Part shown: piece by piece, positions 1 through 16,655 of the stretch
How positions within the stretch are numbered: position 1 is the stretch's first letter
How the letters are laid out: every line of letters begins with the position of its first letter
From: a virus
Taxonomy: Duplodnaviria; Heunggongvirae; Uroviricota; Caudoviricetes
Virus record (IMG/VR): IMGVR_UViG_2698536647_000004
Span: 1 to 16,655 of that record
Direction: 5' to 3' (one strand)
DNA length: 16,655 bases
Program-made: the position numbers and the translations under genes
The notes under the pieces: generated by a model
Told to the model about the DNA's origin: nothing
The model's database searches: none
Seen by the model: only the letters and a program-made list of their open reading frames with translations

Positions 1-233
1 TCCATGTGCCACGGGCAAAGATCGGAAGGGTTACGCCAGTACCAGCGCAGCCGTTTTTCCATTTCAGGCGCATAACGCTGAACCCAGCGGTAAATCGTGG
101 AGTGATCGACATTCACTCCGCGTTCAGCCAGCATCTCCTGCAGCTCACGGTAACTGATGCCGTATTTGCAGTACCAGCGTACGGCCCACAGAATGATGTC
201 ACGCTGAAAATGCCGGCCTTTGAATGGGTTCAT
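1..233 (-). CDS. tnpA: IS26 transposase, N-terminal 77 codons (truncated by window edge)
   Basis: ATG at 233-231 (minus); the frame runs open to position 1. The translation matches the IS26 transposase N-terminus from memory. Confidence 0.9.
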   Translation of the reverse strand, partial: MNPFKGRHFQRDIILWAVRWYCKYGISYRELQEMLAERGVNVDHSTIYRWVQRYAPEMEKRLRWYWRNPSDLCPWHM

Positions 234-296
234 GTGCAGCTCCATCAGCAAAAGGGGATGATAAGTTTATCACCACCGACTATTTGCAACAGTGCC
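1..296 (-). mobile_element. IS26 (IS6 family), left end only; element continues beyond the window start
   Basis: Minus strand of 283-296 reads GGCACTGTTGCAAA, the 14-bp IS26 terminal inverted repeat, followed by the characteristic leader and the tnpA start MNPFKGRHFQRDIILWAVRWYCKYGISYRELQEMLAERGVNVDHSTIYRWVQRYAPEMEKRLRWYWRNP, recalled from memory as IS26 Tnp26. Confidence 0.9.
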
Positions 297-1240
297 GTTT
301 GCCTTTCCTCATCATCGGTATTGGTCTTAGGAGCACGCAGATCGACTTTGATTTGCTCCAGCATCAGGGGCGGCACTTTCCCGCCATGCGCCTCGATGAA
401 TTCAGCTGCTTCCAGCACTGACCAGTTATTTTCACGCTTTCGTTCGTATGCCAGCTTAACAATGCCAGCTTGCCCCATAGACAAAGCGTGCTTTTCCGCC
501 TCCCGGCTTTCTTTTCGATAGTTATTCCGGATGCTGTAAATGGTGTTGATCAGACTGCTTATCTGCGCGGAACAGCTGTTTAGCATGCTCGCGATACGGT
601 ATTCAGGCGGAGTACCTTCATCATCGTCTTTTTGCTGATCGCGCATTTCCTGCACCAGGCGAATACACGTATCCCTGGCGTTCTCCAGCATAAGGAGATG
701 AGAAAGAGACTTTTCAAGAAGAGTGGTTTCCAGAACATCGGCCCCGGACCGACGCAACATAGCGCGCGCGGCCTTCCGCGCTTCAACGTTATCTATCAGG
801 TAATCGCCAGCTTCGAATTCAAAGCGTTCACCATCATCATCCAGGGTGTCGCGTTCCAGGCGATCACGTAAGGTACGGTGGGCGCGGGTGATCACGTCAT
901 GATCATCAGAACGATCATTTATGCGCTTATTTTGGCGCTTAGCGTTCTCGACTGCGGCTCTGACAACAGCATTAACTCTTTGTTTTTCAGCTATTTCAGC
1001 CACAATATGATCACCTGCACGTTGATCATTAGCGTGATCAATGATCATGCTTTTTAGTGGTTTCCTGACAGGCTTATTTGGCTTGCGGCTGTCCGCTGTC
1101 CTGGTGTCTTCTTTGAAGGCACGGAGATAACGACGTGCGGTATTAGGGTTAAGATTAAACTCGGCGGCATACTGTGCGATGGTGTAACCACCATCCCGCG
1201 CCAGGCGAGCAAAATTCTTCTTGTGATCGTCCCAGGTCAC
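245..1240 (-). CDS. pacA: P1 pacA-like terminase small subunit, 3' end interrupted by IS26; native codons 1240..297 (about 315 aa), last 16 codons of the ORF are read from the IS26 terminus
   Basis: GTG start at 1240 preceded by GGAAG (5-nt spacer) and an in-frame TAA. N-terminal HTH-like segment [24 protein letters not shown] pac-like TGATCA hexamer cluster lies inside the 5' third of the gene, as described for P1 pacA. The ORF tail [16 protein letters not shown] is encoded by the IS26 inverted repeat. Assignment rests on the pac site and context, not on sequence recall. Confidence 0.55.
862..1047. other. pac: pac-like packaging site: two clusters of TGATCA / TGATCG hexamers (each containing a GATC Dam site)
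   Basis: Hexamers on the plus strand: CGATCA 862-867, TGATCA 889-894, TGATCA 900-905, CGATCA 913-918, then TGATCA 1008-1013, 1023-1028, 1035-1040, 1042-1047. This is 4 + 4 hexamers separated by about 90 bp. P1 pac is described as 4 + 3 TGATCA/G hexamers flanking the cleavage region inside pacA. Confidence 0.6.
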
Positions 1241-1325
1241 TTATGCTTCCTTTCGTAAAAACTCTTTTTGACGCGAGGGTAACGAAAGTCACATGTCAAA
1301 AGGCCCGGAACGGGCAAGCAATCAA

Positions 1326-1778
1326 TCAGATACGTGCGGATGTGGCATTACCGTAATAACGGTGCTGACGGGCCACCTTATTGAAAAGTTGACGCGCCAT
1401 TACCCAAGGCTGGTGCTCCCGGCGTTCCTTTTCGTCCTGCGTCATATAGAGTTCGTTCTGGAGTTTTTCATCAAACCGGCGCGGAGCGCGGCTACGGCGA
1501 AAGAATTCAGGATTCAGAGAGTGGATCTGAAATCTACGTGGGCGTGTACTGTCATCAATCAAAACAGACGAATACTTAGACACAGCGATAGCCTTTAAGC
1601 GCAGATAAACATCGCGCTTATCGACATCCAGATGCGGGTATTCCTTTTCAAGAATTGCTGCGAGTTCTTTCGCTGATAGAAGAGATTTAGTGCGGATCAT
1701 GTAATCCGCAATCTCGTACGATGTTATTCGTGAGTGATTTATTTCCATGAAGTGGCGTCCCTGCCAGTTAAGTAACAT
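1326..1778 (-). CDS. Hypothetical 150-aa protein, positionally equivalent to P1 lpa (late promoter activator, gene 10)
   Basis: ORF with ATG at 1778 preceded by AGGTGA. It lies directly upstream of the pacA-like gene and directly downstream of a C1-operator-like motif plus a candidate promoter (TTGCTA, 16 bp, TATTAT on the minus strand, about 1824-1851). I do not recall the Lpa sequence, so the call is by position and size only. Confidence 0.4.
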   Translation of the reverse strand: MLLNWQGRHFMEINHSRITSYEIADYMIRTKSLLSAKELAAILEKEYPHLDVDKRDVYLRLKAIAVSKYSSVLIDDSTRPRRFQIHSLNPEFFRRSRAPRRFDEKLQNELYMTQDEKERREHQPWVMARQLFNKVARQHRYYGNATSARI

Positions 1779-1848
1779 CCTGTCACCTACTGATTAGCCC
1801 ATGTCAACTAATCAACGTGGAATATAATACCCTCGATTAAAGAAATAG

Positions 1849-1865
1849 CAACACATTAGAGCAAT
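1849..1865 (-). promoter_or_regulatory. C1-repressor-operator-like 17-mer ATTGCTCTAATGTGTTG (13/17 to the consensus ATTGCTCTAATAAATTT as I recall it)
   Basis: Read on the minus strand directly after the stop of the DUF968-like gene and upstream of the lpa-like ORF. P1 gene 10 is known to be C1-controlled. Confidence 0.5.
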
Positions 1866-1866
1866 T

Positions 1867-2898
1867 TTATCTAACGCTCGACGAATGACTTGTGATAACG
1901 CCGACTCCAAGCGCGTAATCAAAGAACAATCGTTGATGCATCGCCAGCCTGCCGTGTGTTTTCTCCCAATTATCGCGGTCACGCTCAATATCACGCTGGC
2001 ATGACTGGCACAGAGGAATAGCATAAATGTCATGCGCGCATAATCGACTATGACGAACTATATAAGGCGTAATGTGAGCGCCAGCTCCCGCCGCTCCACA
2101 CCCACAGCATGGACGGGAAGCAACAAAGTCCATGTACTCAGGTAATTTTAGCGATTGCAGTTTTGGTATTTTGAAATGCTCGGAGTCAACATCCACAGGG
2201 CATACTTTTGCACGCATCGGCGCAGCGCGTTCTTCCATCATCTGAACATATGCTGTAGCGCGATCGTCATACGGGCGAATATCCGCCTCTTTCAGAGGTC
2301 CGCTATCCTGCGTTGCGGCTTTCATCTTATTTATTGATATACGGCAAACTTCTTCCGGCATCAGGTGCATCATGTTGCGCATGAAAGCCCACCAGCACAG
2401 TTCCTGAATACTTAAATCATGGCTATCTGAAAGGCCCATTTCCTGACGGGCGACATCCAGTATCCAGTTAACGCGATTATTATGCAGCGTTTCTTTCAGC
2501 TCATTAAAACCACGCATCCGGTAATGGTTATCGTGATGCCAGCACAGCAACACCGCGCTATTGTCTCGTTCTGCGTGGACAATATGGTTGTCACACCAGC
2601 TACGATCTGCGGCCTGGCATTGCCCCTCTTTCCTGCGCAACCACGCCACCAGCGCGTCAATTCCACCAATACGGCGAAACAGTTCATCGCTGTTAAAAAA
2701 CGGCTGCAACGCCTCATTTGTTGCCATAGTTTGCTCGGAAACAACGAGGCCGTCGTCCATGTGCTCGATTAACTCACGCGGCACCGGCTCCATAATAAAT
2801 TTACGGCCAGCCTCCACCAGCTTTCTGACTTCCTGATCCACTTTGAATGTGGCGACGCCAAGCTCTTTTTGTACAAAGGGAGTAATTACGGCTTTCAC
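1867..2898 (-). CDS. DUF968-like prophage protein (343 aa) with a C-terminal Cys/His cluster; positionally like P1 pdcA
   Basis: GTG start at 2898 preceded by AAGGTG. The C-terminus carries CCGCG...AHITPY...[15 protein letters not shown], a putative zinc-binding or HNH-like motif. Resemblance to the DUF968 family (e.g. E. coli YdfU) is by recall. Confidence 0.55.
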
Positions 2899-2925
2899 AT
2901 CACACCTTTCATCACTGATTGGGCT

Positions 2926-3105
2926 TTATCTGCTGCCCGGCATTCTCTGTTTAAGCACAACCATTTCCTGACGGCATAACACAGCAATAGCGGTCCTGGC
3001 ACCAATTTGCTTACCAACCAGGTATTGCTTTACCTTGCGGCGACTCACGCCATCAAGAAGCATCTTTAACGCTTCACGGGACAATTTGTTGTATTTGCGT
3101 GCCAT
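2926..3105 (-). CDS. Small basic protein (59 aa) apparently translationally coupled to doc; positionally like P1 pdcB
   Basis: ATG at 3105 lies 4 nt after the doc stop with GGAG 7 nt upstream. Translation MARKYNKLSREALKMLLDGVSRRKVKQYLVGKQIGARTAIAVLCRQEMVVLKQRMPGSR. The longer ORF to 3126 would overlap doc. Confidence 0.45.
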   Translation of the reverse strand: MARKYNKLSREALKMLLDGVSRRKVKQYLVGKQIGARTAIAVLCRQEMVVLKQRMPGSR

Positions 3106-3109
3106 TAAT

Positions 3110-3490
3110 CTACTCCGCAGAACCATACAATCTACGTAACGTGTCGGCGACAGAAGATACAGATATCTCTCCGGTCGCAGCCCCTACGGTAAGGTCTGCC
3201 AGTTCAGGTGAATCAAATACCTGCACCCCGTTACGGCGTAGAAATAACAGCGCACTGTTTAGCGCGGTACGCTTATTGGCATCATTGAATATATGCCCTC
3301 TCGCTGTAGCCACCAGGTAGGTGGCGGAGACTTCGAAAAGGTCGGTGATCTCTTCGTAGGCAACTCTGGCCTGAACTCTCCCGATAATGGCCTCTGCCCT
3401 ACCCGGATCTGACATTCCCGGCAGGCCGCCGTAGCGGTTTATATTCGCATCATGAAGCGCAATAAGTTCTTCCGGTGATATATGCCTCAT
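3110..3490 (-). CDS. doc: Doc toxin (Fic/Doc family kinase) of the phd-doc addiction module
   Basis: 126 aa starting [16 protein letters not shown], with the Fic/Doc motif HIFNDANKR. Closely resembles P1 Doc from memory. Its start overlaps the phd stop (TAATG). Confidence 0.95.
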
Positions 3491-3711
3491 TATCGGTTAA
3501 CCAGTTCCTTGTTGGTGGAGTCCAGGGTGTCAAACAGGGATGCAAATTCAGCATCCAGCGCCGCTTTTTTGTAGGCTTCGAAAGTAGCCTTGCTGACAAT
3601 TACTGCTGGCTCACGGCCTCTGCGGGTGATTTCAACCTCTTCCCCGGCCTCAACATTGTTGAGCACTTCAGAAAGGTTGCCGCGCGCGGTACGGAAGTTA
3701 ATGGATTGCAT
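3490..3711 (-). CDS. phd: Phd antitoxin (prevent-host-death)
   Basis: 73 aa, [49 protein letters not shown]..., matching P1 Phd from memory. RBS GAGGT upstream of the ATG at 3711. Confidence 0.95.
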
Positions 3712-3760
3712 AAATACCTCGTGTACTCGTTATGTGTACACAATTATAAACTTCACAGGC
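3712..3760 (-). promoter_or_regulatory. phd-doc promoter with palindromic operator half-sites
   Basis: On the minus strand a perfect TATAAT (plus 3743-3748) is followed by the palindrome TGTGTACACA (3733-3742) and GAGTACAC (3721-3729). The P1 phd-doc operon is autoregulated through palindromic operator sites overlapping its promoter. Confidence 0.6.
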
Positions 3761-3887
3761 ATAAAGCACCAGCACTTTGCGGCTTAACAAACCTCTAGGC
3801 AGGTCATTCGTAGCCTAATGTCCGAACTGCTAAAGCATCCAAGTTGCTGTAGAATCACCGCCAATTACATAAGCCTGAAATAAGTGG

Positions 3888-5450
3888 ATGAAAATGACAA
3901 GTATTCAACAACGTGCAGAGCTTCATCGTCAAATCTGGCAAATTGCTAACGATGTCAGGGGTTCGGTCGATGGATGGGATTTTAAGCAATACGTTCTGGG
4001 CGCACTTTTCTACCGTTTTATCAGCGAAAATTTTTCCAGCTATATTGAAGCCGGTGATGACAGTATCTGTTATGCGAAACTGGATGACAGCGTAATTACT
4101 GATGACATTAAAGACGATGCCATCAAAACTAAAGGCTACTTCATCTACCCCAGTCAGCTTTTCTGCAACGTAGCGGCGAAAGCAAATACCAATGACAGAC
4201 TGAATGCAGATTTAAACAGCATCTTCGTTGCTATCGAAAGTTCTGCTTACGGTTATCCTTCAGAAGCTGACATCAAAGGTTTGTTTGCTGATTTCGATAC
4301 CACCAGTAACCGCCTGGGTAACACCGTTAAGGATAAAAATGCCCGCCTGGCTGCGGTTCTGAAAGGGGTTGAAGGGTTAAAACTTGGTGACTTCAACGAA
4401 CATCAGATTGACCTGTTCGGTGATGCCTATGAGTTCCTGATCTCTAACTATGCGGCAAATGCCGGTAAGTCAGGCGGCGAGTTCTTTACACCGCAGCACG
4501 TCTCTAAGCTGATTGCACAACTGGCTATGCACGGGCAGACCAACGTTAACAAAATCTACGACCCGGCAGCGGGTTCCGGCTCACTGTTGTTGCAGGCGAA
4601 AAAACAGTTTGATAACCACATCATCGAAGAAGGCTTTTTCGGTCAGGAAATCAACCATACGACCTATAACCTGGCGCGTATGAACATGTTTTTGCACAAT
4701 ATCAACTACGACAAGTTTGATATCAAGCTGGGTAATACACTGACTGAGCCGCACTTCAGAGATGAAAAACCGTTTGATGCCATCGTTTCTAACCCGCCGT
4801 ATTCGGTGAAATGGATTGGCAGCGATGACCCGACGCTGATTAACGATGAACGTTTTGCCCCGGCTGGCGTTCTGGCCCCCAAATCCAAAGCTGACTTTGC
4901 GTTTGTATTACATGCGCTGAACTATCTTTCGGCCAAAGGTCGCGCTGCGATTGTCTGCTTCCCGGGCATTTTTTACCGTGGCGGCGCGGAGCAGAAAATC
5001 CGTCAGTATCTGGTCGATAATAACTATGTCGAAACCGTAATTTCACTGGCTCCGAACCTGTTCTTTGGCACCACCATTGCCGTAAACATTCTGGTTCTGT
5101 CTAAACATAAAACGGATACCAACGTTCAGTTTATTGACGCCAGCGAACTGTTCAAAAAAGAGACTAACAACAATATCCTGACCGATGCCCATATCGAACA
5201 GATTATGCAGGTATTTGCCAGCAAGGAAGATGTTGCTCATCTGGCGAAATCTGTTGCGTTTGAGACTGTTGTCGCGAATGACTATAACCTGTCGGTGAGC
5301 AGCTATGTGGAAGCGAAAGATACTCGCGAAATTATCGATATCGCTGAGCTGAATGCTGAGCTGAAAACCACGGTCAGCAAAATCGACCAGTTGCGCAAAG
5401 ATATTGATGCGATTGTGGCTGAAATTGAAGGCTGCGAGGTGCAGAAATGA
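3888..5450 (+). CDS. hsdM: Type I restriction-modification N6-adenine DNA methyltransferase subunit HsdM (type IC, EcoR124-like)
   Basis: 520 aa with the AdoMet motif [10 protein letters not shown] and the catalytic NPPY motif (SNPPYS). It overlaps hsdS by 4 nt (ATGA). Confidence 0.97.
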
Positions 5451-6652
5451 GCGAGATGAGTTATCTGGAAAAATTGCTGGATGGGGTTGAGGTTGAGTGG
5501 AAGACACTTGGGCAAACTTGCAAAATTGAAACAGGAAAGCTTAATGCGAATGCGGCTGTTGATGATGGAGAGTATATGTTCTTCACGACAGCCAAAGAGA
5601 CAAGCAAAATTGATAAATTCCGCTGGGATACAGAGGCATTGCTGATTGCAGGCAATGCGAATGTTGGTGAGGTGAAGCATTACATCGGCAAGTTTGAGGC
5701 TTATCAGCGCACCTATGTTCTGACAAATTTCGACGAAAATGTAAGTGTTAGATTTTTGTATTTTGTGCTTAGCCATAGCCTGAAGAAATATCTCGAGGAA
5801 AGAACAAATAGCGCGGCAATGACATATATCGTGCTATCAACCTTAGAGAATTTCCCTATCCCCATCCCCTGCCCGGATAATCCGGAAAAATCCCTTGCCA
5901 TCCAGTCTGAAATCGTTCGGATTCTGGATAAATTTACTGCACTTACCGCTGAGCTTACCGCTGAGCTTAACATGCGTAAAAAACAGTACAACTACTATCG
6001 CGACCAGTTGTTGAGTTTTAAAGATGGTGAGGTTGAGTGGAAGACTTTGGGGGAAATTGGAGATTTTACATATGGATATGCAGCCAAAGCCATGGATTCA
6101 GGAGATGCCCGTTTCGTGAGAATTACTGACATAAATAAAGACGGGAAGCTATCGAAAGAAAACCCAATGTACGTTGAATTAAATGAGGAAAATGAGAAAT
6201 ATACCTTAGACAAAAATGATTTACTCATGGCAAGAACTGGGGCAACCTTTGGTAAAACAATGATTTTTGAAGAAGATTATCCAGCAGTATACGCTGGTTT
6301 TTTAATAAAGTTGAACCTAAATAAAACGATTATTAATGCCAAATATTACTGGCACTTTGCACAAAGTGATTTTTTTTGGGAACAGGCTAATAAATTAGTA
6401 TCTGGTGGTGGGCAACCACAGTTTAATGCTAATGCACTGAAACAAGTCAGAGTACCTATTCCATACCCATCTCACCCTCAAAAATCTTTAGACGAACAGG
6501 GGCGTATTGTGGATATTCTGGATAAGTTTGATGCAATCGCAGCTTCCATCACCGAAGGTCTTCCGCGTGAAATCGAGTTGCGCCAGAAACAATACGAATA
6601 CTACCGTGATTTACTGTTCAGTTTCCCGAAACCTGAAACTGCCAGTAATTAA
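5447..6652 (+). CDS. hsdS: Type I restriction-modification specificity subunit HsdS with two target-recognition domains
   Basis: 401 aa. Conserved central repeat region ([26 protein letters not shown]) and the matching C-terminal conserved region ([18 protein letters not shown]). The N-terminal motif VEVEWKTLG is repeated at the start of TRD2 (GEVEWKTLG). Confidence 0.95.
5944..5967 (+). repeat. Perfect 2 x 12-bp tandem repeat (TACCGCTGAGCT) encoding TAEL-TAEL in the HsdS central spacer region
   Basis: Direct read: 5944-5955 equals 5956-5967, preceded by a degenerate copy encoding TAL. In type IC systems the copy number of this repeat sets the spacer length of the recognition site (two copies in EcoR124I, three in EcoR124II, as I recall). 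Confidence 0.85.
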
Positions 6653-6679
6653 TTGATCATTGCTACCGATCGGACCACC

Positions 6680-6745
6680 TTAACACCCGGTCAGTATATA
6701 GACTATTTTTTACGCGCCGGAAGTCACCATTACCCCCCTTCCGGC
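6680..6745 (+). promoter_or_regulatory. Candidate hsdR promoter (TTAACA 6680-6685, TATATA 6695-6700 region) and a leader stem-loop (GCCGGAAG 6716-6723 / CTTCCGGC 6738-6745)
   Basis: Type IC hsdR is known to have its own promoter separate from hsdMS. The hexamers are weak; the 8-bp inverted repeat with a 14-nt loop is read directly from the sequence. Confidence 0.35.
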
Positions 6746-6773
6746 CCTTGCCAGACGGCACAAAGGATGCGCT

Positions 6774-9700
6774 ATGACTCATCAGACACACACCATTGCT
6801 GAATCCAATAACTTTATCGTTCTTGATAAGTACATCAAAGCTGAGCCAACAGGCGACAGCTACCAGAGCGAATCGGACCTGGAACGTGAACTGATTCAGG
6901 ACCTGCAAAATCAGGGTTATGAATTTATTTCCGTAAAATCACAGTCGGCAATGCTGTCCAATGTTCGGGAACAGCTTCAGAGCCTCAATGGTGTGATGTT
7001 TAATGACAGCGAGTGGCGGCGCTTCACGGAGCAGTATCTGGACAACCCCAGCGATGGTATTCTGGATAAAACCCGTAAAATCCATATCGACTATATCTGC
7101 GACTTTATTTTTGATGACGGGCGACTTGAGAACATCTATTTGATAGATAAAAAGAATCTCATGCGCAATAAGGTGCAGATTATCCAGCAGTTTGAACAGA
7201 CGGGTTCTCATGCTAACCGTTATGACGTCACGATCCTGGTTAATGGTTTACCGCTGGTGCAAATCGAACTAAAAAAACGCGGGGTGGCGATTCGTGAGGC
7301 TTTCAACCAGATACATCGTTACAGTAAAGAGAGTTTTAACAGCGAAAATTCCCTGTTTAAGTATCTGCAACTGTTTGTCATTTCTAACGGCACCGATACC
7401 CGTTATTTTGCCAACACGACAAAGCGCGATAAAAACAGTTTTGACTTCACCATGAATTGGGCGAAATCAGACAACACGCTGATTAAAGACCTCAAAGACT
7501 TTACCGCTACCTTTTTCCAGAAACATACTCTGCTGAATGTTCTGGTGAACTACAGCGTTTTTGACAGTAGTCAGACGCTACTGGTGATGCGACCGTACCA
7601 GATTGCCGCCACCGAGCGCATTCTGTGGAAAATTAAGAGTTCCTTTACAGCGAAGAACTGGTCAAAACCGGAAAGCGGTGGGTATATCTGGCACACTACC
7701 GGTTCTGGTAAAACCCTCACCAGCTTTAAAGCCGCGCGTCTGGCAACAGAGCTGGACTTTATTGATAAAGTCTTCTTTGTGGTCGACAGGAAAGACCTCG
7801 ATTACCAGACCATGAAGGAATATCAGCGTTTTTCGCCAGACAGCGTCAACGGCTCGGAAAATACCGCAGGCCTTAAACGAAATCTGGATAAGGACGATAA
7901 CAAAATTATCGTCACTACTATTCAGAAACTCAATAACCTGATGAAAGCAGAAAGCGACCTGCCTGTATATAATCAGCAAGTGGTGTTTATATTTGATGAA
8001 TGCCACCGCAGCCAGTTTGGAGAAGCGCAGAAAAACCTGAAGAAGAAATTCAAACGCTATTATCAGTTTGGTTTTACCGGCACACCTATTTTCCCGGAAA
8101 ACGCCTTAGGCTCAGAAACGACCGCCAGCGTATTTGGTCGTGAATTGCATTCGTATGTAATTACCGATGCGATTCGTGATGAAAAAGTGCTCAAATTCAA
8201 GGTGGACTACAACGATGTGCGGCCACAGTTTAAGTCTTTAGAGACAGAAACTGACGAGAAAAAACTAAGTGCGGCTGAAAATCAGCAGGCGTTTCTTCAT
8301 CCCATGCGTATACAGGAAATTACGCAATATATTCTGAATAACTTCCGCCAGAAGACGCACCGTACTTTCCCTGGCGCAAAAGGTTTTAATGCTATGTTGG
8401 CAGTGAGCAGCGTGGATGCTGCAAAAGCCTATTACGCGGCGTTTAAACGGTTACAAGAGGAAGCCGCTAATAAATCTGCAACTTATAAACCGCTGCGTGT
8501 TGCGACAATCTTCTCCTTTGCCGCTAATGAAGAACAAAATGCCATTGGTGAAATTTCCGATGAAACTTTTGATACCAGCGCAATGGACAGCAGTGCTAAA
8601 GAGTTTCTTGACGCTGCAATTCGTGAGTATAACAGCTATTTTAAAACTAACTTCAGCACCGACGGTAACGGTTTTCAGAACTACTATCGCGATTTAGCCC
8701 AACGGGTTAAAAATCAGGATATCGATCTGTTAATTGTCGTTGGGATGTTTTTAACCGGCTTCGACGCTCCAACATTGAACACGCTATTCGTCGATAAAAA
8801 CTTGCGTTTTCACGGCCTGATGCAGGCATTTTCCCGCACCAACCGCATTTATAACGCCACTAAAACCTTCGGTAACATTGTCACTTTTCGGGATCTGGAA
8901 CGCTCAACCATTGATGCCATAACGCTGTTTGGTGATAAAAATACCAAAAATGTGGTGTTAGAAAAGAGTTATGCAGAGTATATGGAAGGTTTTACTGATG
9001 CTGCCACCGGTGAAGCCAAACGCGGCTTTATGGCAGTAGTTTCAGAACTGGAACAACGGTTCCCTGACCCTGCCAGTATTGAAAGTGAAAAAGAGAAGAA
9101 AGACTTCGTTAAACTGTTTGGCGAATACCTGCGTGCCGAGAACATCCTGCAAAACTATGATGAATTTGCCACGCTAAAAGCCCTGCAACAAATCGATCTT
9201 AGCGATCCTGTTGCGGTAGAAAAATTCAAAGCAGAACATTATGTGGATGATGAAAAGTTCGCTGAATTGCAAACAATTCGTCTCCCTGCTGAACGCAAGA
9301 TTCAGGATTATCGTTCTGCCTATAACGATATTCGCGACTGGCAGCGCCGTGAGAAAGAAGCTGAGAAAAAAGAGAAATCAACCACTGACTGGGATGACGT
9401 GGTTTTTGAGGTCGATTTGCTGAAGTCTCAGGAAATAAACCTGGATTATATCCTTGGACTGATTTTCGAACACAACAGACAAAATAAAGGCAAGGGCGAA
9501 ATGATCGAAGAGGTCAAACGCTTAATTCGTTCAAGCCTGGGGAACCGGGCGAAAGAGGGCCTGATGGTCGATTTTATTCAGCAAACGAACCTGGATGATT
9601 TACCAGACAAAGCCAGTATCATTGAGGCATTCTTTACGTTTGCTCAACGCGAACAGCAACGTGAAGCAGAAGCATTGATAAAAGAAGAAAATCTCAATGA

Positions 9701-9890
9701 AGATGCAGCAAAACGCTATATTCGCACGTCTTTAAAACGCGAATACGCCACCGAAAATGGCACAGAATTAAACGAAACATTACCAAAACTTAGTCCGTTG
9801 AATCCGCAATATAAAACGAAAAAACAGGCAGTTTTCCAGAAAATCGTCTCGTTTATTGAGAAGTTTAAAGGCGTAGGCGGAAAAATATAG
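6774..9890 (+). CDS. hsdR: Type I restriction enzyme R subunit HsdR (type IC; same 1038-aa length I recall for EcoR124I HsdR)
   Basis: PD-(D/E)xK-type nuclease motif in the N-terminal domain ([19 protein letters not shown]), helicase Walker A TGSGKT and a DECH box ([10 protein letters not shown]). RBS AAGGATG before the ATG at 6774. Confidence 0.97.
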
Positions 9891-9903
9891 CCCAATTCGT
9901 GTT

Positions 9904-9937
9904 TTTCTTGCGGGTTCTTAATTAAACCCGCAAGAGC
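9904..9937. other. Stable stem-loop (stem of at least 9 bp, CTTGCGGGT / ACCCGCAAG) just after the hsdR stop; function unknown
   Basis: Direct read. The T-run is on the 5' side of the stem on the plus strand, so it is not a canonical intrinsic terminator in either orientation. Confidence 0.5.
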
Positions 9938-9969
9938 TCGTGGGGTTCCAAATGGCTAATATACTCCCC

Positions 9970-10056
9970 TTACCCATGCGCGACGATGCCGCCAAAAGTG
10001 ATAGAGAACAGCCAGAAATAGATCGCGGCCATAATGATTTTGAATGCCGTGTTCAT
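9970..10056 (-). CDS. Candidate small hydrophobic protein (28 aa, MNTAFKIIMAAIYFWLFSITFGGIVAHG)
   Basis: ATG at 10056 with AGGAG 8 nt upstream. The whole peptide looks like a single transmembrane helix. Not in the supplied ORF track (too short). It lies between a C1-operator-like site and the end of hsdR. Confidence 0.3.
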   Translation of the reverse strand: MNTAFKIIMAAIYFWLFSITFGGIVAHG

Positions 10057-10084
10057 ATTTTCAGCTCCTGTGATTGATTGGATA

Positions 10085-10115
10085 CATGCCGCGCCTTGCG
10101 GCATGTTTTTATTTT
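10085..10115 (+). terminator. Rho-independent terminator, plus orientation
   Basis: GC-rich 8-bp stem CATGCCGC (10085-10092) / GCGGCATG (10098-10105) with loop GCCTT, followed by TTTTTATTTT. It is the first canonical terminator downstream of hsdR. Confidence 0.7.
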
Positions 10116-10138
10116 CACTTTCTCTGTTTTAAAAATCA

Positions 10139-10155
10139 AGATTTATTAGAGCAAT
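10139..10155 (-). promoter_or_regulatory. C1-repressor-operator-like 17-mer ATTGCTCTAATAAATCT (16/17 to the recalled consensus)
   Basis: Read on the minus strand immediately after the stop of the HAD-like gene. The weak promoter-like hexamers TTGATT and GAAAAT follow it. Confidence 0.6.
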
Positions 10156-10661
10156 TATTGTTGATGAAGAAGCGCATTTTCGTACTCTCTGACCATTAAC
10201 GTAAGCACGCCGTGATGCCTGAAAACACGCGCTACTTCAATCTTATCTTCCAGCGCGAACGCAATTTTACTTAGACCAATTTTCTTAAGGAGATCAATCT
10301 TTGCTGGACCATCATTTCTGTCATCGGTGGCAGGACGCATAGATAGCAAAGGCTCAGCCCCATTTGTTACGTGCTTACGCAACCAGGCTCGTGTTTTATC
10401 CCTTGCGATCTCACAGCGCCCGGTTACAAACCAGACCGTGTAAACGTTAAATAACTGGCGCACCATATCAATAACTGGAGTGATGGGAGTATCGGTGTCA
10501 CAGGCGAGATTAAACTCGTTCCAGTCCTTTGTTACTGCACCTTTACCTGGTGGCGGAAGCAAATGCAGTCTGTCTTCAGTTGCCTCTGATATTGTTCCAT
10601 CAATATCGACTATGACGATATACGGACGTTCCTGGTGTGCGTGTTTATTGAAAATACTCAA
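10155..10661 (-). CDS. HAD-superfamily phosphatase-like protein (168 aa)
   Basis: TTG start at 10661 preceded by a strong AGGAGG (4-5 nt spacer) and an in-frame upstream stop. HAD motif I DIDGT (VIVDIDGTIS). Possibly equivalent to a P1 phosphatase gene, but I cannot confirm that from memory. Confidence 0.6.
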   Translation of the reverse strand: MSIFNKHAHQERPYIVIVDIDGTISEATEDRLHLLPPPGKGAVTKDWNEFNLACDTDTPITPVIDMVRQLFNVYTVWFVTGRCEIARDKTRAWLRKHVTNGAEPLLSMRPATDDRNDGPAKIDLLKKIGLSKIAFALEDKIEVARVFRHHGVLTLMVREYENALLHQQ

Positions 10662-10732
10662 ATGCCCTCCTCATTGGACGAAAAAATGCTGGTGGGCGCA
10701 CTCCACCAACATTAAAAGTGACACTGTAACTA

Positions 10733-11995
10733 TCAGCGAACGTAAATAGTGCCGCCGTTCTCTTTTTCCCATGCATCGCTACGTGCATAGCAAACATCGA
10801 GAAGTCTTCTTGCCGCTGTTTCCTCTAAACCCAATTCGACAACCAACTGTTCATGACGGCGGGTAACCACATCAAACAACGTATGCAGCCCTTTAGTTGC
10901 CAGTTCATCAATGAATTCCGGTTCGAACGGTAGCTCTGCATCTGCCAACATAACCTCTTGCGCCCACTCGACACGGCGGACCAGTTCCGGGCGGCGGCTT
11001 TCCATCTCTTTACAGATCAATTCATGGAAGAACTCTACCCAACCTTCCGGCTGGAACTCGCGGAAAATGGCCAACGGCTGGAAGTTTGGCATCAACCATT
11101 CGTTGATACGGATATCAATGGCATAGCCCATGTCGCAGCAGAACTGATAAGCAAAGTCCAGCTTAGAAACGATATAAGGACGCTCGTTATTGAACTCTTT
11201 AGGCGATGAGATCCCATAAGCCAGGAGGCGCGGGAAGAATGAGATTTGCCCTAACGTCGGATGAAGTTTGCTTGCAGGGAAACGGCGCTCAGTAATGCCA
11301 TACATTTCCTTCTTGAGCGTCGCAAATTTGGCATTCTCATTAACCAGCGCGGTAACCTCTGCTTTTTTATTAGCAAATGCCACGCGCGCTTCGCTTGCAT
11401 CTTTAATAGTTTTTTTGAGCTGTTGGTTAAGGTCGGCGACCTGTTTACGCAGTTCCTGCCGCTCGCTTTTAGCTTTGTTATAGCGTTTCTCAAGGTTAAA
11501 AGGATCAAGTTTCATGATCTCTTTATATTGAGATTTTAGCGTTGAAATCTGTGAGTTCCGCAGTTCAACCATCGCGGTCATTTCATTGAGTTTTGTTTCC
11601 AGCTCAATGCTTATACGTTCGGCATTATCAGCACGCTGGTTGGCGTCATGCGTCGCATCGTCGATCGCATCCTGTTGCTGGCGTTTCAAATGTTCAATTT
11701 GCAGCTGAAGCTCTTCAATTTCTTTACCCTTCAGACCGAGATCCAACTGCATATTTTCAGCTGCATCTACCAGGGAGTTATGGCTATCAGCTTCTGCGTT
11801 ATAAACATCAATAAGCTGTGCGTGAAGCATCTCCGCTGACTGAACCGCATTATCAAAAAAACGTGCTGTGAGGTCATCACAACTAACGCGGCGTTGCGCG
11901 GCCCGGATGTTCTGGATAATGGCCGGGATACCGGCATTCAGGACATCAGGGATAGATACATTTTCGATTGATTGGTTTTGTGCTGAAGTGCTCAT
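10733..11995 (-). CDS. Hypothetical 420-aa protein: long N-terminal coiled-coil region plus a C-terminal domain of unknown function
   Basis: ATG at 11995. Residues about 90-230 are heptad-rich (EIEELQLQIEHLKRQQQ...ELRKQVADLNQQLKK). I do not recognise any catalytic motif in the C-terminal 190 aa. Confidence 0.7.
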   Translation of the reverse strand: MSTSAQNQSIENVSIPDVLNAGIPAIIQNIRAAQRRVSCDDLTARFFDNAVQSAEMLHAQLIDVYNAEADSHNSLVDAAENMQLDLGLKGKEIEELQLQIEHLKRQQQDAIDDATHDANQRADNAERISIELETKLNEMTAMVELRNSQISTLKSQYKEIMKLDPFNLEKRYNKAKSERQELRKQVADLNQQLKKTIKDASEARVAFANKKAEVTALVNENAKFATLKKEMYGITERRFPASKLHPTLGQISFFPRLLAYGISSPKEFNNERPYIVSKLDFAYQFCCDMGYAIDIRINEWLMPNFQPLAIFREFQPEGWVEFFHELICKEMESRRPELVRRVEWAQEVMLADAELPFEPEFIDELATKGLHTLFDVVTRRHEQLVVELGLEETAARRLLDVCYARSDAWEKENGGTIYVR

Positions 11996-11996
11996 T

Positions 11997-12215
11997 TCAA
12001 AGTTCCGTATTAGCTTGTGCTTCGGTCATTTTTCCTAAGTATGAAGGAGGAAGGACTACGCAATTTGTATCCAGTCCCTCACCTATGGCAGCCTGTAAAA
12101 TTCTGGCTAAGGTGAGTCTCTTGTTGCGATACCTGGTGATGACATGCCTGATACCGCCGGTCGGCGTAACAAAGGCGATCAGCCAGTAGTGATATTTCCG
12201 TCGGAATGGCCACAT
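11997..12215 (-). CDS. Hypothetical small protein (72 aa if started at the ATG at 12215), stop 1 nt before the ATG of the 420-aa gene
   Basis: The ORF track gives 11997..12272, but that 5' extension overlaps the minus-strand terminator. The ATG at 12215 has AGGGTG upstream. The tight spacing to the next gene suggests coupling. Confidence 0.4.
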   Translation of the reverse strand: MWPFRRKYHYWLIAFVTPTGGIRHVITRYRNKRLTLARILQAAIGEGLDTNCVVLPPSYLGKMTEAQANTEL

Positions 12216-12229
12216 AGTGCACCCTGTAG

Positions 12230-12246
12230 ATTGCTCTAATAAAAAA
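12230..12246 (+). promoter_or_regulatory. C1-repressor-operator-like 17-mer ATTGCTCTAATAAAAAA (14/17), plus orientation
   Basis: Direct read. It forms an inverted pair with the site at 12279-12295. Confidence 0.5.
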
Positions 12247-12267
12247 CGTGATGAGTGTACATCACGT
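12237..12267 (-). terminator. Rho-independent terminator, minus orientation, ending the glycosyltransferase-like operon
   Basis: Stem ACGTGATG (12246-12253) / CATCACGT (12260-12267) with a 6-nt loop. On the minus strand the stem is followed by TTTTTTATT. Confidence 0.7.
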
Positions 12268-12278
12268 TTCAAAAATAT

Positions 12279-12295
12279 GGAATTATTAGAGCAAT
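12279..12295 (-). promoter_or_regulatory. C1-repressor-operator-like 17-mer ATTGCTCTAATAATTCC (14/17), minus orientation
   Basis: Read on the minus strand directly after the stop of the glycosyltransferase-like gene. The following 30 nt closely resemble the sequence after the site at 10139-10155. Confidence 0.55.
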
Positions 12296-12296
12296 A

Positions 12297-12998
12297 TTAT
12301 TCTGATTCTCGCTCAAAAAACGAGCTGATAAGGGGAAGCCAATCCTCTGACACTTCGCGAGGTCGCGGTTTGCCGTGGAAAAAGATTATTCGGCAGTCTT
12401 TTGGTAATGCCCCATTCCCCCTGGAGTAACGCGCGCTCGCATATTTCGAACCAGGTTCCACAACATCGGCCTTGTAACTTACAAACCATCCTGGATACAG
12501 ATCCTGAAATGCTGGTGTATCATCGCCCATAACCTTTCGTAAGAACCCCTGGTCACCCCAGCACTCAGTAGTGACACAACGAGAAATCCAACCTTCCGGA
12601 TCTTGCCAGAATGAACTCCAGATATGCGCTTTAACACTATTTGGTATCCACAGGGCACCGCTGCCACGATATTGTGGATGGTAAAAATCCCTAAGCATGG
12701 TGAAGCTGGTTGGTGGATGCTCTAGGATTGGGCGTATATCACCGGCAATAACCGTGTCCAAATCCAGATAGAACAGATCATCGGTTATATCCGGTCGGAA
12801 CAACTCGATTTTCGCCCACCAGCCACGGCACTTTTGCCACTGGTTGATCAATGGGACAACTTTGACGCCAGGTACATGTAAACGCTTCAGGTCTGTCAGG
12901 CAAATAATTTCATAGCCTTTTGGCAGTTGATTAACCAGCCACTGCACATCGGAAGCGTTATAGTCACCACCAGAGCGAAAAACTAAAGCAATCTTCAT
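12297..12998 (-). CDS. Hypothetical protein (233 aa), possibly a glycosyltransferase (DxD-like LDLD motif)
   Basis: ATG at 12998 overlaps the stop of the upstream phosphatase gene (ATGA). The N-terminus [13 protein letters not shown] and [12 protein letters not shown] suggest a nucleotide-sugar transferase fold, but this is weak. Confidence 0.45.
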
Positions 12999-13687
12999 GC
13001 TGCACCATCACCTTTCACTTTCATCAATGTCAGGTTTCCGCAAAATACGGCACCAGTGTCGATATACTGCTGATTCCAGAATGTCTTCGGGCTTTTCACC
13101 GGAGTGTGACCAAAGATAAAACGATCTGCGCCCGAAATTTCGCCACCAATATCATCCATCGAATCACTGATACGCTCGCGCGCCCAGACAACGTTGAAAA
13201 GCGGCACCTCCTTACCGAATTGGTATTCATTATCCGGATAGTCGGCATGGGCTATAACGATAGTTTCTTGCCCGGTGTTCAACTCAATGATATAGGGCAG
13301 ACGCTTTACCAGCTCCACCAGCGCCCAGGCTAATATTTCCTGATCAGTGTCCAGCATGAAGAACCATTGTCCGCCATTCATTAGCCAGTTATTCACGTTG
13401 CCATCTGGACTTAACGCATCAATCATCAGCCGCTCATGGTTCCCCATCACTGCCCTGAACCAGGGCATCTGCAATAGTTCCAGACATTCGACATTTTCAG
13501 TACCGCGATCGATAAGGTCGCCGACCGATATCAGTAAATCCTGCGCCGGGTCAAAATCCACACGATGGAGTTCGGACATCAGTCTGGTGTAGCAACCATG
13601 CAGATCACCAACAACCCAGACATTCCTGTATTTGGTACCGTCGATACGGTGATAAATTGTGGGTGCCATCATGTATTCTTCAGCCAT
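12995..13687 (-). CDS. Ser/Thr protein phosphatase of the lambda PPase (calcineurin-like metallophosphoesterase) family; likely P1 ppp-like
   Basis: Motifs GDLHGC, GDLIDRG, GNHE and a C-terminal GHTP. Strongly resembles the lambda phosphatase (nin region ORF221) from memory. The true start may be the ATG at 13669, which overlaps the upstream stop by 1 nt. Confidence 0.85.
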
Positions 13688-14295
13688 TCTTTAAGAGTCA
13701 TCTGTGGAATGCCTCCCATTTTCCCGCATGAAACAACGTCAATCTGTTCACGCGCAGACTGGAATAACAAAGGCAGGTGACTTAGATTTTTTGGCGTGCC
13801 GCCGGAGTGAACGCGTGGTTCTTGTGTAGCGTCAACGCCCACCAGGGCGACATGTTTGAATCCGATATGGAAAGCCAGGTTCAGAGCGCCATATGCACTA
13901 TTGCCGCTGGCAATTTCATTCTCATCTTCGCAAAGTCCGAAATGTGCGGACCAACGCCACGCCCACCACTCGGGAGAATTCGTATTTTTTGGCTCCATGC
14001 CACGTTCAGCCACACGACGGAAGCACAGAACGCCGTCTCTGACTTCACGTTCTTTAACATCGGGTAGTGCCATGCAATAACAAACACCACGGCGACGGCG
14101 GCCACGACCAACGCGCCGCATATTGTCTGGCGATGGATCAAGTGTGAAAAAATAAGAAGCGCGGTTCAGCCAGTCGATGGCCCCATTGACCGCTATAATC
14201 GGCACTCCGCGCGGCGCAACAAAGTTTGCGGCGCTTGGGCCACTGCCGACGATAATAACGCGATCACTGCCTCTAAATTTATTCTTGGGAAACAT
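13669..14295 (-). CDS. MptE-like / DUF115-like protein, paralog A (208 aa)
   Basis: Motifs VIIVGSGPS ... IIAVNGAID ... [12 protein letters not shown] ... VALVGVDAT resemble the Rossmann-like core of PF01973 (MptE/Maf family), by recall. It is a paralog of the next gene. Confidence 0.45.
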
Positions 14296-14855
14296 TGAAT
14301 TGCACAGCTCCTACTTGCATTCAAAATATGTAAATCTGCGTGTTTTTTGCGGGTATCCAGGAACTGCTGTTGCCATTTTGAAATAGACACCTGCGTTGGA
14401 TTCCGTAGGGCTTGAGGGTGTGCTCCATGCCAATGAAGGCCGTTTTGCAGAGAACAGTCATAGCCGACTAATACAACTACTTCAGCCCCTGATTCAGCCG
14501 CCAGACTGATAGTCTGCGCGCCGCTATTAACCCCTTCAGCCGGTCCACAATATCGCCTGTACTCCAACGAAAATGATTTCGCCGCCGCCAGGTTGGCTGT
14601 CACTTTGCGGAATCTCCCTCCCGGTATGGTGGATCCGTATTGCTTCCACCATGACAAATCACCGGCGTATAAGGCATAAATGTCATCGAACATCTGCCAG
14701 GAATTGTTAACCGCGATGATTGAACAGCCAGTTTTTTCTATAGCAGCACAGTCCTCACGAGTGAGTGACGGACCGCTACCGACACAAAAAACAGTCCTAG
14801 TCGCCCTGGGTGGTATGTTCATTCTCAGCTGCAAATTCAGCCTCCAGGCGAGCAT
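14193..14855 (-). CDS. MptE-like / DUF115-like protein, paralog B (about 208-220 aa)
   Basis: Motifs VFCVGSGPS ... IIAVNNSWQ ... SGAQTISLAA ... VVLVGYDCS. Start uncertain: ATG 14855, TTG 14834 (GGAGG 6 nt upstream) or ATG 14822. The 3' end overlaps paralog A by 103 nt in another frame. Confidence 0.45.
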   Translation of the reverse strand: MLAWRLNLQLRMNIPPRATRTVFCVGSGPSLTREDCAAIEKTGCSIIAVNNSWQMFDDIYALYAGDLSWWKQYGSTIPGGRFRKVTANLAAAKSFSLEYRRYCGPAEGVNSGAQTISLAAESGAEVVVLVGYDCSLQNGLHWHGAHPQALRNPTQVSISKWQQQFLDTRKKHADLHILNASRSCAIQCFPRINLEAVIALLSSAVAQAPQTLLRRAECRL

Positions 14856-14994
14856 TCATTTCAGCGATTACCGGGTCCACTACAGCATCTGCTTCCTGTT
14901 CATTACGCGGCATGATCGATGCCAGCGATTCATAATTAGCCTTGGATGACACAATTATTCTCCCGATGTTAATGTGCGCTATATCAAAGAGCAC
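14797..14994 (-). CDS. Questionable small ORF (65 aa, or 38 aa from an internal ATG)
   Basis: ORF track only. There is no convincing RBS at either candidate start. Confidence 0.25.
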   Translation of the reverse strand: MLFDIAHINIGRIIVSSKANYESLASIMPRNEQEADAVVDPVIAEMNARLEAEFAAENEHTTQGD

Positions 14995-15018
14995 ATATGC
15001 ACTAATTAATTTATTATT

Positions 15019-15381
15019 TTAAGCAGCATACAACCACTTGTCGCCGTTCAATACATGCTCAATAGCCTCACCCTTTTTAAGGCTTATGTATTCCAGGATG
15101 GCGGTTATCGCTTGTTCTGCACCATACGCAAGAACGACGTAGTAACCTTCCTCTCTAAGCCTGCGCATCCAGGCGATCTGCTCTTTCGTCGGGGCTTTAC
15201 CATTTGGTTCTTTAAGCTCAATTCGCATGCCGTGATAAATACCGCATGCTTTATCGAGACTCATGTCCGGATAACCTTTTTTCTGCCCTTCAGCCTTCAT
15301 TTTCCCGGCGGTTGCTTTTGAACGTTTCCCTCTGAAGTGGTTTACTGAATTTGGCCACCTGAACAGAGGTGATATGCTCAC
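15019..15381 (-). pseudogene. VRR-NUC domain nuclease gene, 5' end replaced by the IS911 terminus (native part 15019..15332)
   Basis: Core KGYPDMSL ... IELKEPNGKAPTKEQIAWMRRLREEGYYVVLAYG fits the VRR-NUC pattern (G.PD ... E.K ... Q). The first 16 codons of the ORF are encoded by IS911 inverted-repeat sequence, and the usual N-terminal portion of the domain is missing. Confidence 0.65.
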
Positions 15382-15667
15382 CTCAGAACAACACAGGTGC
15401 CATAATGAAAAAAAGAAATTTCAGCGCAGAGTTTAAACGCGAATCCGCTCAACTGGTCGTTGACCAGAATTACACCGTGGCAGATGCAGCCAGCGCTATG
15501 GATGTCGGCCTTTCCACAATGACGCGATGGGTGAAACAATTACGTGATGAGCGGCAGGGAAAAACACCAAAAGCCTCCCCCATTACCCCGGAACAAATTG
15601 AAATCCGTGAGCTCAGGAAAAAGCTACAACGTATTGAAATGGAAAATGAAATATTAAAAAAGGCTAC
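15333..15667 (+). mobile_element. IS911 (IS3 family) left-end fragment: left inverted repeat plus a truncated orfA (ATG 15405), interrupted by IS30
   Basis: Begins TGAAGTGG...; orf[89 protein letters not shown] matches IS911 OrfA (InsN) from memory. The frameshift heptamer A AAA AAG is at about 15655-15661, and IS30 sequence starts at 15668. Confidence 0.85.
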
Positions 15668-16655
15668 TGTAGATTCAATCTGTCAATGCAACACCCCTTT
15701 CAATTATCTCTTTCGGTGTTTTGAACTTCAGTGTCTTTCTCGGTCTGTTGTTTAGCTGAGCAGCAACCAGATCTAGTTCATGTTGAGTATATTGGGCAAG
15801 ACATGTCTTTTTAGGAAAGTACTGCCGAATTAGCCCATTTGTATTCTCATTTGTTCCCCGCTGCCAAGGACTCTGAGGATCGCAGAAGTAAACTTTAACG
15901 CCGGTGCTGACAGTAAATTCTAGATGTCTGGCCAGTTCCATTCCTCTGTCCCATGTCAGTGATTTTCTGAGTTCTGACGGTAAACTCAGGAATTTGTCGG
16001 TAAGAGCCTGATTTACTGAGACAGAATCTTTGCCCCTGAGTCTAAGGATGATCGTATAACGTGATTTTCGGTCTACAAGTGTGTCTATATGAGAGTTTTT
16101 TGTACCTGAGACTAAATCGCCCTCCCAATGCCCCAGAGAGCGTCTGTTATCGATATTTCGGGAACGTTCGTGAATTGGTGTTCCGTTCACTATGTTAATC
16201 GTACCTCTTTCGCCTTTGCGGGTATGACGCCTGCCATGGCGAAGGCTATGCGACCGTCGCAGATGCTGTATATTCAGGTGGTGTAGCGCTTCACGGCTAC
16301 GAAAGTACAGCGTTTTATAAATTGTCTCAGGTGATATTCGCAGCGTTTTTTGACGTGGTTTTGTTCGCCTTAACCATCCTGATATTTGCTCTGGAGACCA
16401 TTTCATCTCCAGCTTTTCCAGAACAAGCTTTCGCAATGGTAAATTTTGATCCAGTAAGCACGGTTTTGGCCTTTTCGCCATTCTGTTGGCTCGGTTATTA
16501 GCATCAACAGCTTTGTAATAGCGTCTGCCCCGATTACGCTGAACTTCACGTGAGATCGTCGAAGGACTGCGATTCAGCGCAGTAGCTATCGCACGAATGC
16601 TCATTTTGGCTGACAAACCAGCTCGTATCTCCTCGCGCTCAGACAGTGTCAGGTG
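15668..16655 (-). mobile_element. IS30, partial (right end and most of the transposase; continues beyond the window end)
   Basis: The terminus TGTAGATTCAATCTGTCAATGCAACA begins at 15668. The transposase frame is open from 15675 to the window edge (...[30 protein letters not shown]...) and matches IS30 InsI from memory. Confidence 0.9.
15675..16655 (-). CDS. IS30 transposase, C-terminal approx 326 codons (5' end outside window)
   Basis: Stop TGA at 15677-15675 inside the inverted repeat. A DDE-type catalytic region is present. The ORF track begins at an internal TTG, but the frame stays open to 16655. Confidence 0.9.

Follow-up and report, generated by a model that had tools for sequence, protein, structure and literature searches.

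Introduction

An inverted 8-bp repeat is the described signature of intramolecular replicative IS26 transposition, and the outcome of IS26 transposition in cis is a deletion without target duplication (He et al. 2015, mBio, PMC4471558). Among P1-like elements, pJIE250-3 has been reported as a defective P1-derived plasmid with "lost lytic functions", and pTZ20_1P as a P1-like element remodelled by IS26 (Venturini et al. 2019, PMC6906374). pTZ20_1P is still inducible and able to lysogenize, and both RCS47 and pTZ20_1P are known to carry ant between pacB and c1 (PMC6906374). According to the P1 annotation, PacA cuts the pac site together with PacB.

Here, we analysed a stretch of 16,655 bp (the window), which is the entire draft short-read contig CXWW01000034.1 (assembly GCA_001268505.1); an 11,240-nt stretch of the two was compared and was identical. 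At its left end, pacA of a P1-like backbone runs directly into IS26. We propose, with a probability of roughly 0.8, that this junction was formed by an IS26-driven adjacent deletion in an IncY/P1-derived plasmid, which also removed pacB and left the element without a pacase.

Results

The window contig is bounded by collapsed repeats, IS26 on the left and IS30 on the right. Since it terminates in repeats at both ends, neither adjacency is resolvable from the window, and since it stops within IS26, its own left side is unreadable. The following features were identified at the left end.

Positions 1 to 296, minus strand: left 296 nt of IS26 (nt 1-296, IRL end), 0 mismatches to the canonical 820-bp IS26
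Positions 231-233, minus strand: ATG start of tnp26, the first 77 Tnp26 codons occupying 3-233
Positions 283 to 296, minus strand: 14-bp terminal inverted repeat (IRL) of IS26, GGCACTGTTGCAAA, read as its reverse complement and directly adjoining pacA

The copy used as canonical reference is 820 bp long and annotated as encoding WP_001067855.1. The element was assigned to IS26 (IS6 family) by the 14-bp GGCACTGTTGCAAA end together with sequence identity that includes the 5' end of tnp26, and the IRL-specific extension ...ATAGTCG also matched at this end. The window holds 296 nt of the element, while the complete 820-bp IS26 is present in the sister plasmids and in a metagenome contig, L005; in a longer sister contig, the called gene product matched Pfam DDE_Tnp_IS240. 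The window gave no matches in Rfam and tRNA scans.

As read by translation and alignment, the open reading frame next to IS26 consists of a pacA part and an IS26 part.

Positions 245 to 1240, minus strand: PacA'-IS26 read-through ORF, 331 aa, with a GTG start as in P1
Positions 297 to 1240, minus strand: pacA nt 1-944 (314 codons plus 2 nt), one ungapped piece against P1, P7 and RCS47
Positions 245 to 296, minus strand: IS26-encoded fusion tail, comprising the third base of codon 315, 16 codons and TGA

When compared with P1 PacA (397 aa), residues 1-316 of the fusion ORF aligned with 8 substitutions and the sequence diverged thereafter. The DNA junction follows pacA nt 944; the first G of IS26 completes codon 315, and the first IS26 codon restores Ala316 by chance. 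As P1 pacA is 1,194 nt long, 250 nt are missing from the window gene, corresponding to residues 317-397 (the C-terminal 81-82 residues). The breakpoint (P1 91472) falls before the predicted PpacB promoter (P1 91583-91611), which is hence in the missing part. The N-terminal helix-turn-helix of PacA (residues about 10-44) was kept, with Pfam matches under the curated cut-off; HTH_23 scored 22.2 bits on the truncated PacA, against a cut-off of 24.6 bits. Judged by its sequence, with the 8 substitutions in residues 1-316, the lpa-pacA synteny and a pac site inside the gene, this is a genuine pacA orthologue. A full-length 397-aa PacA followed by pacB was not found, as the ORF departs after residue 316 and the contig has no pacB. 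The window pacA is therefore a pseudogene, made up of PacA 1-314 and an IS26-encoded tail, and both junction and truncation are read directly from the DNA.

These results agree with much of a preliminary description of the window, which had placed an IS26 repeat beginning at 296 inside the pacA frame, 16 IS26 codons before the stop, and the C-terminal part of PacA as missing or displaced: positions 283-296 are the IRL directly after pacA nt 944, the 52 nt at 245-296 are 1 nt, 16 codons and a stop, and the residues after 316 are not encoded.

The window is a draft contig with repeats at both ends (IS26 and IS30), as would be the case if the IS26/pacA junction were a chimeric short-read join at a repeat. 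An exact-protein look-up returned 8 contigs of NCBI and ENA assemblies, derived from several samples, that all encode the identical 331-aa fusion protein, and all draft contigs with the fusion ORF whose DNA was returned end within IS26. The exact junction was also present in the independent metagenome contig L005 (OGZO01012692.1), which differs by 1 SNP nearby. Moreover, at repeat edges assemblers break contigs rather than make precise IS-end junctions. With the fusion ORF recurring in different samples, a chimeric assembly can be dismissed for practical purposes. A search for the exact window junction found no match in PLSDB plasmids, 5,426 complete E. coli genomes, GTDB representatives or IMG/VR.

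We also observed that the packaging signals on the right side of the junction are retained. Window 297-1800 aligned to P1, P7 and RCS47 as a single ungapped stretch with 98.1-98.5% identity, and it contains the following elements.

Positions 889 to 1047, minus strand: pac site within pacA, with 4 + 3 TGATCA/G hexamers, 94% identity to P1 90700-90900 and 7/7 hexamers conserved
Positions 953-969, minus strand: pac cleavage region, 2 mismatches to P1
Positions 973-985, minus strand: IHF site in pac, 0 mismatches to P1
Positions 1276 to 1294, minus strand: late promoter LPpac, identical to P1 90475-90493
Positions 1326 to 1778, minus strand: intact lpa, encoding the late promoter activator of 150 aa (annotation of relatives; Pfam BPP1_LPA)
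Positions 1824-1865, minus strand: Plpa (0 mismatches to P1) and the C1 operator Olpa (1 mismatch to P1), upstream of lpa

Downstream in the window are pdcB, pdcA, doc, phd, a type I restriction-modification operon and a PNK-type phosphatase gene, together with genes that align to the P1 pmgP-pmgS block. pdcB (DUF968; window 1867-2898) is called at 343 aa in the window contig versus 347 aa in three further contigs bearing the identical fusion ORF (L013, L015 and L016), a small difference in length or start between lineages. Against characterised genes, every component showed at least 96% identity. The larger blocks on this side are as follows.

Positions 3888-9890: type I restriction-modification operon adjoining phd, with hsdM (520 aa), hsdS (401 aa) and hsdR (1038 aa)
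Positions 15333-16655: nested insertion sequences; P1 homology stops at 15332, where an IS3-family element starts

In P1 and RCS47, humD, hot and their neighbours occupy the position held by hsdM/S/R in the window. At least 156 PLSDB plasmids cover at least 80% of the window, indicating that the variant backbone with the hsd operon is common. The IS3-family element at the right end, which we take to be IS911/ISSen4-like, is interrupted at about 15678 by an IS30 (terminal repeat TGTAGATTCAAT...) that runs off the window. The same IS3-family/IS30 nest was seen in pCE1537-E and pECTOK-001_2.

Four relatives could be read across IS26, namely the complete plasmids pCE1537-E, pECTOK-001_2 and CX04, and the metagenome contig L005. 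pCE1537-E and pECTOK-001_2 showed 100% identity to window 297-16655, the IS nest at the right end included, while CX04-type plasmids were identical over window 1-1800 save for a pacA remnant that is 18 bp shorter. As the window shares its right-hand IS junction with pCE1537-E and pECTOK-001_2, the source plasmid is very probably a member of the decayed IncY/P1-derived lineage of pCE1537-E, pECTOK-001_2 and CX04. The breakpoints of the window and its relatives were mapped onto the intact RCS47 (lpa-pacA-pacB-ant-c1), with pacA homology ending at these points.

RCS47 reference position 1716 (about pacA nt 1082): pCE1537-E and pECTOK-001_2
RCS47 reference position 1578 (pacA nt 944): the window and L005
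RCS47 reference position 1560 (pacA nt 926): CX04

On the c1 side, homology resumes at RCS47 reference position 4758, inside ant, in all three complete plasmids. The outer (left) flank of IS26 is CGTGCCAG in each of them and belongs to a Tn3-family tnpA remnant inserted in ant beside c1, the tnpA fragment being cut by the IRR end of IS26. This flank encodes a Tn3-family TnpA C-terminus (Pfam DDE_Tnp_Tn3, E=2.5e-64), and the Tn3-family terminal repeat at its end, GGGGTTTGAGGGCCAATGGAACGAAAACGTACGGTAAG, which is presumably Tn1000-like, adjoins an ANT-domain fragment (Pfam ANT). In pCE1537-E (sequence L002), this fragment of an ANT-domain antirepressor lies at 10593-10896 beside c1, with 91% aa identity to the C-terminus of P1 Ant1; it represents an RCS47-type ant, stands at the place of the pacB end in P1, and is truncated by the repeat GGGGTTTGAGGGCCAATGGAACGAAAACGTACGGTAAG.

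In the relatives, c1 and IS26 are separated by a stretch of about 900 bp. A 3' end of pacB had been considered for it and was rejected by tblastn and Pfam: the stretch consists of the ANT-domain antirepressor fragment and the Tn3-family tnpA remnant. The IS26 of pCE1537-E had likewise been considered as a divergent variant, which was rejected, as it is 1 nt from canonical IS26.

The three complete relatives thus combine a fixed flank, CGTGCCAG, with variable endpoints, 1716 and 1560, and no duplication. The window adds the intermediate endpoint 1578, with its left flank lying outside the contig. CX04 and pCE1537-E are 1 nt apart in IS26 and 2 nt apart in the 2.5 kb to its left. The left IS26 of pCE1537-E adjoins, with its IRL end, an internal point of a second IS26, and removing the 636 bp next to this IRL end (12297-12932) yields the exact junction of the window. 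For the complete relatives, the fixed IS26 with its fixed left flank and the differing right endpoints are most readily explained by IS26 adjacent deletions, either independent or successive. Taken together, the nested pacA breakpoints, with one IS26 and one left flank shared by the complete relatives, point to IS26 adjacent deletion.

The preliminary description had spoken of an IS26 insertion. In its simple form, IS26 would have inserted into an intact pacA with an 8-bp duplication, and the rest of pacA together with pacB would lie on another contig. The window is compatible with this, since its contig ends inside IS26, and IS26 insertions with direct repeats have been reported in P1-like backbones (PMC6906374). 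However, no 8-bp direct target duplication was found at the IS26 copies of CX04, pCE1537-E, pECTOK-001_2 or L005, and pacA did not resume beyond IS26 in any of these four sequences. L005, the only sequence with the exact window junction that reads through IS26, has no pacA past the element, and its two IS26 flanks differ (AGGCAAAC vs ATGCTCAG). The reciprocal junction of a simple insertion (IS26 IRR, AGGCAAAC and pacA from nt 945) had no exact match in the GTDB species representatives and reached at least 80% coverage nowhere in 5,426 complete E. coli genomes. Furthermore, pacB was absent from all three complete sister plasmids. We therefore consider a simple insertion very unlikely. Truncation of pacA by IS26, as first described, holds, whereas its simple-insertion form does not fit the missing duplication, the lack of resumed pacA and the nested breakpoints. 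The scenario that had been named against a deletion, namely pacA resuming beyond a single IS26 flanked by an 8-bp direct repeat and with pacB present, was not what the relatives carry (no direct repeat, no resumed pacA, no pacB). The missing reciprocal junction makes it less likely, although it retains some probability for the part of the source genome outside the contig.

The 3' end of pacA and pacB might instead have been moved elsewhere in the cell, by an inversion in trans, a cointegrate or recombination between IS26 copies. An IS26-mediated inversion did occur at the same locus in pECTOK-001_2, whose layout is CGTGCCAG-IRR[IS26]IRL-inverted internal tnpA piece-CTGGCACG-IRL[IS26]IRR-pacA. 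Here, two inverted IS26 copies surround an inverted internal fragment of the Tn3-family tnpA, and CGTGCCAG and CTGGCACG (9114-9121 and 11741-11748 of sequence L004) are mutual reverse complements; such inverted 8-mers are the textbook footprint expected of IS26 transposition in trans. The left flank of L005 is also different, indicating that rearrangement through IS26 copies happens in this family. In L005 (992-3768), the other IS26 end leads into a gene of the FUSC family and a transposase gene of the IS110 family instead of the tnpA remnant. Either left flanks vary by recombination between IS26 copies, or this short-read contig is chimeric across the repeat. Against displacement, however, the DNA that was inverted in pECTOK-001_2 comes from tnpA and not from the pac region, and PacB and PacA 362-397 had no tblastn match anywhere in the 138-kb pCE1537-E, so that neither PacB nor PacA C-terminal coding sequence is found in that plasmid. 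Even if moved, pacA would still be split and non-functional. Displacement is thus unlikely, and deletion next to IS26 remains our preferred reading.

Discussion

In the present study, the structures of the relatives, read directly across IS26, supply the side of the junction that the window contig lacks. We infer that the left flank of the source plasmid was the same as in these relatives and that the deletion was mediated by the transposase. IS26 would already have sat on the c1 side, next to the Tn3-family tnpA remnant in an RCS47-type ant. Through intramolecular replicative transposition in cis, its IRL end would then have attacked a target within pacA, and the DNA between IS26 and this target would have been lost, leaving the IRL directly after pacA nt 944. 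Compared with an RCS47-type backbone, about 3.2 kb would be lost in this way, comprising pacA nt 945-1194, the entire pacB and the 5' 868 nt of ant. pCE1537-E would represent the "before" state, and the deletion in CX04 would have gone 18 bp further than that in the window. Transposition in cis and homologous recombination between two IS26 copies in direct repeat would be indistinguishable by their end product.

Without the C-terminus of PacA and without PacB, there would be no pacase, and the element could neither cut its own pac site nor start its own packaging. This agrees with the loss of packaging function suggested in the preliminary description, given that the end of PacA and PpacB are missing from the window and that pacB is gone in every relative readable across IS26. 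The term "non-packageable", in contrast, fits in part: the element's own pacase is missing, but the cis signal was kept (7/7 hexamers and the IHF site). As the pac site, IHF site, LPpac and lpa all survive, the element is not self-packaging yet retains its signal in cis.

We do not see the truncation as the event that locked the region in as a remnant, as had been proposed. pCE1537-E, the only sister checked in full, has only about 22% of the P1 sequence left, most of it in cre-ref, lxc-ulx, the pmgP-pmgS block, phd-pacA' and the c1 region, and no portal, head, tail or lysis genes are annotated in it. Its cargo includes cellulose, sucrose, arsenic and other genes among 13 complete or partial IS26 copies. 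The pacA truncation is one lesion among many in an already degraded P1-derived plasmid, and an IS26-mediated deletion describes the cause better than an insertion that inactivates a phage.

From the retained motifs, one might suppose that the plasmid is a helper-dependent, pac-bearing replicon, or that the truncated PacA interferes with the packaging of incoming P1, although we regard either idea as quite improbable. If the former were true, a co-infecting P1-like phage would cut pac, and headful packaging would result in high-frequency transduction of the plasmid cargo. If the latter were true, the truncated PacA would bind the pac hexamers through its retained N-terminal helix-turn-helix.

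In practical terms, the 331-aa ORF is better labelled as a pacA pseudogene fused to IS26 than as a terminase, and PCR or marker screens for P1-like phage-plasmids that are based on pacA may score such remnants as positive, depending on primer location, despite the lack of annotated virion genes in pCE1537-E, the closest complete relative. The components and the mechanism are all well known already, and the locus represents one more case of IS26 trimming a phage-plasmid backbone to a plain plasmid, with little import beyond annotation. The nested breakpoints in four related sequences nevertheless provide a clean natural series for IS26 deletion in cis and inversion in trans.

Compared with the IS26 adjacent deletions in cis described previously (PMC4471558), the locus is alike in that an IS26 end adjoins a partial gene, that no 8-bp duplication occurs in the readable relatives, and that a sister replicon still carries DNA deleted here. 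The neighbouring event in a sister plasmid likewise has the inverted 8-bp repeat of the trans type. It differs in that the window shows one IS26 end, the event being reconstructed from relatives. With the pacase and pac of P1 (NC_005856) and RCS47 (NC_042128), it shares about 98% nucleotide identity, the lpa-LPpac-pacA order, the GTG start, and the 4+3 hexamers with the IHF site inside pacA; unlike them, the window has no pacB and is without the last 250 nt of pacA, pacB being absent from the complete relatives too. As in pJIE250-3 and pTZ20_1P, a P1-type backbone has gained plasmid modules and lost phage functions through IS elements, and the backbone has ant between pacB and c1, as in RCS47 and pTZ20_1P. 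The decay of pCE1537-E, with about 22% of P1 left, is, however, far more extreme than in these two elements.

What the first reader, a model, noticed from the sequence alone, without database searches (positions are those of the whole stretch)
862..1047. pac-like hexamer array inside the pacA-like gene
Eight TGATCA / TGATCG hexamers lie in two clusters about 90 bp apart within the 5' third of the putative terminase small-subunit gene. The P1 packaging site is described as 4 + 3 such hexamers whose Dam methylation controls cleavage. This supports calling the gene pacA and the element P1-like.
Basis: partly seen in the sequence, partly recalled or inferred. Interest (0 to 1): 0.55.

Follow-up and report, generated by a model that had tools for sequence, protein, structure and literature searches.

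The report
Phage P1 packaging site, pacase genes broken
This is the well-known DNA packaging start site (pac) of bacteriophage P1, sitting intact inside a P1-derived plasmid segment whose packaging-enzyme gene has been cut off by an IS26 insertion sequence, so it is an ordinary, already-understood feature in a crippled copy of the phage.

Summary
Eight TGATCA/TGATCG hexamers lie at 861-917 and 1008-1047, and this interval holds 8 of the window's 58 GATC sites in 1.1% of its length. The interval is 97% identical to the P1 pac site, and all hexamers, the IHF site and the mapped cleavage positions align. It lies at nt 194-380 of pacA, on the minus strand. Upstream are the P1 late promoter LPpac, lpa and its C1 operator.

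Three refinements:
- The canonical pac is 4+3 hexamers (window ~887-1048). The eighth hexamer (861-866) is also present in P1 but lies outside minimal pac and is not conserved in diverged relatives.
- pacA here is truncated by IS26 at window 296/297, leaving about 315 of 397 codons, and pacB is absent from the window. The site is therefore an intact cis signal next to a broken pacase. It could fire only if PacA and PacB come from elsewhere.
- The hexamers are conserved islands in the most variable stretch of pacA. A comparable two-cluster GATC array recurs in PacA homologs only 24-28% identical to it.

Verdict: already known, low interest.

The parts
887..1048 (-). Canonical (minimal) P1-type pac site: HEX4 cluster, IHF site, cleavage region and HEX3 cluster
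   Evidence: 97% identical to P1 pac, with no internal gaps. The extent is inferred from the first to the seventh hexamer and the 161-bp size given in PMC10028697.
1008..1047 (-). HEX4 cluster: four TGATCA hexamers (1042-1047, 1035-1040, 1023-1028, 1008-1013), each with a Dam GATC site
   Evidence: The first three are invariant in 55 distinct natural alleles. The three inner ones (all but 1042-1047) are also invariant in phages and plasmids of ~67% nt identity.
889..917 (-). HEX3 cluster: TGATCG (912-917), TGATCA (900-905), TGATCA (889-894)
   Evidence: All three are at identical positions in the JK004/Salmonella group.
861..866 (-). Eighth hexamer TGATCG, outside minimal pac. Present in P1 but not conserved in diverged relatives; role unknown.
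   Evidence: conserved in 53 of 55 P1-group alleles; absent at this position in JK004 and Salmonella relatives.
956..965 (.). Positions homologous to the mapped primary pac cleavage sites of P1 (both strands)
   Evidence: P1 annotation AF234172, mapped onto the window with offset 1212. There is one substitution (T to A on the coding strand) at window 959.
973..985 (-). IHF binding site AAACAAAGAGTTA, identical to P1
297..1240 (-). pacA, truncated: GTG start at 1238-1240; about 315 codons of P1-type PacA, then read-through into IS26 (ORF ends at 245)
   Evidence: phrog_1711 'terminase' at E = 9e-157, covering profile positions 1-323 of 417. It lacks the conserved C-terminal VDTGGYGD...LYGDDD.
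1..296 (-). IS26 end (terminal inverted repeat at 283-296; transposase gene runs off the left edge of the window) that truncates pacA
   Evidence: 100% matches to annotated IS26 copies. P1 homology stops at 297.
1276..1294 (-). Late promoter LPpac (-10 TACCCT at 1276-1281; Lpa-dependent -22 box ATGTGACTT at 1286-1294), identical to P1
1326..1778 (-). lpa, the late-promoter activator (150 aa)
   Evidence: Pfam BPP1_LPA at E = 1e-56. 2 mismatches in 453 nt against P1.
1824..1865 (-). Plpa promoter and C1 operator Olpa (one substitution in the operator)

Best explanation
The array is the bacteriophage P1-type packaging initiation site (pac), embedded in the coding sequence of pacA.

Mechanism, as established for P1 and transferred here on the strength of 97% identity. 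The pacase (PacA + PacB) recognises the two clusters of TGATCR hexamers. IHF (with HU) binds between them at AAACAAAGAGTTA and bends the DNA. Pacase then makes staggered cuts over roughly one helical turn in the centre (window ~956-965). Each hexamer holds a Dam GATC site. Pacase binds pac that is not fully methylated but cuts only after methylation of the hexamers, which limits cutting on a concatemer. Headful packaging then proceeds in one direction, towards pacB, c1 and lox. In this window that means leftwards, into IS26.

In this copy the cis site is intact, but the trans-acting enzyme is not. IS26 has removed the last ~82 codons of pacA, including its most conserved C-terminal motif, and pacB is absent from the window. 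The segment is therefore part of a decayed P1-derived (IncY-type) plasmid backbone. Its pac can act only if a co-resident or superinfecting P1-like phage supplies pacase, in which case the DNA to its left would be packaged and transduced.

Shown here: the hexamers, their identity and alignment with P1 pac, and the truncation. Taken from the literature: the hexamer/Dam/IHF mechanism. Inferred: the packaging defect and the possibility of packaging in trans. From memory: the direction of packaging.
For: Hexamer positions and enrichment.

Identity with P1: 97% identity to P1 pac with all hexamers aligned, and 98% identity over pacA-lpa to P1, P7, RCS47, SJ46 and others. The P1 reference annotation of cleavage sites, IHF site, LPpac, lpa, Plpa and Olpa all maps onto the window, mostly identically.

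Selection on the hexamers:
- In 55 distinct natural alleles, 4/42 hexamer positions vary, against 42/118 non-hexamer pac positions (p = 7e-4) and 38/260 flank positions.
- Against relatives of ~67% nt identity, 35/36 positions of six hexamers are invariant, against 53/140 non-hexamer positions (p = 1e-11). This includes third codon positions, 11/12 against 16/47.
- Two-cluster GATC arrays sit at the same place in PacA homologs of 24-53% identity.

Literature:
- A 161-bp pac inside pacA with seven TGATCA/G Dam hexamers (HEX4/HEX3), an IHF site and a central cleavage site. Synonymous mutation of the hexamers lowered P1 titre about 9-fold (PMC10028697).
- Sequenced virion ends agree with the Sternberg-Coulby cleavage sites (PMC5557969).
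- pac-bearing phagemids and chromosomal pac insertions are packaged by helper P1 (PMC10999674; PMC11260489).

Truncation. Loss of pacB in the nearest plasmids.
Against: Nothing contradicts the identification as pac. The caveats concern activity.
- There are 11 substitutions relative to P1 in or immediately beside pac (window 875-1033), one of them at a mapped cleavage position (959). None is in a hexamer or in the IHF site. Their effect on cleavage efficiency is untested.
- The window starts inside IS26, so I cannot exclude that the 3' part of pacA and pacB survive beyond it, or elsewhere in the same cell.
- No methylation or virion-end data exist for this sequence.
- The direction of packaging is taken from my own knowledge of P1 biology and was not confirmed in a paper I could read.
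Confidence: 0.9

Rival explanations
1. The locus is part of a fully functional P1-like phage-plasmid, and the pac site serves its own packaging.
For: pac, LPpac, lpa and its C1 operator are intact and nearly identical to P1. Many P1-like phage-plasmids with complete pacA exist: 575 plasmid records cover at least 80% of the query.
Against: P1 homology ends at window 297, against the IS26 terminal repeat. PacA lacks residues ~317-397, which include the family's most conserved C-terminal motif. pacB is not in the window. In the two plasmids that are 100% identical over 297-16655, the first 1259 nt of pacB are also missing. The backbone is also interrupted by IS30 on the right.
Confidence: 0.06
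2. The hexamers are a by-product of protein coding (repeated Asp-His/Asp-Gln/Asp-Arg codon pairs, GAT-CAx) or of chance, with no function at the DNA level.
For: Six of the eight hexamers fall in the same codon register as xxT-GAT-CRx, encoding D-H/Q/R. The Pantoea homologs encode (S/N)DH repeats.
Against: 0 of 400 simulations reached 8 hexamers. The protein segment encoded by pac is the least conserved part of PacA, yet the hexamers are invariant, including at synonymous third positions (11/12 against 16/47). Two hexamers are in a different register (M-I-I and V-I-T) but keep the same DNA sequence. Synonymous recoding of the hexamers reduces P1 packaging (PMC10028697).
Confidence: 0.01
3. The GATC cluster serves another Dam/SeqA-dependent function, such as a replication origin (like oriC or P1 oriR, which also carry GATC clusters) or methylation-dependent transcriptional control of pacA.
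For: GATC clusters at roughly helical-turn spacing (7, 12, 15 and 12, 11 nt) are the kind of target SeqA binds (my own knowledge).
Against: The sequence aligns to P1 pac inside pacA and not to oriR or oriL. The P1 annotation and virion-end mapping place the packaging cuts exactly between the clusters. A secondary interaction with SeqA or other GATC-binding proteins is not excluded, but it would be additional and not an alternative.
Confidence: 0.03

Closest known systems
Bacteriophage P1 pac site (Sternberg & Coulby 1987, 1990; annotated in GenBank AF234172, cleavage at 90804-90813)
   Same: Same position inside pacA, same eight hexamers at the same spacing, identical IHF site, homologous cleavage positions, and the same upstream LPpac/lpa/Olpa control region. 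Overall 97% nt identity across pac.
   Different: Eleven point substitutions in or immediately beside pac (window 875-1033), all outside the hexamers and the IHF site, one at a cleavage position. The pacA gene that contains the site is cut by IS26 about 590 bp downstream of pac (~660 bp from the cleavage site), and pacB is missing from the window.
pac regions of P7, RCS47, SJ46, JL22 and several hundred P1-like (IncY) phage-plasmids
   Same: 96-100% identity over pacA and the same hexamers. The backbone variant with a type I R-M system in place of the P1 pmgT-humD region is described for P1-like plasmids (PMC6906374, PMC9603915).
   Different: Most of those carry complete pacA-pacB. This copy belongs to a sub-lineage (pCE1537-E and pECTOK-001_2 are its nearest relatives) in which IS26 has deleted pacB and the pacA 3' end. 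The window carries a further 635-bp deletion next to IS26 relative to pCE1537-E.
Engineered P1 phagemids and chromosomal pac insertions (Westwater 2002; Huang & Masters 2014, as cited in PMC10999674 and PMC11260489)
   Same: A pac site without its own pacase, dependent on a helper P1 for cleavage and packaging.
   Different: Those are deliberate constructs. Here the arrangement arose naturally by IS26-mediated deletion, and whether it is ever packaged is untested.
pac sites inside small-terminase genes of other headful phages (P22 gene 3, SPP1 gene 1)
   Same: The packaging signal lies within the gene for the recognition subunit, and packaging is processive, unidirectional and headful (PMC11260489; otherwise my own knowledge).
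   Different: P1-type pac is much larger and bipartite, is built of repeated Dam-site hexamers, depends on IHF/HU and is controlled by methylation. PacA shows only weak N-terminal similarity to small-terminase families.

Membership tests
P1-type pac site | Two clusters of TGATCA/G hexamers (4 + 3) within about 160 bp | tested here: met
   Seven hexamers lie between 889 and 1047 (159 bp), in clusters of 4 and 3, plus an eighth at 861-866 that P1 also has.
P1-type pac site | Each hexamer contains a Dam (GATC) site | tested here: met
   All eight contain GATC. Actual methylation was not measured.
P1-type pac site | IHF binding site and cleavage region between the clusters | tested here: met
   The IHF site at 973-985 is identical to P1. 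The cleavage positions map to 956-965, with one substitution.
P1-type pac site | Located within the 5' part of pacA, downstream of the Lpa-dependent late promoter LPpac | tested here: met
   Gene nt 194-352 (194-380 including the eighth hexamer). The LPpac -10 and -22 boxes are identical to P1, and lpa is present.
P1-type pac site | Sequence homology to P1 pac | tested here: met
   97% identity over 231 nt, with no internal gaps.
P1-type pac site | Cleaved by PacA + PacB in a methylation-dependent way, producing the virion DNA end | not testable with these tools
   This needs a pacase cleavage assay or virion-end sequencing.
Functional P1-like phage-plasmid (Punavirus) | Complete pacA and pacB (pacase) | tested here: not met
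   pacA is truncated at codon ~315 of 397 by IS26, and pacB is absent from the window. The nearest plasmids also lack the pacB 5' 1259 nt. The rest of the source genome cannot be seen.
PacA family (phrog_1711) | Full-length match to the family profile, including the conserved C-terminal VDxGGxGD...LYGDDD | tested here: not met
   The match covers profile positions 1-323 of 417 only, and the C-terminal motif is missing. It is a truncated member.

The most novel reading that the evidence does not exclude
An intact pac site has been kept on a P1-derived resistance or virulence plasmid that has lost its own pacase. It may act as a natural 'phagemid' signal. Any P1-like phage that enters or co-resides would cut here and package about 100 kb of plasmid DNA leftwards from pac at high frequency, so the decayed plasmid hitch-hikes like a satellite.

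The two-cluster Dam-hexamer architecture may also be an ancient, family-wide property of PacA genes. That would include diverged Pantoea and Citrobacter phage-plasmids, some with six or seven hexamers at exact 12-nt spacing, in a group where pacA may have been reported as absent. Whether these plasmids actually belong to that subgroup (P1-g2) was not checked.
Probability: 0.3. Interest if true: 0.4.

Novelty: already known. Interest (0 to 1): 0.15.

Why it matters
As an identification it adds nothing new. The P1 pac site has been characterised since 1987 and is used routinely in P1/PAC cloning vectors and phagemids. It is useful for annotation in three ways. It firmly marks the segment as P1-derived. 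It shows that the packaging module is broken, so this element should not be scored as an active phage-plasmid. It also flags a cis signal that could let helper P1-like phages mobilise the adjoining IS26-bounded DNA. The comparative result gives a simple sequence signature for predicting pac sites in uncharacterised P1-like phage-plasmids: hexamers stand out as conserved islands in a hypervariable linker, and the array recurs in PacA homologs of 24-53% identity.

Tried and rejected
- The primary papers were not available: Łobocka 2004 (PMC523184) and Sternberg & Coulby 1990 (PMC54894). The mechanism therefore rests on secondary descriptions (PMC10028697, PMC11260489, PMC5557969, PMC10999674) and on the GenBank annotation.
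- The first enrichment script timed out. It was replaced by a Markov simulation.
- I looked for the window's exact IS26::pacA junction in complete E. coli genomes. No exact match was found: 5 genomes carry a similar but different junction, at 94% over the 301-nt probe. The two plasmids that are 100% identical over 297-16655 have IS26 placed 635 bp further away (pCE1537-E) or at a different cut point and inverted (pECTOK-001_2). The window's source replicon was therefore not identified.
- 'Salmonella phage SJ1' (OQ595196) is 100% identical over the pacA 5' half, but its record has back-to-back CDSs with no intergenic DNA. It looked unreliable, so I did not use it.
- Pfam and NCBIfam gave no family for PacA beyond a sub-threshold HTH. 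Only PHROGs classifies it.
- The coding-artefact and replication-origin readings were considered and rejected (see rival explanations).

Full report
**Observation.** Reading the window and searching for TGATCR and GATC confirms the eight hexamers. On the minus strand they read:
- TGATCA at 1042-1047, 1035-1040, 1023-1028 and 1008-1013;
- TGATCG at 912-917;
- TGATCA at 900-905 and 889-894;
- TGATCG at 861-866.

The two clusters are 90 bp apart. The interval holds 8 of the window's 58 GATC sites in 1.1% of its length. GATC is not over-represented in the window as a whole (58 observed, 63.6 expected). In 400 first-order Markov simulations, the densest 190-bp interval never held more than 5 hexamers. 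A corrected Poisson estimate is 2.6e-10. All 8 GATC sites in the array carry the hexamer flanks, against 12 of 50 elsewhere (p = 6.6e-5).

**Identity.** Window 290/297-1800 matches pacA-lpa of P7, P1, RCS47, JL22, SJ46 and other Punavirus records at 97.7-98.5%. Aligned base by base, window 840-1070 (minus strand) is 97% identical to the P1 pac region, with no internal gaps and every hexamer conserved. P1 therefore also has the eighth hexamer.

The richly annotated P1 record AF234172 maps onto the window with a constant offset of 1212:
- the four primary pac cleavage positions fall at 956-965, with one substitution at 959;
- the IHF site AAACAAAGAGTTA is at 973-985, identical;
- the pacA GTG start is at 1238-1240;
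- the late promoter LPpac has its -10 at 1276-1281 and its -22 box at 1286-1294, both identical;
- lpa is at 1326-1778, with 2 mismatches;
- Plpa and the C1 operator Olpa are at 1824-1865, with one operator substitution.

The literature I could read describes a 161-bp pac inside pacA. It has seven TGATCA/G hexamers carrying Dam sites (HEX4 and HEX3), an IHF site and a central cleavage site. Pacase binds the hemimethylated site, and further methylation is needed for cleavage. Synonymous recoding of the hexamers lowered P1 titre about 9-fold (PMC10028697; also PMC11260489). Sequencing of P1 virion ends reproduced the Sternberg-Coulby cut sites (PMC5557969).

**Refinement 1: 4+3 versus 4+4.** The seven canonical hexamers span 889-1047 (159 bp). 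The eighth, at 861-866, lies 22 bp beyond. It is present in 53 of 55 distinct P1-group alleles. It is absent at that position in Cronobacter phage JK004 and in Salmonella plasmids of ~67% nt identity. In those relatives the outermost HEX4 hexamer (1042-1047) is also absent, and six hexamers (3+3) stay in exactly the same register. The eighth hexamer is therefore probably not part of the essential site.

**Refinement 2: the hexamers are under selection as DNA.**
- Among 55 distinct 5' alleles from 84 natural pacA copies, 4/42 hexamer positions vary. This compares with 42/118 non-hexamer positions inside pac (Fisher p = 7e-4) and 38/260 in the flanks.
- Between the P1 group and the JK004 group, 35/36 positions of the six shared hexamers are invariant, against 53/140 non-hexamer positions (p = 1e-11). 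The contrast holds at third codon positions: 11/12 against 16/47.
- The window's own differences from P1 follow the same pattern. Eleven of 30 substitutions over 1.6 kb fall at 875-1033, and none is in a hexamer.
- Six hexamers sit in one codon register (xxT-GAT-CRx, coding D-H/Q/R) and two sit in another (M-I-I and V-I-T). The shared feature is thus the DNA word and not the peptide.
- The protein alignment shows that pac occupies a poorly conserved linker (residues ~45-125) between a conserved N-terminal HTH and a conserved C-terminal region.

**Refinement 3: the enzyme is broken.** P1 homology ends at window 297, directly against the terminal repeat of IS26 (283-296). Positions 1-296 are 100% identical to annotated IS26 copies. 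The ORF 245-1240 matches PacA up to residue ~316 of 397 and then reads into IS26. It loses the VDTGGYGD...LYGDDD segment, which is conserved even in 24%-identical homologs. pacB, which follows pacA in P1, is not in the window.

The best plasmid matches are pCE1537-E (IncY) and pECTOK-001_2, both 100% identical over 297-16655. They also have IS26 in pacA, but 137-138 bp further downstream in the gene, and they lack the first 1259 nt of pacB. Relative to pCE1537-E, the window carries an additional 635-bp deletion next to IS26. A third junction, near codon 309, occurs in CX-series E. coli plasmids. Loss of the pacase genes through IS26 is thus recurrent in this lineage. I could not find the window's exact junction in the collections, and the window begins inside IS26. 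The statement that no pacase is available in the source cell is therefore an inference.

**Mechanism proposed.** The steps established for P1 are transferred here on the basis of near-identity. Pacase recognises the two hexamer clusters. IHF/HU bend the intervening DNA. Staggered cuts are made at ~956-965 once the GATC sites are methylated. Headful packaging then proceeds in one direction, towards pacB-c1-lox, which is leftwards in this window. That direction comes from my own knowledge of P1 and was not verified in a paper I could read.

Specific to this copy, and inferred: the site is silent unless PacA and PacB come from another P1-like element. If they do, the plasmid DNA to the left of pac would be packaged. 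This is what happens with engineered pac phagemids and chromosomal pac insertions (PMC10999674; Huang & Masters 2014 as cited).

**Wider family.** PacA homologs of 53% identity (Candidatus Pantoea alvi) and of 24-28% identity (Citrobacter freundii p2-S1-CHI-03-B, Pantoea agglomerans pFC61912-B_D, P. conspicua, Pantoea sp. GD03673) lie upstream of pacB-like terminase genes where the flanking genes are annotated. The two scanned, from Citrobacter and P. agglomerans, belong to phrog_1711. In the other diverged loci examined (the four Pantoea loci, JK004 and S. arizonae), the densest GATC interval of the ~6-kb (1.8 kb for S. arizonae) locus starts at the first hexamer cluster. In Citrobacter it starts 58 nt upstream of the gene and covers its 5′ cluster. 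Each shows one large cluster and a smaller one 100-150 nt downstream. In Pantoea, six or seven hexamers sit at exact 12-nt spacing. Pfeifer et al. (PMC7969092) reported pacA as conserved only in P1 subgroup 1. These diverged genes may be the unrecognised counterpart, but I did not check subgroup membership.

**Context of the window.** From left to right:
- IS26 end, truncated pacA with pac, lpa, pdcB (DUF968), pdcA, doc, phd;
- a type I R-M system: hsdM 3888-5450, hsdS 5447-6652, and hsdR 6774-9890 with an EcoR124-type C-terminal domain;
- a PNKP-like phosphatase;
- pmgS-like and other P1 backbone genes;
- IS30.

Type I R-M replacing the P1 pmgT-humD variable region has been described in P1-like plasmids (PMC6906374, PMC9603915).

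**Verdict.** The finding is correct and the feature is already known. The added value is the truncation of pacA, the status of the eighth hexamer, and the comparative evidence for selection on the hexamers. Interest is low.

Noticed in passing
window 1-296 / 297: IS26 end (terminal repeat at 283-296) abuts pacA codon ~315. Related plasmids have IS26 at other points in pacA (codon ~360 in pCE1537-E and pECTOK-001_2; codon ~309 in the CX-series plasmids). The window has a further 635-bp deletion next to IS26 relative to pCE1537-E. Loss of pacB and the pacA 3' end through IS26 is therefore recurrent.
   Followed up: yes
L005 2483-3694; L008 1811-3085; L012, L013, L016 from 2501: Distant PacA homologs (24-53% aa identity) in Citrobacter and Pantoea phage-plasmid-like replicons carry their own two-cluster GATC/TGATCR array in the 5' third of the gene. 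The Citrobacter and P. agglomerans homologs, the two scanned, belong to phrog_1711. In Pantoea, six or seven hexamers sit at exact 12-nt spacing and encode (S/N)DH repeats. PMC7969092 says P1 subgroup 2 lacks pacA; these genes may be the diverged counterpart, but subgroup membership was not checked.
   Followed up: partly
window 3888-9890: A complete type I restriction-modification operon: hsdM 520 aa, hsdS 401 aa, and hsdR 1038 aa with an EcoR124_C domain. It sits next to phd-doc in place of the P1 humD-pmgT variable region. The P1 GenBank record itself notes homology of the doc region to plasmid sequence upstream of the EcoDXXI hsd locus. The recognition specificity was not examined.
   Followed up: partly
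window 15675-16655 (and ~15333-15693): An IS30-family transposase gene runs off the right end of the window and interrupts the P1-like backbone. The backbone just before it (window 15333-15693) has a 90%-identical copy elsewhere in pECTOK-001_2.
   Followed up: no
window 1849-1865: The C1 operator Olpa differs from P1 by one base (ATTGCTCTAATGTGTTG against ...GTATTG). The effect on C1 repression of lpa and pacA is unknown.
   Followed up: no
window 547-552, 636-641, 1224-1229: Three further TGATCR hexamers lie inside pacA, outside pac (gene cores 690, 601 and 13). They are shared with P1 and P7 but are not conserved in JK004 or the Salmonella relatives, so they are probably incidental.
   Followed up: partly
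plasmid CP099035.1 (hit H144): A PacA match that starts only at residue 65, exactly where the first pac hexamer begins. The record has two PacA places. This could be a rearrangement or insertion endpoint at pac itself.
   Followed up: no
L009 (OQ595196.1, 'Salmonella phage SJ1', 24.5 kb): The record is 100% identical to the window over the pacA 5' half. However, its annotated CDSs abut one another with no intergenic DNA, and it ends in a 'mobile element protein'. It looks like a fragmentary or artificially joined record and not a complete phage genome.
   Followed up: no

Follow-up and report, generated by a model that had tools for sequence, protein, structure and literature searches.

C1-operator-like motifs of an IS-bounded P1-like plasmid-prophage segment correspond to annotated operators of phage P1

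The question raised by this viral locus (IMGVR_UViG_2698536647_000004; the window hereafter, i.e. the whole analysed stretch of 16,655 nt) is whether a recurring short motif represents the binding sites of a phage immunity repressor and, if so, which genes they would control. The core ATTGCTCTAAT is matched exactly at four positions, 1855–1865, 10145–10155 and 12285–12295 on the minus strand and 12230–12240 on the plus strand, against 0.01 matches expected by chance, and four were reached in 0 of 200 shuffles. A sequence-only reading of the window had described these copies as 17-bp sites of the P1 C1 repressor, with the consensus ATTGCTCTAATAAATTT; this agrees with the published form (PMC8546580), and the same source reports that Lpa is under C1 control. 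The four copies listed in that reading were all exact; the list was, however, incomplete, a fifth operator having been overlooked.

Comparison with phage P1 (AF234172), whose annotation provided our operator list, returned ~97.7 % identity across 53 % of the window length, in two aligned blocks (293–3787, 97.4 % identity, corresponding to P1 91476–87970; and 9966–15332, 98.0 % identity). The genes follow the order of P1 (pacA′, lpa, pdcB, pdcA, doc, phd, pap, pmgS, pmgR, pmgQ, ppp, pmgP, pmgO, pmgN, pmgM′), as expected of a Punavirus backbone, and the four sites are positional orthologues of Olpa/Op94, OpmgT/Op88, OpmgRa/Op86a and OpmgRb/Op86b. AF234172 protein_bind features named ‘phage repressor C1’ align with these and with the fifth site, Op83, and the overlapping promoters are annotated there too; a separate GenBank deposit, M95666, likewise has a ‘c1 repressor binding site’ annotated beside gene 10. 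C1 binding and repression in P1 are described in the published work underlying the annotations of AF234172, M95666, M25414 and X98146, and a literature search by operator name (Op88, Op94, Op86) returned unrelated papers only. Direct comparison of the 17-mers with ATTGCTCTAATAAATTT revealed one mismatch for Op88, three each for Op86a and Op86b and four each for Op94 and Op83, all five sites matching the asymmetric consensus of the P1/P7 C1 operators. Three of the 17-mers are identical to those of P1 and two (Op94 and Op83) have 1 nt changed. As two changes in 85 nt equal the background divergence of the flanks (~2.3 %), we dropped the proposal of stronger conservation in the operators than in the flanking DNA, and conservation alone is no evidence of selection.

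The Op94 orthologue (ATTGCTCTAATGTGTTG, 1849–1865, minus strand) carries G at position 14, where P1 has A; this 65-bp allele has an exact copy in 39 of 389 plasmids. Its tail shares 3 nt with the −35 hexamer of the sigma-70 promoter Plpa (1824–1851, minus strand; TTGCTA, 16-nt spacer, TATTAT), which was found independently by a promoter scan and is annotated in P1 at an offset of −1212. The target is the late promoter activator gene lpa (1326–1778, minus strand; Pfam BPP1_LPA, 1.1e-56, and P1 annotation). The Op88 site (ATTGCTCTAATAAATCT, 10139–10155, minus strand), identical to that of P1, overlaps both predicted pmgT promoters, P1pmgT and P2pmgT (10111–10154, minus strand; P1 annotation at an offset of +1467, P1-identical sequence), at their −35 hexamers. 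Op86a (ATTGCTCTAATAATTCC, 12279–12295, minus strand) overlaps the PpmgR −35 hexamer TTGCTC (12289–12294), while Op86b (ATTGCTCTAATAAAAAA, 12230–12246, plus strand) lies between PpmgR and the pmgR start codon, ending 14 nt from the ATG; both are P1-identical. For PpmgT, PpmgR and PpmgN, the hexamers are those annotated in P1, the sequences being identical; those of PpmgR and PpmgT are weak and are predictions in P1 as well.

The fifth operator, the Oppp/Op83 orthologue, was located at 14996–15012 on the plus strand (TATGCACTAATTAATTT). Its core, TATGCACTAAT, departs from ATTGCTCTAAT at positions 1, 2 and 6, which accounts for its having been overlooked; position 1 is T in the window and C in P1. 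It is placed just downstream of the PpmgN −10 hexamer (15025–15030), ahead of the pmgN-pmgO-pmgP-ppp-pmgQ operon (12297–14952, minus strand), which is Oppp/Op83-controlled in P1.

Two of the three transcription units behind the originally reported sites had been described as an lpa-like ORF and a small hydrophobic ORF; they are lpa itself and a 28-aa hydrophobic ORF (MNTAFKIIMAAIYFWLFSITFGGIVAHG, 9970–10056, minus strand), the ORF that precedes pmgT in P1. Of 19 P1-like phage records, 18 contain the latter at 100 % identity and one at 96.4 %, and the copies found by tblastn were all 96–100 % identical. The third, an operon of a 72-aa, a 420-aa and a HAD-type product, comprises pmgR (11997–12215), pmgS (10733–11995) and pap (10155–10661; HAD_PNKP, 5e-12, Pfam), spanning 10155–12215 on the minus strand, annotated in P1 and controlled by Op86a/b. 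A terminator-like hairpin (10713–10685, minus strand) lies between pmgS and pap, suggesting that pap may not be simply co-transcribed.

The same reading had regarded the motifs as marking gene boundaries. Comparison of ORF ends with the site coordinates bears out that three sites lie right behind minus-strand stop codons: the pdcB ORF ends at 1867, its stop 1 nt away from Op94; the pap ORF ends at 10155, the final A of its stop being base 1 of Op88; and the pmgQ ORF, with its end at 12297, is separated from Op86a by 1 nt. What the sites mark, however, is not the boundaries as such but sigma-70 promoters and operon starts, which they overlap or closely adjoin. The abutment to stops would also suit a generic intergenic punctuation element, such as a terminator or an extragenic repeat at the ends of genes, and the inverted Op86a/Op86b pair with its enclosed hairpin folds strongly (−27.3 kcal/mol, z = −7.1). 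Yet the sites taken singly are asymmetric and do not fold into hairpins by themselves, the inverted arrangement is confined to the Op86 pair, P1 has a C1 operator and a promoter annotated at the place of each copy, and the motif is missing from the non-P1 DNA of plasmids that carry this segment and from the syntenic region of phage D6. We therefore consider punctuation highly improbable as an explanation of the motif. At the gathering threshold, Rfam returned no RNA family in the whole window.

Weight-matrix scans of the kind that the sequence-only reading had proposed support assignment of the sites to C1. An independent matrix, built from 14 non-homologous P1 operators only, all from outside the region covered by the window, recovered the five operators at 12.4–24.7 bits (Op94, 12.4; Op83, 19.0; Op86b, 19.8; Op86a, 20.4; Op88, 24.7), and no convincing operator was detected with it in the non-P1 DNA of the window. 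Weak matches in hsd and pap (5714, 6356, 8461 and 10264; 9–11 bits) were rejected as chance; shuffled sequences gave a background of ~5 matches of at least 8 bits per window. Applied to the whole of P1, the full matrix placed 19 of 20 annotated 17-mers at 12 bits or more, the sole miss being Op99b, together with five unannotated matches, just two of which exceeded 14 bits. With the independent matrix, the substitution in the Op94 tail cuts the score from 16.7 to 12.4 bits, and with the full matrix from 19.6 to 14.6 bits, which makes the window allele comparable to Op99c, the weakest of the true operators. Across the 49-kb loci of the two plasmids closest to the window, all matches of at least 13 bits were confined to P1-derived DNA.

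The stretch between the two P1-like blocks is occupied by a hsdM-hsdS-hsdR cassette (3888–9890, plus strand; PDB and Pfam) that is absent from P1 and stands in place of P1 humD, lxr, hot, upfM-O and pmgV-T. HsdR matches PDB entry 2w00 (2w00_A) over all 1038 residues (2274 bits), other entries among its structure matches are named EcoR124II R protein, and the cassette contains the Pfam domains N6_Mtase, HsdM_N and Methylase_S, identifying a type IC restriction-modification system of the EcoR124 family. The pmgT-to-humD block is reported to be hypervariable, being ‘variable region 8’ of P1-like phage-plasmids (PMC9603915). On account of this replacement, the 28-aa ORF is the sole ORF left of the Op88 operon, and the Op88 promoter drives it alone and then faces the hsdR 3′ end; we detected no canonical minus-strand terminator between the two. 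A hairpin is present at 9900–9950. Lacking pmgT-pmgV, the promoter would fire across the 28-aa ORF convergently into the hsdR 3′ end. C1 inactivation might in this way trigger antisense hsdR transcription, or production of the small membrane peptide, and lower type IC restriction during lytic growth; we regard this as quite unlikely, although, if true, it would tie restriction activity to the state of immunity.

Both ends of the P1-like segment (window 295–15332) are bounded by insertion sequences. Positions 1–294 (minus strand) hold the left end of IS26, comprising the 5′ part of the transposase and the terminal inverted repeat; they match the IS26 transposase of pCE1537-E, and the sequence ...tttgcaacagtgcc ends at 294. 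The element lies inside pacA, which is 3′-truncated (295–1240, minus strand; P1 alignment, P1 pacA being 90529–91722), and pacB is absent. At the other end, pmgM (15019–15332, minus strand) is 5′-truncated where P1 homology stops at 15332, and is followed by an IS911-like IS3-family fragment (to ~15667) and an IS30 whose transposase runs off the window (15333–16655, minus strand). The window and the 49-kb flanks of its relatives do not amount to a complete inducible prophage, with pacA and pmgM truncated by IS elements, pacB missing in the relatives and non-P1 cargo beyond pmgM. As IS26 and IS3/IS30 clip both segment ends, the prophage is probably packaging-defective, with its immunity circuitry still present.

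No c1 gene was found inside the window. Each of the two closest plasmids matches the whole window with 100 % identity, in two joined pieces with a different IS26/pacA junction, and the window's own junction had no single-piece match of 100 % identity in PLSDB. Both plasmids encode intact c1, lxc and coi 3–6 kb left of the window, with proteins that agree with those of P1 in 280/283 aa (C1, against C1.100), 82/82 (Lxc) and 66/69 (Coi) residues, and their autoregulatory operators Op99a, c, d and e are intact. At least 156 plasmids cover at least 80 % of the window, and phage vB_EcoM-673R5 covers 85 % of it, with the same hsd insertion and all operators.

Taken with the identity and synteny to annotated P1 operators and promoters and the genes downstream, the c1, lxc and coi genes of the closest plasmids form the observed basis on which we consider it very probable that these motifs are true operators for C1, the primary immunity repressor of P1, and were inherited within a P1-like plasmid-prophage segment. 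They might instead be operators by descent that are now orphaned relics in an IS-bounded remnant, c1 being lost or hitch-hiking and the genes constitutive or decaying. The IS26-truncated pacA, the loss of pacB and the truncation of pmgM by IS3/IS30 would fit such decay, as would the mosaic nature of the closest plasmids (138 and 202 kb, carrying non-P1 cargo and numerous IS copies), the loss of pmgT-pmgV from the Op88 operon and the absence of c1 from the window. Against this, c1, lxc, coi and the Op99 operators persist close by in both plasmids, the ORFs behind the operators are all full-length, a lack of repression of lpa or kilA would do harm, which makes continued selection for repression likely, and inducible phages such as vB_EcoM-673R5 share the same hsd variant together with all operators. 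Orphaned relics are therefore an unlikely account.

If the sites are functional C1 operators, each asymmetric 17-bp site would bind C1, with the co-repressor Lxc tightening the binding. In the plasmid or lysogenic state, active C1 would exclude or block RNA polymerase at the overlapping or abutting sigma-70 promoters, keeping off lpa and, via lpa, all Lpa-dependent late promoters, as well as the 28-aa ORF, pmgR-pmgS(-pap) and pmgN-to-pmgQ. Inactivation of C1 by Coi or Ant would then permit transcription of all of these genes. C1 binding and repression in this replicon are presumed from the features described above, and the proposed expression on induction is an extrapolation from P1 to a segment that is IS-truncated and whose c1 would lie outside the window.

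Once the sites are recognised as Op94, Op88, Op86a/b and Op83, the segment can be classed as DNA under P1 immunity control, and C1 operators would explain why, in the plasmid state, lpa and the early operons near it are silent. The lytic master switch, lpa, would thereby remain C1-controlled in a resistance-type plasmid that is mosaic and IS-riddled, a point that bears on the inducibility of phage-plasmid remnants or on toxicity once c1 is lost. Beyond correct annotation, the significance is small: the sites are already mapped, and the whole picture, including type IC hsd loci in P1 DNA, is documented P1 biology.

Among known systems, the P1/P7 operators Op94, Op88, Op86a/b and Op83 have the same strand, the same position relative to flanking genes and promoters and the same downstream genes as those of the window, which differs from P1 in that the hsd replacement leaves the Op88 operon with just its first, 28-aa ORF and in that IS elements border the P1 segment. 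In the heteroimmune P1-like plasmid prophage D6, phd-doc, pdcA/B and ppp are likewise present and the gene order is similar, and no P1-type operator reached 13 bits in its 15-kb syntenic locus, showing that presence of the motif goes with P1 immunity and not with the gene set, as fits a different repressor specificity; the D6 comparison is informative on specificity only. Finally, the known type IC hsd loci share the setting seen here, with the cassette between phd-doc and the Op88 region, and nothing substantive differs. AF234172 remarks that the EcoDXXI and R124/3 hsd loci have flanks with homology to phd-doc and the Op88 region, and the hsd loci of EcoR124, EcoDXXI and EcoprrI are flanked by P1 DNA according to Tyndall et al. 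(1997, Mol Microbiol 23:729), as cited in PMC12707154.

The four 17-bp motifs that the sequence-only reading proposed as C1-operator-like sites are orthologues of annotated operators for C1, the primary immunity repressor of phage P1. Each contains the 11-mer ATTGCTCTAAT, which has exactly four matches in the 16,655-bp window (1855–1865, 10145–10155 and 12285–12295 on the minus strand; 12230–12240 on the plus strand), against a chance expectation of 0.01 matches on average; four were reached in 0/200 dinucleotide-preserving shuffles. The full 17-mers lie where that reading had placed them, and three of the sites indeed adjoin stop codons, with minus-strand ORFs ending at 1867, 10155 and 12297. 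Comparison with P1 (AF234172) revealed that all four align exactly to annotated 'phage repressor C1' binding sites, namely Olpa (formerly Op94; 1849–1865, minus), OpmgT (Op88; 10139–10155, minus), OpmgRb (Op86b; 12230–12246, plus) and OpmgRa (Op86a; 12279–12295, minus). The Op88, Op86a and Op86b copies are identical to the P1 17-mers, while the Op94 copy departs from P1 by an A-to-G substitution at position 14. The original list of four missed a fifth site, an orthologue of Oppp (Op83) detected by matrix scan at 14996–15012 (plus; TATGCACTAATTAATTT, C at position 1 in P1; 19.0 bits) and overlooked because its core is the variant TGCACTAAT. The consensus given in the same reading, ATTGCTCTAATAAATTT, is the published one (PMC8546580).

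For the P1 operator set, all 20 annotated 17-mers were extracted from P1, and an independent log-odds matrix was built from only the 14 operators without a homologue in the window. The independent matrix returned 12.4, 24.7, 19.8 and 20.4 bits for Op94, Op88, Op86b and Op86a, respectively, and the 19.0 bits of the Op83 orthologue come from it as well. As a control, the full matrix was run across the complete genome of P1; with the cut-off set at 12 bits, it recovered 19/20 annotated sites, the exception being the weak half-site Op99b; five unannotated matches reached at least 12 bits, only two of them exceeding 14 bits. In the 49-kb loci scanned in two related plasmids, matches reaching 13 bits are confined to P1-derived DNA. 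Weak 9–11-bit matches inside hsd and pap were at the level of shuffled sequence and were rejected. The G14 substitution drops the Op94 score to that of the weakest true operator, Op99c; despite this, it is a natural allele, the exact 65-bp version being present in 39 of the 389 plasmids that carry the region, including elements of about 95 kb (e.g. a 95.7-kb Escherichia albertii plasmid). The whole-genome scan of P1 also revealed two strong unannotated operator-like sites (AF234172 1485–1501 and 17166–17182), ATTGCTATAATTATTTG immediately upstream of c8 and ATTGCCCTAATGTATTT near darB/prt; the c8-proximal site of plasmid pCE1537-E (11508–11524 of the extracted locus) has a perfect core, ATTGCTCTAATTCTTTG.

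Using megablast, two blocks of the window aligned to P1 in reverse orientation (window 293–3787 to AF234172 91476–87970, 97.4% identity; window 9966–15332 to 84482–79115, 98.0% identity). An IS26 end (1–294) cuts pacA and is followed by the 3′-truncated pacA, lpa, pdcB, pdcA, doc and phd, then by an hsdM-hsdS-hsdR cassette that is not in P1 (3888–9890). To its right lie a 28-aa ORF, pap, pmgS, pmgR, pmgQ, ppp, pmgP, pmgO, pmgN and a truncated pmgM, which is cut by an IS911-like IS3 fragment and then IS30 (15333–16655), the right bound of the P1-derived segment. At least 156 plasmids cover at least 80% of the window, and pCE1537-E (IncY, 138 kb) and pECTOK-001_2 (202 kb) are 100% identical over it except at the IS26/pacA junction, which is unlike that of either plasmid. 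With IS26 inside pacA, pacB lost in related plasmids and IS3/IS30 inside pmgM, the prophage is probably packaging-defective.

Some 22 C1 sites are scattered over P1, where the repressed genes include the late-promoter activator lpa; C1 binding is tightened by Lxc, and C1 itself is antagonised by Coi and Ant (PMC8546580). The anatomy of the window sites fits promoter occlusion by C1. Upstream of lpa (product: Pfam BPP1_LPA, 1e-56), a promoter scan independently detected TTGCTA-16-TATTAT, whose −35 hexamer is overlapped by the Op94 tail. Op88 overlaps the −35 hexamers of both predicted pmgT promoters, Op86a overlaps the PpmgR −35 hexamer TTGCTC, the inverted Op86b stops 14 nt short of the pmgR ATG, and the PpmgN −10 hexamer is followed a few bases downstream by Op83. 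By analogy with P1, C1 would bind and repress at these sites, and the suggestion that the genes behind them are 'expressed on induction' is better understood as derepression upon C1 inactivation.

The window holds no copy of c1, and if the true replicon lacked it too, the segment might be a decaying remnant and its operators orphaned relics. This is disfavoured because the operators still precede intact ORFs, and c1, lxc and coi are intact in the nearest relatives: both closest plasmids encode C1 (280/283 residues identical to P1 C1.100), Lxc (identical) and Coi 3–6 kb to the left, and Op99a, c, d and e are intact in both. Generic intergenic punctuation or terminators, for their part, would not be expected to be asymmetric or to coincide exactly with annotated operators, as these sites do, and the motif was not found in non-P1 DNA or in the syntenic region of phage D6, which is P1-like but heteroimmune: no P1-type C1 operator of at least 13 bits was detected by matrix scan in its 15-kb region with phd-doc, pdcA/B and ppp (MF356679 76044–91159). 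This explanation does not fit.

A weak inverted half-site (CTTAAAATAATAAATTA, 15007–15023, minus, about 11 bits) overlaps the Op83 orthologue by 6 bp, and together (14996–15023) they have the geometry of the P1 bivalent operators Op72ab and Op99ab, although the P1 annotation lists Oppp as monovalent. The Op86a/Op86b inverted pair (12230–12295) encloses a hairpin, AAACGUGAUG-UACACU-CAUCACGUUU, followed by a U-run; the folding energy of the complete unit is −27.3 kcal/mol (z = −7.1). This unit may stop read-through from the upstream pmgQ operon, whereas transcripts started at PpmgR would begin inside the hairpin. A terminator-like hairpin (10685–10713, minus; 11 pairs and a T-run) separates the pmgS stop from the pap start; therefore, pap may not simply belong to the Op86 operon, and read-through or signals of its own may account for its expression.

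The hsd cassette takes the place of P1 humD, lxr, hot, upfM-O and pmgV-T, and its HsdR matches the EcoR124-type HsdR chain of PDB 2w00 over all 1038 residues. In the alignment, P1 homology resumes exactly past the stop of the 28-aa hydrophobic ORF (9970–10056, minus; MNTAFKIIMAAIYFWLFSITFGGIVAHG), which has a good Shine-Dalgarno sequence. Unannotated in P1, where it lies between Op88 and pmgT, and annotated only by three phages (SJ46, JL22 and phi456), this ORF is 100% identical in 18/19 P1-like phage records; the remaining one has 96.4% identity. The Op88 operon begins with this cistron, and hsd variants retain no other part of it. Since the replacement extends up to the stop of the ORF, nothing else is left here for the Op88 promoter to drive, and past the ORF the promoter faces the hsdR 3′ end. 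A strong plus-strand intrinsic terminator (10084–10106; 10-bp GC-rich stem and T-run) sits between the ORF and the Op88 promoter, and in hsd variants would end hsdR transcripts after an antisense run through the ORF; read on the minus strand, this hairpin falls inside the ORF's 5′ leader. The orphaned Op88 promoter thus converges on hsdR, the one mildly new angle; this convergence could link restriction to the immunity state, with low probability.

The central finding is documented P1 biology and already known, and an hsd cassette within P1 DNA is a known arrangement. The AF234172 record notes that sequences flanking the EcoDXXI and R124/3 hsd loci are homologous to its phd-doc and Op88 regions, type IC hsd loci bordered by P1 DNA are attributed to Tyndall et al. 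1997 in the citing text of PMC12707154, and P1-like phage-plasmids have eight hypervariable regions, the pmgT-to-humD block among them (PMC9603915). Phage vB_EcoM-673R5 carries the same hsd variant as the window, with all operators present.

Follow-up and report, generated by a model that had tools for sequence, protein, structure and literature searches.

A type IC hsdMSR locus beside phd-doc in P1-like plasmid prophage DNA

Type IC hsd loci with P1-homologous flanks were reportedly described by Tyndall et al. in 1997 (Mol Microbiol 23:729). The initial annotation of the DNA studied here drew on such reports, and the P1 RefSeq annotation bears them out by marking both breakpoints: in the P1 GenBank annotation, 87969-88647 is flagged as homologous to DNA preceding EcoDXXI hsd, 84263-84482 to DNA following EcoDXXI hsdR, and 84399-84482 to DNA following R124/3 hsdR. 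The arrangement of phd-doc and hsdMSR in P1-like DNA is already known and is common. The interval from pmgT to humD constitutes variable region 8 of P1-like phage-plasmids (PMC9603915), and at least one P1-like phage considered below, phi456, forms plaques (PMC10967188). Type I restriction-modification (R-M) families are defined by three criteria, including amino-acid sequence similarity to family members, and the number of TAEL repeats in a type IC HsdS sets the spacer length (PMC3874165).

Here we describe one such locus in a 16,655-nucleotide stretch of viral DNA (IMG/VR record IMGVR_UViG_2698536647_000004; herein the window). Its closest records are IncY plasmids, and the near-identical pCE1537-E is typed IncY, which along with p0111 is a replicon type of P1-like phage-plasmids (Punavirus); the replicon itself lies outside the window. 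We find it very probable that the window derives from a P1-like (IncY-type) plasmid prophage whose humD-pmgT block has been replaced by a type IC hsdMSR cassette beside the native phd-doc.

An EcoR124-family gene set next to phd-doc

The initial annotation placed doc, phd, hsdM, hsdS and hsdR where Table 1 lists them, and the open reading frames (ORFs) coincide exactly. Gene identities are backed by Pfam, PADLOC and NCBIfam, as well as by near-identity to solved EcoR124I chains. The gene order M-S-R holds, with hsdM and hsdS overlapping by 4 nt and hsdR set apart by a 121-bp gap (ORF coordinates), and phd-doc and hsdM are indeed divergently oriented, 176 bp apart.

Table 1. Features of the window, with strand and basis of assignment
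Feature	Position	Strand	Details and basis
IS26 end, abuts and truncates pacA; left limit of P1-derived DNA	1-297	.	match
pacA', P1 terminase subunit gene, without about 80 C-terminal codons	294-1240	-	P1 alignment
lpa, P1 late promoter activator	1326-1778	-	synteny, 97.4% nucleotide identity; annotated in pCE1537-E
pdcB (DUF968)	1867-2898	-	Pfam DUF968 E 6.8e-46; P1 synteny
pdcA	2926-3126	-	P1 synteny
doc, toxin of P1 addiction module	3110-3490	-	126 aa; Pfam Fic/DOC
phd, antitoxin of P1 addiction module	3490-3711	-	73 aa; Pfam PhdYeFM
Pphd promoter	3743-3771	-	P1 feature (P1 comparison-segment 4967-4995) mapped by alignment; -10 TATAAT
Type IC hsd cassette, non-homologous to P1	3788-9965	+	6178 bp, 43.9% GC; alignment breakpoints
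hsdM, N6-adenine methyltransferase subunit	3888-5450	+	520 aa; TIGR00497 at 649 bits
hsdS, specificity subunit	5447-6652	+	401 aa; WP_001293319.1
HsdS variable recognition domains	about 5506-5860 and 6056-6544	+	comparison with other hsd-bearing records and EcoR124 HsdS; domain-wise matches in plasmids
12-bp tandem repeat, 2.3 copies, encodes LTAELTAEL	5942-5969	+	Tandem Repeats Finder, translation
hsdS-hsdR intergenic region, candidate Pres	6653-6773	+	consensus scan
hsdR, motor and nuclease subunit	6774-9890	+	1038 aa
28-aa hydrophobic ORF, P1-derived DNA	9970-10056	-	translation; region identical to P1
Terminator-like hairpin and T-run, P1-derived DNA, downstream of hsdR	10084-10116	+	consensus scan
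P1pmgT, P2pmgT and C1 operator OpmgT (Op88)	10111-10155	-	P1 features (comparison-segment 8644-8688), conserved in alignment
pap, pmgS, pmgR, pmgQ, ppp, pmgP, pmgO, pmgN, truncated pmgM	10155-15332	-	98.0% P1 identity, P1 annotation, ORFs
IS3-family left end (15333-15667), interrupted by IS30 (~15668 to window end)	15333-16655	.	NCBIfam transpos_IS3, transpos_IS30

Generic Pfam and NCBIfam models do not discriminate among type I families. Comparison with characterised proteins bears out the type IC (EcoR124) assignment made initially from gene order and size. Over their full lengths, HsdM is identical to EcoR124 HsdM (PDB 7bst_D) at 518 of 520 residues (99.6%), and HsdR, with the predicted size of 1038 aa, to EcoR124I HsdR (PDB 2w00_A) at 1018 (98.1%), so that similarity to the EcoR124 family extends to both subunits. 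The Pfam domains of HsdR are HSDR_N, SWI2_SNF2, T1R_D3-like and EcoR124_C. HsdS starts and ends inside a conserved region and carries a central conserved region with TAEL repeats; its N-terminal, central and C-terminal regions are identical to those of EcoR124 HsdS (PDB 7bst_A). Membership of another type I family (IA, IB, ID or IE), with a likeness to type IC merely in gene order and size, was considered and rejected: we found nothing in its favour, and it can be given practically no weight against these identities and the type IC conserved regions and TAEL repeat of HsdS. The match to EcoKI HsdM (type IA) is weak and limited to residues 172-407, the catalytic core (E about 3e-17). Judged by sequence, hsdMSR is a complete EcoR124-family R-M gene set, and since its genes are full length and exceed 98% identity with proteins already characterised, the pattern of the locus is no accident. 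Given that identity, subunit complementation and antibody cross-reactivity with the type IC family are expected.

By analogy with the nearly identical EcoR124I, hsdM and hsdS would be co-transcribed to yield an M2S methyltransferase. The two recognition domains of HsdS would determine the bipartite sequence that this enzyme methylates, whose halves are predicted to lie 6 bp apart. HsdR would be made from a separate promoter region and join to form R2M2S, which would translocate and cut unmodified incoming DNA, and phd-doc would separately kill or arrest plasmid-free segregants. Gene content, protein identities, breakpoints and distribution are direct observations; for the window locus we infer enzymatic activity, the use of promoters, the length of the spacer and the direction of transfer. 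The initial annotation saw two stabilisation or defence functions coupled on one mobile backbone, and this holds in the sense of co-location. The cassette might instead act mainly as a second addiction module, reinforcing phd-doc by post-segregational killing rather than serving defence, and the two loci do lie close together and are co-mobile onto IncF plasmids. According to reviews, however, EcoR124I shows restriction alleviation and, because assembly of the enzyme is controlled, can be gained or lost without the cell being killed (PMC12707154; PMC3874165). This speaks against type IC systems being strongly addictive and makes such a role very improbable.

P1-derived flanks and the replaced block

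The flanks were initially taken to be P1-type DNA, and alignment to P1 supports this on both sides at about 97-98% identity. Together, 8.9 kb of the window is collinear with P1 at 97.4-98.0% identity: the left flank (window 290-3787) is 97.4% identical, and the right flank (9966-15332) is 98.0% identical to P1 79115-84482. Homology stops at window 3787 (P1 87970, the 3' end of humD) and picks up at 9966 (P1 84482), 4 nt past the stop codon of the 28-aa ORF. The alignment thereby defines the insertion junctions at 3787/3788 and 9965/9966, and since P1 homology occupies both flanks, the cassette between them replaces P1 84483-87969, which comprises humD, lxr, hot, upfO/N/M and pmgV/U/T and is absent from the window. 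The two cassette junctions have no direct or inverted repeat of 7 nt or longer in common, of the kind that would signal site-specific or transpositional insertion, and no recombination-site signature marks them.

On the left, phd and doc form a type II toxin-antitoxin pair: the genes are adjacent, the proteins are near-identical to those of P1 (Phd 73/73, Doc 125/126), and Pphd is intact, lying 16 nt within the P1 side of the junction. Farther out, pdcB encodes 343 aa, compared with 347 aa in P1. The P1-derived DNA is bounded by insertion sequences at both ends of the window. The IS26 end is a 100% match to the IS26 copies of pCE1537-E and IncF plasmid p4; the pacA alignment begins at P1 comparison-segment 1501, where the gene occupies 1259-2452. 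On the right, the IS3-family/IS30 stretch forms the limit, and IS30 is annotated in pCE1537-E. IS26 thus cuts pacA, and pmgM is likewise interrupted by IS elements, which makes a full complement of phage genes doubtful. The window copy sits in an element that is rearranged and probably defective in packaging, and it may no longer move as a phage.

This damage would fit a cassette that has decayed, lost its function and is simply carried along by a defective prophage, and inactivated copies do exist, as suggested by the hsdS region of phi456, which contains about 1.3 kb of extra DNA. In the window, however, hsdM, hsdS and hsdR are all full length and free of frameshifts, HsdM and HsdR differ from their EcoR124I counterparts by just 2 and 20 substitutions, respectively, and 28 plasmids retain the identical hsdS allele, which falls in a cluster of 209 protein sequences. 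We therefore regard decay as highly unlikely.

The direction of the replacement can be weighed from junction frequencies and base composition. In PLSDB, 709 plasmids carry the phd|hsdM junction, as do about one in eight complete E. coli genomes (697 of 5426); the hsdR|pap junction is present in 258 plasmids. Among phd-side matches, phd|hsdM is at least as frequent as the phd|humD form, as it might be were hsdMSR ancestral in P1-like elements and the P1 humD-pmgT block the later arrival; that block is itself flagged as variable and is lower in GC (46.5%) than its flanks (47.7-49.2%). The cassette nevertheless deviates more in GC, and the genes of the P1 block are under C1 and late-promoter control, built into phage regulation. 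Moreover, the C1-controlled PpmgT persists beside the cassette without its genes, an apparent scar of pmgT loss, and an ancestral hsdMSR is accordingly the less probable order of events by a good distance, though it is the alternative with the most in its favour. Replacement of the humD-pmgT block by hsdMSR remains our preferred reading. The classical EcoDXXI and EcoR124 loci share these junctions with the window, as do hundreds of other plasmids, and all probably go back to a single ancestral replacement in a P1-like element; doc-phd-hsdMSR would later have moved as a block into IncF and other plasmids through IS-mediated rearrangements.

Transcription signals and HsdS specificity

The initial annotation proposed a separate promoter region for hsdR. 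The 121-bp gap contains one promoter-like site (TTAACA-18-TATTTT, 6680-6709; consensus scan), which is consistent with the proposal. Promoter-like sites in the region show no enrichment over shuffled sequence (7 found, 11.6 expected), so the scan lends no statistical support to a promoter for hsdM or hsdR, and the candidate hsdR promoter is put forward from what is known of other type IC loci.

Downstream of the cassette, P1pmgT and P2pmgT now face the 3' end of hsdR. Their C1 operator, OpmgT (Op88), reads ATTGCTCTAATAAATCT on the - strand, and no canonical - strand terminator was found between PpmgT and hsdR. Since PpmgT is intact and aimed antisense at hsdR with no such terminator intervening, prophage induction in P1-like carriers could drive transcription across hsdR and cut restriction during lytic growth. 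We consider this a long shot; if true, the circuit governing phage immunity would be linked to type I R-M. In an Rfam scan, no family reached its gathering score anywhere in the window.

The two TAEL repeats of HsdS predict a 6-bp spacer in the target. Both recognition domains differ from those of EcoR124I, and hence the target is not GAA(N6)RTCG. A PDB search for the specificity of HsdS returned EcoR124 HsdS alone, with unrelated recognition domains, and a search of 5.8 billion proteins returned many E. coli HsdS alleles, each described merely as "restriction endonuclease subunit S". The second domain (TRD2) hit an EcoKI-type HsdS profile (NCBIfam) at 50.8 bits, where the cut-off is 662, and this is too weak for a half-site to be deduced from it. 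As a lesser possibility, the allele may specify an as yet uncharacterised recognition sequence with an N6 spacer. The target bears on the transformation and phage susceptibility of many carrier strains, among them E. coli TOK-001 and CE1537.

Comparison with known type IC loci and P1-like elements

Because the arrangement is documented and very common, the value of the window lies in annotation and teaching rather than discovery. It is a clean, complete example of what was inferred in 1997 from fragments, namely a P1-like prophage whose humD-pmgT locus houses a type IC R-M system; at this phage-plasmid hot spot, genes for the SOS response and morphogenesis are exchanged for defence genes. It helps to explain the spread of EcoR124-family systems, with their phd-doc neighbour, among enterobacterial plasmids. 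Phages vB_EcoM-673R5 and phi456 have both cassette junctions, and phi456 suggests that pmgT, pmgU and pmgV are dispensable. IncF p4 has them too, but there P1 DNA continues for just 84 bp downstream before IS1 begins, and the pdcA-doc-phd-hsdMSR block is also found on IncF conjugative plasmids.

Phage P1 (NC_005856) is collinear with the window in the pacA-phd and pap-pmgM regions (97-98% identical) and carries humD-lxr-hot-upfONM-pmgVUT (3487 bp) where the window has the longer hsdMSR cassette. Backbone, junctions and cassette are all shared with phi456, vB_EcoM-673R5, pCE1537-E and NZ_AP018397.1. The last is 100% identical to the window across the junction query and hsdS, while pCE1537-E is 99.98% identical over window 294-16655 and carries an additional 632 bp separating IS26 from pacA. 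Such P1-like hsd carriers vary only in the HsdS recognition domains and in local IS insertions.

EcoR124I and EcoR124II (plasmids R124 and R124/3) share the hsdM-hsdS-hsdR order of the window, with phd-doc likewise upstream and the same breakpoint with P1 DNA 3' of hsdR. The conserved regions of EcoR124I HsdS are identical to those of the window HsdS, with two TAEL repeats in both, whereas in EcoR124I and EcoR124II both recognition domains differ from those of the window. P1 DNA downstream extends for 5.4 kb in the window but for only 84 bp, followed by IS1, at EcoR124I/EcoR124II. The EcoDXXI and EcoprrI loci resemble the window in having long P1 homology on both sides and, according to the P1 annotation, the same junctions at P1 87969 (upstream) and 84482 (downstream). 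They differ from it in the HsdS allele, which in the window has two TAEL repeats rather than three, and in the matter of prrC, which is absent from between the hsd genes of the window.

A type IC system divergent from phd-doc

The genes given in the initial annotation (doc, phd, hsdM, hsdS and hsdR) are all present in the ORF table, and Pfam, PADLOC and NCBIfam agree on the expected family for each. The divergent arrangement it described is borne out, with 176 bp separating phd-doc from hsdM, as are the M-S-R order and the size of HsdR. Phd and Doc match their P1 counterparts at 73/73 and 125/126 residues.

Features of the window and their positions
Feature	Position	Strand	Details
IS26 end	1-297		adjoins pacA (294-1240); last ~80 pacA codons gone, plus pacB at this position
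pdcB	1867-2898	-	343 aa (347 aa in P1); 12-nt indel, surrounding DNA 97% identical
doc	3110-3490	-	126 aa; Fic/DOC
phd	3490-3711	-	73 aa; PhdYeFM
Putative hsdM promoter interval	within 3788-3887
hsdM	3888-5450	+	520 aa; HsdM_N, N6_Mtase
hsdS	5447-6652	+	401 aa; 4-nt overlap with hsdM; Methylase_S x2
Candidate hsdR promoter	6680-6709		TTAACA-18-TATTTT, in gap 6653-6773
hsdR	6774-9890	+	1038 aa; 121-bp gap before; HSDR_N, SWI2_SNF2, T1R_D3-like, EcoR124_C
Hydrophobic ORF	9970-10056	-	28 aa (MNTAFKIIMAAIYFWLFSITFGGIVAHG); P1-derived, between pap and former pmgT; no annotation in P1 RefSeq
Terminator-like hairpin	10084-10116	+	P1-derived DNA, downstream of hsdR
P1pmgT, P2pmgT, Op88	10111-10155	-	intact
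IS3-family element (IS911/ISSen4-like OrfA)	from 15333		inside pmgM; inverted repeat begins TGAAGTGG
IS30	about 15668 to window end		interrupts IS3-family element

In a search of all PDB chains, the alignment of HsdR with EcoR124I HsdR (2w00_A) spans the whole protein and scores 2274 bits, and HsdM aligns with EcoR124 HsdM (7bst_D) at 1161 bits; counted on the printed alignments, the differences from the EcoR124I chains amount to 2 of 520 residues in HsdM and 20 of 1038 in HsdR. The type IA EcoKI HsdM aligns with the catalytic core only (E about 3e-17). The proposed membership of the type IC (EcoR124) family is thus upheld, and the same identities exclude derivation of the hsd genes from another type I family.

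Because HsdM and HsdR are nearly identical to those of EcoR124I, a similar mechanism would be expected: HsdM2-HsdS would methylate a bipartite, adenine-containing target, and HsdR would join the methylase to form an endonuclease that translocates on DNA using ATP and cleaves DNA lacking the modification. Assembly of EcoR124I passes through a cleavage-incompetent R1M2S intermediate (PMC12707154). The phd-doc pair would act separately, through post-segregational killing; a chiefly addictive role for the restriction-modification system itself conflicts with reviews of EcoR124I restriction alleviation (PMC12707154, PMC3874165). The candidate hsdR promoter and the hairpin come from a consensus scan, whose promoter-like matches were not enriched over shuffles; the hsdM promoter is likewise putative.

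Replacement of a P1 segment

P1, P7, RCS47, SJ46 and other phage records cover the window by megablast, apart from the hsd part. The P1 flanks that had been proposed were confirmed by direct BLAST against P1 (NC_005856), which fixed both breakpoints: window 290-3787 corresponds to P1 87970-91480 (97.4% identity) and window 9966-15332 to P1 79115-84482 (98.0%). Since the two blocks break at 3787/9966, the cassette (3788-9965; 6178 bp, 43.9% GC versus 47.6-49.3% in the flanks) replaces P1 84483-87969 (3487 bp, 46.5% GC), which carries humD, lxr, hot, upfO, upfN, upfM, pmgV, pmgU and pmgT. On the left, the cassette meets P1 DNA at the humD stop codon, 16 nt past the -35 element of the phd promoter, which is therefore intact; on the right, it does so 6 nt upstream of the P1 pmgT start codon and 4 nt past the stop of the 28-aa ORF. 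No repeats common to both junctions were found.

While pmgT, pmgU and pmgV are gone, both pmgT promoters and the C1 operator Op88 persist, oriented antisense toward the 3' end of hsdR. This C1-controlled promoter and operator, orphaned beside the cassette, disfavour the opposite direction of exchange, in which hsd would be ancestral and the humD to pmgT block derived. The antisense elements could, speculatively, link restriction to prophage induction; they are not needed for hsd function, because the cassette copies on IncF plasmids lack them.

Distribution and HsdS alleles

The phd/hsdM junction (401-nt spanning query, at least 80% covered) occurs in 709 PLSDB plasmids and 697 of 5426 complete E. 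coli genomes; the other phd-side matches end at the junction and run on into humD. A 391-nt query spanning the hsdR/pap junction is fully covered in 258 plasmids, and in many further plasmids, mostly conjugative, it is matched only to window 10049, 84 bp into P1 DNA. The conjugative IncF plasmid p4 (NZ_MT077882.1; 1215-9461) carries pdcB'-pdcA-doc-phd-hsdMSR collinear with the window, then exactly 84 bp of P1 DNA, then IS1. Near this block lie further genes that resemble defence genes: an AAA ATPase, vapBC and a DUF3800 protein.

These junctions recur in two P1-like phages with deposited sequences, vB_EcoM-673R5 and phi456. Since plaques of phi456 form on MC1061 (PMC10967188), phage production appears possible without pmgT, pmgU and pmgV. 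Its hsdS region (phi456 record, 3013-5450) is ~1.3 kb longer than that of the window and is split into three annotated ORFs, one a 'baseplate hub protein', which points to disruption or rearrangement of the gene in this plaque-forming phage.

Among the compared records, only the hsdS recognition domains vary (about 5506-5860 and 6056-6544). Some plasmids share with the window the first target-recognition domain alone or the second alone, the kind of module exchange for which type IC systems are classically known. HsdS aligns with EcoR124 HsdS over its full length and is identical only in the N-terminal, central and C-terminal conserved regions, both target-recognition domains being unrelated. 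The central region reads LTAELTAEL, encoded by 2.3 copies of a 12-bp repeat (5942-5969). Among type IC enzymes, a 6-bp spacer accompanies two TAEL repeats (EcoR124I) and a 7-bp spacer three (EcoR124II, EcoDXXI, EcoPrrI) (PMC3874165; table in PMC12707154); we therefore predict an N6 spacer. HsdS residues 207-350 (window 6065-6500), in the C-terminal recognition domain, weakly match the N-terminal recognition domain of the EcoKI-type HsdS profile PRK09737 (50.8 bits, well short of the 662 cut-off), which offers a lead to the half-site and no more. The exact hsdS allele occurs in 28 plasmids, and its protein cluster has 209 member sequences; no source among these matches names its specificity. 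The intact ORFs and the conserved allele make it unlikely that the cassette is a decayed remnant.

State of this copy and precedents

The records nearest to the window are two plasmids of E. coli, NZ_AP018397.1 and the IncY-typed pCE1537-E; compared with the window, pCE1537-E has 632 more bp between IS26 and pacA. Insertion sequences lie at both limits of the P1-derived DNA and, given the loss of pacA and pacB sequence at IS26, this copy is probably a rearranged, packaging-defective derivative and not an intact phage.

ORFs, EcoR124I identities and P1 alignments together confirm the original observation of a type IC locus beside phd-doc in P1-type DNA and support its interpretation. The layout itself is not new and is found widely. 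The window breakpoints are those of three P1 RefSeq misc_features: 87969-88647 (98% identity to an E. coli conjugative plasmid upstream of the EcoDXXI hsd locus), 84263-84482 (96%, downstream of the EcoDXXI hsd locus) and 84399-84482 (98%, plasmid R124/3 downstream of hsdR). The humD to pmgT segment exchanged in this copy has been published as variable region 8 of P1-like phage-plasmids (PMC9603915). By this annotation, R124/3 presents the same situation as IncF p4, with its 84 bp of P1 DNA.

Follow-up and report, generated by a model that had tools for sequence, protein, structure and literature searches.

The window, the whole 16,655-nucleotide stretch of DNA analyzed here, carries an hsdMSR cassette located between phd/doc and the genes for a 3'-phosphatase and pmgS. 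On either side of the cassette, the DNA shared 97-98% identity with phages P1, P7 and SJ46 and with P1-like plasmids, for example pMCR_SCKP-LL83. The P1-like backbone covered positions 1-3800 and 9900-16655, with pacA, lpa and phd/doc on one side of the cassette and the 3'-phosphatase gene, pmgS and pphA on the other. By sequence comparison, the window is a P1-like phage-plasmid. The features of the cassette were as follows.

3888 to 5450, plus strand: hsdM, 520 amino acids (Pfam N6_Mtase and HsdM_N; EcoR124II M protein 7bst_D)
5447 to 6652, plus strand: hsdS, type IC specificity subunit, 401 amino acids (two Pfam Methylase_S stretches; full-length match to 7bst_A)
5513 to 5857, plus strand: N-terminal target-recognition domain of HsdS, variable, approximate limits (alignment to EcoR124I HsdS, to which it is not similar)
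5858 to 6061, plus strand: central conserved region of HsdS, residues 138-205, including the TAEL helix (alignment)
5942 to 5969, plus strand: perfect tandem repeat of CTTACCGCTGAG, 2.33 copies (sequence, Tandem Repeats Finder, shuffles and EcoR124II primers; PMC10644984)
6062 to 6457, plus strand: C-terminal target-recognition domain of HsdS, variable, approximate limits (alignment)
6458 to 6649, plus strand: C-terminal conserved region of HsdS, second helix of the antiparallel coiled coil (alignment; role of the helix, PMC3874165)
6774 to 9890, plus strand: hsdR, 1038 amino acids (Pfam EcoR124_C, SWI2_SNF2 and HSDR_N; EcoR124 HsdR 2w00_A)

The literature puts the similarity of HsdM and HsdR within one type I family at more than about 70%. 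The window HsdR matched the EcoR124 HsdR (2w00_A) end to end (residues 1-1038, 2274 bits), and HsdM matched the EcoR124II M protein (7bst_D) in the same manner (residues 1-520, 1161 bits). HsdS, whose gene starts within the last four bases of hsdM, aligned over its full length with EcoR124I HsdS (7bst_A); the conserved regions were almost identical and the target-recognition domains divergent. Type IC enzymes characteristically have, in their central conserved region, four amino acids (TAEL, LEAT, SEAL or TSEL) repeated in tandem (PMC10030836; PMC3874165). The window thus has HsdM and HsdR close to the prototypes, two target-recognition domains set between family-specific conserved regions, and two TAEL units. 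On these alignments, the system is a member of the type IC (EcoR124) family with a different pair of recognition domains.

An identical hsdS was detected in 51 complete E. coli records and in 28 plasmid records, including those from Klebsiella, Salmonella and E. fergusonii. Elsewhere the same cassette was found within a chromosomal island, beside a gene for an AIDA/Ag43-type autotransporter, an antirestriction gene, a GTPase gene and then IS1. Among the 21 loci compared (L001-L021), hsdS was 100% identical at the DNA level while hsdM had about 70 and hsdR more than 100 differing sites, arranged in blocks. The invariant hsdS and the block-like differences in hsdM and hsdR indicate that the cassette (3888-9890) is a recombination mosaic around a fixed specificity gene.

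The repeat in the center of hsdS reads ...ACTGCA CTTACCGCTGAG CTTACCGCTGAG CTTA ACATGCG..., and Tandem Repeats Finder reported the 12-bp unit CTTACCGCTGAG in 2.33 copies with 100% matches at 5942-5969. The earlier note had placed two exact 12-bp copies at 5944-5967, and both were found there by direct inspection and by Tandem Repeats Finder (TACCGCTGAGCT at 5944-5955 and again at 5956-5967). These coordinates hold for the DNA repeat; they are one base out of register with the codons, and the perfect tract is four bases longer. The codons for TAEL-TAEL occupy 5945-5968 (residues 167-174 of HsdS) and the tract is in frame. Its position between the two target-recognition domains, as the note had it, was borne out by the translation and by the alignment to EcoR124I HsdS. 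At an offset of 12 the self-match ran to 16 bases; among the other offsets between 3 and 30, the best in the window was 10. Since the largest self-match in 200 mononucleotide shuffles was 10 bases (mean of 6.6), the repeat is not a chance match. Two published primers for the deletion of one TAEL unit from EcoR124II (PMC10644984) matched the window exactly at 5937 and 5957, showing that this is the EcoR124 repeat at the level of DNA, beyond a shared peptide.

Other short tandems were present in the window. A second perfect 12-bp tandem, GCTGAGCTGAAT in 1.9 copies, was reported by Tandem Repeats Finder at 5343-5365, close to the 3' end of hsdM. This tandem translates to AELNAELK, within the C-terminal helix, and shares GCTGAGCT with the hsdS unit. 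Imperfect two-copy tandems at 917-941, 6505-6524, 8965-8984 and 9350-9372 had Tandem Repeats Finder scores of 31-39 and are probably chance matches.

The effect of TAEL copy number on type I specificity has been known since 1987-89. The units sit in the first of the two helices that link the recognition domains of type IC enzymes, and EcoR124I, with two units, recognizes GAAN6RTCG, whereas EcoR124II, with three, recognizes GAAN7RTCG (PMC3874165). Three units go with N7 spacers in EcoDXXI and EcoPrrI as well, and the spacers of engineered hybrids shifted as predicted (PMC3874165). The methylated bases lie 7 nt apart in EcoR124I and 8 nt apart in the three-unit enzymes (PMC12707154). The claim of the earlier note that one repeat gained or lost moves the EcoR124I/EcoR124II spacer between N6 and N7 is therefore the published rule (PMC3874165; PMC12707154). 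SMRT data from N. gonorrhoeae show N6 and N7 motifs that follow the number of LEAT units (PMC6789123), and the removal of one unit, which converts EcoR124II to EcoR124I, altered the set of phages that were restricted (PMC10644984). Changes in copy number have been ascribed to unequal crossing-over at the repeat (PMC3874165).

We infer that the link between copy number and spacer described in this literature extends to the window allele. The 12-bp unit encodes Thr-Ala-Glu-Leu in what would be the first of two long helices joining the DNA-reading domains of HsdS. The length of this helix would set the separation and the rotation of the two domains on the DNA, so that each TAEL unit gained or lost would shift the non-specific spacer by one base pair. 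With two copies, the window allele is expected to have an EcoR124I-like geometry with half-sites of its own. Measured from LDKF to RKKQY, the linker is 13 amino acids in the central helix and 17 amino acids in the C-terminal helix; a third unit would bring the helices to the same length. With identical units, replication slippage or unequal crossing-over would be expected to delete or add one from time to time. A one-copy form is predicted to read the same half-sites one base pair closer together. Type IC methylases have no preference for hemimethylated DNA, and the systems become established easily in naive hosts (PMC12707154), so a change of specificity may be survivable.

Exact synthetic variants of the window HsdS were looked up among about 15 billion proteins. 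The one-copy protein (397 amino acids) was present, and the three-copy and four-copy versions were absent from this collection. Likewise, no three-copy or four-copy DNA of the window allele was detected in complete E. coli genomes or plasmids. The one-copy hsdS was found on 24 contigs, which come from no fewer than 10 samples in NCBI and Logan assemblies, and all 10 of the one-copy loci listed had a P1-like neighborhood and full-length hsdM, hsdS and hsdR. Over 14,359 aligned bp, one of them (L009, from ERR3469199) differed from the window by two mismatches and a single 12-bp gap. Further one-copy carriers include GCA_000460715.1 and the isolate of SRR14434347, and E. coli CRE1540 (plasmid NZ_CP019054.1) and AH25 are examples of two-copy carriers. 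The one-copy twin, L009 included, is thus a natural variant of a single hsdS allele that differs only in the number of 12-bp units, and the deletion has occurred naturally in the window allele and persists in intact operons. Assembly error was considered as the source of the one-copy contigs and rejected: the 16-base self-overlap is shorter than the usual assembly k-mers, and the NCBI and Logan assemblies, which are independent, together gave the form in at least 10 samples.

The one-copy form was found on at least five hsdM/hsdR/backbone haplotypes, of which at least four besides that of L009 were 1.5-2% divergent from the window. A four-gamete pattern was present among the one-copy backgrounds, with hsdS identical throughout and hsdM and hsdR mosaic. 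An identical hsdS over hsdM and hsdR that are several percent apart means that the one-copy form could have had a single origin and have spread by recombination. The deletion could be recurrent, or it could have happened once and then been spread by recombination; from the sequences, both histories fit the mosaic pattern. The two-copy form was far commoner (2,496 index blocks of the collection vs. 24 contigs for the one-copy form), and all full-length complete records of the window allele (51 from E. coli and 28 from plasmids) had two copies, which suggests that change is rare.

The copy number was also surveyed across 5,426 complete E. coli genomes by the use of short queries with strict E-value limits that passed only full-length matches. 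Two copies were recorded in 595 records, about three copies in about 411, four or more in 42 and one copy in 5 of about 1,050. The maximum was five copies, seen in NC101 and on a strain S30 plasmid. Several pairs differed by a single unit. The L022 and L023 chromosomes of TUM18530 (two copies) and TUM18780 (three copies) differed by one other SNP in 12 kb and are, as judged from their sequences, a natural pair of the EcoR124I/II type. The complete genomes of these two strains, which have the same type IC allele, differed by 30 bp in length. AMSHJX01 (three copies) and Z1322HEC0001 (four copies) had no SNP in hsdS, and CUVET21-PYO5 and AB_24_S34 (four copies) differed from NC101 (five copies) by one unit. 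In a homologue (P0043), the tract encodes TAELAAEL, a point change that breaks the perfect repeat, and the rate of slippage should be lower in that allele. The literature searched yielded nothing usable on the methylome of the window allele, on P1-like plasmids with type I systems or on TUM18530 and TUM18780.

Loci with long tracts were mostly broken. Nine of the 10 inspected loci with four or five units (L024, L025 and L027-L034) had disrupted systems, in which hsdS was cut by ISEc45, IS1 or IS3, or hsdM was frameshifted, truncated or missing. In contrast, the eight three-unit controls (L035-L042) were all annotated intact and none was disrupted. The difference was significant by Fisher's exact test (p = 4e-4 counting loci and 0.015 counting lineages) in a small and partly clonal sample of 18 loci from the approximately 1,050 E. 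coli records. The lone undisrupted locus with four or more units, on pDAM_1 (L029), had an IS5 directly upstream of hsdM. Long tracts may be tolerated only after the system has died; alternatively, they may select for its inactivation. As general background, which carries no weight in this comparison, an enzyme with four units may have relaxed specificity.

Taken together, we consider it highly probable that the window carries the TAEL repeat of the EcoR124 family on a P1-like phage-plasmid, that its copy number sets the recognition spacer, and that a unit is occasionally lost or gained by slippage or unequal exchange between the identical copies. The identity of the system and of its repeat and the occurrence of natural variants are observations; slippage or unequal exchange as the source of the change and the low rate of change are inferred from the identity of the units and from the distribution of the variants. 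The earlier note regarded a change in copy number as plausible, and the one-copy twin of the window allele, with L009 nearly isogenic to the window, is such a change. It had also named invariance of copy number among relatives as the result that would count against a switch in specificity; instead, copy number varied, with the one-copy form on 24 contigs and the 2/3, 3/4 and 4/5 pairs in other alleles.

The main remaining alternative is that the one-copy derivative is an inactive enzyme or one of relaxed specificity, the helix being too short for both domains to dock, so that the deletion inactivates the system and does not retarget it. No characterized one-unit type IC enzyme was found in the literature searched, and the one-copy enzyme might be inactive or relaxed. 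The central linker of the one-copy form would be 9 amino acids against 17 in the partner helix, and the rarity of one-copy alleles among the E. coli records points in the same direction. However, the one-copy loci listed all keep full-length genes for the three subunits, the form persists on several backbones, and other one-unit alleles (P0118, P0119 and L026) also lie in operons annotated intact, a condition that contrasts with the broken state of most loci with four or more copies. We therefore regard loss of function or of stringency as unlikely, a minority prospect.

The opposite possibility, that the one-copy form is a functional third specificity with a spacer one base pair shorter than that of EcoR124I-type enzymes and 6 nt between the methylated bases, is put forward tentatively, at somewhat less than even chances. 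This proposal would have the third specificity circulate on P1-like phage-plasmids, perhaps after more than one origin. Alongside it, copy number in the type IC systems of E. coli may be a recurrent mutational axis of one to five units, on which only the forms with one to three allow a live system. A restriction of live systems to one to three units would explain the disruption of nine of the 10 loci with four or more.

Two further alternatives find little room in the data. The repeat could be a programmed, high-frequency phase-variation (contingency) locus comparable to the simple-sequence tracts of Haemophilus and Neisseria restriction-modification genes, with both forms in every culture. 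A switching role has been proposed for in-frame repeats of hsdS (PMC7383803), and near-isogenic isolates one unit apart exist. Nevertheless, the tract offers just two units, with 16 self-homologous bases, the variant makes up a small fraction in population snapshots (24 contigs against 2,496 index blocks) and was seen in none of the 79 complete records, and no gain variant was present among the approximately 15 billion proteins, which makes a programmed switch very improbable. The repeat in the window is better read as a rare polymorphism due to slippage than as rapid phase variation. Equally improbable is that the two TAEL units are a fixed structural feature of the coiled coil, effectively stable in copy number in this lineage and without a role in switching: at least two perfect tetrapeptide xELx units occupied the TAEL position in 96 of 150 diverse HsdS representatives, which indicates that the periodicity is an old protein feature, and the complete records of the window allele were uniform in copy number, but the exact one-copy twin, present in 10 or more samples that include a near-isogenic match to the window, already largely refutes this explanation, and the three additional single-unit pairs in other alleles and the occurrence of all copy numbers from one to five within E. 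coli also stand against it.

The finding indicates that the gap-length mechanism of EcoR124 is at work in wild E. coli populations and on P1-like phage-plasmids, among them carriers of mcr-1 (for example, pMCR_SCKP-LL83). One slip of 12 bp would alter which incoming DNA is cut as well as the methylation pattern of the phage-plasmid itself. The one-copy forms and the association of four or more copies with broken systems provide cheap, testable predictions of the helix lengths that a type I enzyme tolerates. These lengths bear on how the coiled coil accommodates a change in register, which Loenen et al. flagged in their review as unresolved (PMC3874165).

The closest known systems are EcoR124I and EcoR124II (EcoR124/3) of plasmid R124, which have the same conserved regions of HsdS and the same 12-bp repeat DNA as the window, and an HsdM (520 amino acids) and an HsdR (1038 amino acids) that are nearly identical to those encoded in the window. 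EcoR124I, like the window allele, has two TAEL copies. Both target-recognition domains differ, so the half-sites of the window enzyme are not expected to be GAA or RTCG. The carriers differ as well: R124 for EcoR124, and for the window system a P1-like phage-plasmid or, in other places, a chromosomal island. The natural variant of the window allele has one copy, whereas that of the EcoR124 pair has three. EcoDXXI and EcoPrrI belong to the same type IC family and use the same TAEL device (PMC3874165; PMC12707154), with three units, the apparent optimum according to a review, compared to two in the window; the comparison with them covered the TAEL device. NgoAV of Neisseria gonorrhoeae is also a type IC system in which the number of tetrapeptides varies among isolates and tracks N6 vs. 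N7 methylation (PMC6789123); it differs from the window system in its organism, in its LEAT unit and in that a frameshift further downstream, by truncating HsdS, also affects its specificity. The device is textbook type I biology, and the finding therefore opens no new question. The phenomenon was already known, and the addition made here is a modest one: another allele, carried on a phage-plasmid, its natural one-copy derivative, and a census of one to five copies in E. coli.

Follow-up and report, generated by a model that had tools for sequence, protein, structure and literature searches.

The AT-rich second target-recognition domain of a type IC HsdS on a P7/P1-like phage-plasmid is very probably an exchanged cassette with the base composition usual for its family

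The results presented here make it very probable that the AT-rich segment at positions 6040-6480 of the window (the whole 16,655-nt stretch of viral DNA that was analysed, to which all positions refer unless another record is named) is the second target-recognition domain (TRD2) of an EcoR124-family specificity protein, HsdS, carried by a P7/P1-like phage-plasmid; that this domain is a cassette bounded by conserved regions; and that it is AT-rich in the way that is usual for TRDs of the family. The evidence comprises the assignment of the system to the type IC family, the positions at which hsdS alleles diverge and become identical again, and the base composition of TRDs and conserved regions in the window and in relatives from other hosts.

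The segment lies in hsdS (5447-6652, + strand; 401 aa; Pfam Methylase_S, 5e-38), which encodes the specificity subunit of a type IC system, and falls within the second Methylase_S domain of the protein. Upstream is hsdM (3888-5450, + strand; 520 aa; Pfam N6_Mtase, 6e-121, plus HsdM_N), the stop codon of which overlaps the hsdS start codon in an ATGA at 5447-5450 that can be read directly from the sequence; downstream, after an intergenic region (6653-6773, + strand), is hsdR (6774-9890, + strand; 1038 aa; Pfam EcoR124_C, T1R_D3-like, SWI2_SNF2 and HSDR_N). The neighbours of the operon are doc (3110-3490, − strand), a DUF968 gene, a gene for a PNKP-phosphatase-like protein and P1-type pmg genes. 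The region is identical to that of the P7-like phage-plasmid pMCR_SCKP-LL83 (MF510496), which has the same flanking genes and a 100% identical hsdS: that is, the same allele, with no difference. Among plasmid records hsdS is 100% identical in about 25, and the whole gene is present in about 28. The paper on pMCR_SCKP-LL83 assigns no specificity to the hsdS allele, and a literature search for a motif or a description of the window's restriction-modification system returned only the statement 'unnamed type I RM system' and general reviews. The window's type IC system occupies the variable res/mod site of its P7/P1-like carrier.

Alignments to proteins of known structure indicate that the system is closely related to EcoR124. 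HsdM aligns over its full length with the EcoR124 M protein (7BST_D; 1161 bits over 520 aa), HsdR aligns over its full length with EcoR124 HsdR (2W00_A; 2274 bits over 1038 aa), and HsdS aligns over its whole length with 7BST_A, the EcoR124 specificity protein. Three parts of HsdS (its N-terminal 18 residues, its central region and its C-terminal region) are identical or close to identical to 7BST_A; its two TRDs are not related in sequence to those of 7BST_A. In the same alignment both ends of HsdS fall within the distal conserved helix and TAEL repeats lie in its central conserved region, two features that together form the published criterion for type IC (PMC3874165). The first TRD (TRD1, type 'A') has no significant similarity to EcoR124 TRD1, and TRD2 (type 'X') is 22.6% identical to EcoR124I TRD2 (BLASTP, E = 0.004), a similarity at the level of the fold only. 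Compared with the type IC prototype, EcoR124I/EcoR124II of plasmid R124 (PDB 7BST, 2W00), the window thus has in common near-identical M and R subunits, the conserved regions of the S subunit, the gene order hsdM-hsdS-hsdR and, as in EcoR124I, two TAEL repeats; unlike in EcoR124, both TRDs are replaced and the carrier is a P7-like phage-plasmid, not R124. The type IC family was originally defined through subunit complementation or antibody cross-reaction with EcoR124I, and its members recognise bipartite, asymmetric targets and methylate adenine on both strands. Protein database searches with TRD2 alone and with full-length HsdS returned generic names only, and recovered no EcoDXXI, EcoprrI or REBASE-named subunits. 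We conclude that, as judged from these alignments, the type IC system of the window combines M and R subunits like those of EcoR124 with an S subunit that differs.

The domains of hsdS are all on the + strand. TRD1-A occupies 5501-5866, and the block that varies between alleles, as defined by breakpoints against other alleles, is approximately 5512-5857. The central conserved region (5867-6040), which encodes a dimerisation helix and is identical or nearly identical to EcoR124, acts as the left crossover zone for the TRD2 cassette; within it, at 5945-5968, are two copies of the 12-nt TAEL repeat (ACCGCTGAGCTT), identified from sequence and translation, which set the length of the spacer. TRD2-X, the AT-rich region, occupies 6041-6478, and the distal conserved region (6479-6649), which encodes the second dimerisation helix and the C-terminus and is near-identical to EcoR124, acts as the right crossover zone. 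Two pairs of internal direct repeats, also on the + strand, flank the TRDs. The first pair (86% identity; spacing 540 nt) lies just ahead of the TRDs: 5488-5516, which encodes EVEWKTLG, precedes TRD1, and 6028-6056 precedes TRD2. The second pair (77% identity; spacing 594 nt) lies behind them: 5921-5950, which encodes ILDKF, follows TRD1, and 6515-6544 follows TRD2.

Comparison of alleles shows that TRD1 and TRD2 occur in different combinations. TRD2-X DNA is present in 68 plasmid records, 58 of them at ≥98% identity and 10, from Klebsiella and Enterobacter, at 73-78%, whereas TRD1-A DNA is present in 32 plasmid records only. In the alleles that we fetched (locus numbers prefixed L), TRD2-X is joined to TRD1 types B (L002, L003, L005, L006), C (L004, L061), D (L007), G (L009) and H (L059), and TRD1-A is joined to four other TRD types in the second slot (L012-L015). 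At the protein level, the best 120 clusters at 90% identity all contain X, mostly at ≥94% identity, and the TRD1 regions of these proteins form at least 23 clusters. One of these clusters is represented by a natural hybrid, P0206 (a protein from a 7.2 kb ENA contig), which has an N-terminal half 100% identical to that of EcoR124I, with two TAEL repeats, joined to X and the window's distal region.

The positions at which alleles diverge match the conserved regions. Allele breakpoints flank TRD1 at 5509-5512 and 5857, and TRD2 at 6043-6060 and 6513-6544; the conserved regions in which they lie include both pairs of direct repeats (5488-5516/6028-6056; 5921-5950/6515-6544). Two comparisons define the cassette: with L002, which has zero differences from the window over 536 nt (6026-6561; chance probability approximately 1e-23, Fisher p = 6e-15), and with L007, which has zero differences over 513 nt (6026-6538; chance probability approximately 1e-14, Fisher p = 8e-10), although in both cases the flanks (adjacent conserved regions and intergenic region) differ at 5-9% of sites. 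Differences between alleles stop at 6025 and resume at 6539 or 6562, which defines an identical cassette of 6026-6538/6561. Such a pattern is what a recent transfer of the cassette from one diverged allele to another leaves behind. An Asp/Glu site at 6025 is the last position to differ before the block of identity begins: Asp (KDGEVEW) in the window, L059 and P0206, and Glu (KEGEVEW) in the other fetched X-carrying alleles (L002-L009, L060, L061) and in EcoR124. The hsdS-hsdR intergenic region (6653-6773) is just 87-93% identical between alleles with hsdR genes that are 97-99% identical, and therefore mosaicism reaches beyond hsdS.

The results bear out two elements of the original prediction: that 6040-6480 encodes the 3' TRD in a type IC hsdS gene, as shown by Pfam and by the alignment to EcoR124 HsdS, and that conserved repeat regions bound TRD2 and serve as points of TRD shuffling, as indicated by the internal repeats and the allele breakpoints. 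In natural and engineered type I hybrids (StySQ/StySJ; EcoR124I x EcoDXXI), crossovers in conserved regions between TRDs give new alleles, and TAEL copy number changes independently of TRD swaps (PMC3874165). As with those hybrids, both processes occur among the natural alleles analysed here, on evidence that is comparative only. We conclude from the allele comparisons that TRD2-X behaves as a recombination cassette that has moved among hsdS alleles via crossovers in conserved regions.

The cassette is found on chromosomes as well as on plasmids. Of 5,426 complete E. coli genomes, 92 contain X, and 52 of the places at which it occurs are chromosomal; two of the three chromosomal places that were fetched are genomic islands, one of which (L060) carries the same A + X allele on a backbone that is 95% identical. 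The occurrence of the type IC operon in E. coli chromosomal islands (L059, L060) shows that the system is exchanged between plasmids and chromosomes. In both islands the operon adjoins a GTPase-family gene and has IS1 borders, and the L059 island contains, in addition, antirestriction, DUF932 and JAB-domain genes.

Several individual alleles have unusual structures. In L014 (NZ_CP074122, pEC16-2; 1741-2931), hsdS has TRD1-A and three TAEL repeats, and its slot-2 TRD lies between additional copies of the N-terminal motif (EKLLDGVKVEWLPLS), on the upstream side, and of a central-type motif, on the downstream side; slot 2 therefore holds a slot-1-type module, apparently through domain movement or duplication. 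In L008 (NZ_CP060066; 299-2106), hsdS is interrupted by the IS5-like element ISKpn26, and the remaining ORF, a C-terminal half of 226 aa, carries only TRD2-X; for truncated type IC S subunits, homodimers that recognise palindromic targets have been reported (PMC3874165). In L013 (NZ_CP132697, K. pneumoniae p3; 2921-3975), which has TRD1-A and a different TRD2, an 'AAA family ATPase' gene directly follows hsdS in the place of hsdR, an arrangement that recalls the prrC insertion of the EcoprrI locus. A further candidate recombinant, Salmonella phage SJ1 (OQ595196; L016, 1801-4113), in which hsdS is 100% identical to the window up to 6116 and then divergent, was set aside: its hsdS is truncated, its hsdM is downstream of hsdS and IS elements are adjacent, such that the record is probably rearranged or mis-assembled.

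The base composition of TRD2 differs from that of its surroundings. The GC content of 6040-6480 is 36.7%, as compared to 46.1% for hsdM, 43.6% for hsdR, 41.5-42.4% for TRD1 (depending on boundaries), 43.6% for the central conserved region, 44.0% for the distal conserved region and 46.5% for the whole window. The interval is within the lowest 1% of all 441-nt segments of the window, all 441-nt segments with ≤39% GC begin at 5875-6221 and overlap it, and the lowest value over 200 nt is 31.5%, at 6200-6399. The GC content along hsdS is therefore not uniform, and the prediction that the 3' TRD is more AT-rich than hsdM and the 5' TRD is correct, as is the estimate by eye of about 35% GC for 6280-6420, for which the computed value is 34.8%. 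A maximum-likelihood two-breakpoint fit to the GC content of third codon positions (GC3) yields a low block at 6053-6490, with GC3 of 0.274 inside and 0.478 outside, coincident with TRD2. The block that varies between alleles, which starts at approximately 6043, extends slightly further 3' than the predicted end at 6480, to approximately 6513-6544.

The GC deficit is almost entirely at third codon positions, where changes are synonymous. TRD2 (6041-6478; GC 0.365) has GC1, GC2 and GC3 values of 0.469, 0.338 and 0.290-0.295, as compared to GC3 values of 0.451-0.456 for TRD1 and 0.526 for hsdM. When the TRD2 protein was re-coded 20,000 times with the codon usage of hsdM plus hsdR, the expected GC content was 0.450 +/- 0.014 (z = -6.2 for the observed 0.365) and the expected GC3 was 0.50 (z = -5.3 for the observed 0.295), and the observed values were reached in none of the 20,000 simulations. 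TRD1 and both conserved regions match the codon usage of the operon (|z| ≤ 1.4). We conclude that the composition of TRD2 deviates from that of the surrounding genes beyond what its amino acids explain.

It is highly improbable that the AT-richness results from amino-acid content (Lys, Asn, Ile, Phe, Tyr), from decay of a non-functional domain or from an embedded regulatory element. The TRD2 protein is indeed rich in K, N, F and Y, but GC1 and GC2 are as elsewhere in hsdS and GC3 alone falls, and the codon-aware simulation rules out amino-acid composition as the cause. Pseudogene decay is ruled out by the ratio dN/dS, which for TRD2 is 0.08 against a 76%-identical variant, X' (L010), and 0.10 against a 98.4%-identical variant (L009), and by the intact hsdS ORF, which is identical in dozens of records. 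One promoter-like match and one terminator-like match lie inside the TRD2 region, but a promoter and terminator scan of 5400-6900 gave counts no higher than in shuffled sequence; the same holds for one promoter-like match in the hsdS-hsdR intergenic region (6680-6709), which is no more than shuffled sequence gives. Alternative ORFs in 6000-6560 are all short and all overlap hsdS, and none is plausible.

The original prediction read the AT-richness as a sign that TRD2 had been acquired from another source. To place the composition in context we compared the distinct TRD alleles of the fetched type IC genes. GC3 is ≤0.36 in 11 of these 15 TRDs (median GC3 0.33, median GC 0.39), and the conserved regions of the fetched alleles have GC3 of approximately 0.4-0.59. 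The composition of TRD2-X is thus typical of the sampled TRDs, and it is TRD1-A, with an operon-like GC3 of 0.45, that is among the few exceptions.

The same pattern is observed in distant hosts. Relatives of X at 70-78% protein identity are found in Marinomonas, Acinetobacter, Alteromonas, Endozoicomonas, Bacteroidales, Bacillus, Porphyromonas and Lentisphaerae. Nine of them have a full-length hsdS, in which the type IC architecture includes TAEL-type repeats and YYRD helices and the second slot is filled by an X-like TRD; E. coli alleles share some of their TRD1 types. In these nine genes, from hosts of several phyla and with two loci closely related, mean GC3 is 0.26 for both TRD1 and TRD2, as compared to 0.41 (central) and 0.34 (distal) for the conserved regions, and the contrast between TRDs and conserved regions holds even in hosts of 31-38% GC. 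TRD GC and the GC of the flanking host DNA are correlated over 29 relatives (r = 0.89), and in 24 of these the TRD has the lower value. All but one of the relatives of X at ≥70% protein identity fall in the range of 0.31-0.40 for TRD GC; the remaining one, in a Bacteroidales MAG with 54% GC flanks, has 0.47. Type IC hsdS genes of Acinetobacter, Marinomonas, Alteromonas, Bacteroidales, Bacillus and others have the same domain order as the window, but their conserved regions are more diverged and their repeat units can differ: two Acinetobacter loci (L019, L020) have two to three tandem copies of SDEIGRDRTR between the central helix and TRD2, and an Endozoicomonas locus (L022) has four copies of TELT in place of TAEL. 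The SDEIGRDRTR and TELT repeats are possible extra spacers of variable length.

It is unlikely that an enterobacterial type IC hsdS recently imported TRD2 from a donor of low GC content and that the foreign composition has not yet drifted to that of the host. Such an import would account for the deviation of TRD2 codon usage from the rest of the operon, and low-GC flanks surround the closest relatives outside Enterobacteriaceae plasmids, which share 70-78% protein identity and come from Acinetobacter, Marinomonas, Alteromonas, Bacteroidales, Porphyromonas and Bacillus. However, we found no close donor, the best relative outside Enterobacteriaceae plasmids being 78% identical in protein; most other TRDs of the family are equally AT-rich; and X is widespread, with a variant 76% identical in nucleotide sequence on similarly diverged Enterobacter and Klebsiella backbones, which implies long residence. 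This variant, X' (L010, on an Enterobacter plasmid), is also AT-rich, and is seen at approximately 77% identity in several Klebsiella pneumoniae plasmids. X' is about as diverged from X as its backbone is from that of the window (76% vs. approximately 83% for hsdR and backbone), and X has therefore probably been long resident in enterobacterial type IC genes; the divergence of X' fits long residence in the family but fits independent imports equally.

The reading of TRD2 as acquired from another source because it is AT-rich is not supported, because most TRDs of the family are AT-rich, with the same contrast in nine hosts, and because no donor was found for a cassette that is common in Enterobacteriaceae, as the counts of 68 plasmid records and 92 E. 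coli genomes attest. We infer from these sequence comparisons that X probably belongs to a cross-phylum pool of TRDs centred on low-GC hosts, for which AT-richness would be the family norm.

The contrast could instead, or in addition, be made by the conserved regions: these would be kept GC-richer across hosts, by homogenisation, GC-biased repair or codon and structural constraints, and the low GC of the TRDs would be the family baseline. The difference in mean GC3 between the central conserved region and the TRDs of the nine hosts (0.41 vs. 0.26) agrees with this proposal, as does the finding that in seven of these hosts the central region is GC-richer than the local flank, including Acinetobacter and Bacteroidales hosts at 36-38%. 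We nevertheless consider the proposal rather unlikely: the nine-locus sample is small and partly non-independent, the effect is less clear in the distal conserved region (mean GC3 0.34), and the conserved regions of the window simply match the codon usage of hsdM and hsdR. Whether the GC3 contrast is a general, cross-phylum property of type IC hsdS genes, even in low-GC hosts, is a related matter, and an affirmative answer seems to us doubtful, as does, separately, the proposal that the X half-site is a specificity not yet on record. If the contrast were general, some process would keep the recombining helix-coding regions GC-richer or the TRDs AT-rich, and candidate processes are GC-biased repair at recombination tracts and continual re-seeding of TRDs from a low-GC pool. 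For the window, we retain the reading of TRD2-X as an exchanged cassette with the AT-richness usual for TRDs of the family.

The replacement of both TRDs bears on recognition specificity. The known type IC targets are GAA N6 RTCG, GAA N7 RTCG, TCA N7 RTTC and CCA N7 RTGC. Since TRD2-X has only fold-level similarity to EcoR124I TRD2, a half-site other than RTCG is likely. The suggestion that the half-site may differ from those of the characterised type IC enzymes is thus likely to hold, on the basis of sequence divergence, with respect to EcoR124I, the TRD2 of the window not being that known TRD; with respect to other enzymes, the X half-site may already be known. The target of the window's system should, given this divergence, differ from GAA N6 RTCG. 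The natural hybrid P0206 would be a convenient handle for the X half-site, the EcoR124I TRD1 that it carries reading GAA.

The gap between half-sites is expected to vary among alleles that share TRD2-X. TAEL repeat number sets the length of the gap in the target (PMC3874165): two repeats give the gap of EcoR124I, and three give the gap of EcoR124II, EcoDXXI and EcoprrI (Loenen et al. review, PMC3874165). Alleles with TRD2-X have one TAEL repeat in P0238 and P0239, two in the window and three in L009, L059 and L061. The alleles with one or three repeats therefore imply gap-length variants of the same half-site pairs.

By analogy with EcoR124I (PMC3874165; 7BST and related structures), one HsdS and two HsdM subunits would form the methyltransferase (M2S1), and addition of HsdR would give the endonuclease (R2M2S1). 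According to this model, each TRD would read one half of the bipartite target, TRD1-A the 5' half-site and TRD2-X the 3' half-site, and the two-TAEL helix would fix the spacing between half-sites as in EcoR124I, such that the predicted target is the TRD1-A half-site, a gap and the TRD2-X half-site. The allele comparisons show that homologous crossovers in the two flanking conserved, helix-coding regions move TRD2-X between alleles, which would generate new specificities. The AT-richness of TRD2-X would reflect long membership of a shared, horizontally exchanged pool of TRDs, the closest members of which sit in low-GC bacteria of several phyla, and not a recent import peculiar to this plasmid.

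The mechanism is a known one and not new: the window carries an uncharacterised allele of a well-known kind. The allele travels on P7/P1-like phage-plasmids, some with mcr-1, and on E. coli chromosomal islands, and its target sequence helps to decide what DNA those hosts accept. The system provides a natural example of how reassortment of TRDs, together with changes in TAEL copy number, yields many specificities from one EcoR124-type set of M and R subunits.

Follow-up and report, generated by a model that had tools for sequence, protein, structure and literature searches.

The locus analyzed here raises the question of whether a 28-codon hydrophobic open reading frame (ORF), lying on the minus strand at 9970..10056 and converging with the restriction gene hsdR, is a gene at all, and if so what kind of gene. 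A preliminary description had likened its geometry to that of small membrane-toxin loci regulated by antisense RNA while allowing that it could equally be a chance ORF. The window, by which we mean the whole 16,655-nt stretch of DNA that was analyzed, is a Caudoviricetes record of IMG/VR (IMGVR_UViG_2698536647_000004, positions 1 to 16,655). Direct reading of the sequence agreed with the basic features as described: on the minus strand the frame opens with the ATG at 10056-10054, runs for 28 codons that specify the product MNTAFKIIMAAIYFWLFSITFGGIVAHG, and closes with TAA at 9972-9970, and a Shine-Dalgarno (SD) sequence, AGGAG, occupies 10065..10069 on the minus strand, 8 nt before the ATG. 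The single transmembrane (TM) helix that had been proposed was also recovered, as the product is predicted to be a single-pass membrane peptide in which K6 is followed by a hydrophobic stretch at residues 7-26 (Kyte-Doolittle (KD) mean of 2.08; best 19-residue window of 2.1). The frequency at which such a combination arises by chance was estimated from 300 simulated 16.6-kb first-order Markov windows, which were searched for ATG-initiated ORFs of 25-60 codons with AGGAG or GGAGG 5-11 nt upstream and a 19-residue window with KD ≥ 2.0; 0.3% of the simulated windows contained one (P ~0.003 per window), and the real window contains exactly one, the small ORF at 10056..9970.

The window is 97.9% identical to phage P1 over 9966 to 12699, a stretch annotated in P1 as pmgS, pap, OpmgT, P1pmgT/P2pmgT, and pmgT, and a 351-nt segment surrounding the ORF has matches in 890 of 5,426 complete E. 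coli genomes, nearly always on plasmids, as well as in P1, P7, SJ46, RCS47, and other Punavirus records. Judged by these matches, the window is a P1-like phage-plasmid. P1 carries the same 28-codon ORF, and the protein is 100% identical in 18 of the 19 phage records with the ORF and 96% identical in the remaining one. In P1, the TAA of the ORF precedes the ATG of pmgT by 9 nt (...CAT GGG TAA GGGGGATGC ATG AAA..., with GGGGGA in the gap), and the homology between the window and P1 ends at 9966, 4 nt past the ORF stop, at a point that in P1 falls within the SD of pmgT. Beyond this border lies the tail of an hsd cassette (9891..9965), whose hairpin at 9907-9934 (CTTGCGGGTT/AACCCGCAAG) has no T-run on either strand and is the sole structure between the end of hsdR and the ORF stop, followed by hsdR itself (6774..9890, plus strand), which is of the EcoR124I type (type IC), converges with the small ORF, and ends 79 nt from its stop. 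The encoded protein is essentially EcoR124I HsdR (PDB 2W00, 2274 bits over 1038 aa). A plasmid with 100% identity (NZ_AP018397) is arranged as pacA'-lpa-pdcB-pdcA-doc-phd on the minus strand, hsdM-hsdS-hsdR on the plus strand, and small ORF-pap-pmgS on the minus strand, and in the window the P1 genes pmgT-pmgU-pmgV-upfMNO-hot-lxr-humD are swapped for an inverted EcoR124-type hsdMSR. The P1 record remarks on P1-like sequence downstream of the R124/3 and EcoDXXI hsd loci, and the pmgT..humD segment corresponds to variable region 8 of P1-like phage-plasmids (PMC9603915).

To place the ORF relative to this exchange, 85 P1-type loci gathered through Pap were compared, a shallow sample whose DNA is too alike to be informative on selection; a Pap scan of genome contigs returned 2 loci, both close relatives. 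The ORF was intact, without a stop or frameshift, in 83 of the 85. It was followed by pmgT, as in P1, in 60 loci, by hsd, as in the window, in 20-22, and by new sequence beginning at the stop codon in one (L035). In the two others (L049 and L061), the junction fell at codon 20 and the C-terminal third was replaced, so that this third is dispensable or replaceable. Convergence with hsdR thus occurs in about a quarter of the loci (20-22/85; 221 of the 890 E. coli genomes with the region) and is a by-product of the replacement of the downstream cargo by the hsd cassette, to which the layout of the ORF locus itself owes nothing.

The preliminary description of the ORF as unannotated holds for the reference P1 record, which has no CDS between pap and pmgT, but not for several other records: the same frame is annotated as a 44-aa 'hypothetical protein' in some (WP_001426503.1), as a 'membrane protein' in phage SJ46 (YP_009293555.1), and as a 28-aa hypothetical protein in E. 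coli O111:H11 CVM9545 (P0008). The ATG of the 44-aa form sits inside a hairpin of the leader and lacks an SD, and in a word-indexed protein search this form returned solely matches of 93-100% identity. In more distant relatives, no start codon intervenes between the preceding stop and the SD-proximal ATG, which favors the 28-aa start over the 44-aa start. The literature searched on P1, pmgT, the operator, and the protein accessions nowhere mentions the small ORF, and no ribosome-profiling or proteomic data covering it were found in that literature.

The operator-like site upstream of the ORF, to which the preliminary description had also drawn attention, proved to be the monovalent P1 C1 operator OpmgT (formerly Op88) at 10139..10155 on the minus strand (ATTGCTCTAATAAATCT). 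It has 1 mismatch to the 17-bp asymmetric C1 consensus ATTGCTCTAATAAATTT, its position matches that of the annotated P1 OpmgT, and it overlaps the last base of the stop codon of the upstream neighbor pap (3'-phosphatase / HAD-PNKP; 10155..10661, minus strand). A consensus search found 3 C1 operator sites in the window against 0.09 expected, the others being Op86a/b at 12230-12295. The P1 record lists two predicted promoters, P1pmgT and P2pmgT; mapped onto the window, P1pmgT is a predicted sigma-70 promoter at 10111..10139 on the minus strand (-35 TTGATT at 10139-10134, 17-nt spacer, -10 GAAAAT at 10116-10111), and it was not called by a strict consensus scan of 9700-10400. With pmgT..humD replaced, the operator and promoter would drive the small ORF alone in the window. 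Between the promoter and the ORF lie a 9-bp GC-rich hairpin (ACATGCCGC-AAGGC-GCGGCATGT; 10084..10106, minus strand in the sense of the ORF) and, directly upstream of the SD, a C/A-rich leader (CCAATCAATCAC; 10070..10081, minus strand).

Homologous ORFs were found in relatives whose DNA has diverged far more than that of the P1-type loci. In Cronobacter phage JK004, Pap is 73% identical and the operator alone is matched to the window at the DNA level (BLASTN), and the order 3' of pap is a C1 operator (ATTGCTCTAATAAATAT), a hairpin of other sequence, CCAATCAATCAC, CGGAGC, and then a 53-aa ORF (MHLIFKLAITAFYAWMLTVVITSFKPDANMKASRYLGNLSASYDCDQQGDDSL, beginning MHLIFKLAITAFYAWMLTVV; L087, 3087..3248), whose stop overlaps the next ATG. 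Further homologous ORFs stand behind the same arrangement of operator, promoter, hairpin, and SD at the loci L088, L089/L090, and L092. The homologues P0023, P0024, and P0025 read MQVLIKLAVTAFFVWLFS..., and P0023 and P0024 (L088-L090) bridge the JK004 form to P1, as does P0026 (L092; MNTAFKLAMAAFYFWIFCIAFNGLVKAAPTLQVIYQNDAPASNQEGSF, beginning MNTAFKLAMAAFYFWIFCIAF). The order shared by all five lineages (P1-type, JK004, L088, L089/L090, and L092) is C1 operator, -35, 17-nt spacer, -10, GC-rich hairpin, (C)CAATCA(ATCA)C, GGAG(C), and ATG. Within it, the promoter is conserved in the relatives as TTG(A/T)TT-17-nAnAAT with the -35 overlapping the operator end, the C/A-rich leader is kept in every lineage (CAATCAATCA / CCAATCAC), and the SD of the relatives, CGGAGC, lies 5 nt before the ATG. 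L092 has no pap, so that pap is not an obligatory partner; the elements that accompany the ORF are the operator, promoter, and leader. Some folds (JK004, L088, and L089) contained a possibly SD-sequestering stem between CCAAU and a UUGG inside the ORF, which is weak in P1.

With a word-indexed search, and with HMMER run over the full set of 1.84 billion representatives, the family came to 8 clusters in total, and the contigs of the further members are P1-like and syntenic (pmgR-pmgS-[pap]-small ORF-cargo). Searches of Pfam and NCBIfam with the 28-aa peptide gave no match at E ≤ 10; the 53-aa homologues had none in NCBIfam and weak, sub-threshold Pfam matches to non-toxin families, and PHROG matches of the peptides were weak and below significance (E 0.05-0.33). 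As the family is tiny and lacks a Pfam, PHROG, or NCBIfam match, no function can be transferred to it. This uncharacterized family is confined to P1-like elements; the reference P1 annotation omits it, and automatic annotation has caught it sporadically.

The residues M1, K6, A11, and W15 do not vary across the alignment of the family; hydrophobicity is uniform over the first ~21 residues, which are followed by a variable tail of 0 to 29 residues. Comparing P1 with L092 over codons 2-24 (Nei-Gojobori), 11.5 of 14.7 synonymous sites differ (pS 0.78, saturated) against 11.5 of 54.3 nonsynonymous sites (pN 0.21), and full-length pairs of the JK004 type gave dN/dS of 0.22-0.40 by the same method. 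The skew is weak inside the shallow P1-type sample, with 3 synonymous to 2 nonsynonymous polymorphisms among the 60 pmgT-type loci and 7 to 8 among 20 hsd-type loci, where the nonsynonymous changes fall mainly in the variable tail (G22D, G23D/S, and G28R, with G22D and G23D in several loci). On these comparisons of sequence, the small ORF is a protein-coding gene with purifying selection on its transmembrane part and not a chance ORF.

The hairpin can be read in two directions. On the plus strand, the stem at 10084-10106 and a T-run at 10107-10116 (TTTTTATTTTC) read as an intrinsic terminator, the sole such site in a pattern scan of 9700-10400, which is consistent with the earlier claim that the first canonical plus-strand terminator lies here; it would end hsdR transcripts. 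In the sense of the ORF, the hairpin begins 4 nt after the predicted -10 in the window and 4-7 nt after it, at about +1, across the lineages, a spacing that would put it at the mRNA 5' end or close to it. The position is the same in the five lineages and the stem sequences are unrelated: ACATGCCGC / GCGGCATGT in the P1 type (the window), GGCCGC / GCGGCC in JK004, TTGGCAGTCAC / GTGACTGCCAA in L088, TTGGCGGTCGC / GTGACCGCC(G/A)A in L089/L090, and AAGGCCAC / GTGGCCTT in L092. This variation is, by base pairing predicted from the sequences, covariation preserving the helix. In L049, L089, and L090, G.U pairs on the ORF-sense strand correspond to C.A mismatches on the other strand, and the sense hairpins are 3.6-5.5 kcal/mol more stable than the antisense ones; in JK004, the antisense strand is slightly more stable. 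The T-run is what the A-rich -10 and discriminator region (GAAAATAAAAA) reads on the opposite strand, and it is present in P1-type elements only, being absent from JK004, L088-L090, and L092, where the hairpin is kept. In our reading, the hairpin is chiefly a 5'-proximal stem-loop of the mRNA, with termination of hsdR appearing incidental in hsd-type elements. Stem-loops in this position are presumed to stabilize mRNA (RNase E).

Explanations that dispense with a selected peptide have to be weighed against this evidence. Conservation of the frame could reflect constraint on the RNA or DNA of the pmgT leader, or the border of a recombination hot spot, with the ORF itself being non-coding; the whole 200-nt segment is ~98% identical in P1-type elements, so that the frame is trivially conserved there, and the leader nucleotides adjoining the ORF are strongly conserved themselves, even against the saturated synonymous sites of the ORF. 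Yet where the DNA can no longer be aligned by BLASTN, as in JK004, the reading frame and its start context are still there, as are the 21 hydrophobic residues at the N-terminus; pS far exceeds pN, and the combination of SD and TM segment is rare in simulated windows. We therefore consider a chance ORF extremely unlikely, and the suggestion that it was as good a reading as any does not survive the protein-level conservation in diverged relatives, a comparison for which the preliminary description had called. A subtler possibility is that of a purely regulatory leader ORF, in which the act of translation alone matters, by preventing Rho-dependent polarity or by opening or coupling the downstream start, and the peptide is functionless. 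The stop-start geometry is tight in every lineage with a downstream gene: stop and next start overlap as ATGA in JK004, L088, and L089 and as TGATG in L092, and in P1 and SJ46 they are separated by a 9-nt gap, with the SD of the next gene overlapping the 3' end of the ORF. Given that P1 and the diverged relatives all place the stop against or across the next start, the ORF probably also delivers ribosomes to the following cargo through translational coupling. Such a leader would also accommodate a C-terminal part that varies in length and sequence (28, 48, or 53 aa, plus the fusions P0009, P0013, P0014, and P0019), as well as variable-region junctions that fall within the ORF's last codons or right at its end. 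What speaks against a functionless peptide is that the first ~21 residues are conserved (K6, A11, W15, and a uniformly hydrophobic character) while the synonymous sites are saturated, and that the ORF is intact in ~20 hsd-type loci that have lost all downstream co-directional genes; the window is among these, its next gene being the convergent hsdR instead of a same-strand start that overlaps the stop or lies within ~10 nt of it. With the amino-acid sequence conserved and the ORF kept even in loci that have no gene for it to couple to, the peptide itself seems to matter beyond coupling, and we regard the purely regulatory reading as unlikely.

A third reading is the one that the preliminary description had raised, a locus resembling type I toxin-antitoxin systems in which a membrane toxin would be silenced by an antisense RNA, whether a dedicated small RNA ending at 10084-10116 or the 3'UTR or read-through of hsdR. 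Several features are compatible with it. Judged from its sequence, the 28-aa peptide is a small hydrophobic one with a single TM segment (19-residue window of KD 2.1), and a strong opposite-strand terminator overlaps the 5' UTR, so that plus-strand transcripts crossing the ORF would end just past the SD. The antisense geometry attributed to hsdR read-through also holds, because hsdR ends at 9890, before the terminator at 10084-10116, and in hsd-type loci its transcript meets no earlier canonical terminator. A weak match resembling GcvB was found on the plus strand at 10029-10112, at 20.3 bits against a gathering score of 42. This match, together with isrK and a snoRNA, made up the sub-threshold hits of an Rfam search of 9700-10400 at E ≤ 10, which we take as chance, and no Rfam family exceeded its threshold. 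Against the toxin reading, no antisense promoter was found by a consensus sigma-70 scan of the plus strand over 9700-10400 or by a relaxed scan of the window and P1, scans that a non-consensus promoter could escape, and no promoter-like site stands at a conserved position in the relatives. Searches of Pfam and NCBIfam revealed no similarity to Hok/Gef, Ldr, TisB, Ibs, ShoB, Zor, DinQ, or other toxin families. The promoter of the ORF is under the phage C1 repressor and in an operon, whereas a classical type I toxin gene is transcribed alone; the T-run of the terminator is missing from the diverged lineages while the sense-strand hairpin is kept; and convergence with hsdR is confined to the minority of loci noted above. 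Lacking the antisense component that defines such systems, the locus does not look like one from its sequence, the analogy finds no support, and we hold it to be very unlikely.

We consider it likely that the small ORF is instead a genuine P1-backbone gene, the first cistron of the C1-controlled early operon at Op88/OpmgT, translationally coupled and encoding a single-pass membrane peptide. Upon inactivation of C1, the promoter overlapping the operator would fire, and the transcript would start at or a few nt before the GC-rich stem-loop, which presumably stabilizes the RNA. The unstructured C/A-rich leader and strong SD would then load ribosomes onto the 28 codons, the product would become a single-pass inner-membrane peptide with its N-terminus (K6) probably in the cytoplasm, and terminating ribosomes would re-initiate on the first cargo gene through the overlapping or abutting stop and start. 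In the window, where the cargo has been replaced by the inverted hsdMSR, the small ORF would be an orphan, monocistronic and C1-repressed, facing hsdR; transcription of the ORF would enter hsdR in antisense and transcripts of hsdR would extend over the ORF, an overlap that we regard as incidental. Pfam searches of the cargo (PmgT, PmgU, PmgV, JK004 gp93-91, and the L092 neighbors) were uninformative save for a weak wHTH (TrmB) signal in a 105-aa neighbor. CRISPRi knock-down found pap, pmgT, pmgU, and pmgV to be non-essential for P1 plaque formation (PMC10695390), from which it follows that the operon is accessory and that an accessory early role is to be expected of the small ORF.

A more speculative extension is that the operator, promoter, 5' stem-loop, C/A-rich leader, and TM-peptide ORF constitute a conserved 'expression platform' at one border of the main cargo hot spot of P1-like phage-plasmids, with the peptide being an active membrane effector of the lytic phase that might depolarize the membrane or inhibit a host membrane protein, and that in carriers of EcoR124-type hsd it has secondarily come under antisense control by the hsdR 3'UTR, an accidental pair arising from cassette exchange. 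We think this proposal improbable as a whole. Under the preferred reading of a coupled first cistron, the findings still bear on how these elements are annotated and how they evolve. Few phages are as widely used or as well annotated as P1, and P1-like phage-plasmids rank as major vehicles for resistance and defense cargo. The gene missing from the reference P1 record should be entered as 28 aa, rather than as 44 aa or nothing, and the recombination border of the pmgT..humD variable region, across which cargo such as EcoR124-type restriction is exchanged, is fixed to within a few nt. The short ORF is also a candidate for either of two roles, a membrane function early in the lytic phase or that of a coupling device through which newly acquired cargo is expressed.

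Among known systems, the closest is the P1 Op88/OpmgT-PpmgT operon itself (pmgT-pmgU-pmgV, NC_005856), with which the window shares the operator, its overlap with the pap stop, and the predicted promoters, and whose 5' leader the ORF fills; the two differ in that the reference leader has no CDS and in that the window has hsdMSR in place of pmgT..humD. The type I toxins (Hok/Sok, TisB/IstR, Ibs/Sib, and Ldr/Rdl) are likewise short hydrophobic peptides, and here, too, an opposite-strand transcript can overlap the SD and start, but the small ORF departs from them in having no detected antisense promoter or small RNA gene and no family match, in being repressor-controlled, operonic, and coupled, and in that its overlap with hsdR is secondary. 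With the coupled leader cistrons of phage operons it shares the ATGA/TGATG overlap or 9-nt gap and the placement of the next gene's SD within its own 3' end, though its peptide is under purifying selection and is kept with nothing downstream. Small single-pass membrane proteins of <50 aa include the MgtR, AcrZ, KdpF, and YohP class, and the small ORF resembles these in its size, its lone hydrophobic helix, its strong SD, and its conservation within a restricted lineage; no sequence relationship to them was found, and it differs from them in being repressor-controlled in a phage early operon. The small ORF is thus not a new kind of system, and its kin are the small phage membrane proteins or leader cistrons.

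The position of P1 variable region 8 (pmgT..humD) is taken in the window by an hsdM-hsdS-hsdR operon of the EcoR124I type (type IC; window 3888-9890, plus strand), whose HsdR product gave a full-length match of 2274 bits to PDB 2W00. The operon is flanked on one side by the small ORF, the 28-codon minus-strand frame predicted to encode a single-pass membrane peptide, and on the other by the phd-doc addiction module (phd, window 3490-3711; doc, window 3110-3490; both minus strand). A 10-bp hairpin with arms CTTGCGGGTT and AACCCGCAAG (window 9907-9934) starts 17 nt past the hsdR stop. Because a T-run precedes the stem on the plus strand and an A-run follows it on the minus strand, the structure does not qualify as a canonical terminator in either orientation; this hairpin is part of the hsd cassette tail and not of the P1 backbone.

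The 3′ end of the small ORF itself belongs to the hot-spot border. Recombination junctions were found within the ORF or at its 3′ end in the P1-type loci L049 and L061 and in the proteins P0007, P0009, P0013, P0014, and P0019, resulting in C-terminal fusions. One of these junctions lies at codon 20, one fusion partner is a DUF551 protein, and some of the fusion tails, e.g., YQNEDAPKK, are similar to the tail of the type found in L092, a diverged P1-like lineage. In Cronobacter phage JK004 (L087, MZ188976), the conserved ORF with its Shine-Dalgarno sequence spans 3087-3248 (start at 3087, 53 aa); GenBank calls the start of gene_94 at an internal ATG at 3132 (38 aa), a record that probably cuts off the transmembrane part.

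The operator, promoter, hairpin, and small ORF form a module that is independent of pap, given that in L092 (2800-3150) pap is absent and the module directly follows pmgS. In the diverged lineages L088-L090, approximately 100 nt upstream of the small ORF, the operator ATTGTTCTAATAAAT and an inverted repeat of it immediately after, TTATTAGAATAAT, make up a long palindrome; in L088-L090 the C1 operator may thus be bivalent. Elsewhere in the window, C1 operator matches at 12230-12246 (plus strand) and 12279-12295 (minus strand) are the counterparts of P1 Op86b and Op86a, respectively, which are located upstream of pmgR. A sub-threshold Rfam match to GcvB (window 10029-10112, plus strand; 20.3 bits against a gathering score of 42; E 0.036) spans the antisense of the small ORF's Shine-Dalgarno region and the terminator; we considered it to be a chance match.

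The hairpins of the non-P1 lineages (L087, L088, L089/L090, and L092) carry 9-nt loops, ACGCTATCA, GCACTACCA, and GCGCTTCCA (~3016-3024 in L087, ~2959-2967 in L092), that are more similar to one another than the stems are, which hints at loop-specific recognition. The loop of the P1-type hairpin is unlike these, being 5 nt in length (AAGGC), with several P1-type loci bearing the variant AAGGGGC, a 2-nt insertion polymorphism.

Follow-up and report, generated by a model that had tools for sequence, protein, structure and literature searches.

A known P1-type pmgR–pmgS–pap cluster beside a type I restriction cassette, with a tentative DNA-handling role for PmgS and PmgR

Three co-directional genes lying next to the type I restriction gene hsdR raise the question of whether they make up an undescribed phage system or belong to one already known. 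They occupy positions 10155-12215 of a 16,655-nt stretch of tailed-phage DNA (the window in what follows), and a sequence-only reading had taken them for a cryptic operon and for its leading candidate for an undescribed system. Comparison with phage P1 points elsewhere: the trio is, almost certainly, the pmgR–pmgS–pap cluster of a P1-type (IncY) phage-plasmid, both in its identity and in its regulation. As pmgR–pmgS–pap is already annotated in P1, there is no new system here, and the candidate was a false lead in which genes of a textbook phage stand beside a swapped-in restriction cassette. The best overall explanation is, in our estimate (probability about 0.85), a known P1-type pmgR–pmgS–pap cluster controlled by C1, with the more tentative roles proposed below.

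Nucleotide identity reaches 97-98% over 2.5 kb to P1, P7, SJ46, RCS47 and others, with 97.8% for the window against P1 itself (GenBank AF234172, 82152-84309), and the proteins are near-identical to those of P1 (PmgR 100%, PmgS 99.5%, Pap 96.4%; Table 1). Order and orientation are as in P1, with pmgQ upstream and the operator Op88 downstream, and both loci have in common the gene lengths, the start codons, the one-base pmgR/pmgS junction, the operators, the intergenic hairpins and a small downstream ORF. The orthologous unit of phage P7 is the 'sht operon' (shtA, shtB, pap; Op(sht a/b), Op(hea)), which is 98.0% identical at the nucleotide level and differs from the window only in the names of its genes and in the functions asserted for them (sheath structure, sheath contraction). 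These identities bear out the earlier proposal of a P1-like element, and the genes are not cryptic, being named pmgR, pmgS and pap in P1 and shtA, shtB and pap in P7. Orthology to characterised P1 genes, which the sequence-only reading had itself named as an outcome that would speak against a new system, holds for pmgR, experimentally essential in P1. The gene layout described previously was confirmed: all three genes are on the minus strand, base 11996 is the sole spacer between the pmgR TGA stop (11997-11999) and the pmgS ATG, and pap, HAD-type by Pfam, starts with a TTG located 4 nt after an AGGAGG.

Table 1. Features of the pmgR–pmgS–pap locus, in window coordinates.
Feature	Position	Strand	Remarks
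C1 operator Op86a (OpmgRa)	12279-12295	-	3 mismatches to consensus; P1 annotation
Predicted sigma-70 promoter PpmgR	-35 12289-12294, -10 12266-12271		positions transferred from P1
Hairpin, 11-bp stem then T6	12243-12270	-	between Op86a and Op86b; fold -27.3 kcal/mol, z = -6.7
C1 operator Op86b (OpmgRb)	12230-12246	+	3 mismatches; P1 and P7 annotation; inverted relative to Op86a
pmgR (shtA in P7)	11997-12215	-	72 aa; 72/72 identical to P1 PmgR; phrog_3177
pmgS (shtB in P7)	10733-11995	-	420 aa; 418/420 identical to P1 PmgS
Intrinsic-terminator-like hairpin and T-run	10685-10713	-	in the 71-nt pmgS-pap spacer; terminator scan and fold
pap	10155-10661	-	168 aa; 162/168 identical to P1 Pap
C1 operator Op88 (OpmgT in P1, Op(hea) in P7)	10139-10155	-	1 mismatch; P1 and P7 annotation
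Unannotated hydrophobic ORF	9970-10056	-	28 aa; downstream of Op88; protein identical in P1 and P7

Searching the window with the P1 C1-operator consensus ATTGCTCTAATAAATTT, a 17-bp asymmetric site, returned three matches in all, where 0.09 would be expected by chance and none of 200 shuffles reached three. All three coincide with operator positions annotated in P1 and P7 and are the operators of those phages. The sequence of Op86a is annotated in P1 as one that 'controls expression of pmgR and pmgS', and the window carries 2 substitutions with respect to P1 in this region. Op86a overlaps the -35 element of PpmgR, a promoter that the P1 annotation places inside this operator, and the predicted -10 element reads TGAAAC in the window versus TAAAAC in P1. 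Together, the operator matches and the placement of PpmgR support the repressor control that had been suspected. At the other end, Op88 overlaps the pap stop codon and is annotated in P1 for the promoters of the next unit, P1pmgT/P2pmgT. Operator-like sites are therefore present on both sides, as described, but the operon is not bracketed by them, because Op88 serves the promoters of the next unit. By transfer from P1, where this is established, the C1 repressor bound to Op86a and Op86b would block the sigma-70 promoter PpmgR in the prophage, and induction or infection would lead to early, C1-controlled expression and not to late, Lpa-dependent expression. The P1 annotation lists only a sigma-70 promoter at the cluster, and a search of 10100-12300 for the 9-bp Lpa late-promoter -22 box, allowing up to one mismatch and based on three P1 example boxes only, found none.

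The hairpin between the two upstream operators probably terminates the ppp-pmgQ unit that lies upstream, and the predicted PpmgR start would sit within its 5' arm. Of 80 P1-like loci, 79 gave a match to this inter-operator region, and 64 have it exactly as in P1. A further observation that is new here is a conserved terminator-like hairpin between pmgS and pap. The spacer was recovered in 68 of the 80 P1-like loci by a regular expression (12 gave no match), and in all 68 the stem is the same and the T-run is kept, with changes confined to the loop; the stem is a perfect 10-bp one in P1, whereas in the window it contains one G-U pair. Because this hairpin parts pmgS from pap, co-transcription of all three genes is not assured. 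A promoter scan showed no separate promoter near pap, and the ribosome-binding site follows the hairpin at a distance of only some 25 nt; placed behind a terminator, pap would probably be expressed by read-through.

Pap matches the Pfam family HAD_PNKP (PF25109; E 5e-12, 46.5 bits against a cut-off of 27.6) as well as PHROG polynucleotide kinase families, it carries the nucleophile motif DxDxT as DIDGT at residues 19-23, and its best sequence match among solved structures is the phosphatase domain of Pnkp1 (4xrp). Profiles and motif point to a stand-alone HAD phosphatase of the polynucleotide 3'-phosphatase type, an enzyme that may serve in the end-healing of nucleic acids. A bifunctional enzyme such as T4 Pnkp was rejected, since Pap has 168 aa and only the phosphatase part of the profiles is matched. 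In P1, the pap knockout is viable, CRISPRi also scores the gene as non-essential, and the LC-MS/MS list of virion proteins does not include Pap; the window's Pap would likewise be dispensable for plaque formation.

No family had been recognised for the 420-aa protein, and this still stands: neither Pfam (above threshold) nor NCBIfam nor PADLOC holds a family for PmgS, the same three collections hold none for PmgR, and the Pfam and PADLOC searches that had been suggested for both proteins revealed no defence profile. PmgS shows profile noise at the coiled-coil level only, with TPR, LPP, SMC, LmuB and JetC. An ATPase of the SMC/Rad50/LmuB/JetC type was rejected for PmgS, since the alignments, at 10-19 bits and well short of the cut-offs, are confined to the coiled coil and the GxxxxGK[ST] motif is missing. 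Structure prediction, likewise suggested, was productive for the C-terminal part and left the rest of the protein unmatched. The predicted layout comprises an N-terminal helix, a helical coiled coil (42-232), an alpha/beta domain (~240-350) and a C-terminal (HhH)2-like domain (~355-412) that displays the five-helix fold; the model of the C-terminal part has a pLDDT of 91.7. Foldseek matches of the full-length model in the PDB were limited to the C-terminal HhH part, and neither the coiled coil nor the alpha/beta domain at 240-350 had a match in PDB or BFVD. The new description suggested by the model is of a coiled coil followed by an alpha/beta domain that matches nothing and, at the C-terminus, a Rad51-N-like (HhH)2 domain. 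Distant PmgS homologs show a canonical GIG hairpin, one of them with a weak-level match to Pfam HHH_5; the P1 and window proteins carry a degenerate second hairpin, with ELGLEE in place of the homologs' KGIGxK, and are not matched by any Pfam HhH model. The fold alone is no proof of DNA binding by PmgS, because (HhH)2/SAM-like folds also mediate protein-protein contacts.

Conservation of the trio as a unit in P1-like elements, which had been put forward for checking, is near-universal, as pmgR was found in 80 of 80 P1-like viral contigs and pap in 75 of 77. Beyond this group, we collected 39 distant loci with PmgS homologs, on contigs mostly of ~85-95 kb, and 37 of them have a match to the PmgR profile immediately upstream in the same orientation, whereas none has pap (0/39). 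The pair pmgR–pmgS is thereby conserved across distant phages and pap is not, which is a new observation. The order that recurs in these loci is pmgM, pmgR, pmgS and then lpa, where PmgM is VRR-NUC/Holliday-junction-resolvase-like; neighbours of the PmgS homolog in other distant loci include SSB, C5 methylase and Tad2-like proteins. Also new is the presence of PmgS homologs inside the recombination module of Aeromonas lambdoid prophages: on 33 contigs of this type the homolog lies in a module of exonuclease, RecT, p362, PmgS-like, Dam and RdgC genes (RdgC in 31/33, exonuclease in 25/33), and homologs are present on Aeromonas chromosomes. PmgR was not found in the Aeromonas prophages that carry a PmgS homolog, and the PmgR-PmgS pairing is therefore not obligatory. 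Among 29 distinct distant PmgR homologs, 24 have a membrane-anchor-like tail, which P1 PmgR lacks.

Homology to P1 breaks just after the stop of the 28-aa ORF, leaving this ORF as the final feature shared with P1 ahead of the hsd cassette; from there P1 continues with pmgT through humD, whereas the window continues with hsdM-hsdS-hsdR. This ORF is present in 70 of 72 P1-like loci and is named 'membrane protein' in phage SJ46. The neighbour downstream of the trio is pmgT in 51 of 72 P1-like contigs and hsdR in 15, so that the hsdMSR cassette occurs in 15/72 and the trio is near-universal. In P1-like phage-plasmids the segment from pmgT to humD has been described as variable (PMC9603915), and hsdM-hsdS-hsdR is a cargo cassette swapped into it. 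Because the trio is present with either pmgT or hsdR downstream, its adjacency to hsdR is incidental. A phd-doc toxin-antitoxin pair also lies near the trio.

These data bear on the two functions that had been linked to the restriction genes. If the trio were a module for anti-restriction or host takeover, functionally linked to the type I restriction-modification genes next to it, this would agree with the position beside hsdR, with early, C1-controlled expression, with the Tad2-like anti-defence genes near distant homologs and with the resemblance of Pap to the phosphatase half of the T4-type polynucleotide kinase-phosphatases, which repair nuclease-cut tRNA. P1 deletions of pmgS and pap, however, show 'normal restriction' on EcoA, EcoB and EcoK (type I) hosts, the trio is equally present with either neighbour, the hsd cassette sits in a segment already known to vary and Pap has no kinase domain; we consider such a module very unlikely. 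A functional link of the trio to hsd was dropped on the normal restriction of the deletions and the neighbour-independent presence. That the prophage carries the trio for accessory defence or abortive infection might be suspected from the nearby restriction system and phd-doc pair and from the weak PADLOC matches of PmgS to LmuB and JetC (E 1.4e-4 to 0.04, 10-18 bits). Yet these cover the coiled coil only, PmgS lacks the ATPase motif, PmgR and Pap have no matches, and none of the three proteins has a significant defence profile match in PADLOC-DB. In addition, C1 represses the unit in the lysogen, just where a defence encoded by the prophage would have to be expressed, and the phage itself does not reproduce without pmgR, all of which leaves this reading close to refuted.

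The alternative that PmgR and PmgS are true morphogenetic factors, as named, with PmgS an accessory assembly or sheath-related protein, deserves more weight, although we find it rather doubtful. Knockout of pmgR in P1 (fewer than 1e2 PFU/mL, rescued in trans) shows the gene to be essential and complementable, tails and incomplete heads being made (PMC9024508); no virions are formed, as in the pmgC deletion. CRISPRi knockdown scores pmgR as non-essential, in conflict with the knockout, and its authors count pmgR as a missed essential gene. The existing labels concur with morphogenesis: phrog_1660 (PmgS) is labelled 'head and packaging', the PHROG/RefSeq label is 'PmgS-like head morphogenesis', and the notes for P7 give 'sheath structure or assembly' for shtA and 'sheath contraction' for shtB. 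Furthermore, pmgR and pmgS are among the 21 extremely conserved genes of P1-like phage-plasmids. On the other hand, pmgS is non-essential in P1 by knockout and by CRISPRi, its deletion plating normally; neither PmgR nor PmgS was among the proteins detected by LC-MS/MS in the P1 virion; the promoter is a C1-controlled sigma-70 one, with no Lpa late-promoter box found; and a P1 mutant in the packaging gene pacA gives a similar picture of proheads and tails. Moreover, lambdoid prophages with virion genes not related to those of P1 have PmgS homologs within their recombination modules, and the one domain that can be recognised in PmgS has an (HhH)2 fold, of a kind that binds DNA or protein. Context and fold suggest that 'head morphogenesis' has been passed on as an annotation that lacks support.

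By transfer from P1, PmgR would be required for complete, infectious particles and PmgS would be dispensable for plaque formation. Regarding what they do, a DNA-handling role for PmgS is favoured over a structural one on account of the (HhH)2 fold, the GIG hairpin of distant homologs, the conserved pair, the resolvase-like PmgM, the recombination-module context in Aeromonas, the SSB, C5 methylase and Tad2-like neighbours elsewhere and the negative search for a late-promoter box. The degenerate hairpin of P1 PmgS, the morphogenesis labels and the Aeromonas prophages without PmgR count against it, and we put forward this role for PmgS and PmgR tentatively; an early lytic, DNA-related function of the trio is plausible. 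We propose that pmgR–pmgS may form a real conserved functional pair, to which pap would be a lineage-specific add-on. PmgS would most likely be a dimeric coiled-coil nucleic-acid-binding protein and not a virion part, its C-terminal (HhH)2 domain acting on replicating or recombining phage DNA, and PmgR would be its small partner; the tails and incomplete heads of the pmgR deletion could then reflect a failure to fill or finish heads. A more specific and less probable version is that pmgR–pmgS is a conserved two-protein DNA-handling module of P1-like phages that acts with the VRR-NUC nuclease PmgM and makes replicating or recombining phage DNA packageable, in which case the 'head morphogenesis' label would be wrong. 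The small partner in that version, PmgR, would be membrane-anchored in most relatives. The membrane-anchor-like tail is left unexplained by every part of the DNA-handling model.

If that version were true, the PmgS family would be an unrecognised accessory part of exonuclease/RecT/RdgC modules in lambdoid prophages. Both PmgS (phrog_1660) and PmgR (phrog_3177) are kept throughout a wide clade of phages and phage-plasmids of 85-95 kb. A role in DNA metabolism or packaging would matter for the use of P1 in transduction and delivery and for annotating the many P1-like resistance plasmids.

With respect to known systems, Pap has in common with the T4 Pnkp type and Pnkp1 the HAD fold family and the DxDxT motif, and, unlike polynucleotide kinase-phosphatases, it has no kinase (P-loop) or ligase-interacting part. 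The C-terminal domain of PmgS is likened to (HhH)2/SAM-like domains, namely the N-terminal domain of Rad51, RadA and RAD51C, the RNAP alpha-CTD and the AR repeats of NusA, although PmgS has no recombinase or polymerase core. Protein p16.7 of phage phi29, which is early and non-essential, is anchored in the membrane, contains a coiled coil, binds DNA and organises replication of the phage DNA. It bears no sequence or fold relationship to PmgR or PmgS, its elements are split over two proteins in the pair, and P1 PmgR has no anchor; by analogy only, the distant pairs of a PmgR with a transmembrane tail and a PmgS with coiled coil and HhH domain would combine the same three elements.

The sequence-only reading had proposed an operator-controlled cryptic operon beside hsdR that would form an undescribed system. 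Its three open reading frames, the one-base junction, the TTG start with AGGAGG and the operator-like sites were all found as described, and the observation is confirmed, since the ORFs are present and the P1 C1-operator consensus has exactly three matches across the 16.6-kb window, as compared to 0.09 expected by chance. Novelty did not survive: the genes are the annotated pmgR-pmgS-pap of P1. A megablast search (9900-12500) returned 19 phage records, all P1-like (P1, P7, SJ46, RCS47, phi456 and others), with 97-98% identity over the full stretch and with PmgR, PmgS and Pap as gene labels. The P1 reference record names the trio pmgR, pmgS and pap, and the P7 record groups shtA, shtB and pap as the 'sht operon'. 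Identity to the P1 proteins is 72/72 for PmgR, 418/420 for PmgS and 162/168 for Pap, and the regulatory region carries two substitutions relative to P1. In the P1 record, OpmgRa and OpmgRb flank the predicted sigma-70 promoter PpmgR, with the note 'controls expression of pmgR and pmgS', and the third operator, OpmgT (Op88), belongs to the promoters of pmgT, the gene that follows. Both the identity and the regulation of the trio are settled: in P1 it is a known early unit, repressed by C1 and already annotated. As sequence the finding holds; as biology it is already known.

Features of the pmgR-pmgS-pap region and its surroundings (window positions)
Feature	Position	Strand	Remarks
hsdM	3888-5450	plus	
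hsdS	5447-6652	plus	
hsdR	6774-9890	plus	
28-aa hydrophobic ORF	9970-10056	minus	MNTAFKIIMAAIYFWLFSITFGGIVAHG; just downstream of Op88
Op88 (OpmgT)	10139-10155	minus	P1 C1-operator consensus match
pap	10155-10661	minus	168 aa; TTG start, AGGAGG 4 nt before; 71-nt spacer from pmgS
Hairpin then T-run	10685-10713	minus	pmgS-pap spacer
pmgS	10733-11995	minus	420 aa; ATG one base past pmgR stop
pmgR	11997-12215	minus	72 aa
Op86b (OpmgRb)	12230-12246	plus	P1 C1-operator consensus match
Hairpin + T6	12243-12270	minus	between inverted Op86a and Op86b; fold z = -6.7
PpmgR predicted -10 hexamer	12266-12271	minus	TGAAAC; TAAAAC in P1
Op86a (OpmgRa)	12279-12295	minus	P1 C1-operator consensus match
PmgQ, Ppp, PmgP, PmgO unit	12297-14855	minus	upstream, C1-controlled
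Truncated pmgM	15019-16616 region		120 aa; 192 aa in P1
HTH_Tnp_1 ORF	15369-15755	plus	IS-type gene
rve-integrase transposase	15675-16616	minus	IS-type gene

Co-transcription of the three genes as a single operon is not assured. The one-base junction suggests translational coupling of pmgR and pmgS. A terminator-like hairpin lies ahead of pap. The pmgS-pap spacer was recovered in 68 of 80 P1-like loci, with the stem invariant in 68/68 and a variable loop, the pattern that would be expected of a functional terminator. As this hairpin precedes pap and the promoter scan found no promoter-like site near the gene, pap is probably expressed via partial read-through. In this regard, the P1 annotation credits Op86a with the control of pmgR and pmgS only. 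The strong hairpin between the inverted operators is a probable terminator of the upstream ppp-pmgQ unit. PpmgR transcripts would escape it, since their predicted start would lie inside its 5' arm. The G in the predicted -10 hexamer, which alters its normally critical second position, is shared by only 1 of 80 other P1-like loci.

In the upstream unit, PmgQ is a PHROG 'glycosyltransferase' and Ppp a lambda-type Ser/Thr phosphatase (Metallophos), while PmgP and PmgO give weak MptE-like matches, RefSeq labelling PmgO homologs 'alpha-2,3-sialyltransferase'. The four 'putative morphogenetic' proteins look like enzymes, not virion parts. P1 homology ends near 15332, with IS-type genes beyond.

The type I hsdM-hsdS-hsdR cassette (3888-9890, plus strand) stands in place of the P1 pmgT-humD segment, between phd-doc and the 28-aa ORF/pap. 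The same arrangement occurs in phage vB_EcoM-673R5; the cassette with its flanks is 100% identical in IncY plasmid pCE1537-E, and at least 80% of this query is covered in 560 plasmid records (PLSDB). In the P1 GenBank notes, these flanks are already described as homologous to the hsd loci of EcoDXXI and R124/3. Of the P1-like viral contigs examined, all 80 carry pmgR (80/80) and 75/77 carry pap; the downstream neighbour is pmgT in 51/72 and hsdR in 15/72. In a survey of 77 P1-like phage-plasmids (PMC9603915), pmgR and pmgS belong to a set of 21 extremely conserved genes, and the stretch from pmgT to humD counts as one of eight regions of high variability. Since the trio is nearly always present whichever its neighbour and this region is known to vary, hsdR adjacency is cargo exchange without functional coupling. 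The 28-aa ORF, found in 70/72 P1-like contigs, marks the exact left edge of the variable region: right past its stop codon, P1 homology ends. Its product, identical in P1 and P7 and unannotated in the P1 record, is possibly a C1-controlled small membrane peptide.

Among 39 distant P1-like loci, on viral contigs mostly of ~85-95 kb, a PmgR-profile match lies directly upstream of the PmgS homolog, on the same strand, in 37, and pap is found in none (0/39). The recurrent order is pmgM, pmgR, pmgS and then lpa; PmgM is VRR-NUC/Holliday-junction-resolvase-like, and further neighbours encode SSB, C5 DNA methylase, Tad2-like proteins and TerB. We favour the view that pmgR-pmgS would be a conserved functional pair. 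Most distinct distant PmgR homologs (24/29) are 96-118 aa long and carry a hydrophobic, transmembrane-like tail at their end (L090-L122, e.g. L096:5520-5816); this tail is absent from P1 PmgR and from the relatives closest to it (72-75 aa). A separate PmgS branch occurs on Aeromonas chromosomes, within lambdoid prophages whose gene order is exonuclease (DUF3799), RecT, a 362-aa protein, PmgS homolog, Dam, RdgC and integrase; PmgR was not found in these loci. Of 33 viral contigs of this type, 31 carry RdgC, 30 the 362-aa protein and 25 the exonuclease. The 362-aa protein (L123:8862-9950; L127-L159), assigned to phrog_1376 and without Pfam family, directly precedes the PmgS homolog in 30/33, between exonuclease/RecT and Dam/RdgC, which gives this recombination module a second uncharacterised protein.

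PmgS itself has no family in Pfam, NCBIfam or PADLOC. In its full-length AF2 model (pLDDT 71.5), an N-terminal helix is followed by a coiled coil of ~190 residues, interrupted at a conserved KLDP/EPEKL motif, and the C-terminal part is globular; residues 225-420, re-modelled with a 31-sequence alignment, reach pLDDT 91.7. The alpha/beta domain ahead of the C-terminal domain has no match in PDB or BFVD. The helix-hairpin-helix hairpin is degenerate in P1 PmgS and canonical (GIG) in distant homologs, with Pfam HHH_5 in one. An exhaustive profile search gave 123 clusters of PmgS-like proteins at 50% identity, many of the hits being shorter fragments; full-length members have ~340-560 aa and a common architecture.

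For PmgS we tentatively prefer a function linked to DNA, with a probability of roughly 0.3-0.35, to a structural one, because its promoter would be an early, sigma-70, C1-controlled one, a scan of 10100-12300 with three P1 -22 boxes (up to one mismatch) found no late-promoter box, PmgS is missing from the virion protein list, its knockout is viable, an (HhH)2-like domain is predicted, nuclease, SSB and methylase genes adjoin, and homologs belong to the recombination modules of phages whose virions are unrelated. In the in-frame deletions of Gonzales et al. 2022 (PMC9024508), loss of pmgR left tails and incomplete heads and gave <1e2 PFU/mL, a defect rescued by pmgR in trans. This phenotype would fit a defect in DNA supply or packaging, since it resembles that of the pacA packaging mutant (proheads and tails; PMC9024508). 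A genome-wide CRISPRi screen missed pmgR and also scored pmgS and pap as non-essential (PMC10695390). The main rival, the published morphogenetic reading of PmgR and PmgS, is in our view about as probable; it leaves the transmembrane-like tail of distant PmgR homologs unexplained, as does the DNA-handling reading.

Readings of the trio as a defence, abortive-infection or anti-restriction module are poorly supported. Phages deleted for pmgS or pap are infectious and show 'normal restriction' on EcoA, EcoB and EcoK hosts (PMC9024508). The lack of a PADLOC family for PmgS weighs against defence, and the prevalence of pmgT as neighbour against any hsd-linked function.

Many distant PmgS homologs end in Ala-Ala (KAA, EAA, RAA, VAA, CAA, NAA; P0058, P0064, P0071, P0072, P0074, P0092, P0104, P0106 and P0118 in alignment A2), recalling ssrA-type ClpXP degrons, whereas P1 PmgS ends in IYVR. 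As for Pap, a Pfam HAD_PNKP match above cut-off, the DIDGT nucleophile motif and matches to the Pnkp1 phosphatase domain and to polynucleotide-kinase families of PHROG identify it, at the sequence level, as a HAD phosphatase of the type found in polynucleotide kinase-phosphatases; it has no kinase domain.

Follow-up and report, generated by a model that had tools for sequence, protein, structure and literature searches.

The 66-bp junction at positions 12230-12295 of the window, i.e., the whole 16,655-nucleotide stretch of viral DNA analyzed here (IMG/VR record IMGVR_UViG_2698536647_000004), is very probably the regulatory cassette that a P1-type phage-plasmid carries at Op86a/Op86b, in which two operators of the C1 repressor enclose a hairpin that would terminate transcripts of the upstream operon and that transcripts of the downstream gene, pmgR, would escape. 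The operator pair and its role ahead of pmgR are already known; for two decades they have been listed in the publicly available records of P1 and P7. The analysis below relates these operators to the hairpin between them and to the promoter from which pmgR would be transcribed.

Identity and gene layout of the locus

A megablast search with positions 11700-12800 matched 19 phage records at 97.8-99.7% identity, and because P1, P7, SJ46 and RCS47 are among them, the window is assigned to a P1-type (Punavirus) phage-plasmid. The junction region itself is 99.2% identical to that of P1. The three genes around the junction, pmgQ, pmgR and pmgS, are all found on the minus strand (Table 1), and the ATG of pmgS lies one nucleotide past the pmgR stop codon (TGAAATG). 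The first-pass annotation had placed the start of the 72-aa reading frame about 15 nucleotides past the inner operator, which agrees with the position of the pmgR ATG, 14 nucleotides beyond the end of Op86b at 12230.

PmgQ is named a glycosyltransferase in RefSeq. Searches against Pfam-A gave no significant family for PmgQ, PmgR or PmgS (for PmgQ none at E <= 0.01), and a scan of the whole window against Rfam returned zero families. In P1, pmgR is essential, and its deletion leaves heads and tails unjoined (PMC9024508); the gene was missed by a CRISPRi screen (PMC10695390).

Table 1. Positions of the genes, operators, promoter elements and hairpin discussed in the text (window numbering)
Feature	Position	Strand	Description and source
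pmgQ	12297..12998	-	233 aa; last gene of the upstream operon; stop codon TAA at 12299-12297 (translation and P1 annotation)
pmgR	11997..12215	-	72 aa, from the ATG at 12215 to the stop at 11997; opens the C1-controlled unit (translation and P1 annotation)
pmgS	10733..11995	-	420 aa (translation and P1 annotation)
Op86a (OpmgRa)	12279..12295	-	C1 repressor operator, ATTGCTCTAATAATTCC (AF234172 protein_bind 82152-82168; P7 Op(sht[a]))
Op86b (OpmgRb)	12230..12246	+	C1 repressor operator, ATTGCTCTAATAAAAAA (AF234172 protein_bind 82201-82217; P7 Op(sht[b]))
Op83 (Oppp)	14996..15012	+	Weaker C1 operator heading the pmgN-pmgQ operon, TATGCACTAATTAATTT (AF234172 protein_bind 79435-79451)
Stem-loop	12243..12270	-	11-bp stem (5' arm 12270-12260, 3' arm 12253-12243), 6-nt loop 12259-12254
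U-tract	12238..12246	-	UUUUUUAUU, after the G+C-containing core of the stem; overlaps the tail of Op86b (read from the sequence)
PpmgR as annotated	12266..12294	-	Predicted sigma-70 promoter; -35 TTGCTC 12289-12294, -10 12266-12271 (AF234172 regulatory 82153-82181)
Candidate -10	12254..12259	-	TACACT, in the hairpin loop (position-weight scan, inferred)
Weak candidate -35	12277..12282	-	TTCCAT, placed 17 nt before the loop hexamer and overlapping the Op86a tail (position-weight scan, inferred)

The C1 operators

In the P1 record AF234172, OpmgRa and OpmgRb, formerly named Op86a and Op86b, are described as monovalent C1-controlled operators that control pmgR and pmgS, and in the P7 record AF503408 this pair appears under the names Op(sht[a]) and Op(sht[b]). 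The sites in the window agree with both the P1 pair (AF234172/NC_005856) and the P7 pair in locus, mapped coordinates, flanking genes, orientation and spacing. A plus-oriented site at 12230-12246 and a minus-oriented site at 12279-12295 had been proposed initially and compared to paired P1 operators; both are present, and upon mapping to AF234172 they fall base-for-base on the annotated P1 operators, i.e., they are Op86a and Op86b themselves. Op86a begins one nucleotide past the pmgQ stop codon. The two 17-bp asymmetric sites face each other, with their centers 49 bp apart and 32 bp between them.

In each of the two operators the first 13 bases agree exactly with the C1 consensus ATTGCTCTAATAAATTT, and 14 of the 17 positions match overall. 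A consensus rebuilt from eight other operators annotated in P1 gave the same 17-mer. All three mismatches of Op86b fall in its tail (TTT to AAA), and the same bases make the U-tract of the hairpin continuous; on the minus strand, this A6 tail constitutes the U-tract of the putative terminator. Such an all-A tail is found in Op86b alone among the 10 annotated P1 operators examined.

To assess conservation, a set of 53 distinct 601-nt haplotypes of the P1-group junction was assembled from contigs and plasmids. Within this set none of the 26 positions of the two 13-nt operator cores is variable, as compared to 10 of 22 positions in the hairpin stems, 4 of 5 in the spacer after Op86b (12229-12225) and 29 of 84 third codon positions of pmgQ; the hairpin loop is also invariant (0/6). 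Because the cores do not vary while flanking segments do, the operators are under strong purifying selection relative to their surroundings.

These data also bear on the possibility that both sites are chance matches to an AT-rich motif, without any regulatory role. With a position-weight matrix (PWM) built from the eight other P1 operators, Op86b scores 14.6 bits, which barely exceeds what shuffled windows typically reach at best (mean 12.3, maximum 20.5). However, the core 13-mer is exact in both sites, and the window holds three sites with at most three mismatches to the consensus, where 0.09 are expected and where none of 200 shuffled sequences reached three (the third site is Op88, at 10139-10155). 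Furthermore, the cores are unchanged not only in the 53 haplotypes but also in lineages at 69% protein identity, while neighboring bases vary, and the P1 and P7 records annotate both sites as C1 operators. A coincidental origin is thus of negligible probability and, at the level of sequence comparison, is effectively refuted by conservation: Op86a and Op86b are, judged by sequence and position, P1-type C1 operators. The repressor gene, c1, lies outside the 16.6-kb window and is encoded by the complete relatives, with identities of at least 98.6% in P1, P7 and SJ46 and of 76% in JK004.

Other C1 operators of the window and their surroundings

The five best PWM scores in the window belong to Op88, Op86a, Op83, Olpa and Op86b. 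Op83, with the third-best score, has four mismatches to the consensus. Because the P1 record gives the pmgN-pmgQ operon a C1 operator of its own, Op83/Oppp, this operon is not constitutive. The initial suggestion had been that it is either constitutive or late, and its genes do rise late in P1vir RNA-seq data (see below).

Op88 (OpmgT), at 10139-10155 on the minus strand (ATTGCTCTAATAAATCT), is the best match to the consensus in the window and shares one base with the stop codon of the upstream gene pap, whose reading frame ends at 10155. The gene pmgT, which is controlled by Op88 in P1, is replaced in the window by a convergent hsdR. Another site, Olpa (Op94), at 1849-1865 on the minus strand (ATTGCTCTAATGTGTTG), is the C1 operator of lpa, which encodes the activator of late promoters; it departs from the P1 sequence ATTGCTCTAATGTATTG at one base. 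Between phd/doc and Op88, positions 3888-9890 of the plus strand hold a complete type I restriction-modification cassette, composed of hsdM (520 aa), hsdS (401 aa) and hsdR (1038 aa, with an EcoR124-type C-terminal domain), at the place where P1 carries pmgT...humD. Positions 1-10200 of the window are covered to 37% by P1 and to 89% by phage vB_EcoM-673R5. According to the P1 record, the flanks of the restriction-modification cassette are homologous to sequences beside the EcoDXXI and R124 hsd loci.

The hairpin between the operators

On the minus strand, the segment between the operators reads GAAACGUGAUG-uacacu-CAUCACGUUUU and folds into a stem-loop with a free energy of -13.8 kcal/mol (z = -5.65); an equally good fold was found in none of 200 shuffled sequences, and the four lineage types that were folded all gave values in the range -13.4 to -14.0 kcal/mol. 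The hairpin begins, at 12270, 26 nucleotides past the pmgQ stop codon on the same strand, and only 4 of its 11 base pairs are G-C. A hairpin between the operators had been reported at 12246-12267; the location is right, and its actual extent is 12243-12270. The U-run was likewise correctly assigned to the minus strand, where alone UUUUUUAUU is found, the plus strand after the stem reading CAAAAAUAUGG. Except for a single U-to-C variant, the U-tract is unchanged in 24 aligned sequences, an alignment from which one variant with an extra T in the U-tract was excluded.

Comparison of the P1-type stem (CGUGAUG/CAUCACG) with that of the D6/JK004 type (CAUGGUG/CACCAUG) reveals two pairs that are changed on both sides, one from G-C to A-U and the other from A-U to G-C. 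These compensatory pairs stem from a single deep split between the two types, i.e., they represent at most two events. In the 24 distinct sequences, six further stem pairs show wobble changes only, and 97.7% of the cells of the inner helix are paired. When the 3' partners were slid by 1-3 columns, pairing over both helices dropped to 39-52%, as compared to 98.3% in register. The outer helix, which would form by pairing of the two operators in RNA, shows zero covariation, as expected of protein sites. Within the P1 group, inspection by eye revealed about five stem polymorphisms that keep pairing by wobble and about six that break it, the latter all rare; because these changes are split about evenly, recent selection for pairing is not demonstrable. 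The same structure is found at the same position in JK004, pCVMN1543 and the viral contigs L091 and L095. At 12270, the window carries a rare variant (C on the plus strand, G on the coding strand) that is shared with L040 and occurs in parallel in JK004. This variant keeps the hairpin paired as G.U.

A probable terminator of the upstream operon

Because the hairpin is located 26 nucleotides past a stop codon, is followed by a strand-specific U-tract and has maintained its pairing, an intrinsic terminator is the best reading, and the hairpin with its U-tract is probably that of the pmgN-pmgQ operon. Transcripts of pmgN-ppp-pmgQ would then end a short distance past the pmgQ stop codon, and Op86b, through its A-rich tail, would also serve as the template of the U-tract. 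Because the plus strand after the stem reads CAAAAAUAUGG rather than a U-run, any terminator at this site would act in one direction only. The first-pass annotation had likewise proposed a terminator of the upstream, "glycosyltransferase-like" operon. The hairpin, the U-run restricted to the coding strand and the compensatory pairs all favor the terminator, while the glycosyltransferase label corresponds to the RefSeq name only, with no Pfam match.

A scan for consensus promoters and terminators over positions 11900-12600 called neither. We judge the terminator miss to be a threshold artifact: in our reading the hairpin was missed because the stem was extended over four U's, which left 4 T in the 8-nt tail window where 5 are required. 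The missing promoter call is judged to be a sign of a weak promoter. The P1 and P7 records carry no terminator feature at the junction, which is uninformative because the approximately 16 kb of AF234172 that were inspected hold no terminator feature at all. A full-text literature search for Op86 and other operator names returned nothing relevant, the study by Lobocka et al. (2004) being outside its scope.

An alternative is that the operators are real and that the hairpin is a DNA palindrome rather than a terminator, either bound by another protein that co-evolves with it or serving as a spacer by which the distance and geometry between the two C1 monomers and RNA polymerase are set. The cassette is fixed at 66 bp in all lineages while the sequence between the operators changes, conservation is higher in the loop than in the stems, contrary to what a plain terminator would usually show, and the scan did not call the hairpin, all of which would fit such a palindrome. 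It is nevertheless unlikely, since the U-run, which directly follows the stem and occurs on the coding strand alone, 26 nucleotides past the stop codon, shows strict conservation, and since the stem sequence is free to change while pairing is kept, which points to structure rather than to recognition of a sequence by a protein. The conservation of the loop is explained equally well by a -10 element (see below).

Even less probable is a role mainly at the RNA level, with the hairpin serving as a 3' stabilizer or processing site of the pmgQ mRNA or as a 5'-UTR element of the pmgR mRNA. Read-through RNA could indeed form a two-tier hairpin (-27.3 kcal/mol), in which a 13-bp outer stem of operator sequence is stacked on the 11-bp inner stem, and at 30 min of infection expression downstream is not below that upstream. 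Yet the outer stem lacks covariation, its conservation being explained by binding of C1; the Shine-Dalgarno sequence and ATG of pmgR are outside the structure; and in both promoter models discussed below pmgR transcripts would start inside or after the hairpin. We therefore retain the intrinsic terminator as the preferred reading. An attenuator or antiterminator was also considered and rejected: the Op86a RNA has no complement other than the Op86b RNA, which is downstream of the terminator and unable to compete.

The predicted pmgR promoter

Expression data for P1vir are available at the level of genes (PMC8201110 Table S1). At 10 min in the wild-type host the log fold change is 6.9-7.4 for pmgO-pmgQ (7.05 for pmgQ), 9.02 for pmgR and 9.99 for pmgS; in the dksA host the values are 6.23, 9.00 and 9.09 for pmgQ, pmgR and pmgS, respectively. 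The rise from pmgQ to pmgR and pmgS at this time thus amounts to 2.0-2.9 log units, i.e., 4-8-fold, in two hosts (PMC8201110 Table S1), and this step would fit a junction with its own early promoter before pmgR. At 30 min in the wild type the values are 11.66, 10.81 and 11.70 for pmgQ, pmgR and pmgS (PMC8201110 Table S1); being similar and at gene level, they neither show nor exclude read-through. A late, Lpa-dependent P1 promoter was rejected, as the junction has no -22 box like the AAGTTACTT or ATGTGACTT of the annotated LPhot and LPpac.

The promoter PpmgR of the P1 record has its -35 element inside Op86a. Its -10 hexamer is TAAAAC in P1 and TGAAAC in the window, i.e., A at position 2 is replaced by G, as it is also in L040 and JK004, and T is absent at position 6. 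In the -10 hexamer recognized by sigma-70, positions 2 and 6 are the most important. A promoter scan was made over six lineages by simple position weights, with textbook hexamer frequencies. All candidates were weak (5-9 bits), and the annotated combination TTGCTC/17/TAAAAC scored below TTCCAT/17/TACACT, the -10 of which is located in the hairpin loop. At a constant offset, this loop hexamer was the best -10 candidate in five of the lineages and the second-best in the window. It reads TACACT, TATCAT or TATTAT across the lineages, with T1, A2 and T6 always kept; the single variant found, TACGCT, is changed at a tolerant position. By these comparisons, the loop is the candidate -10 of the pmgR promoter that we prefer over the annotated one, and it would account for a loop that is more conserved than the stems.

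With either -10 (12266-12271 or 12254-12259) the pmgR promoter would overlie the hairpin, and transcripts are predicted to start in the loop or the 3' arm. Because they would never include the full hairpin, these transcripts would escape termination. In the prophage, C1 would, on the basis of the annotation, bind both operators, and it may act at the pmgR promoter by occlusion or looping, Op86a covering the -35 region and Op86b roughly +1 to +20.

A more specific proposal, which is tentative, is a dual-use element of three layers, where the terminator loop would be the -10 of pmgR, the U-tract would be the tail of Op86b and the -35 would overlap the tail of Op86a. If correct, the 66-bp module would stop incoming transcripts and launch outgoing ones that are gated by C1 and immune to the terminator, and the P1 record would place the promoter 12 bp away from its true position.

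Distribution of the cassette

The order stop codon, operator, hairpin, operator, ATG is kept in Cronobacter phage JK004, in the Salmonella plasmid pCVMN1543 and its kin, and in the viral contigs L091 and L095 as well as in L297. In all of these the cassette has remained at 66 bp, without length change, at a PmgS identity of 69-75%. The persistence of the operator sequence in JK004 is explained by the C1 homologue that is encoded there (76% identity). In distant PmgS homologues (20-25% identity), as checked in Shigella, Vibrio and Citrobacter plasmids, the operator-hairpin-operator cassette is absent. Scanning of viral contigs with a DNA pattern yielded minor variants only and no additional lineage. 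Since the cassette is an inverted repeat, the first such pattern, which was designed to exclude P1-type stems, still hit the opposite strand of P1; with the corrected pattern, metagenome contigs yielded a single JK004-like copy and no further independent lineage. Among the sequences compared, the architecture of the cassette is confined to the P1/D6/JK004 group.

The plasmids with distant PmgS homologues (L088, L089 and L090, from Shigella, Vibrio and Citrobacter, respectively) carry a small reading frame of 65-79 aa upstream of the homologue, directly adjacent to it in the Shigella and Vibrio plasmids and approximately 400 nucleotides away in the Citrobacter plasmid. The presence of this small reading frame hints that the PmgR-PmgS pair predates the P1 lineage.

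Positions 12225-12229, between Op86b and the pmgR Shine-Dalgarno sequence, are hypervariable among otherwise near-identical P1-group copies, with variants that include CTACA, CTATA, ATACA, TTACA, CCATA, CCAAA, CAAAA, TCATA and CTGCA. A mutated Op86b core, which reads TTATCAGAGCAAT on the coding strand, was seen in one copy only, L026 / L118 (IMGVR_UViG_2744054872_000006). Its Op86a tail is altered as well, and its stem carries a wobble change; this short contig may be decaying or prone to sequencing errors.

Comparison with known regulatory elements

In P1, each C1 site is bound by a C1 monomer. The bivalent operator Oc1ab (Op99a,b) of this phage likewise consists of two convergent 17-bp asymmetric C1 sites with their A/T-rich tails directed inward (Oc1b on the plus strand, Oc1a on the minus strand). 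There, the sites overlap by 6 bp and their centers are 11 bp apart, whereas in Op86a/Op86b the centers are 49 bp and the sites 32 bp apart, with the hairpin and the predicted promoter between them.

Canonical Rho-independent terminators of E. coli and its phages are composed of a stem-loop with a G+C core, followed by a U-tract. The hairpin of the window resembles these in having a G+C core, a U-tract, a position just past a stop codon, a layout confined to one strand and a stability of about -14 kcal/mol. It differs in that the base of its stem is A/U-rich and four of the U's can pair, and in that the U-tract doubles as part of a repressor operator and a predicted promoter overlaps the hairpin.

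The gal operators OE and OI are a pair of GalR sites that bracket a promoter. By analogy only, the repressor sites of the window also flank the region where the polymerase would bind, such that occlusion or looping is possible. Unlike the gal operators, the C1 sites are asymmetric and their spacing is much shorter.

Significance

The significance of these observations is slight beyond that of good annotation. What is added is comparative evidence that the hairpin between the operators, which is unannotated in the P1 and P7 records, is a conserved structure and a likely terminator, together with a testable correction to the location of the pmgR promoter -10. The resulting picture is that of a cassette in which a terminator, a promoter and two repressor sites would be overlaid within 66 bp before an essential morphogenesis gene, a compact overlay that could serve the engineering of P1 or the design of compact, insulated expression units.

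Follow-up and report, generated by a model that had tools for sequence, protein, structure and literature searches.

The present study shows that pmgO, pmgP and pmgQ of the phage-plasmid P1 (O, P and Q below) form one tightly linked and sometimes fused module which is present in many unrelated phages of Gram-negative bacteria, and this is a new result. The PmgO-PmgP-PmgQ trio is probably a glycosyltransferase module. The best explanation, which is put forward tentatively, is that O, P and Q make up a self-contained lytic-phase module that builds a glycan and most likely decorates virion proteins with it; that virion proteins are the acceptor is given slightly less than an even chance. The products of pmgN and ppp and the remnant of pmgM, which lie next to the trio, are placed outside the glycan module.

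The linkage was observed in two sets of sequences. O, P and Q were found together on one strand in all 14 of the informative genome loci, those with enough flank to see Q (O was scored in 14 of 16), and in about 73 of 80 diverse viral contigs. Among the viral contigs Q was present in 73 and O in 63, on the same strand every time. The hosts of the genome loci are Alpha-, Beta- and Gammaproteobacteria, Desulfuromonadaceae and Bacteroidota, and all named hosts are Gram-negative. Isolated phages carrying the trio include phiNP, IME392 and the jumbo phage XacN1. Fusion proteins of the types O-P, P-Q, Q-P, Q-P-methyltransferase and methyltransferase-P were observed. Methyltransferases of the class I, FkbM and TylF types lie within or adjoin the block in 36 of the 80 contigs, and these are small-molecule or sugar types (Methyltransf_23/24/25, FkbM, TylF). 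A GT4-like protein, which matches Pfam Glycos_transf_1, recurs in three contexts, and another, weakly GT8-like family also accompanies the module. The family is small, with 592 cluster representatives among 1.84 billion proteins, and it marks the head modules of many uncultivated phages.

An initial annotation of the locus had proposed a module for the modification of nucleic acid or protein. Linkage and fusions bear out a modification module for O, P and Q, but a nucleic-acid target finds no support. Phage DNA glycosyltransferases exist, and in three phages (a Sinomicrobium phage, XacN1 and IME392) genes for DNA polymerase, RNR or ligase are close to the trio, which would be consistent with a hypermodification against restriction, in which the phage DNA or RNA is glycosylated. 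However, no hydroxymethylase, TET-type or base-activating enzyme was seen among the neighbours identified in those contigs, the methyltransferases of the module are not DNA methyltransferases, and head and neck genes are the dominant context. P1 DNA itself is a classical restriction substrate with methylation as its sole known modification. The chance that the trio acts on DNA or RNA is thus rated as exceedingly small.

The stretch of DNA analysed here (the window, 16,655 nucleotides) is that of a P1/P7-type phage-plasmid, with 98–99% DNA identity to P1/P7. The same identity holds over positions 12000–15332, where the P1 gene order is retained; after 15332 the homology to P1 gives way to IS sequence. 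Four minus-strand open reading frames, 12297–12998 (233 aa), 12995–13687 (230 aa), 13669–14295 (208 aa) and 14193–14855 (220 aa), are pmgQ, ppp, pmgP and pmgO of P1/P7 at 98–99% DNA identity, and the locus is the already catalogued P1 operon pmgN-pmgO-pmgP-ppp-pmgQ. The gene set is kept in the relatives of P1, a point which the initial annotation had left to be checked. The genes of the operon are nonessential under laboratory conditions (PMC10695390). In P7, pmgN, pmgO, pmgP and pmgQ are named hdmA, hdmB, hdmC and hdmD, respectively, and the P1 'pmg' names, for 'putative morphogenetic', were given solely on the basis of location. The minus-strand genes had been described as tightly coupled, and this is so for ppp/pmgQ (ATGA) and pmgP/ppp (ATGA/TGATG), whereas pmgO and pmgP are joined by a 103-nt out-of-frame overlap and not by a 4-nt junction.

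Judging from sequence, the gene order, the Op83 site and the downstream C1 operators of the P1/P7 operon are all matched in the window, and the window operon can be taken as the C1-controlled pmgN-pmgQ unit as in P1. The C1 operator Op83/Oppp (TATGCACTAATTAATTT; 14996..15012, plus strand) was placed by transferring the P1/P7 annotation, in which it controls this operon, by coordinates, and its sequence is conserved in the window, P1 and P7. It departs from the operator consensus at 4 positions and is therefore missed by a 3-mismatch scan. Scanning with the C1 operator consensus gave 3 matches in the window, where 0.09 would be expected. An operator pair with the pmgR promoter, at 12230–12246 (plus) and 12279–12295 (minus), known as OpmgRa and OpmgRb in P1, marks the downstream end of the operon. 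A putative sigma-70-like promoter (GCGACA-17-TAAAAT; 15016..15044, minus strand) was picked up by consensus scan inside the pmgM 3' end, a few bases from the P1-annotated promoter PpmgN. Since operator and promoter lie between pmgM and pmgN in P1, the operon consists of pmgN-O-P-ppp-Q, with pmgM assigned to the pmgL-pmgM unit upstream.

This arrangement bears on the earlier view that five genes, with the phosphatase and a VRR-NUC nuclease among them and pmgN overlooked, constitute one operon, and on the wider idea that all of them act as one system. pmgN (14797..14994, minus strand) is the first gene of the operon; its ORF has 65 aa, P1 annotates 51 aa with the start at window position 14952, and the product matches PHROG 2350 at 2.2e-45. 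The supposed nuclease gene is not an intact member of the operon and lacks a complete domain. It is a 3' remnant of pmgM (15019..15332, minus strand, within an ORF at 15019–15381), a VRR-NUC / PD-(D/E)xK nuclease interrupted by the IS at 15333, which retains residues 90–192 of 192 and is 100% identical to P1 PmgM. The remnant scores 22.9 bits against Pfam VRR_NUC, under the cut-off of 23.8, and matches PHROG 5702 'Holliday junction resolvase' at 1.9e-27. A D...E-L-K motif is visible in it by eye, the 5' half of the gene being missing. ppp (12995..13687, minus strand; 230 aa) does encode a lambda/NinI-type Ser/Thr metallophosphatase, as had been stated (Metallophos 59.3 bits, cut-off 21.5, 9e-16; PHROG 246, NinI-like, 5e-113). 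Against NCBIfam PRK11439 it scores 272 bits, under the cut-off of 326 (PrpA/PrpB equivalog models), and the P1 record gives 64% identity to the lambda phosphatase. Like the rest of the operon, ppp is nonessential (PMC10695390).

The close packing of these genes in P1 would favour a single system. Ppp also fills the variable slot between pmgP and pmgQ which is taken by methyltransferases and glycosyltransferases elsewhere, and so it could be a tailoring enzyme, for example a sugar-phosphate phosphatase. Against this, Ppp, PmgN and PmgM join O/P/Q only in P1-like elements, and pmgM, truncated here, sits in its own upstream unit with operator and promoter before pmgN. Lambda has a Ppp homolog (the homology being that of the P1 record) but not O/P/Q. 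One system of all these genes is therefore very unlikely.

pmgO (14193..14855, minus strand; alternative start 14822) and pmgP (13669..14295, minus strand) encode proteins of 220 and 208 aa, each with one domain of the Maf/MptE/GT42 fold. They had been recognised as two paralogs with a common core; its motifs GSGPS / IIAVN / NSG..A / LVG.D were found, and within the families they vary little or not at all. BLASTP related the two at E 0.003 over the N-terminus alone, and profile-profile comparison supported paralogy with 98.2% probability (E 6e-14, 163 columns). The sequence holds a dual-coding overlap of 103 nt (14193..14295, minus strand). The ATG of pmgP falls on the Cys codon of the C-terminal 'CFPR' motif of PmgO, and the 3' end of pmgO, in its -1 frame, encodes the N-terminus of PmgP, including GSGPS. 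A -1 overlap between O and P, of 37–133 nt, is also present in 7 divergent loci, and a natural O-P fusion protein (P0051) was found. The claim of membership in Pfam PF01973 MptE-like (DUF115) holds in part. The curated gathering threshold of this family is 34.6 bits; PmgO (22.1) and PmgP (20.9) fall below it and their relatives P0051 (44.6) and P0260 (44.1) pass, so that the P1 proteins are divergent members by transitivity and not by their own score.

Assignment to the Maf/MptE/GT42 fold group is based on a Rossmann-like fold, an N-terminal GxGPS nucleotide loop and superposition on 5mu5, 8sd5 and 2p56. The top structural match was a Maf glycosyltransferase with 160–162 residues aligned, compared with 127–137 for pyrophosphokinase-type structures. 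The joint O+P profile matched Cst-II at E 7.6e-4 (two short segments), Cst-I at 0.023 and MptE at 1.8. Both results favour sugar transferases over ATP-dependent pyrophosphokinases of the MptE or thiamine pyrophosphokinase-like kind, whose product would be a small molecule or a modified nucleotide and for which the Pfam family name speaks. The obligate linkage or fusion to a DxD glycosyltransferase and the frequent linkage to sugar-type methyltransferases and glycosyltransferases also go against such a role, and the identified neighbours included no recognisable gene of a pterin or thiamine pathway. A pyrophosphokinase is hence considered highly improbable. An acid...Asn-Ser...acid set is conserved in both families at the level of sequence (D66, N110-S111 and D133 in PmgO; D53, N132-S133 and D155 in PmgP), with a Ser-to-Asp spacing of 22 residues as against 23 between the essential residues of Maf. 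In the M. magneticum Maf enzyme the catalytic acidic residues are E324 and D415, together with a conserved Ser. Faint signals of the Kdo-III-transferase WaaZ were seen as well (TIGR04437 E 2.9e-4; hhalign E 2-3e-3; faint PF27901).

pmgQ (12297..12998, minus strand) encodes the 233-aa protein which had been called a DxD-containing glycosyltransferase, and this agrees with our results. Its DxD motif is LDLDT at residues 78–82, and the family profile matches the GT8-type structures 6mw5 (E 1.9e-6), 5gvv (4e-3) and glycogenin-2 (0.49). The invariant residues are W60, W61, K63, D79, L80, D81, T82, G148, D149, S174, K176, H208, G209, P211 and P213. PmgQ matches PHROG 1962 'glycosyltransferase' at 2.5e-128 and E. 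coli WaaJ by hhalign at E 3.9e-4, and no Pfam model matched it. The family is small (41 clusters found). With its DxD motif and its similarity to GT8 members, PmgQ is assigned to the GT8-like enzymes.

The genomic setting points to the virion. Most non-P1 phages have the module flanked by the major capsid gene and the head-tail adaptor gene, in the usual order TerL-portal-protease-MCP-module-Ad1-Hc1, and in one locus (L104) connector genes are interspersed among the three genes of the trio. In 36 of the 80 contigs a gene recognised as a head, neck or packaging gene stands at most two genes from the block. From its usual position, a virion protein would be the likeliest acceptor. At least two virion glycoproteins have been reported in XacN1, a carrier of the trio (PMC5852040). 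In phiNP the module follows the lysis genes. Other observations speak against a virion acceptor. The P1 operon is outside the head module and is C1-controlled, without an annotated late promoter. P1, the lambda-like phiNP and the HK97-like phages have no obvious virion protein common to all. Text searches of two cryo-EM studies of the P1 head/portal and tail/baseplate, and of the 2022 P1 virion proteome paper, found no word starting with 'glyc'.

The trio is also present on chromosomes of Pseudescherichia and Serratia, beside inverse-autotransporter/Big_1 adhesin genes and without phage structural genes. In five Pseudescherichia genomes PmgO immediately follows the gene of an inverse autotransporter with IAT_beta and 7 Big_1 repeats, with P, Q and three further Big_1 proteins nearby and phage genes absent; the Serratia case is similar. 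These neighbours suggest that the trio could O-glycosylate non-virion proteins, either host proteins during takeover or, for the chromosomal copies, adhesins before export. Maf and the top GT8 structural relatives (Skp1 alpha-GalT, GlyE, glycogenin) have proteins or protein-linked glycans as their substrates, which would fit. However, a tblastn search with the Big_1 repeat against 50,697 phage genomes found nothing, and an adhesin acceptor therefore does not carry over to the phages. The trio is mostly found within structural modules of phages and no data point to any host target, which makes this reading quite unlikely.

Remodelling of the host LPS/LOS core or of an envelope glycolipid at the cytoplasmic face of the inner membrane is the main rival of the virion reading, and it too is judged unlikely. 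The family repertoire mirrors LPS/LOS core assembly: the GT42 LOS sialyltransferases are the best O+P profile matches, PmgQ aligns with the GT8 enzyme WaaJ, WaaZ gives its faint signals, and the accessory GT4-like protein matches Glycos_transf_1, to which the core glycosyltransferases WaaG and WaaB belong. Every named host has LPS. The P1 receptor is LPS core glucose, and that of phiNP is the LPS core GlcII (PMC6456863). Capping of this outer-core glucose could give superinfection exclusion or keep progeny off debris, and would amount to receptor masking of a new type in the lytic phase. On the other hand, the module is expressed lytically or late (under C1 repression in P1, after the lysis genes in phiNP, among capsid/connector genes in most contigs), which is too late to replace the LPS that the outer membrane already has and opposite to the behaviour of lysogenic-conversion genes. 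The trio is also carried by strictly lytic and jumbo phages, and the hhalign probabilities to WaaZ/WaaJ are low (11–35%). It should be noted here that the nearest sequence relatives (GT42, GT8 and, faintly, WaaZ) are LPS/LOS enzymes and not protein glycosyltransferases, which speaks against a virion glycan.

For the preferred virion glycan the following scheme can be drawn. Fold and family, paralogy, co-occurrence, fusions and context were computed; donors, pairing and acceptor are what we infer. In P1 the C1 repressor, bound at the annotated operator Op83, would keep the operon off, and P1 forms plaques without it. PmgO and PmgP, single-domain enzymes of the Maf / GT42-sialyltransferase / MptE fold that appear to be translationally coupled through the conserved -1 overlap, probably work as a pair and may transfer a CMP-activated ulosonic acid; CMP-Kdo would be the sole such donor in E. 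coli K-12. Transfer of Kdo from CMP-Kdo by Maf enzymes has been described in E. coli (bioRxiv 2020.06.03.131540). PmgQ would be a metal-dependent DxD enzyme, probably a retaining hexosyltransferase with a UDP-hexose donor. As other phages add sugar-type O-methyltransferases and glycosyltransferases, the product is probably a short glycan that bears methyl groups in those phages which have a methyltransferase. The module consists of three small proteins without export machinery, so the acceptor would probably be modified in the cytoplasm. In its most specific form, a minimal Maf/GT42-like heteromeric pair would add Kdo from CMP-Kdo and a GT8-like enzyme would add hexose on capsid or neck proteins, widely among Gram-negative phages, with the P1 trio as the founding example and one that is open to genetics. 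This form is doubtful; if true, Kdo-type O-glycosylation of proteins would be seen in nature for the first time, and no virion glycosylation pathway would have been described before in a classical coliphage.

The three orphan P1 genes thus gain a concrete, testable biochemical role, and for P1, a workhorse phage, knockouts and CRISPRi tools exist by which the predictions can be tested directly. Propagated annotations like 'norphogenetic protein', 'alpha-2,3-sialyltransferase' and 'phosphohydrolase' can be corrected. If virion proteins are the acceptor, the module matters for how stable therapeutic phages and P1-based delivery vectors are and for how the immune system recognises them.

PmgO and PmgP differ from the known members of their fold group. 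The Maf flagellin nonulosonic-acid O-glycosyltransferases (PF01973; 5mu5) have at least 600 aa, with N- and C-terminal domains around the core, and are encoded beside flagellin and nonulosonic-acid synthesis genes. In contrast, PmgO and PmgP are phage-borne, bare cores of about 200 aa, a paralogous pair with a GT8-like partner and 16–18% sequence identity to Maf; their identified neighbours are phage genes, among which no flagellin or NulO gene was recognised. The GT42 enzymes Cst-I and Cst-II, with the Cst-II match noted above, are Campylobacter lipo-oligosaccharide sialyltransferases, and the catalytic set of Cst-II is His188/Tyr156/Tyr162. Since E. coli K-12 makes no CMP-sialic acid, the 'sialyltransferase' annotation is probably wrong on the donor. 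MptE (8sd5), the weak match, is an archaeal 6-hydroxymethyl-7,8-dihydropterin pyrophosphokinase, and the phage proteins are always linked or fused to glycosyltransferases and methyltransferases, with no pterin/thiamine context. The retaining GT8 enzymes (Skp1 alpha-galactosyltransferase 6mw5, GlyE 5gvv, glycogenin, WaaJ/WaaO) align with PmgQ in the DxD and in the C-terminal 'HG.P.P' / 'G..KPW' motifs; at about 230 aa PmgQ is shorter than most of them and forms its own small family. The proposed analogue of the module is the virion glycosylation of mycobacteriophages. In these and in chloroviruses, capsid or tail proteins are decorated by phage-encoded cytoplasmic glycosyltransferases that plaque formation does not require; to our knowledge no Maf/GT42-like pair has been described there. 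Those systems use other glycosyltransferase families, in hosts that are of Gram-positive type or eukaryotic algae. Our literature search found no comparable virion glycosylation system of a Gram-negative phage, the mycobacteriophage and chlorovirus cases being cited in PMC11256854 and PMC5852040. If virion proteins are the acceptor of O, P and Q, particle glycosylation would reach from actinobacteriophages to the phages of Gram-negative bacteria.

The stretch from 12000 to 15332 is 98-99% identical to P1, P7 and many P1-like phage-plasmids. In the P1 and P7 records the minus-strand genes are pmgM, pmgN, pmgO, pmgP, ppp, pmgQ, pmgR, pmgS and pap, and four of them carry the names hdmA-D in the P7 record. 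The prefix pmg stands for 'putative morphogenetic function', a label based on map position, and the stretch is a known, annotated but functionally uncharacterised part of a model phage. The four large ORFs described in the initial annotation were all found as stated, and the sequence bears out the tight coupling claimed at two junctions, with ATGA at ppp/pmgQ and ATGATG within pmgP/ppp. Between pmgO and pmgP there is instead a 103-nt overlap, read in different frames. The proposed five-gene operon was correct in its closely packed minus-strand genes but not in its limits: pmgN (14797-14994, minus strand) had been overlooked and pmgM lies outside. The 'VRR-NUC' gene taken as an operon member matches only residues 90-192 of the 192 residues of PmgM, at 100% identity; P1 homology stops at 15332 and the sequence beyond is IS sequence. 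The C1-repressor operator Op83, annotated in P1 and conserved in the window at 14996-15012, lies between pmgM and pmgN, where the P1 record also annotates a promoter and the window has a promoter-like site beside the operator. An operator and a promoter at this point delimit a transcription unit pmgN-pmgO-pmgP-ppp-pmgQ, to which pmgM is a truncated outsider. Two further C1 operators, located at 12230-12295 by P1 annotation and an operator scan, mark where the following unit, pmgR, begins. It has been shown by deletion and by CRISPRi that pmgO, pmgP, ppp and pmgQ are dispensable for plaque formation (PMC10695390). Reports on pmgN conflict, being essential on CRISPRi knock-down (EOP 1.4e-2) and nonessential in the deletion survey; since knocking down pmgO-pmgQ, which lie downstream, was without effect, simple polarity is not the cause of the pmgN result (PMC10695390).

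The pmgO/pmgP overlap was compared in seven divergent loci, namely the window (14193-14295) and the homologous loci L004, L090, L091, L098, L100 and L106, among which its length ranges from 37 to 133 nt. In all seven, translation of pmgP starts, in the -1 frame, on the Cys codon (xxA-TGY) that belongs to PmgO's conserved 'CF(P)R' motif at the C-terminus. Overlaps of this length leave room inside pmgO for the PmgP GSGPS motif. The conserved -1 start arrangement implies tight translational coupling of the two genes. The P1 overlap contains a canonical slippery heptamer, A_AAT_TTA; programmed -1 frameshifting to an O-P fusion was rejected as a conserved feature because slippery sites are missing in three of the seven overlaps.

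The rest of the window carries other cargo. Positions 15333-16655 hold nested insertion sequences truncating pmgM: an IS3-family orfA (15369-15755, plus strand), which we take to be IS911-like, and an IS30 transposase ORF (15675-16616, minus strand), the IS30 following or interrupting the IS3-family element. The same pmgM/IS junction is present in the best 8 E. coli plasmid matches (99.7-100% identity, 120-200 kb). On the plus strand at 3888-9890 lies a type I restriction-modification cargo (hsdM-hsdS-hsdR; ORFs of 520, 401 and 1038 aa), which replaces the canonical P1 pmgT-upf region, as it does in phages vB_EcoM-673R5 and phi456; P1 itself matches just 36% of positions 1-10150. The 168-aa product of pap (10139-10661 region) belongs to the HAD phosphatases and resembles the phosphatase domain of the polynucleotide kinase PNKP (Pfam HAD_PNKP, 5e-12); counting Ppp, two phosphatases are encoded inside 3.5 kb. 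Immediately downstream of the pap 3' end is a near-consensus C1 operator (10139-10155, one mismatch), annotated in P1 as the operator of pmgT, a gene absent from the window.

The functional unit is the trio of PmgO, PmgP and PmgQ (O, P and Q). A species-level genome scan with a PmgP profile gave 17 loci, in organisms that include Zhongshania, Methylophilaceae, Microbulbifer, Brevundimonas, Sinomicrobium (Bacteroidota) and Desulfuromonadaceae; PmgQ was present in all 14 loci with sufficient flank and PmgO in 14 of 16, while Ppp, PmgN, PmgM, PmgR, PmgS and Pap were confined to P1-like loci. A first scan of viral contigs returned 80 near-identical P1 copies and was rerun with an alignment of distant members. 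Of the 80 diverse viral contigs then obtained, 73 contained Q and 63 contained O, invariably on a shared strand and usually arranged as O-P-Q or O-Q-P. Isolated phages that carry all three genes include the lambda-like Citrobacter phage phiNP, the E. coli myovirus IME392, which is lytic, and XacN1, a jumbo phage (ORF375, ORF374 and ORF373). Searched exhaustively with a profile, 1.84 billion representative proteins yielded only 592 relatives at E <= 1e-3, among them natural fusions of O-P (P0051), P-Q (P0221, P0291) and Q-P (P0312), as well as Q-P-methyltransferase (P0271) and methyltransferase-P (P0301); the O-P fusion adjoins a PmgQ gene in a podovirus-like contig. In the literature searched, neither a function for pmgO, pmgP, ppp or pmgQ nor a description of the module was found, and a 2022 paper on the P1 virion proteome does not mention these four genes. 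As far as this literature shows, the genes themselves are known and the module-level reading is new. Public annotation of the homologs is uneven: the typo 'norphogenetic protein' has spread database-wide among PmgO/PmgP homologs, 'alpha-2,3-sialyltransferase' is assigned to proteins from hosts without sialic acid synthesis, and Salmonella PmgQ homologs are called 'phosphohydrolase'.

PmgQ has no Pfam match. Its family profile matches GT8-type structures, namely Skp1 alpha-galactosyltransferase (E 1.9e-6), GlyE (4e-3) and glycogenin-2; D79-L-D81-T82 is invariant in the family, and an hhalign alignment with E. coli WaaJ takes in the C-terminal motifs as well as the DxD. The P-Q slot is occupied differently from element to element. 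In P1 it holds Ppp, for which Pfam and PHROG, along with an NCBIfam match below its cut-off, bear out the proposed lambda/NinI-type metallophosphatase. In Zhongshania and Brevundimonas prophages it holds a class I methyltransferase, and in IME392 a GT4-like protein whose homologs lie close to the trio in Serratia and Buttiauxella (39% identity, E 6e-62). In XacN1, Q is fused to a TylF-type domain (macrocin sugar O-methyltransferase family), in a Sinomicrobium phage the gene after the trio encodes an FkbM methyltransferase, and 36 of the 80 viral contigs have a methyltransferase within or beside the block. Two further families recur in viral contigs, a weakly GT8-like one (u278) and one of about 290 aa (u295) found beside the module in 18 of them (L111-L188; e.g. 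L119:5229-6065, L157:8145-9005). The latter has the invariant motifs G-Q-x-P-x-D...V-Q and F-R-P-H-P, and its profile had no match among solved structures; as a lead only, we presume a resemblance of its Q-x-x-x-D and H-P motifs to beta-Kdo transferases (GT99/GT107). The 213-aa neighbour in phiNP (PHROG 1924) and the 280-aa neighbour in Hafnia (PHROG 6804) proved unrelated to PmgQ or the GT4-like protein. Gene linkage and fusions are consistent with the building of a short glycan that would carry methyl groups in elements with a methyltransferase. PmgO and PmgP could instead be pyrophosphokinases, but such a pathway fits poorly with Maf-like, GT8-like and GT4-like proteins linked or fused with sugar-type methyltransferases and is ranked low, as is DNA modification.

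The genomic position of the trio bears on its acceptor. A Zhongshania prophage has, in sequence, TerL, portal, S78 protease, HK97 capsid, O, P, methyltransferase, Q, adaptor (Ad1) and head-closure protein (Hc1). In a Desulfuromonadaceae phage the trio is interleaved with connector genes (major capsid protein, O, Ad1, an unidentified gene, P, Q, Neck1), and the pattern of major capsid protein, module and Ad1 is repeated across the viral set. A recognisable head, neck or packaging gene was present in at least 48 of the 80 contigs and within two genes of the block in at least 36, both lower bounds because such genes were recognised only by BLAST to few seeds. The trio lies between lysis cassette and terminase in phiNP and a Hafnia prophage, and between baseplate/tail genes and pmgR/pmgS in P1. 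XacN1 was reported to have at least two virion glycoproteins (PMC5852040). These glycoproteins and the positions among head genes favour a virion protein as acceptor, and its modification would take place in the cytoplasm while particles are being assembled. Other findings speak against a virion acceptor: words starting with 'glyc' are absent from recent P1 cryo-EM papers, and the phage types carrying the module share no obvious virion protein. Literature searches on virion glycosylation in Gram-negative phages found nothing specific. Remodelling of LPS is a live alternative, as the closest sequence relatives of the module proteins are LPS/LOS enzymes. The P1 receptor is LPS core glucose. That of phiNP is likewise LPS outer-core glucose (PMC6456863), which may be a coincidence or a hint of an LPS-directed function. 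Another setting suggests adhesin glycosylation: chromosomal islands without phage structural genes in five Pseudescherichia genomes (L092-L096) and Serratia plymuthica (L003) combine trio homologs with an inverse autotransporter (IAT_beta plus seven Big_1 repeats, 1178 aa), PmgO being directly downstream. Several other Big_1 proteins, one with RCC1 repeats too, occur in the same islands. Big_1 Ig-like domains were rejected as a shared acceptor, since tblastn of one repeat against all phage genomes gave no match. The candidate acceptors, from most to least likely, are a virion protein, the LPS core and other proteins.

Genes for sugar-nucleotide synthesis are missing from the module, and its named sources are Gram-negative hosts only. 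The universal CMP-ulosonic donor in such hosts is CMP-Kdo. Given the lack of synthesis genes, the E. coli K-12 setting and the Gram-negative hosts, PmgO and PmgP are proposed to use this donor. Kdo transfer by Maf enzymes has been demonstrated in E. coli (bioRxiv 2020.06.03.131540). Most likely the O-P-Q trio is a lytic-phase glycosylation module; the earlier guess of a modification module is upheld by linkage, fusions and accessory genes for these three proteins, and not for the five-gene set.

PmgO and PmgP score below the PF01973 threshold (22.1 and 20.9 bits against 34.6), which some of their homologs exceed. In PHROGs they fall into families 4603 ('alpha-2,3-sialyltransferase') and 2111, with a weak cross-match. 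Plain BLASTP was discarded as a paralogy test, as it gave a 36-residue N-terminal match only and profiles were required. Profile-profile comparison of 33- and 34-member alignments (98.2% probability, E 6e-14) establishes them as genuine paralogs, as had been proposed. Both families have GxGPS, an acid...Asn-Ser...acid set and, after strand 2, an Asn. AlphaFold modelled both proteins with high confidence (pLDDT 86 for PmgO and 95 for PmgP). PDB searches with single sequences returned nothing useful. Similarity to the Kdo-III transferase WaaZ is faint and not significant, and hhalign to E. coli WaaZ, WaaJ and WaaO gave weak probabilities of 5-35%. The assignment to the MptE/Maf family was right at the level of fold. 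By sequence, Cst-II (E 7.6e-4) and Cst-I (0.023), both CMP-sugar enzymes, are the nearest matches of the joint O+P profile, and MptE is much more distant (E 1.8); the Ser-to-Asp spacing in PmgO and PmgP is 22 residues, as compared to 23 between the Maf residues proven essential by mutagenesis.

Follow-up and report, generated by a model that had tools for sequence, protein, structure and literature searches.

A truncated ISEc52-type element interrupted by IS30 at the edge of a P1-derived segment

The window, a 16,655-nucleotide stretch of DNA from a virus of the Caudoviricetes (IMG/VR record IMGVR_UViG_2698536647_000004), carries toward its right end a fragment of the P1 gene pmgM, followed by the left end of an IS3-family insertion sequence and then by part of IS30. 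The pmgM fragment (positions 15019-15332, minus strand), which derives from a VRR-NUC/PDDEXK nuclease gene, is 96.5-98.4% identical to pmgM of phages P1 and P7. In P1 the gene has a putative morphogenetic function, measures 579 nt and bears the RefSeq product name VRR-NUC domain protein. Here its 3′ 314 nt (the stop codon and 103 codons) are kept and its 5′ 265 nt are absent, so that ∼89 codons at the N-terminal end are lost. Of the Pfam VRR_NUC profile, the peptide that is left matches only the second half (positions 55-115 of 116), with 22.9 bits, just below the cutoff of 23.8, and the domain is incomplete. In plasmid relatives, PGAP (NCBI's annotation pipeline) annotates the same stretch as a pseudogene lacking the N-terminus. 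A comparison of 14900-16655 with phage records gave matches of 95-98% to P1, P7 and further P1-like phages over 14900-15332, and homology to P1/P7 stopped at 15332 (position 433 of the query). The initial annotation had an IS911 left end replacing the 5′ end of the VRR-NUC gene from 15333 onward, and the end of P1 homology shows these coordinates to be exact.

The adjoining P1 features were spared by the insertion sequence. The C1 operator Oppp and the PpmgN promoter region (14996-15051, minus strand, from the P1 annotation) are identical to P1 at 54 of 56 bases and sit just inside and downstream of the 3′ end of pmgM. In P1, the stretch that corresponds to 14900-15332 comprises pmgN, Oppp, PpmgN and the 3′ part of pmgM. 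Compared with P1 and P7, the 3′ 314 nt of pmgM, the operator and the promoter are conserved, whereas the 5′ 265 nt of the gene and everything upstream of it (pmgL, genes 26, 25 onward) are missing. An Rfam scan of both strands of 14800-16655 (E≤1) detected no structured RNA.

Flush with the end of P1 homology, an element of the IS911 group begins at 15333 with TGAAGTGGTTTACTGAATTTGGCCACC... and occupies 15333-15667 (plus strand, 335 bp), a segment that includes the left inverted repeat, the leader and most of orfA. The core of the left terminal inverted repeat (15333-15359, plus strand), which reads TGAAGTGGT...TGGCCACC, was delineated by comparison with the right end of intact ISEc52 copies; it opens with 5′-TG and is the same as the left end of intact 1250-bp ISEc52 copies. 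Two such intact copies were 1250 bp in length and flanked by 3-bp target duplications. Across 15333-15667, 334 of 335 positions are identical to intact ISEc52 (99.7%), 331 of 335 to the K-12 copy IS911A (98.8%) and 302 of 335 to K-12 IS911B. Following the names that PGAP gives, copies called "IS3-like element ISEc52" are 99.7-100% identical to this segment, and copies called IS911 are ∼90% identical. The rule usually applied in ISfinder for assignment to the same element is about 95% nucleotide identity. On nucleotide identity, then, this is ISEc52, which belongs to the IS911 group but is not IS911 proper, and "IS911" is acceptable in the loose K-12 sense. The earlier identification as IS911 stands as to the group and the K-12 "IS911A" type; it does not stand for IS911 proper, or by PGAP nomenclature. 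Identities of 98-100% over hundreds of bases to characterised elements leave no room for chance resemblance.

Beside the left end lies the triplet CTC (15330-15332). As intact pmgM reads ...TTCCCTC/CGTTAGG at this point, CTC is, from the sequence, the expected left copy of a 3-bp target duplication. The left junction is the sole surviving junction of the insertion into pmgM.

The open reading frame of the truncated orfA (orfA′, 15405-15755, plus strand) was identified by translation from an ATG at 15405 and contains a Pfam HTH_Tnp_1 domain (E=6e-14). Its product would consist of 88 native OrfA residues, which include the helix-turn-helix, and 28 foreign residues specified by the right end of IS30; native OrfA has 100 amino acids. 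In the orfA frame, an A AAA AAG heptamer is present at 15656-15662 (plus strand), which we take to be the programmed −1 frameshift site of the IS911 group. Neither orfB, with its rve/DDE core, nor the right inverted repeat of the IS3-family element is found in the window. The ISEc52 copy is a fragment and not a functional member of its family. The biology of IS911 suggests that, with IS30 lying between the heptamer and orfB, this copy would be unable to make the OrfAB transposase.

IS30 enters at 15668, five bases after the heptamer, in agreement with the initial annotation, which had an IS30 terminus cutting orfA at 15667/15668 just past A AAA AAG. Starting from its right end, the first 988 bp of IS30 occupy 15668-16655 (minus strand), and 986 of 988 positions are identical to K-12 IS30A (99.8%). 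The right inverted repeat (15668-15693) begins TGTAGATTCAATCTGTCAATGCAACA, and the 26-bp terminal inverted repeat of IS30, TGTAGATTCAAT..., is present. The transposase gene (15675-16655, minus strand) is antiparallel to orfA and is cut by the end of the window, which leaves the C-terminal 326 of 383 codons with Pfam HTH_38 (E=2e-18) and rve (E=7e-13) domains. At 15666-15667 lies AC, the left copy of a 2-bp target duplication: intact ISEc52 reads GGCTACCGCG, and plasmid relatives read GGCTAC-IS30-ACCGCG, with AC duplicated around the element. Plasmids that are identical or nearly identical to the window over 297-16655 contain IS30 at its full length of 1221 bp with AC on either side. From its sequence, the copy in these relatives looks intact and may still be active. 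IS30 is known to generate 2-bp target duplications and to prefer hot spots, and the interruption of a K-12 IS911 by IS30A has been drawn and described in the IS30 literature (PMC9333248).

The P1-derived segment is also bounded on its other side by an insertion sequence, as had been noted. An end of IS26 (1-296), 100% identical to annotated IS26 copies in plasmid pCE1537-E, terminates at 296 with the terminal repeat ...TTTGCAACAGTGCC and truncates a P1-like pacA. In pECTOK-001_2 and pCE1537-E, pacA runs further before IS26 is reached, so that these plasmids do not contain an IS26/pacA junction at 296/297. An exact 40-mer spanning this junction had no match in genome contigs, and the whole window was not found in one piece in any record of PLSDB or of the RefSeq complete E. 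coli genomes.

The reference for P1 coverage was CP122701, a P1-like plasmid of this lineage that is intact and 96 kb in length. It is 98.4% identical to window positions 290-15332 in one piece, and its pmgM is intact. The 138-kb IncY plasmid pCE1537-E covers 28.3 of the 96.0 kb of CP122701 (29%), keeping repA/parAB, cre, c1 and the lpa-to-pmgN block and lacking the 5′ part of pmgM, pmgL, and the tail, baseplate, head and lysis regions. The complete P1-like (Punavirus) gene set is thus absent from pCE1537-E, and in the window itself pacA is cut by IS26. These observations indicate that the P1-derived stretch, with truncated pmgM and pacA, is a decayed remnant and not a working prophage. The suggestion that it had become part of a larger mosaic holds for its nearest relatives, and no relative examined contains an intact P1-like genome that continues past simple insertions.

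Because IS30 runs off the end of the window, what lies past 16655 is described from these relatives. Over 297-16655, pECTOK-001_2 (NZ_AP018397.1), a 202-kb IncF/IncHI1B plasmid, has 0 mismatches to the window and pCE1537-E (NZ_MT162143.1) has 2; CP081699, also a plasmid, shows no differences across 14900-16655, the part used as query, and has the same IS30 and intron structure past the window end. In all three plasmids IS30 is complete, and ISEc52 then resumes with ACCGCGCTC... and continues for 429 bp to ...GTGACCTATA. The search for the rest of the IS911-type element beyond IS30, which the initial annotation had advised, thus shows in pECTOK-001_2 and pCE1537-E that the element continues there. 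RefSeq/PGAP annotation of the plasmid relatives lists a VRR-NUC pseudogene, a partial transposase, IS30, an IS3 fragment and ltrA across this region.

Directly after ...GTGACCTATA, within orfB, a group II intron begins with GTGTG, and ltrA is annotated in it in pECTOK-001_2, pCE1537-E and CP081699. Its domain V/VI region matches the Rfam Intron_gpII model with 64.9 bits, and the match ends exactly at the predicted 3′ end (24688 in one of the three plasmid records). In the relatives, the 5′ GUGYG, domain V/VI, a reverse transcriptase/maturase open reading frame and the conserved insertion site in an IS3-family orfB were all observed. Published work describes E.c.I4 as a group II intron that targets a specific position in the transposase genes of IS629, IS911 and other IS3-like elements, with one fragment in MG1655 (PMC3522654). 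Matched on the insertion site and host range described there, the intron of the relatives is probably E.c.I4.

The sequence on the other side of the intron is not that of ISEc52. Its 3′ exon comes from another IS3-family element, of which it represents the integrase-core end. The 3′ exon in CP081699 differs from that in pCE1537-E and pECTOK-001_2; both show ∼50% identity to the ISEc52 tail and also to one another. CP081699 diverges from the other two plasmids exactly at the 3′ end of the intron. The latter two split from one another exactly at the right end of the IS to which their 3′ exon belongs, with unrelated DNA thereafter. In an E. fergusonii plasmid that carries this junction, IS903B, ISKpn26 and nar genes lie on the right side of the nest, and the phage record phi456, which is further decayed, contains the same pmgM/IS junction and IS30. 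The pmgN-pmgM′-ISEc52′-IS30 arrangement is present in at least 35 complete PLSDB plasmids. In a lineage of decayed P1-like plasmids, the nest is thus a left anchor that is conserved, next to an accessory region that varies.

In none of the relatives examined was the 5′ part of pmgM present on the far side of the IS3-family element. A synthetic query composed of the last 300 bp of ISEc52, CTC and 300 bp of the 5′ part of pmgM found no contiguous counterpart in either PLSDB or the phage collection. The target-site duplications called for by the initial annotation are therefore accounted for in part: AC flanks IS30 on both sides in the relatives, whereas for the 3-bp duplication only the left CTC is seen and a right junction was not found. 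The single hit in two pieces, to pMTY9975, was rejected as the right-hand junction, as it reflects an independent IS911-family insertion ∼270 bp away, near the 3′ end of pmgM. On a plasmid of strain 1332KP, the same pmgM breakpoint is joined to the opposite end of the IS.

An IS911-type element interrupted by IS30 and an intron is already known: nests of this kind are annotated in K-12 (CP4-6 and KpLE2) and in many plasmids, and the structure is an ordinary one. In the cryptic prophage CP4-6 of K-12 MG1655 the order is IS911A (335 bp), IS30A (1221 bp), IS911A-1 (429 bp), a group II intron remnant (eyeA, ykfC) and IS5A, with ykfC representing a reverse-transcriptase fragment. The CP4-6 locus aligns with the plasmid nest at 98-99.8% and shares with the window and its relatives the element type, the AC site with its 2-bp duplication, the 429-bp continuation and the intron position. 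It differs in that IS30A is flipped, IS5 cuts the intron short and the left flank is perR instead of pmgM. At KpLE2, adjoining the fec operon, the order is IS911B, IS30D, an IS600 fragment and IS911B-1. Here IS30D has the position and orientation seen in the window; IS911B, in contrast, is only 90% identical, lacks one A of the heptamer (334 bp) and is followed past IS30D by the IS600 fragment. The chromosome of E. coli 94-3024 (NZ_CP009106.2) carries a complete ISEc52-IS30-intron composite beside fecE, which is 100% identical to the window over 15333-15990 and has IS30 in the same orientation. Between its left repeat and the 3′ end of the intron, a span of 4259 bp, its identity to the plasmid nest is 99.5%. 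Unlike the plasmid nest, it has ISEc52's own 3′ exon, the right inverted repeat and chromosomal flanks.

IS30 is found at this site in both orientations. Its right end faces orfA, as in the window, in 1139 of 5426 complete E. coli genomes, and the flipped arrangement seen in CP4-6 of K-12 is present in 1010 of the same 5426, with the same AC, the same duplication and contiguous ISEc52 on either side. Homologous inversion between IS30 copies was considered as a source of the two orientations and rejected, as in either case ISEc52 is contiguous across the two flanks and AC is duplicated in the same way. The simplest reading of these sequences is that at least two independent IS30 insertions occurred at one dinucleotide, which would agree with the known hot-spot preference of IS30 (PMC9333248). 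The target site in ISEc52 appears weakly palindromic by eye, and the idea of a hot spot rests on recurrence, not on a consensus match. With nearly even confidence, and as a tentative proposal, the AC five bases past the IS911-group heptamer could be a hot spot that IS30 naturally prefers. IS30 would in that case be a "killer" of these elements, recurrent and site-specific, that uncouples orfA from orfB, and the resulting nests, as long tracts of nearly identical DNA, would provide a portable homology through which P1-like phage-plasmids are driven to become mosaic plasmids that are no longer phages.

Taken together, these data make it very probable that 15333-16655 is the left part of a dead mobile-element composite that marks the edge of a P1-derived remnant. 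The history we propose would include transposition of ISEc52 into pmgM of a P1-like phage-plasmid, a step suggested by a junction that falls exactly at the tip of the left repeat. IS30 would have inserted at the preferred AC site in ISEc52, altering the C-terminus of OrfA′ and cutting the heptamer off from orfB. As the relatives suggest, the intron would have retrohomed into orfB, 429 bp past IS30. Lastly, accessory DNA would have taken the place of the element's right half and, with it, of the 5′ part of pmgM, pmgL and the P1 late genes, most likely by homologous recombination between copies of the intron or of an IS; it is the hybrid exons that point to recombination at the intron. A simple insertion of ISEc52 into pmgM leaves the arrangement in the 1332KP plasmid unexplained.

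Alternatively, a pre-assembled composite of ∼4.7 kb, already containing IS30 and the intron within ISEc52, could have entered pmgM whole, either with transposase supplied by another copy of ISEc52 or IS911 or by gene conversion into a plain ISEc52. We consider this a serious possibility, albeit a less probable one. A complete chromosomal composite with both repeats exists (CP009106), with 99.5% identity over 4259 bp and with IS30 oriented alike, and the occurrence of the junction in the window orientation in 1139 of 5426 E. coli genomes implies that donors are common. The components are, however, 98-100% identical between copies in any case, so that identity cannot separate import from sequential insertions, and repeated independent insertions at the same positions are expected of IS30 and the intron, both of which are site-specific. 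IS30 at the same dinucleotide in both orientations, and the existence of ISEc52 copies that have the intron and lack IS30, also speak against import as a unit. The IS911 transposase acts preferentially in cis, which we count against it as well.

It is unlikely that a P1 fragment was captured by an existing mosaic plasmid through IS26- and IS3-family-mediated cointegration, with the IS end in place first. IS26 does bound the other side of the segment, many IS26 copies are present in the relatives, and pECTOK-001_2 lacks an IncY replicon. Inspection of the surrounding replicons, which had been advised and which identified an IncY plasmid of 138 kb (pCE1537-E) and an IncF/IncHI1B plasmid of 202 kb (pECTOK-001_2), nevertheless favors decay in place, as pCE1537-E has repA, parA, parB, cre and c1 in P1 order around the segment. 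The breakpoint is, moreover, common to plasmids with very different accessory DNA and to a P1-like phage record. That the junctions are assembly artefacts is highly improbable: IS copies of the IS30 and IS911 type are a classic source of misjoined, chimeric contigs and the window ends inside such a repeat, but the junctions are identical in at least 35 complete plasmids that were sequenced independently, as well as in the phage record, and the annotation of E. coli K-12 MG1655 has this IS30 junction.

Beyond correct annotation, the significance of the nest is small. The shared pmgM/ISEc52 breakpoint can conveniently serve to mark a lineage, a family of mosaic plasmids derived from IncY. The locus also illustrates a known theme, in which insertion sequences and homing introns stack and then serve as recombination points at which phage genes are traded for accessory DNA.

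Insertions of IS30 in both orientations occupy the identical AC dinucleotide of IS911-group elements, as seen in the window (15666-15668), in the CP4-6 region of E. coli K-12 MG1655 (L010, 4541/4542 and 5762/5763) and in L011 (7459/7460). Around each IS30 copy compared at these loci, whichever way it lies, the AC is duplicated and the flanks are contiguous. Among 5426 E. coli genomes, 1139 have IS30 oriented as in the window and 1010 have it the other way round. Because the same AC is used in both orientations, with AC duplication and contiguous flanks, these data suggest that the dinucleotide, five bases past the frameshift heptamer, is a natural hot spot for IS30.

In relatives of the window, a group II intron lies in orfB of ISEc52, the IS911-group element split by IS30, and its 3′ exon there is a foreign IS3-family element that differs between plasmids (L002, 22419-25203; L001, 22419-25170; L012, 32000-35100); one of these foreign elements carries the PGAP name ISCfr6. 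The plasmids part from one another precisely at one of two points, the 3′ boundary of the intron or the right terminus of the IS that supplies the exon. Since the 3′ exons come from different IS3-family elements, the arrangement implies that intron copies residing in different IS elements would have recombined with each other. A chromosomal ISEc52 (L016, NZ_AP023226.1, 1601-3535) is interrupted by the group II intron at this orfB position but contains no IS30; IS30 and intron insertions can therefore happen separately. In K-12 MG1655, the small RNA gene eyeA, ∼390 nt into the intron remnant that follows IS911A-1 (L010, 6192-7993), and the ORF ykfC both lie within that remnant.

The breakpoint at which ISEc52 truncates the P1 gene pmgM (…CCCTC|) recurs identically in a 115-kb plasmid (L012, NZ_JBTLGY010000003.1) at 27054/27055, where pmgM abuts an inverted ISEc52 at its right end; beyond that end lie an IS110-family element and scrambled pieces of the IS nest. 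A simple homologous inversion as the source of this junction fails to explain how the same target base came to be joined to the opposite IS end. On another P1-like plasmid (L019, NZ_CP135665.1, ∼4000-4300), an independent IS911-family right end adjoins pmgM, which is almost full-length there, at its 3′ end; the pmgM region has therefore been struck more than once by the IS911 group.

At the other boundary of the P1-derived segment (296/297), IS26 joins the terminase subunit gene pacA, whose 3′ end has been removed. As pacA runs on longer before IS26 in otherwise identical plasmids, sequence comparison indicates that the window stems from a derivative that has undergone an additional IS26-associated deletion; a derivative with this pacA deletion was not found in PLSDB, RefSeq complete E. 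coli genomes or genome_contigs. Flanked by phd/doc and the pap-pmgS block is a type I restriction-modification operon, complete with hsdM, hsdS and hsdR (3888-9890), which the intact 96-kb P1-like plasmids of this lineage also have.

The pmgM|ISEc52 junction of the window is also present in phage phi456 (L004, OR339795.1, 6396-7682), whose record was submitted as the complete genome of a P1-like phage. In addition, pmgM carries an IS1 insertion there, orfA is fused to the middle of IS30 through an internal deletion, and another IS1 lies beyond; the 5′ part of pmgM and pmgL are both missing from the record. If phi456 is really plaque-forming, pmgM and pmgL are dispensable.
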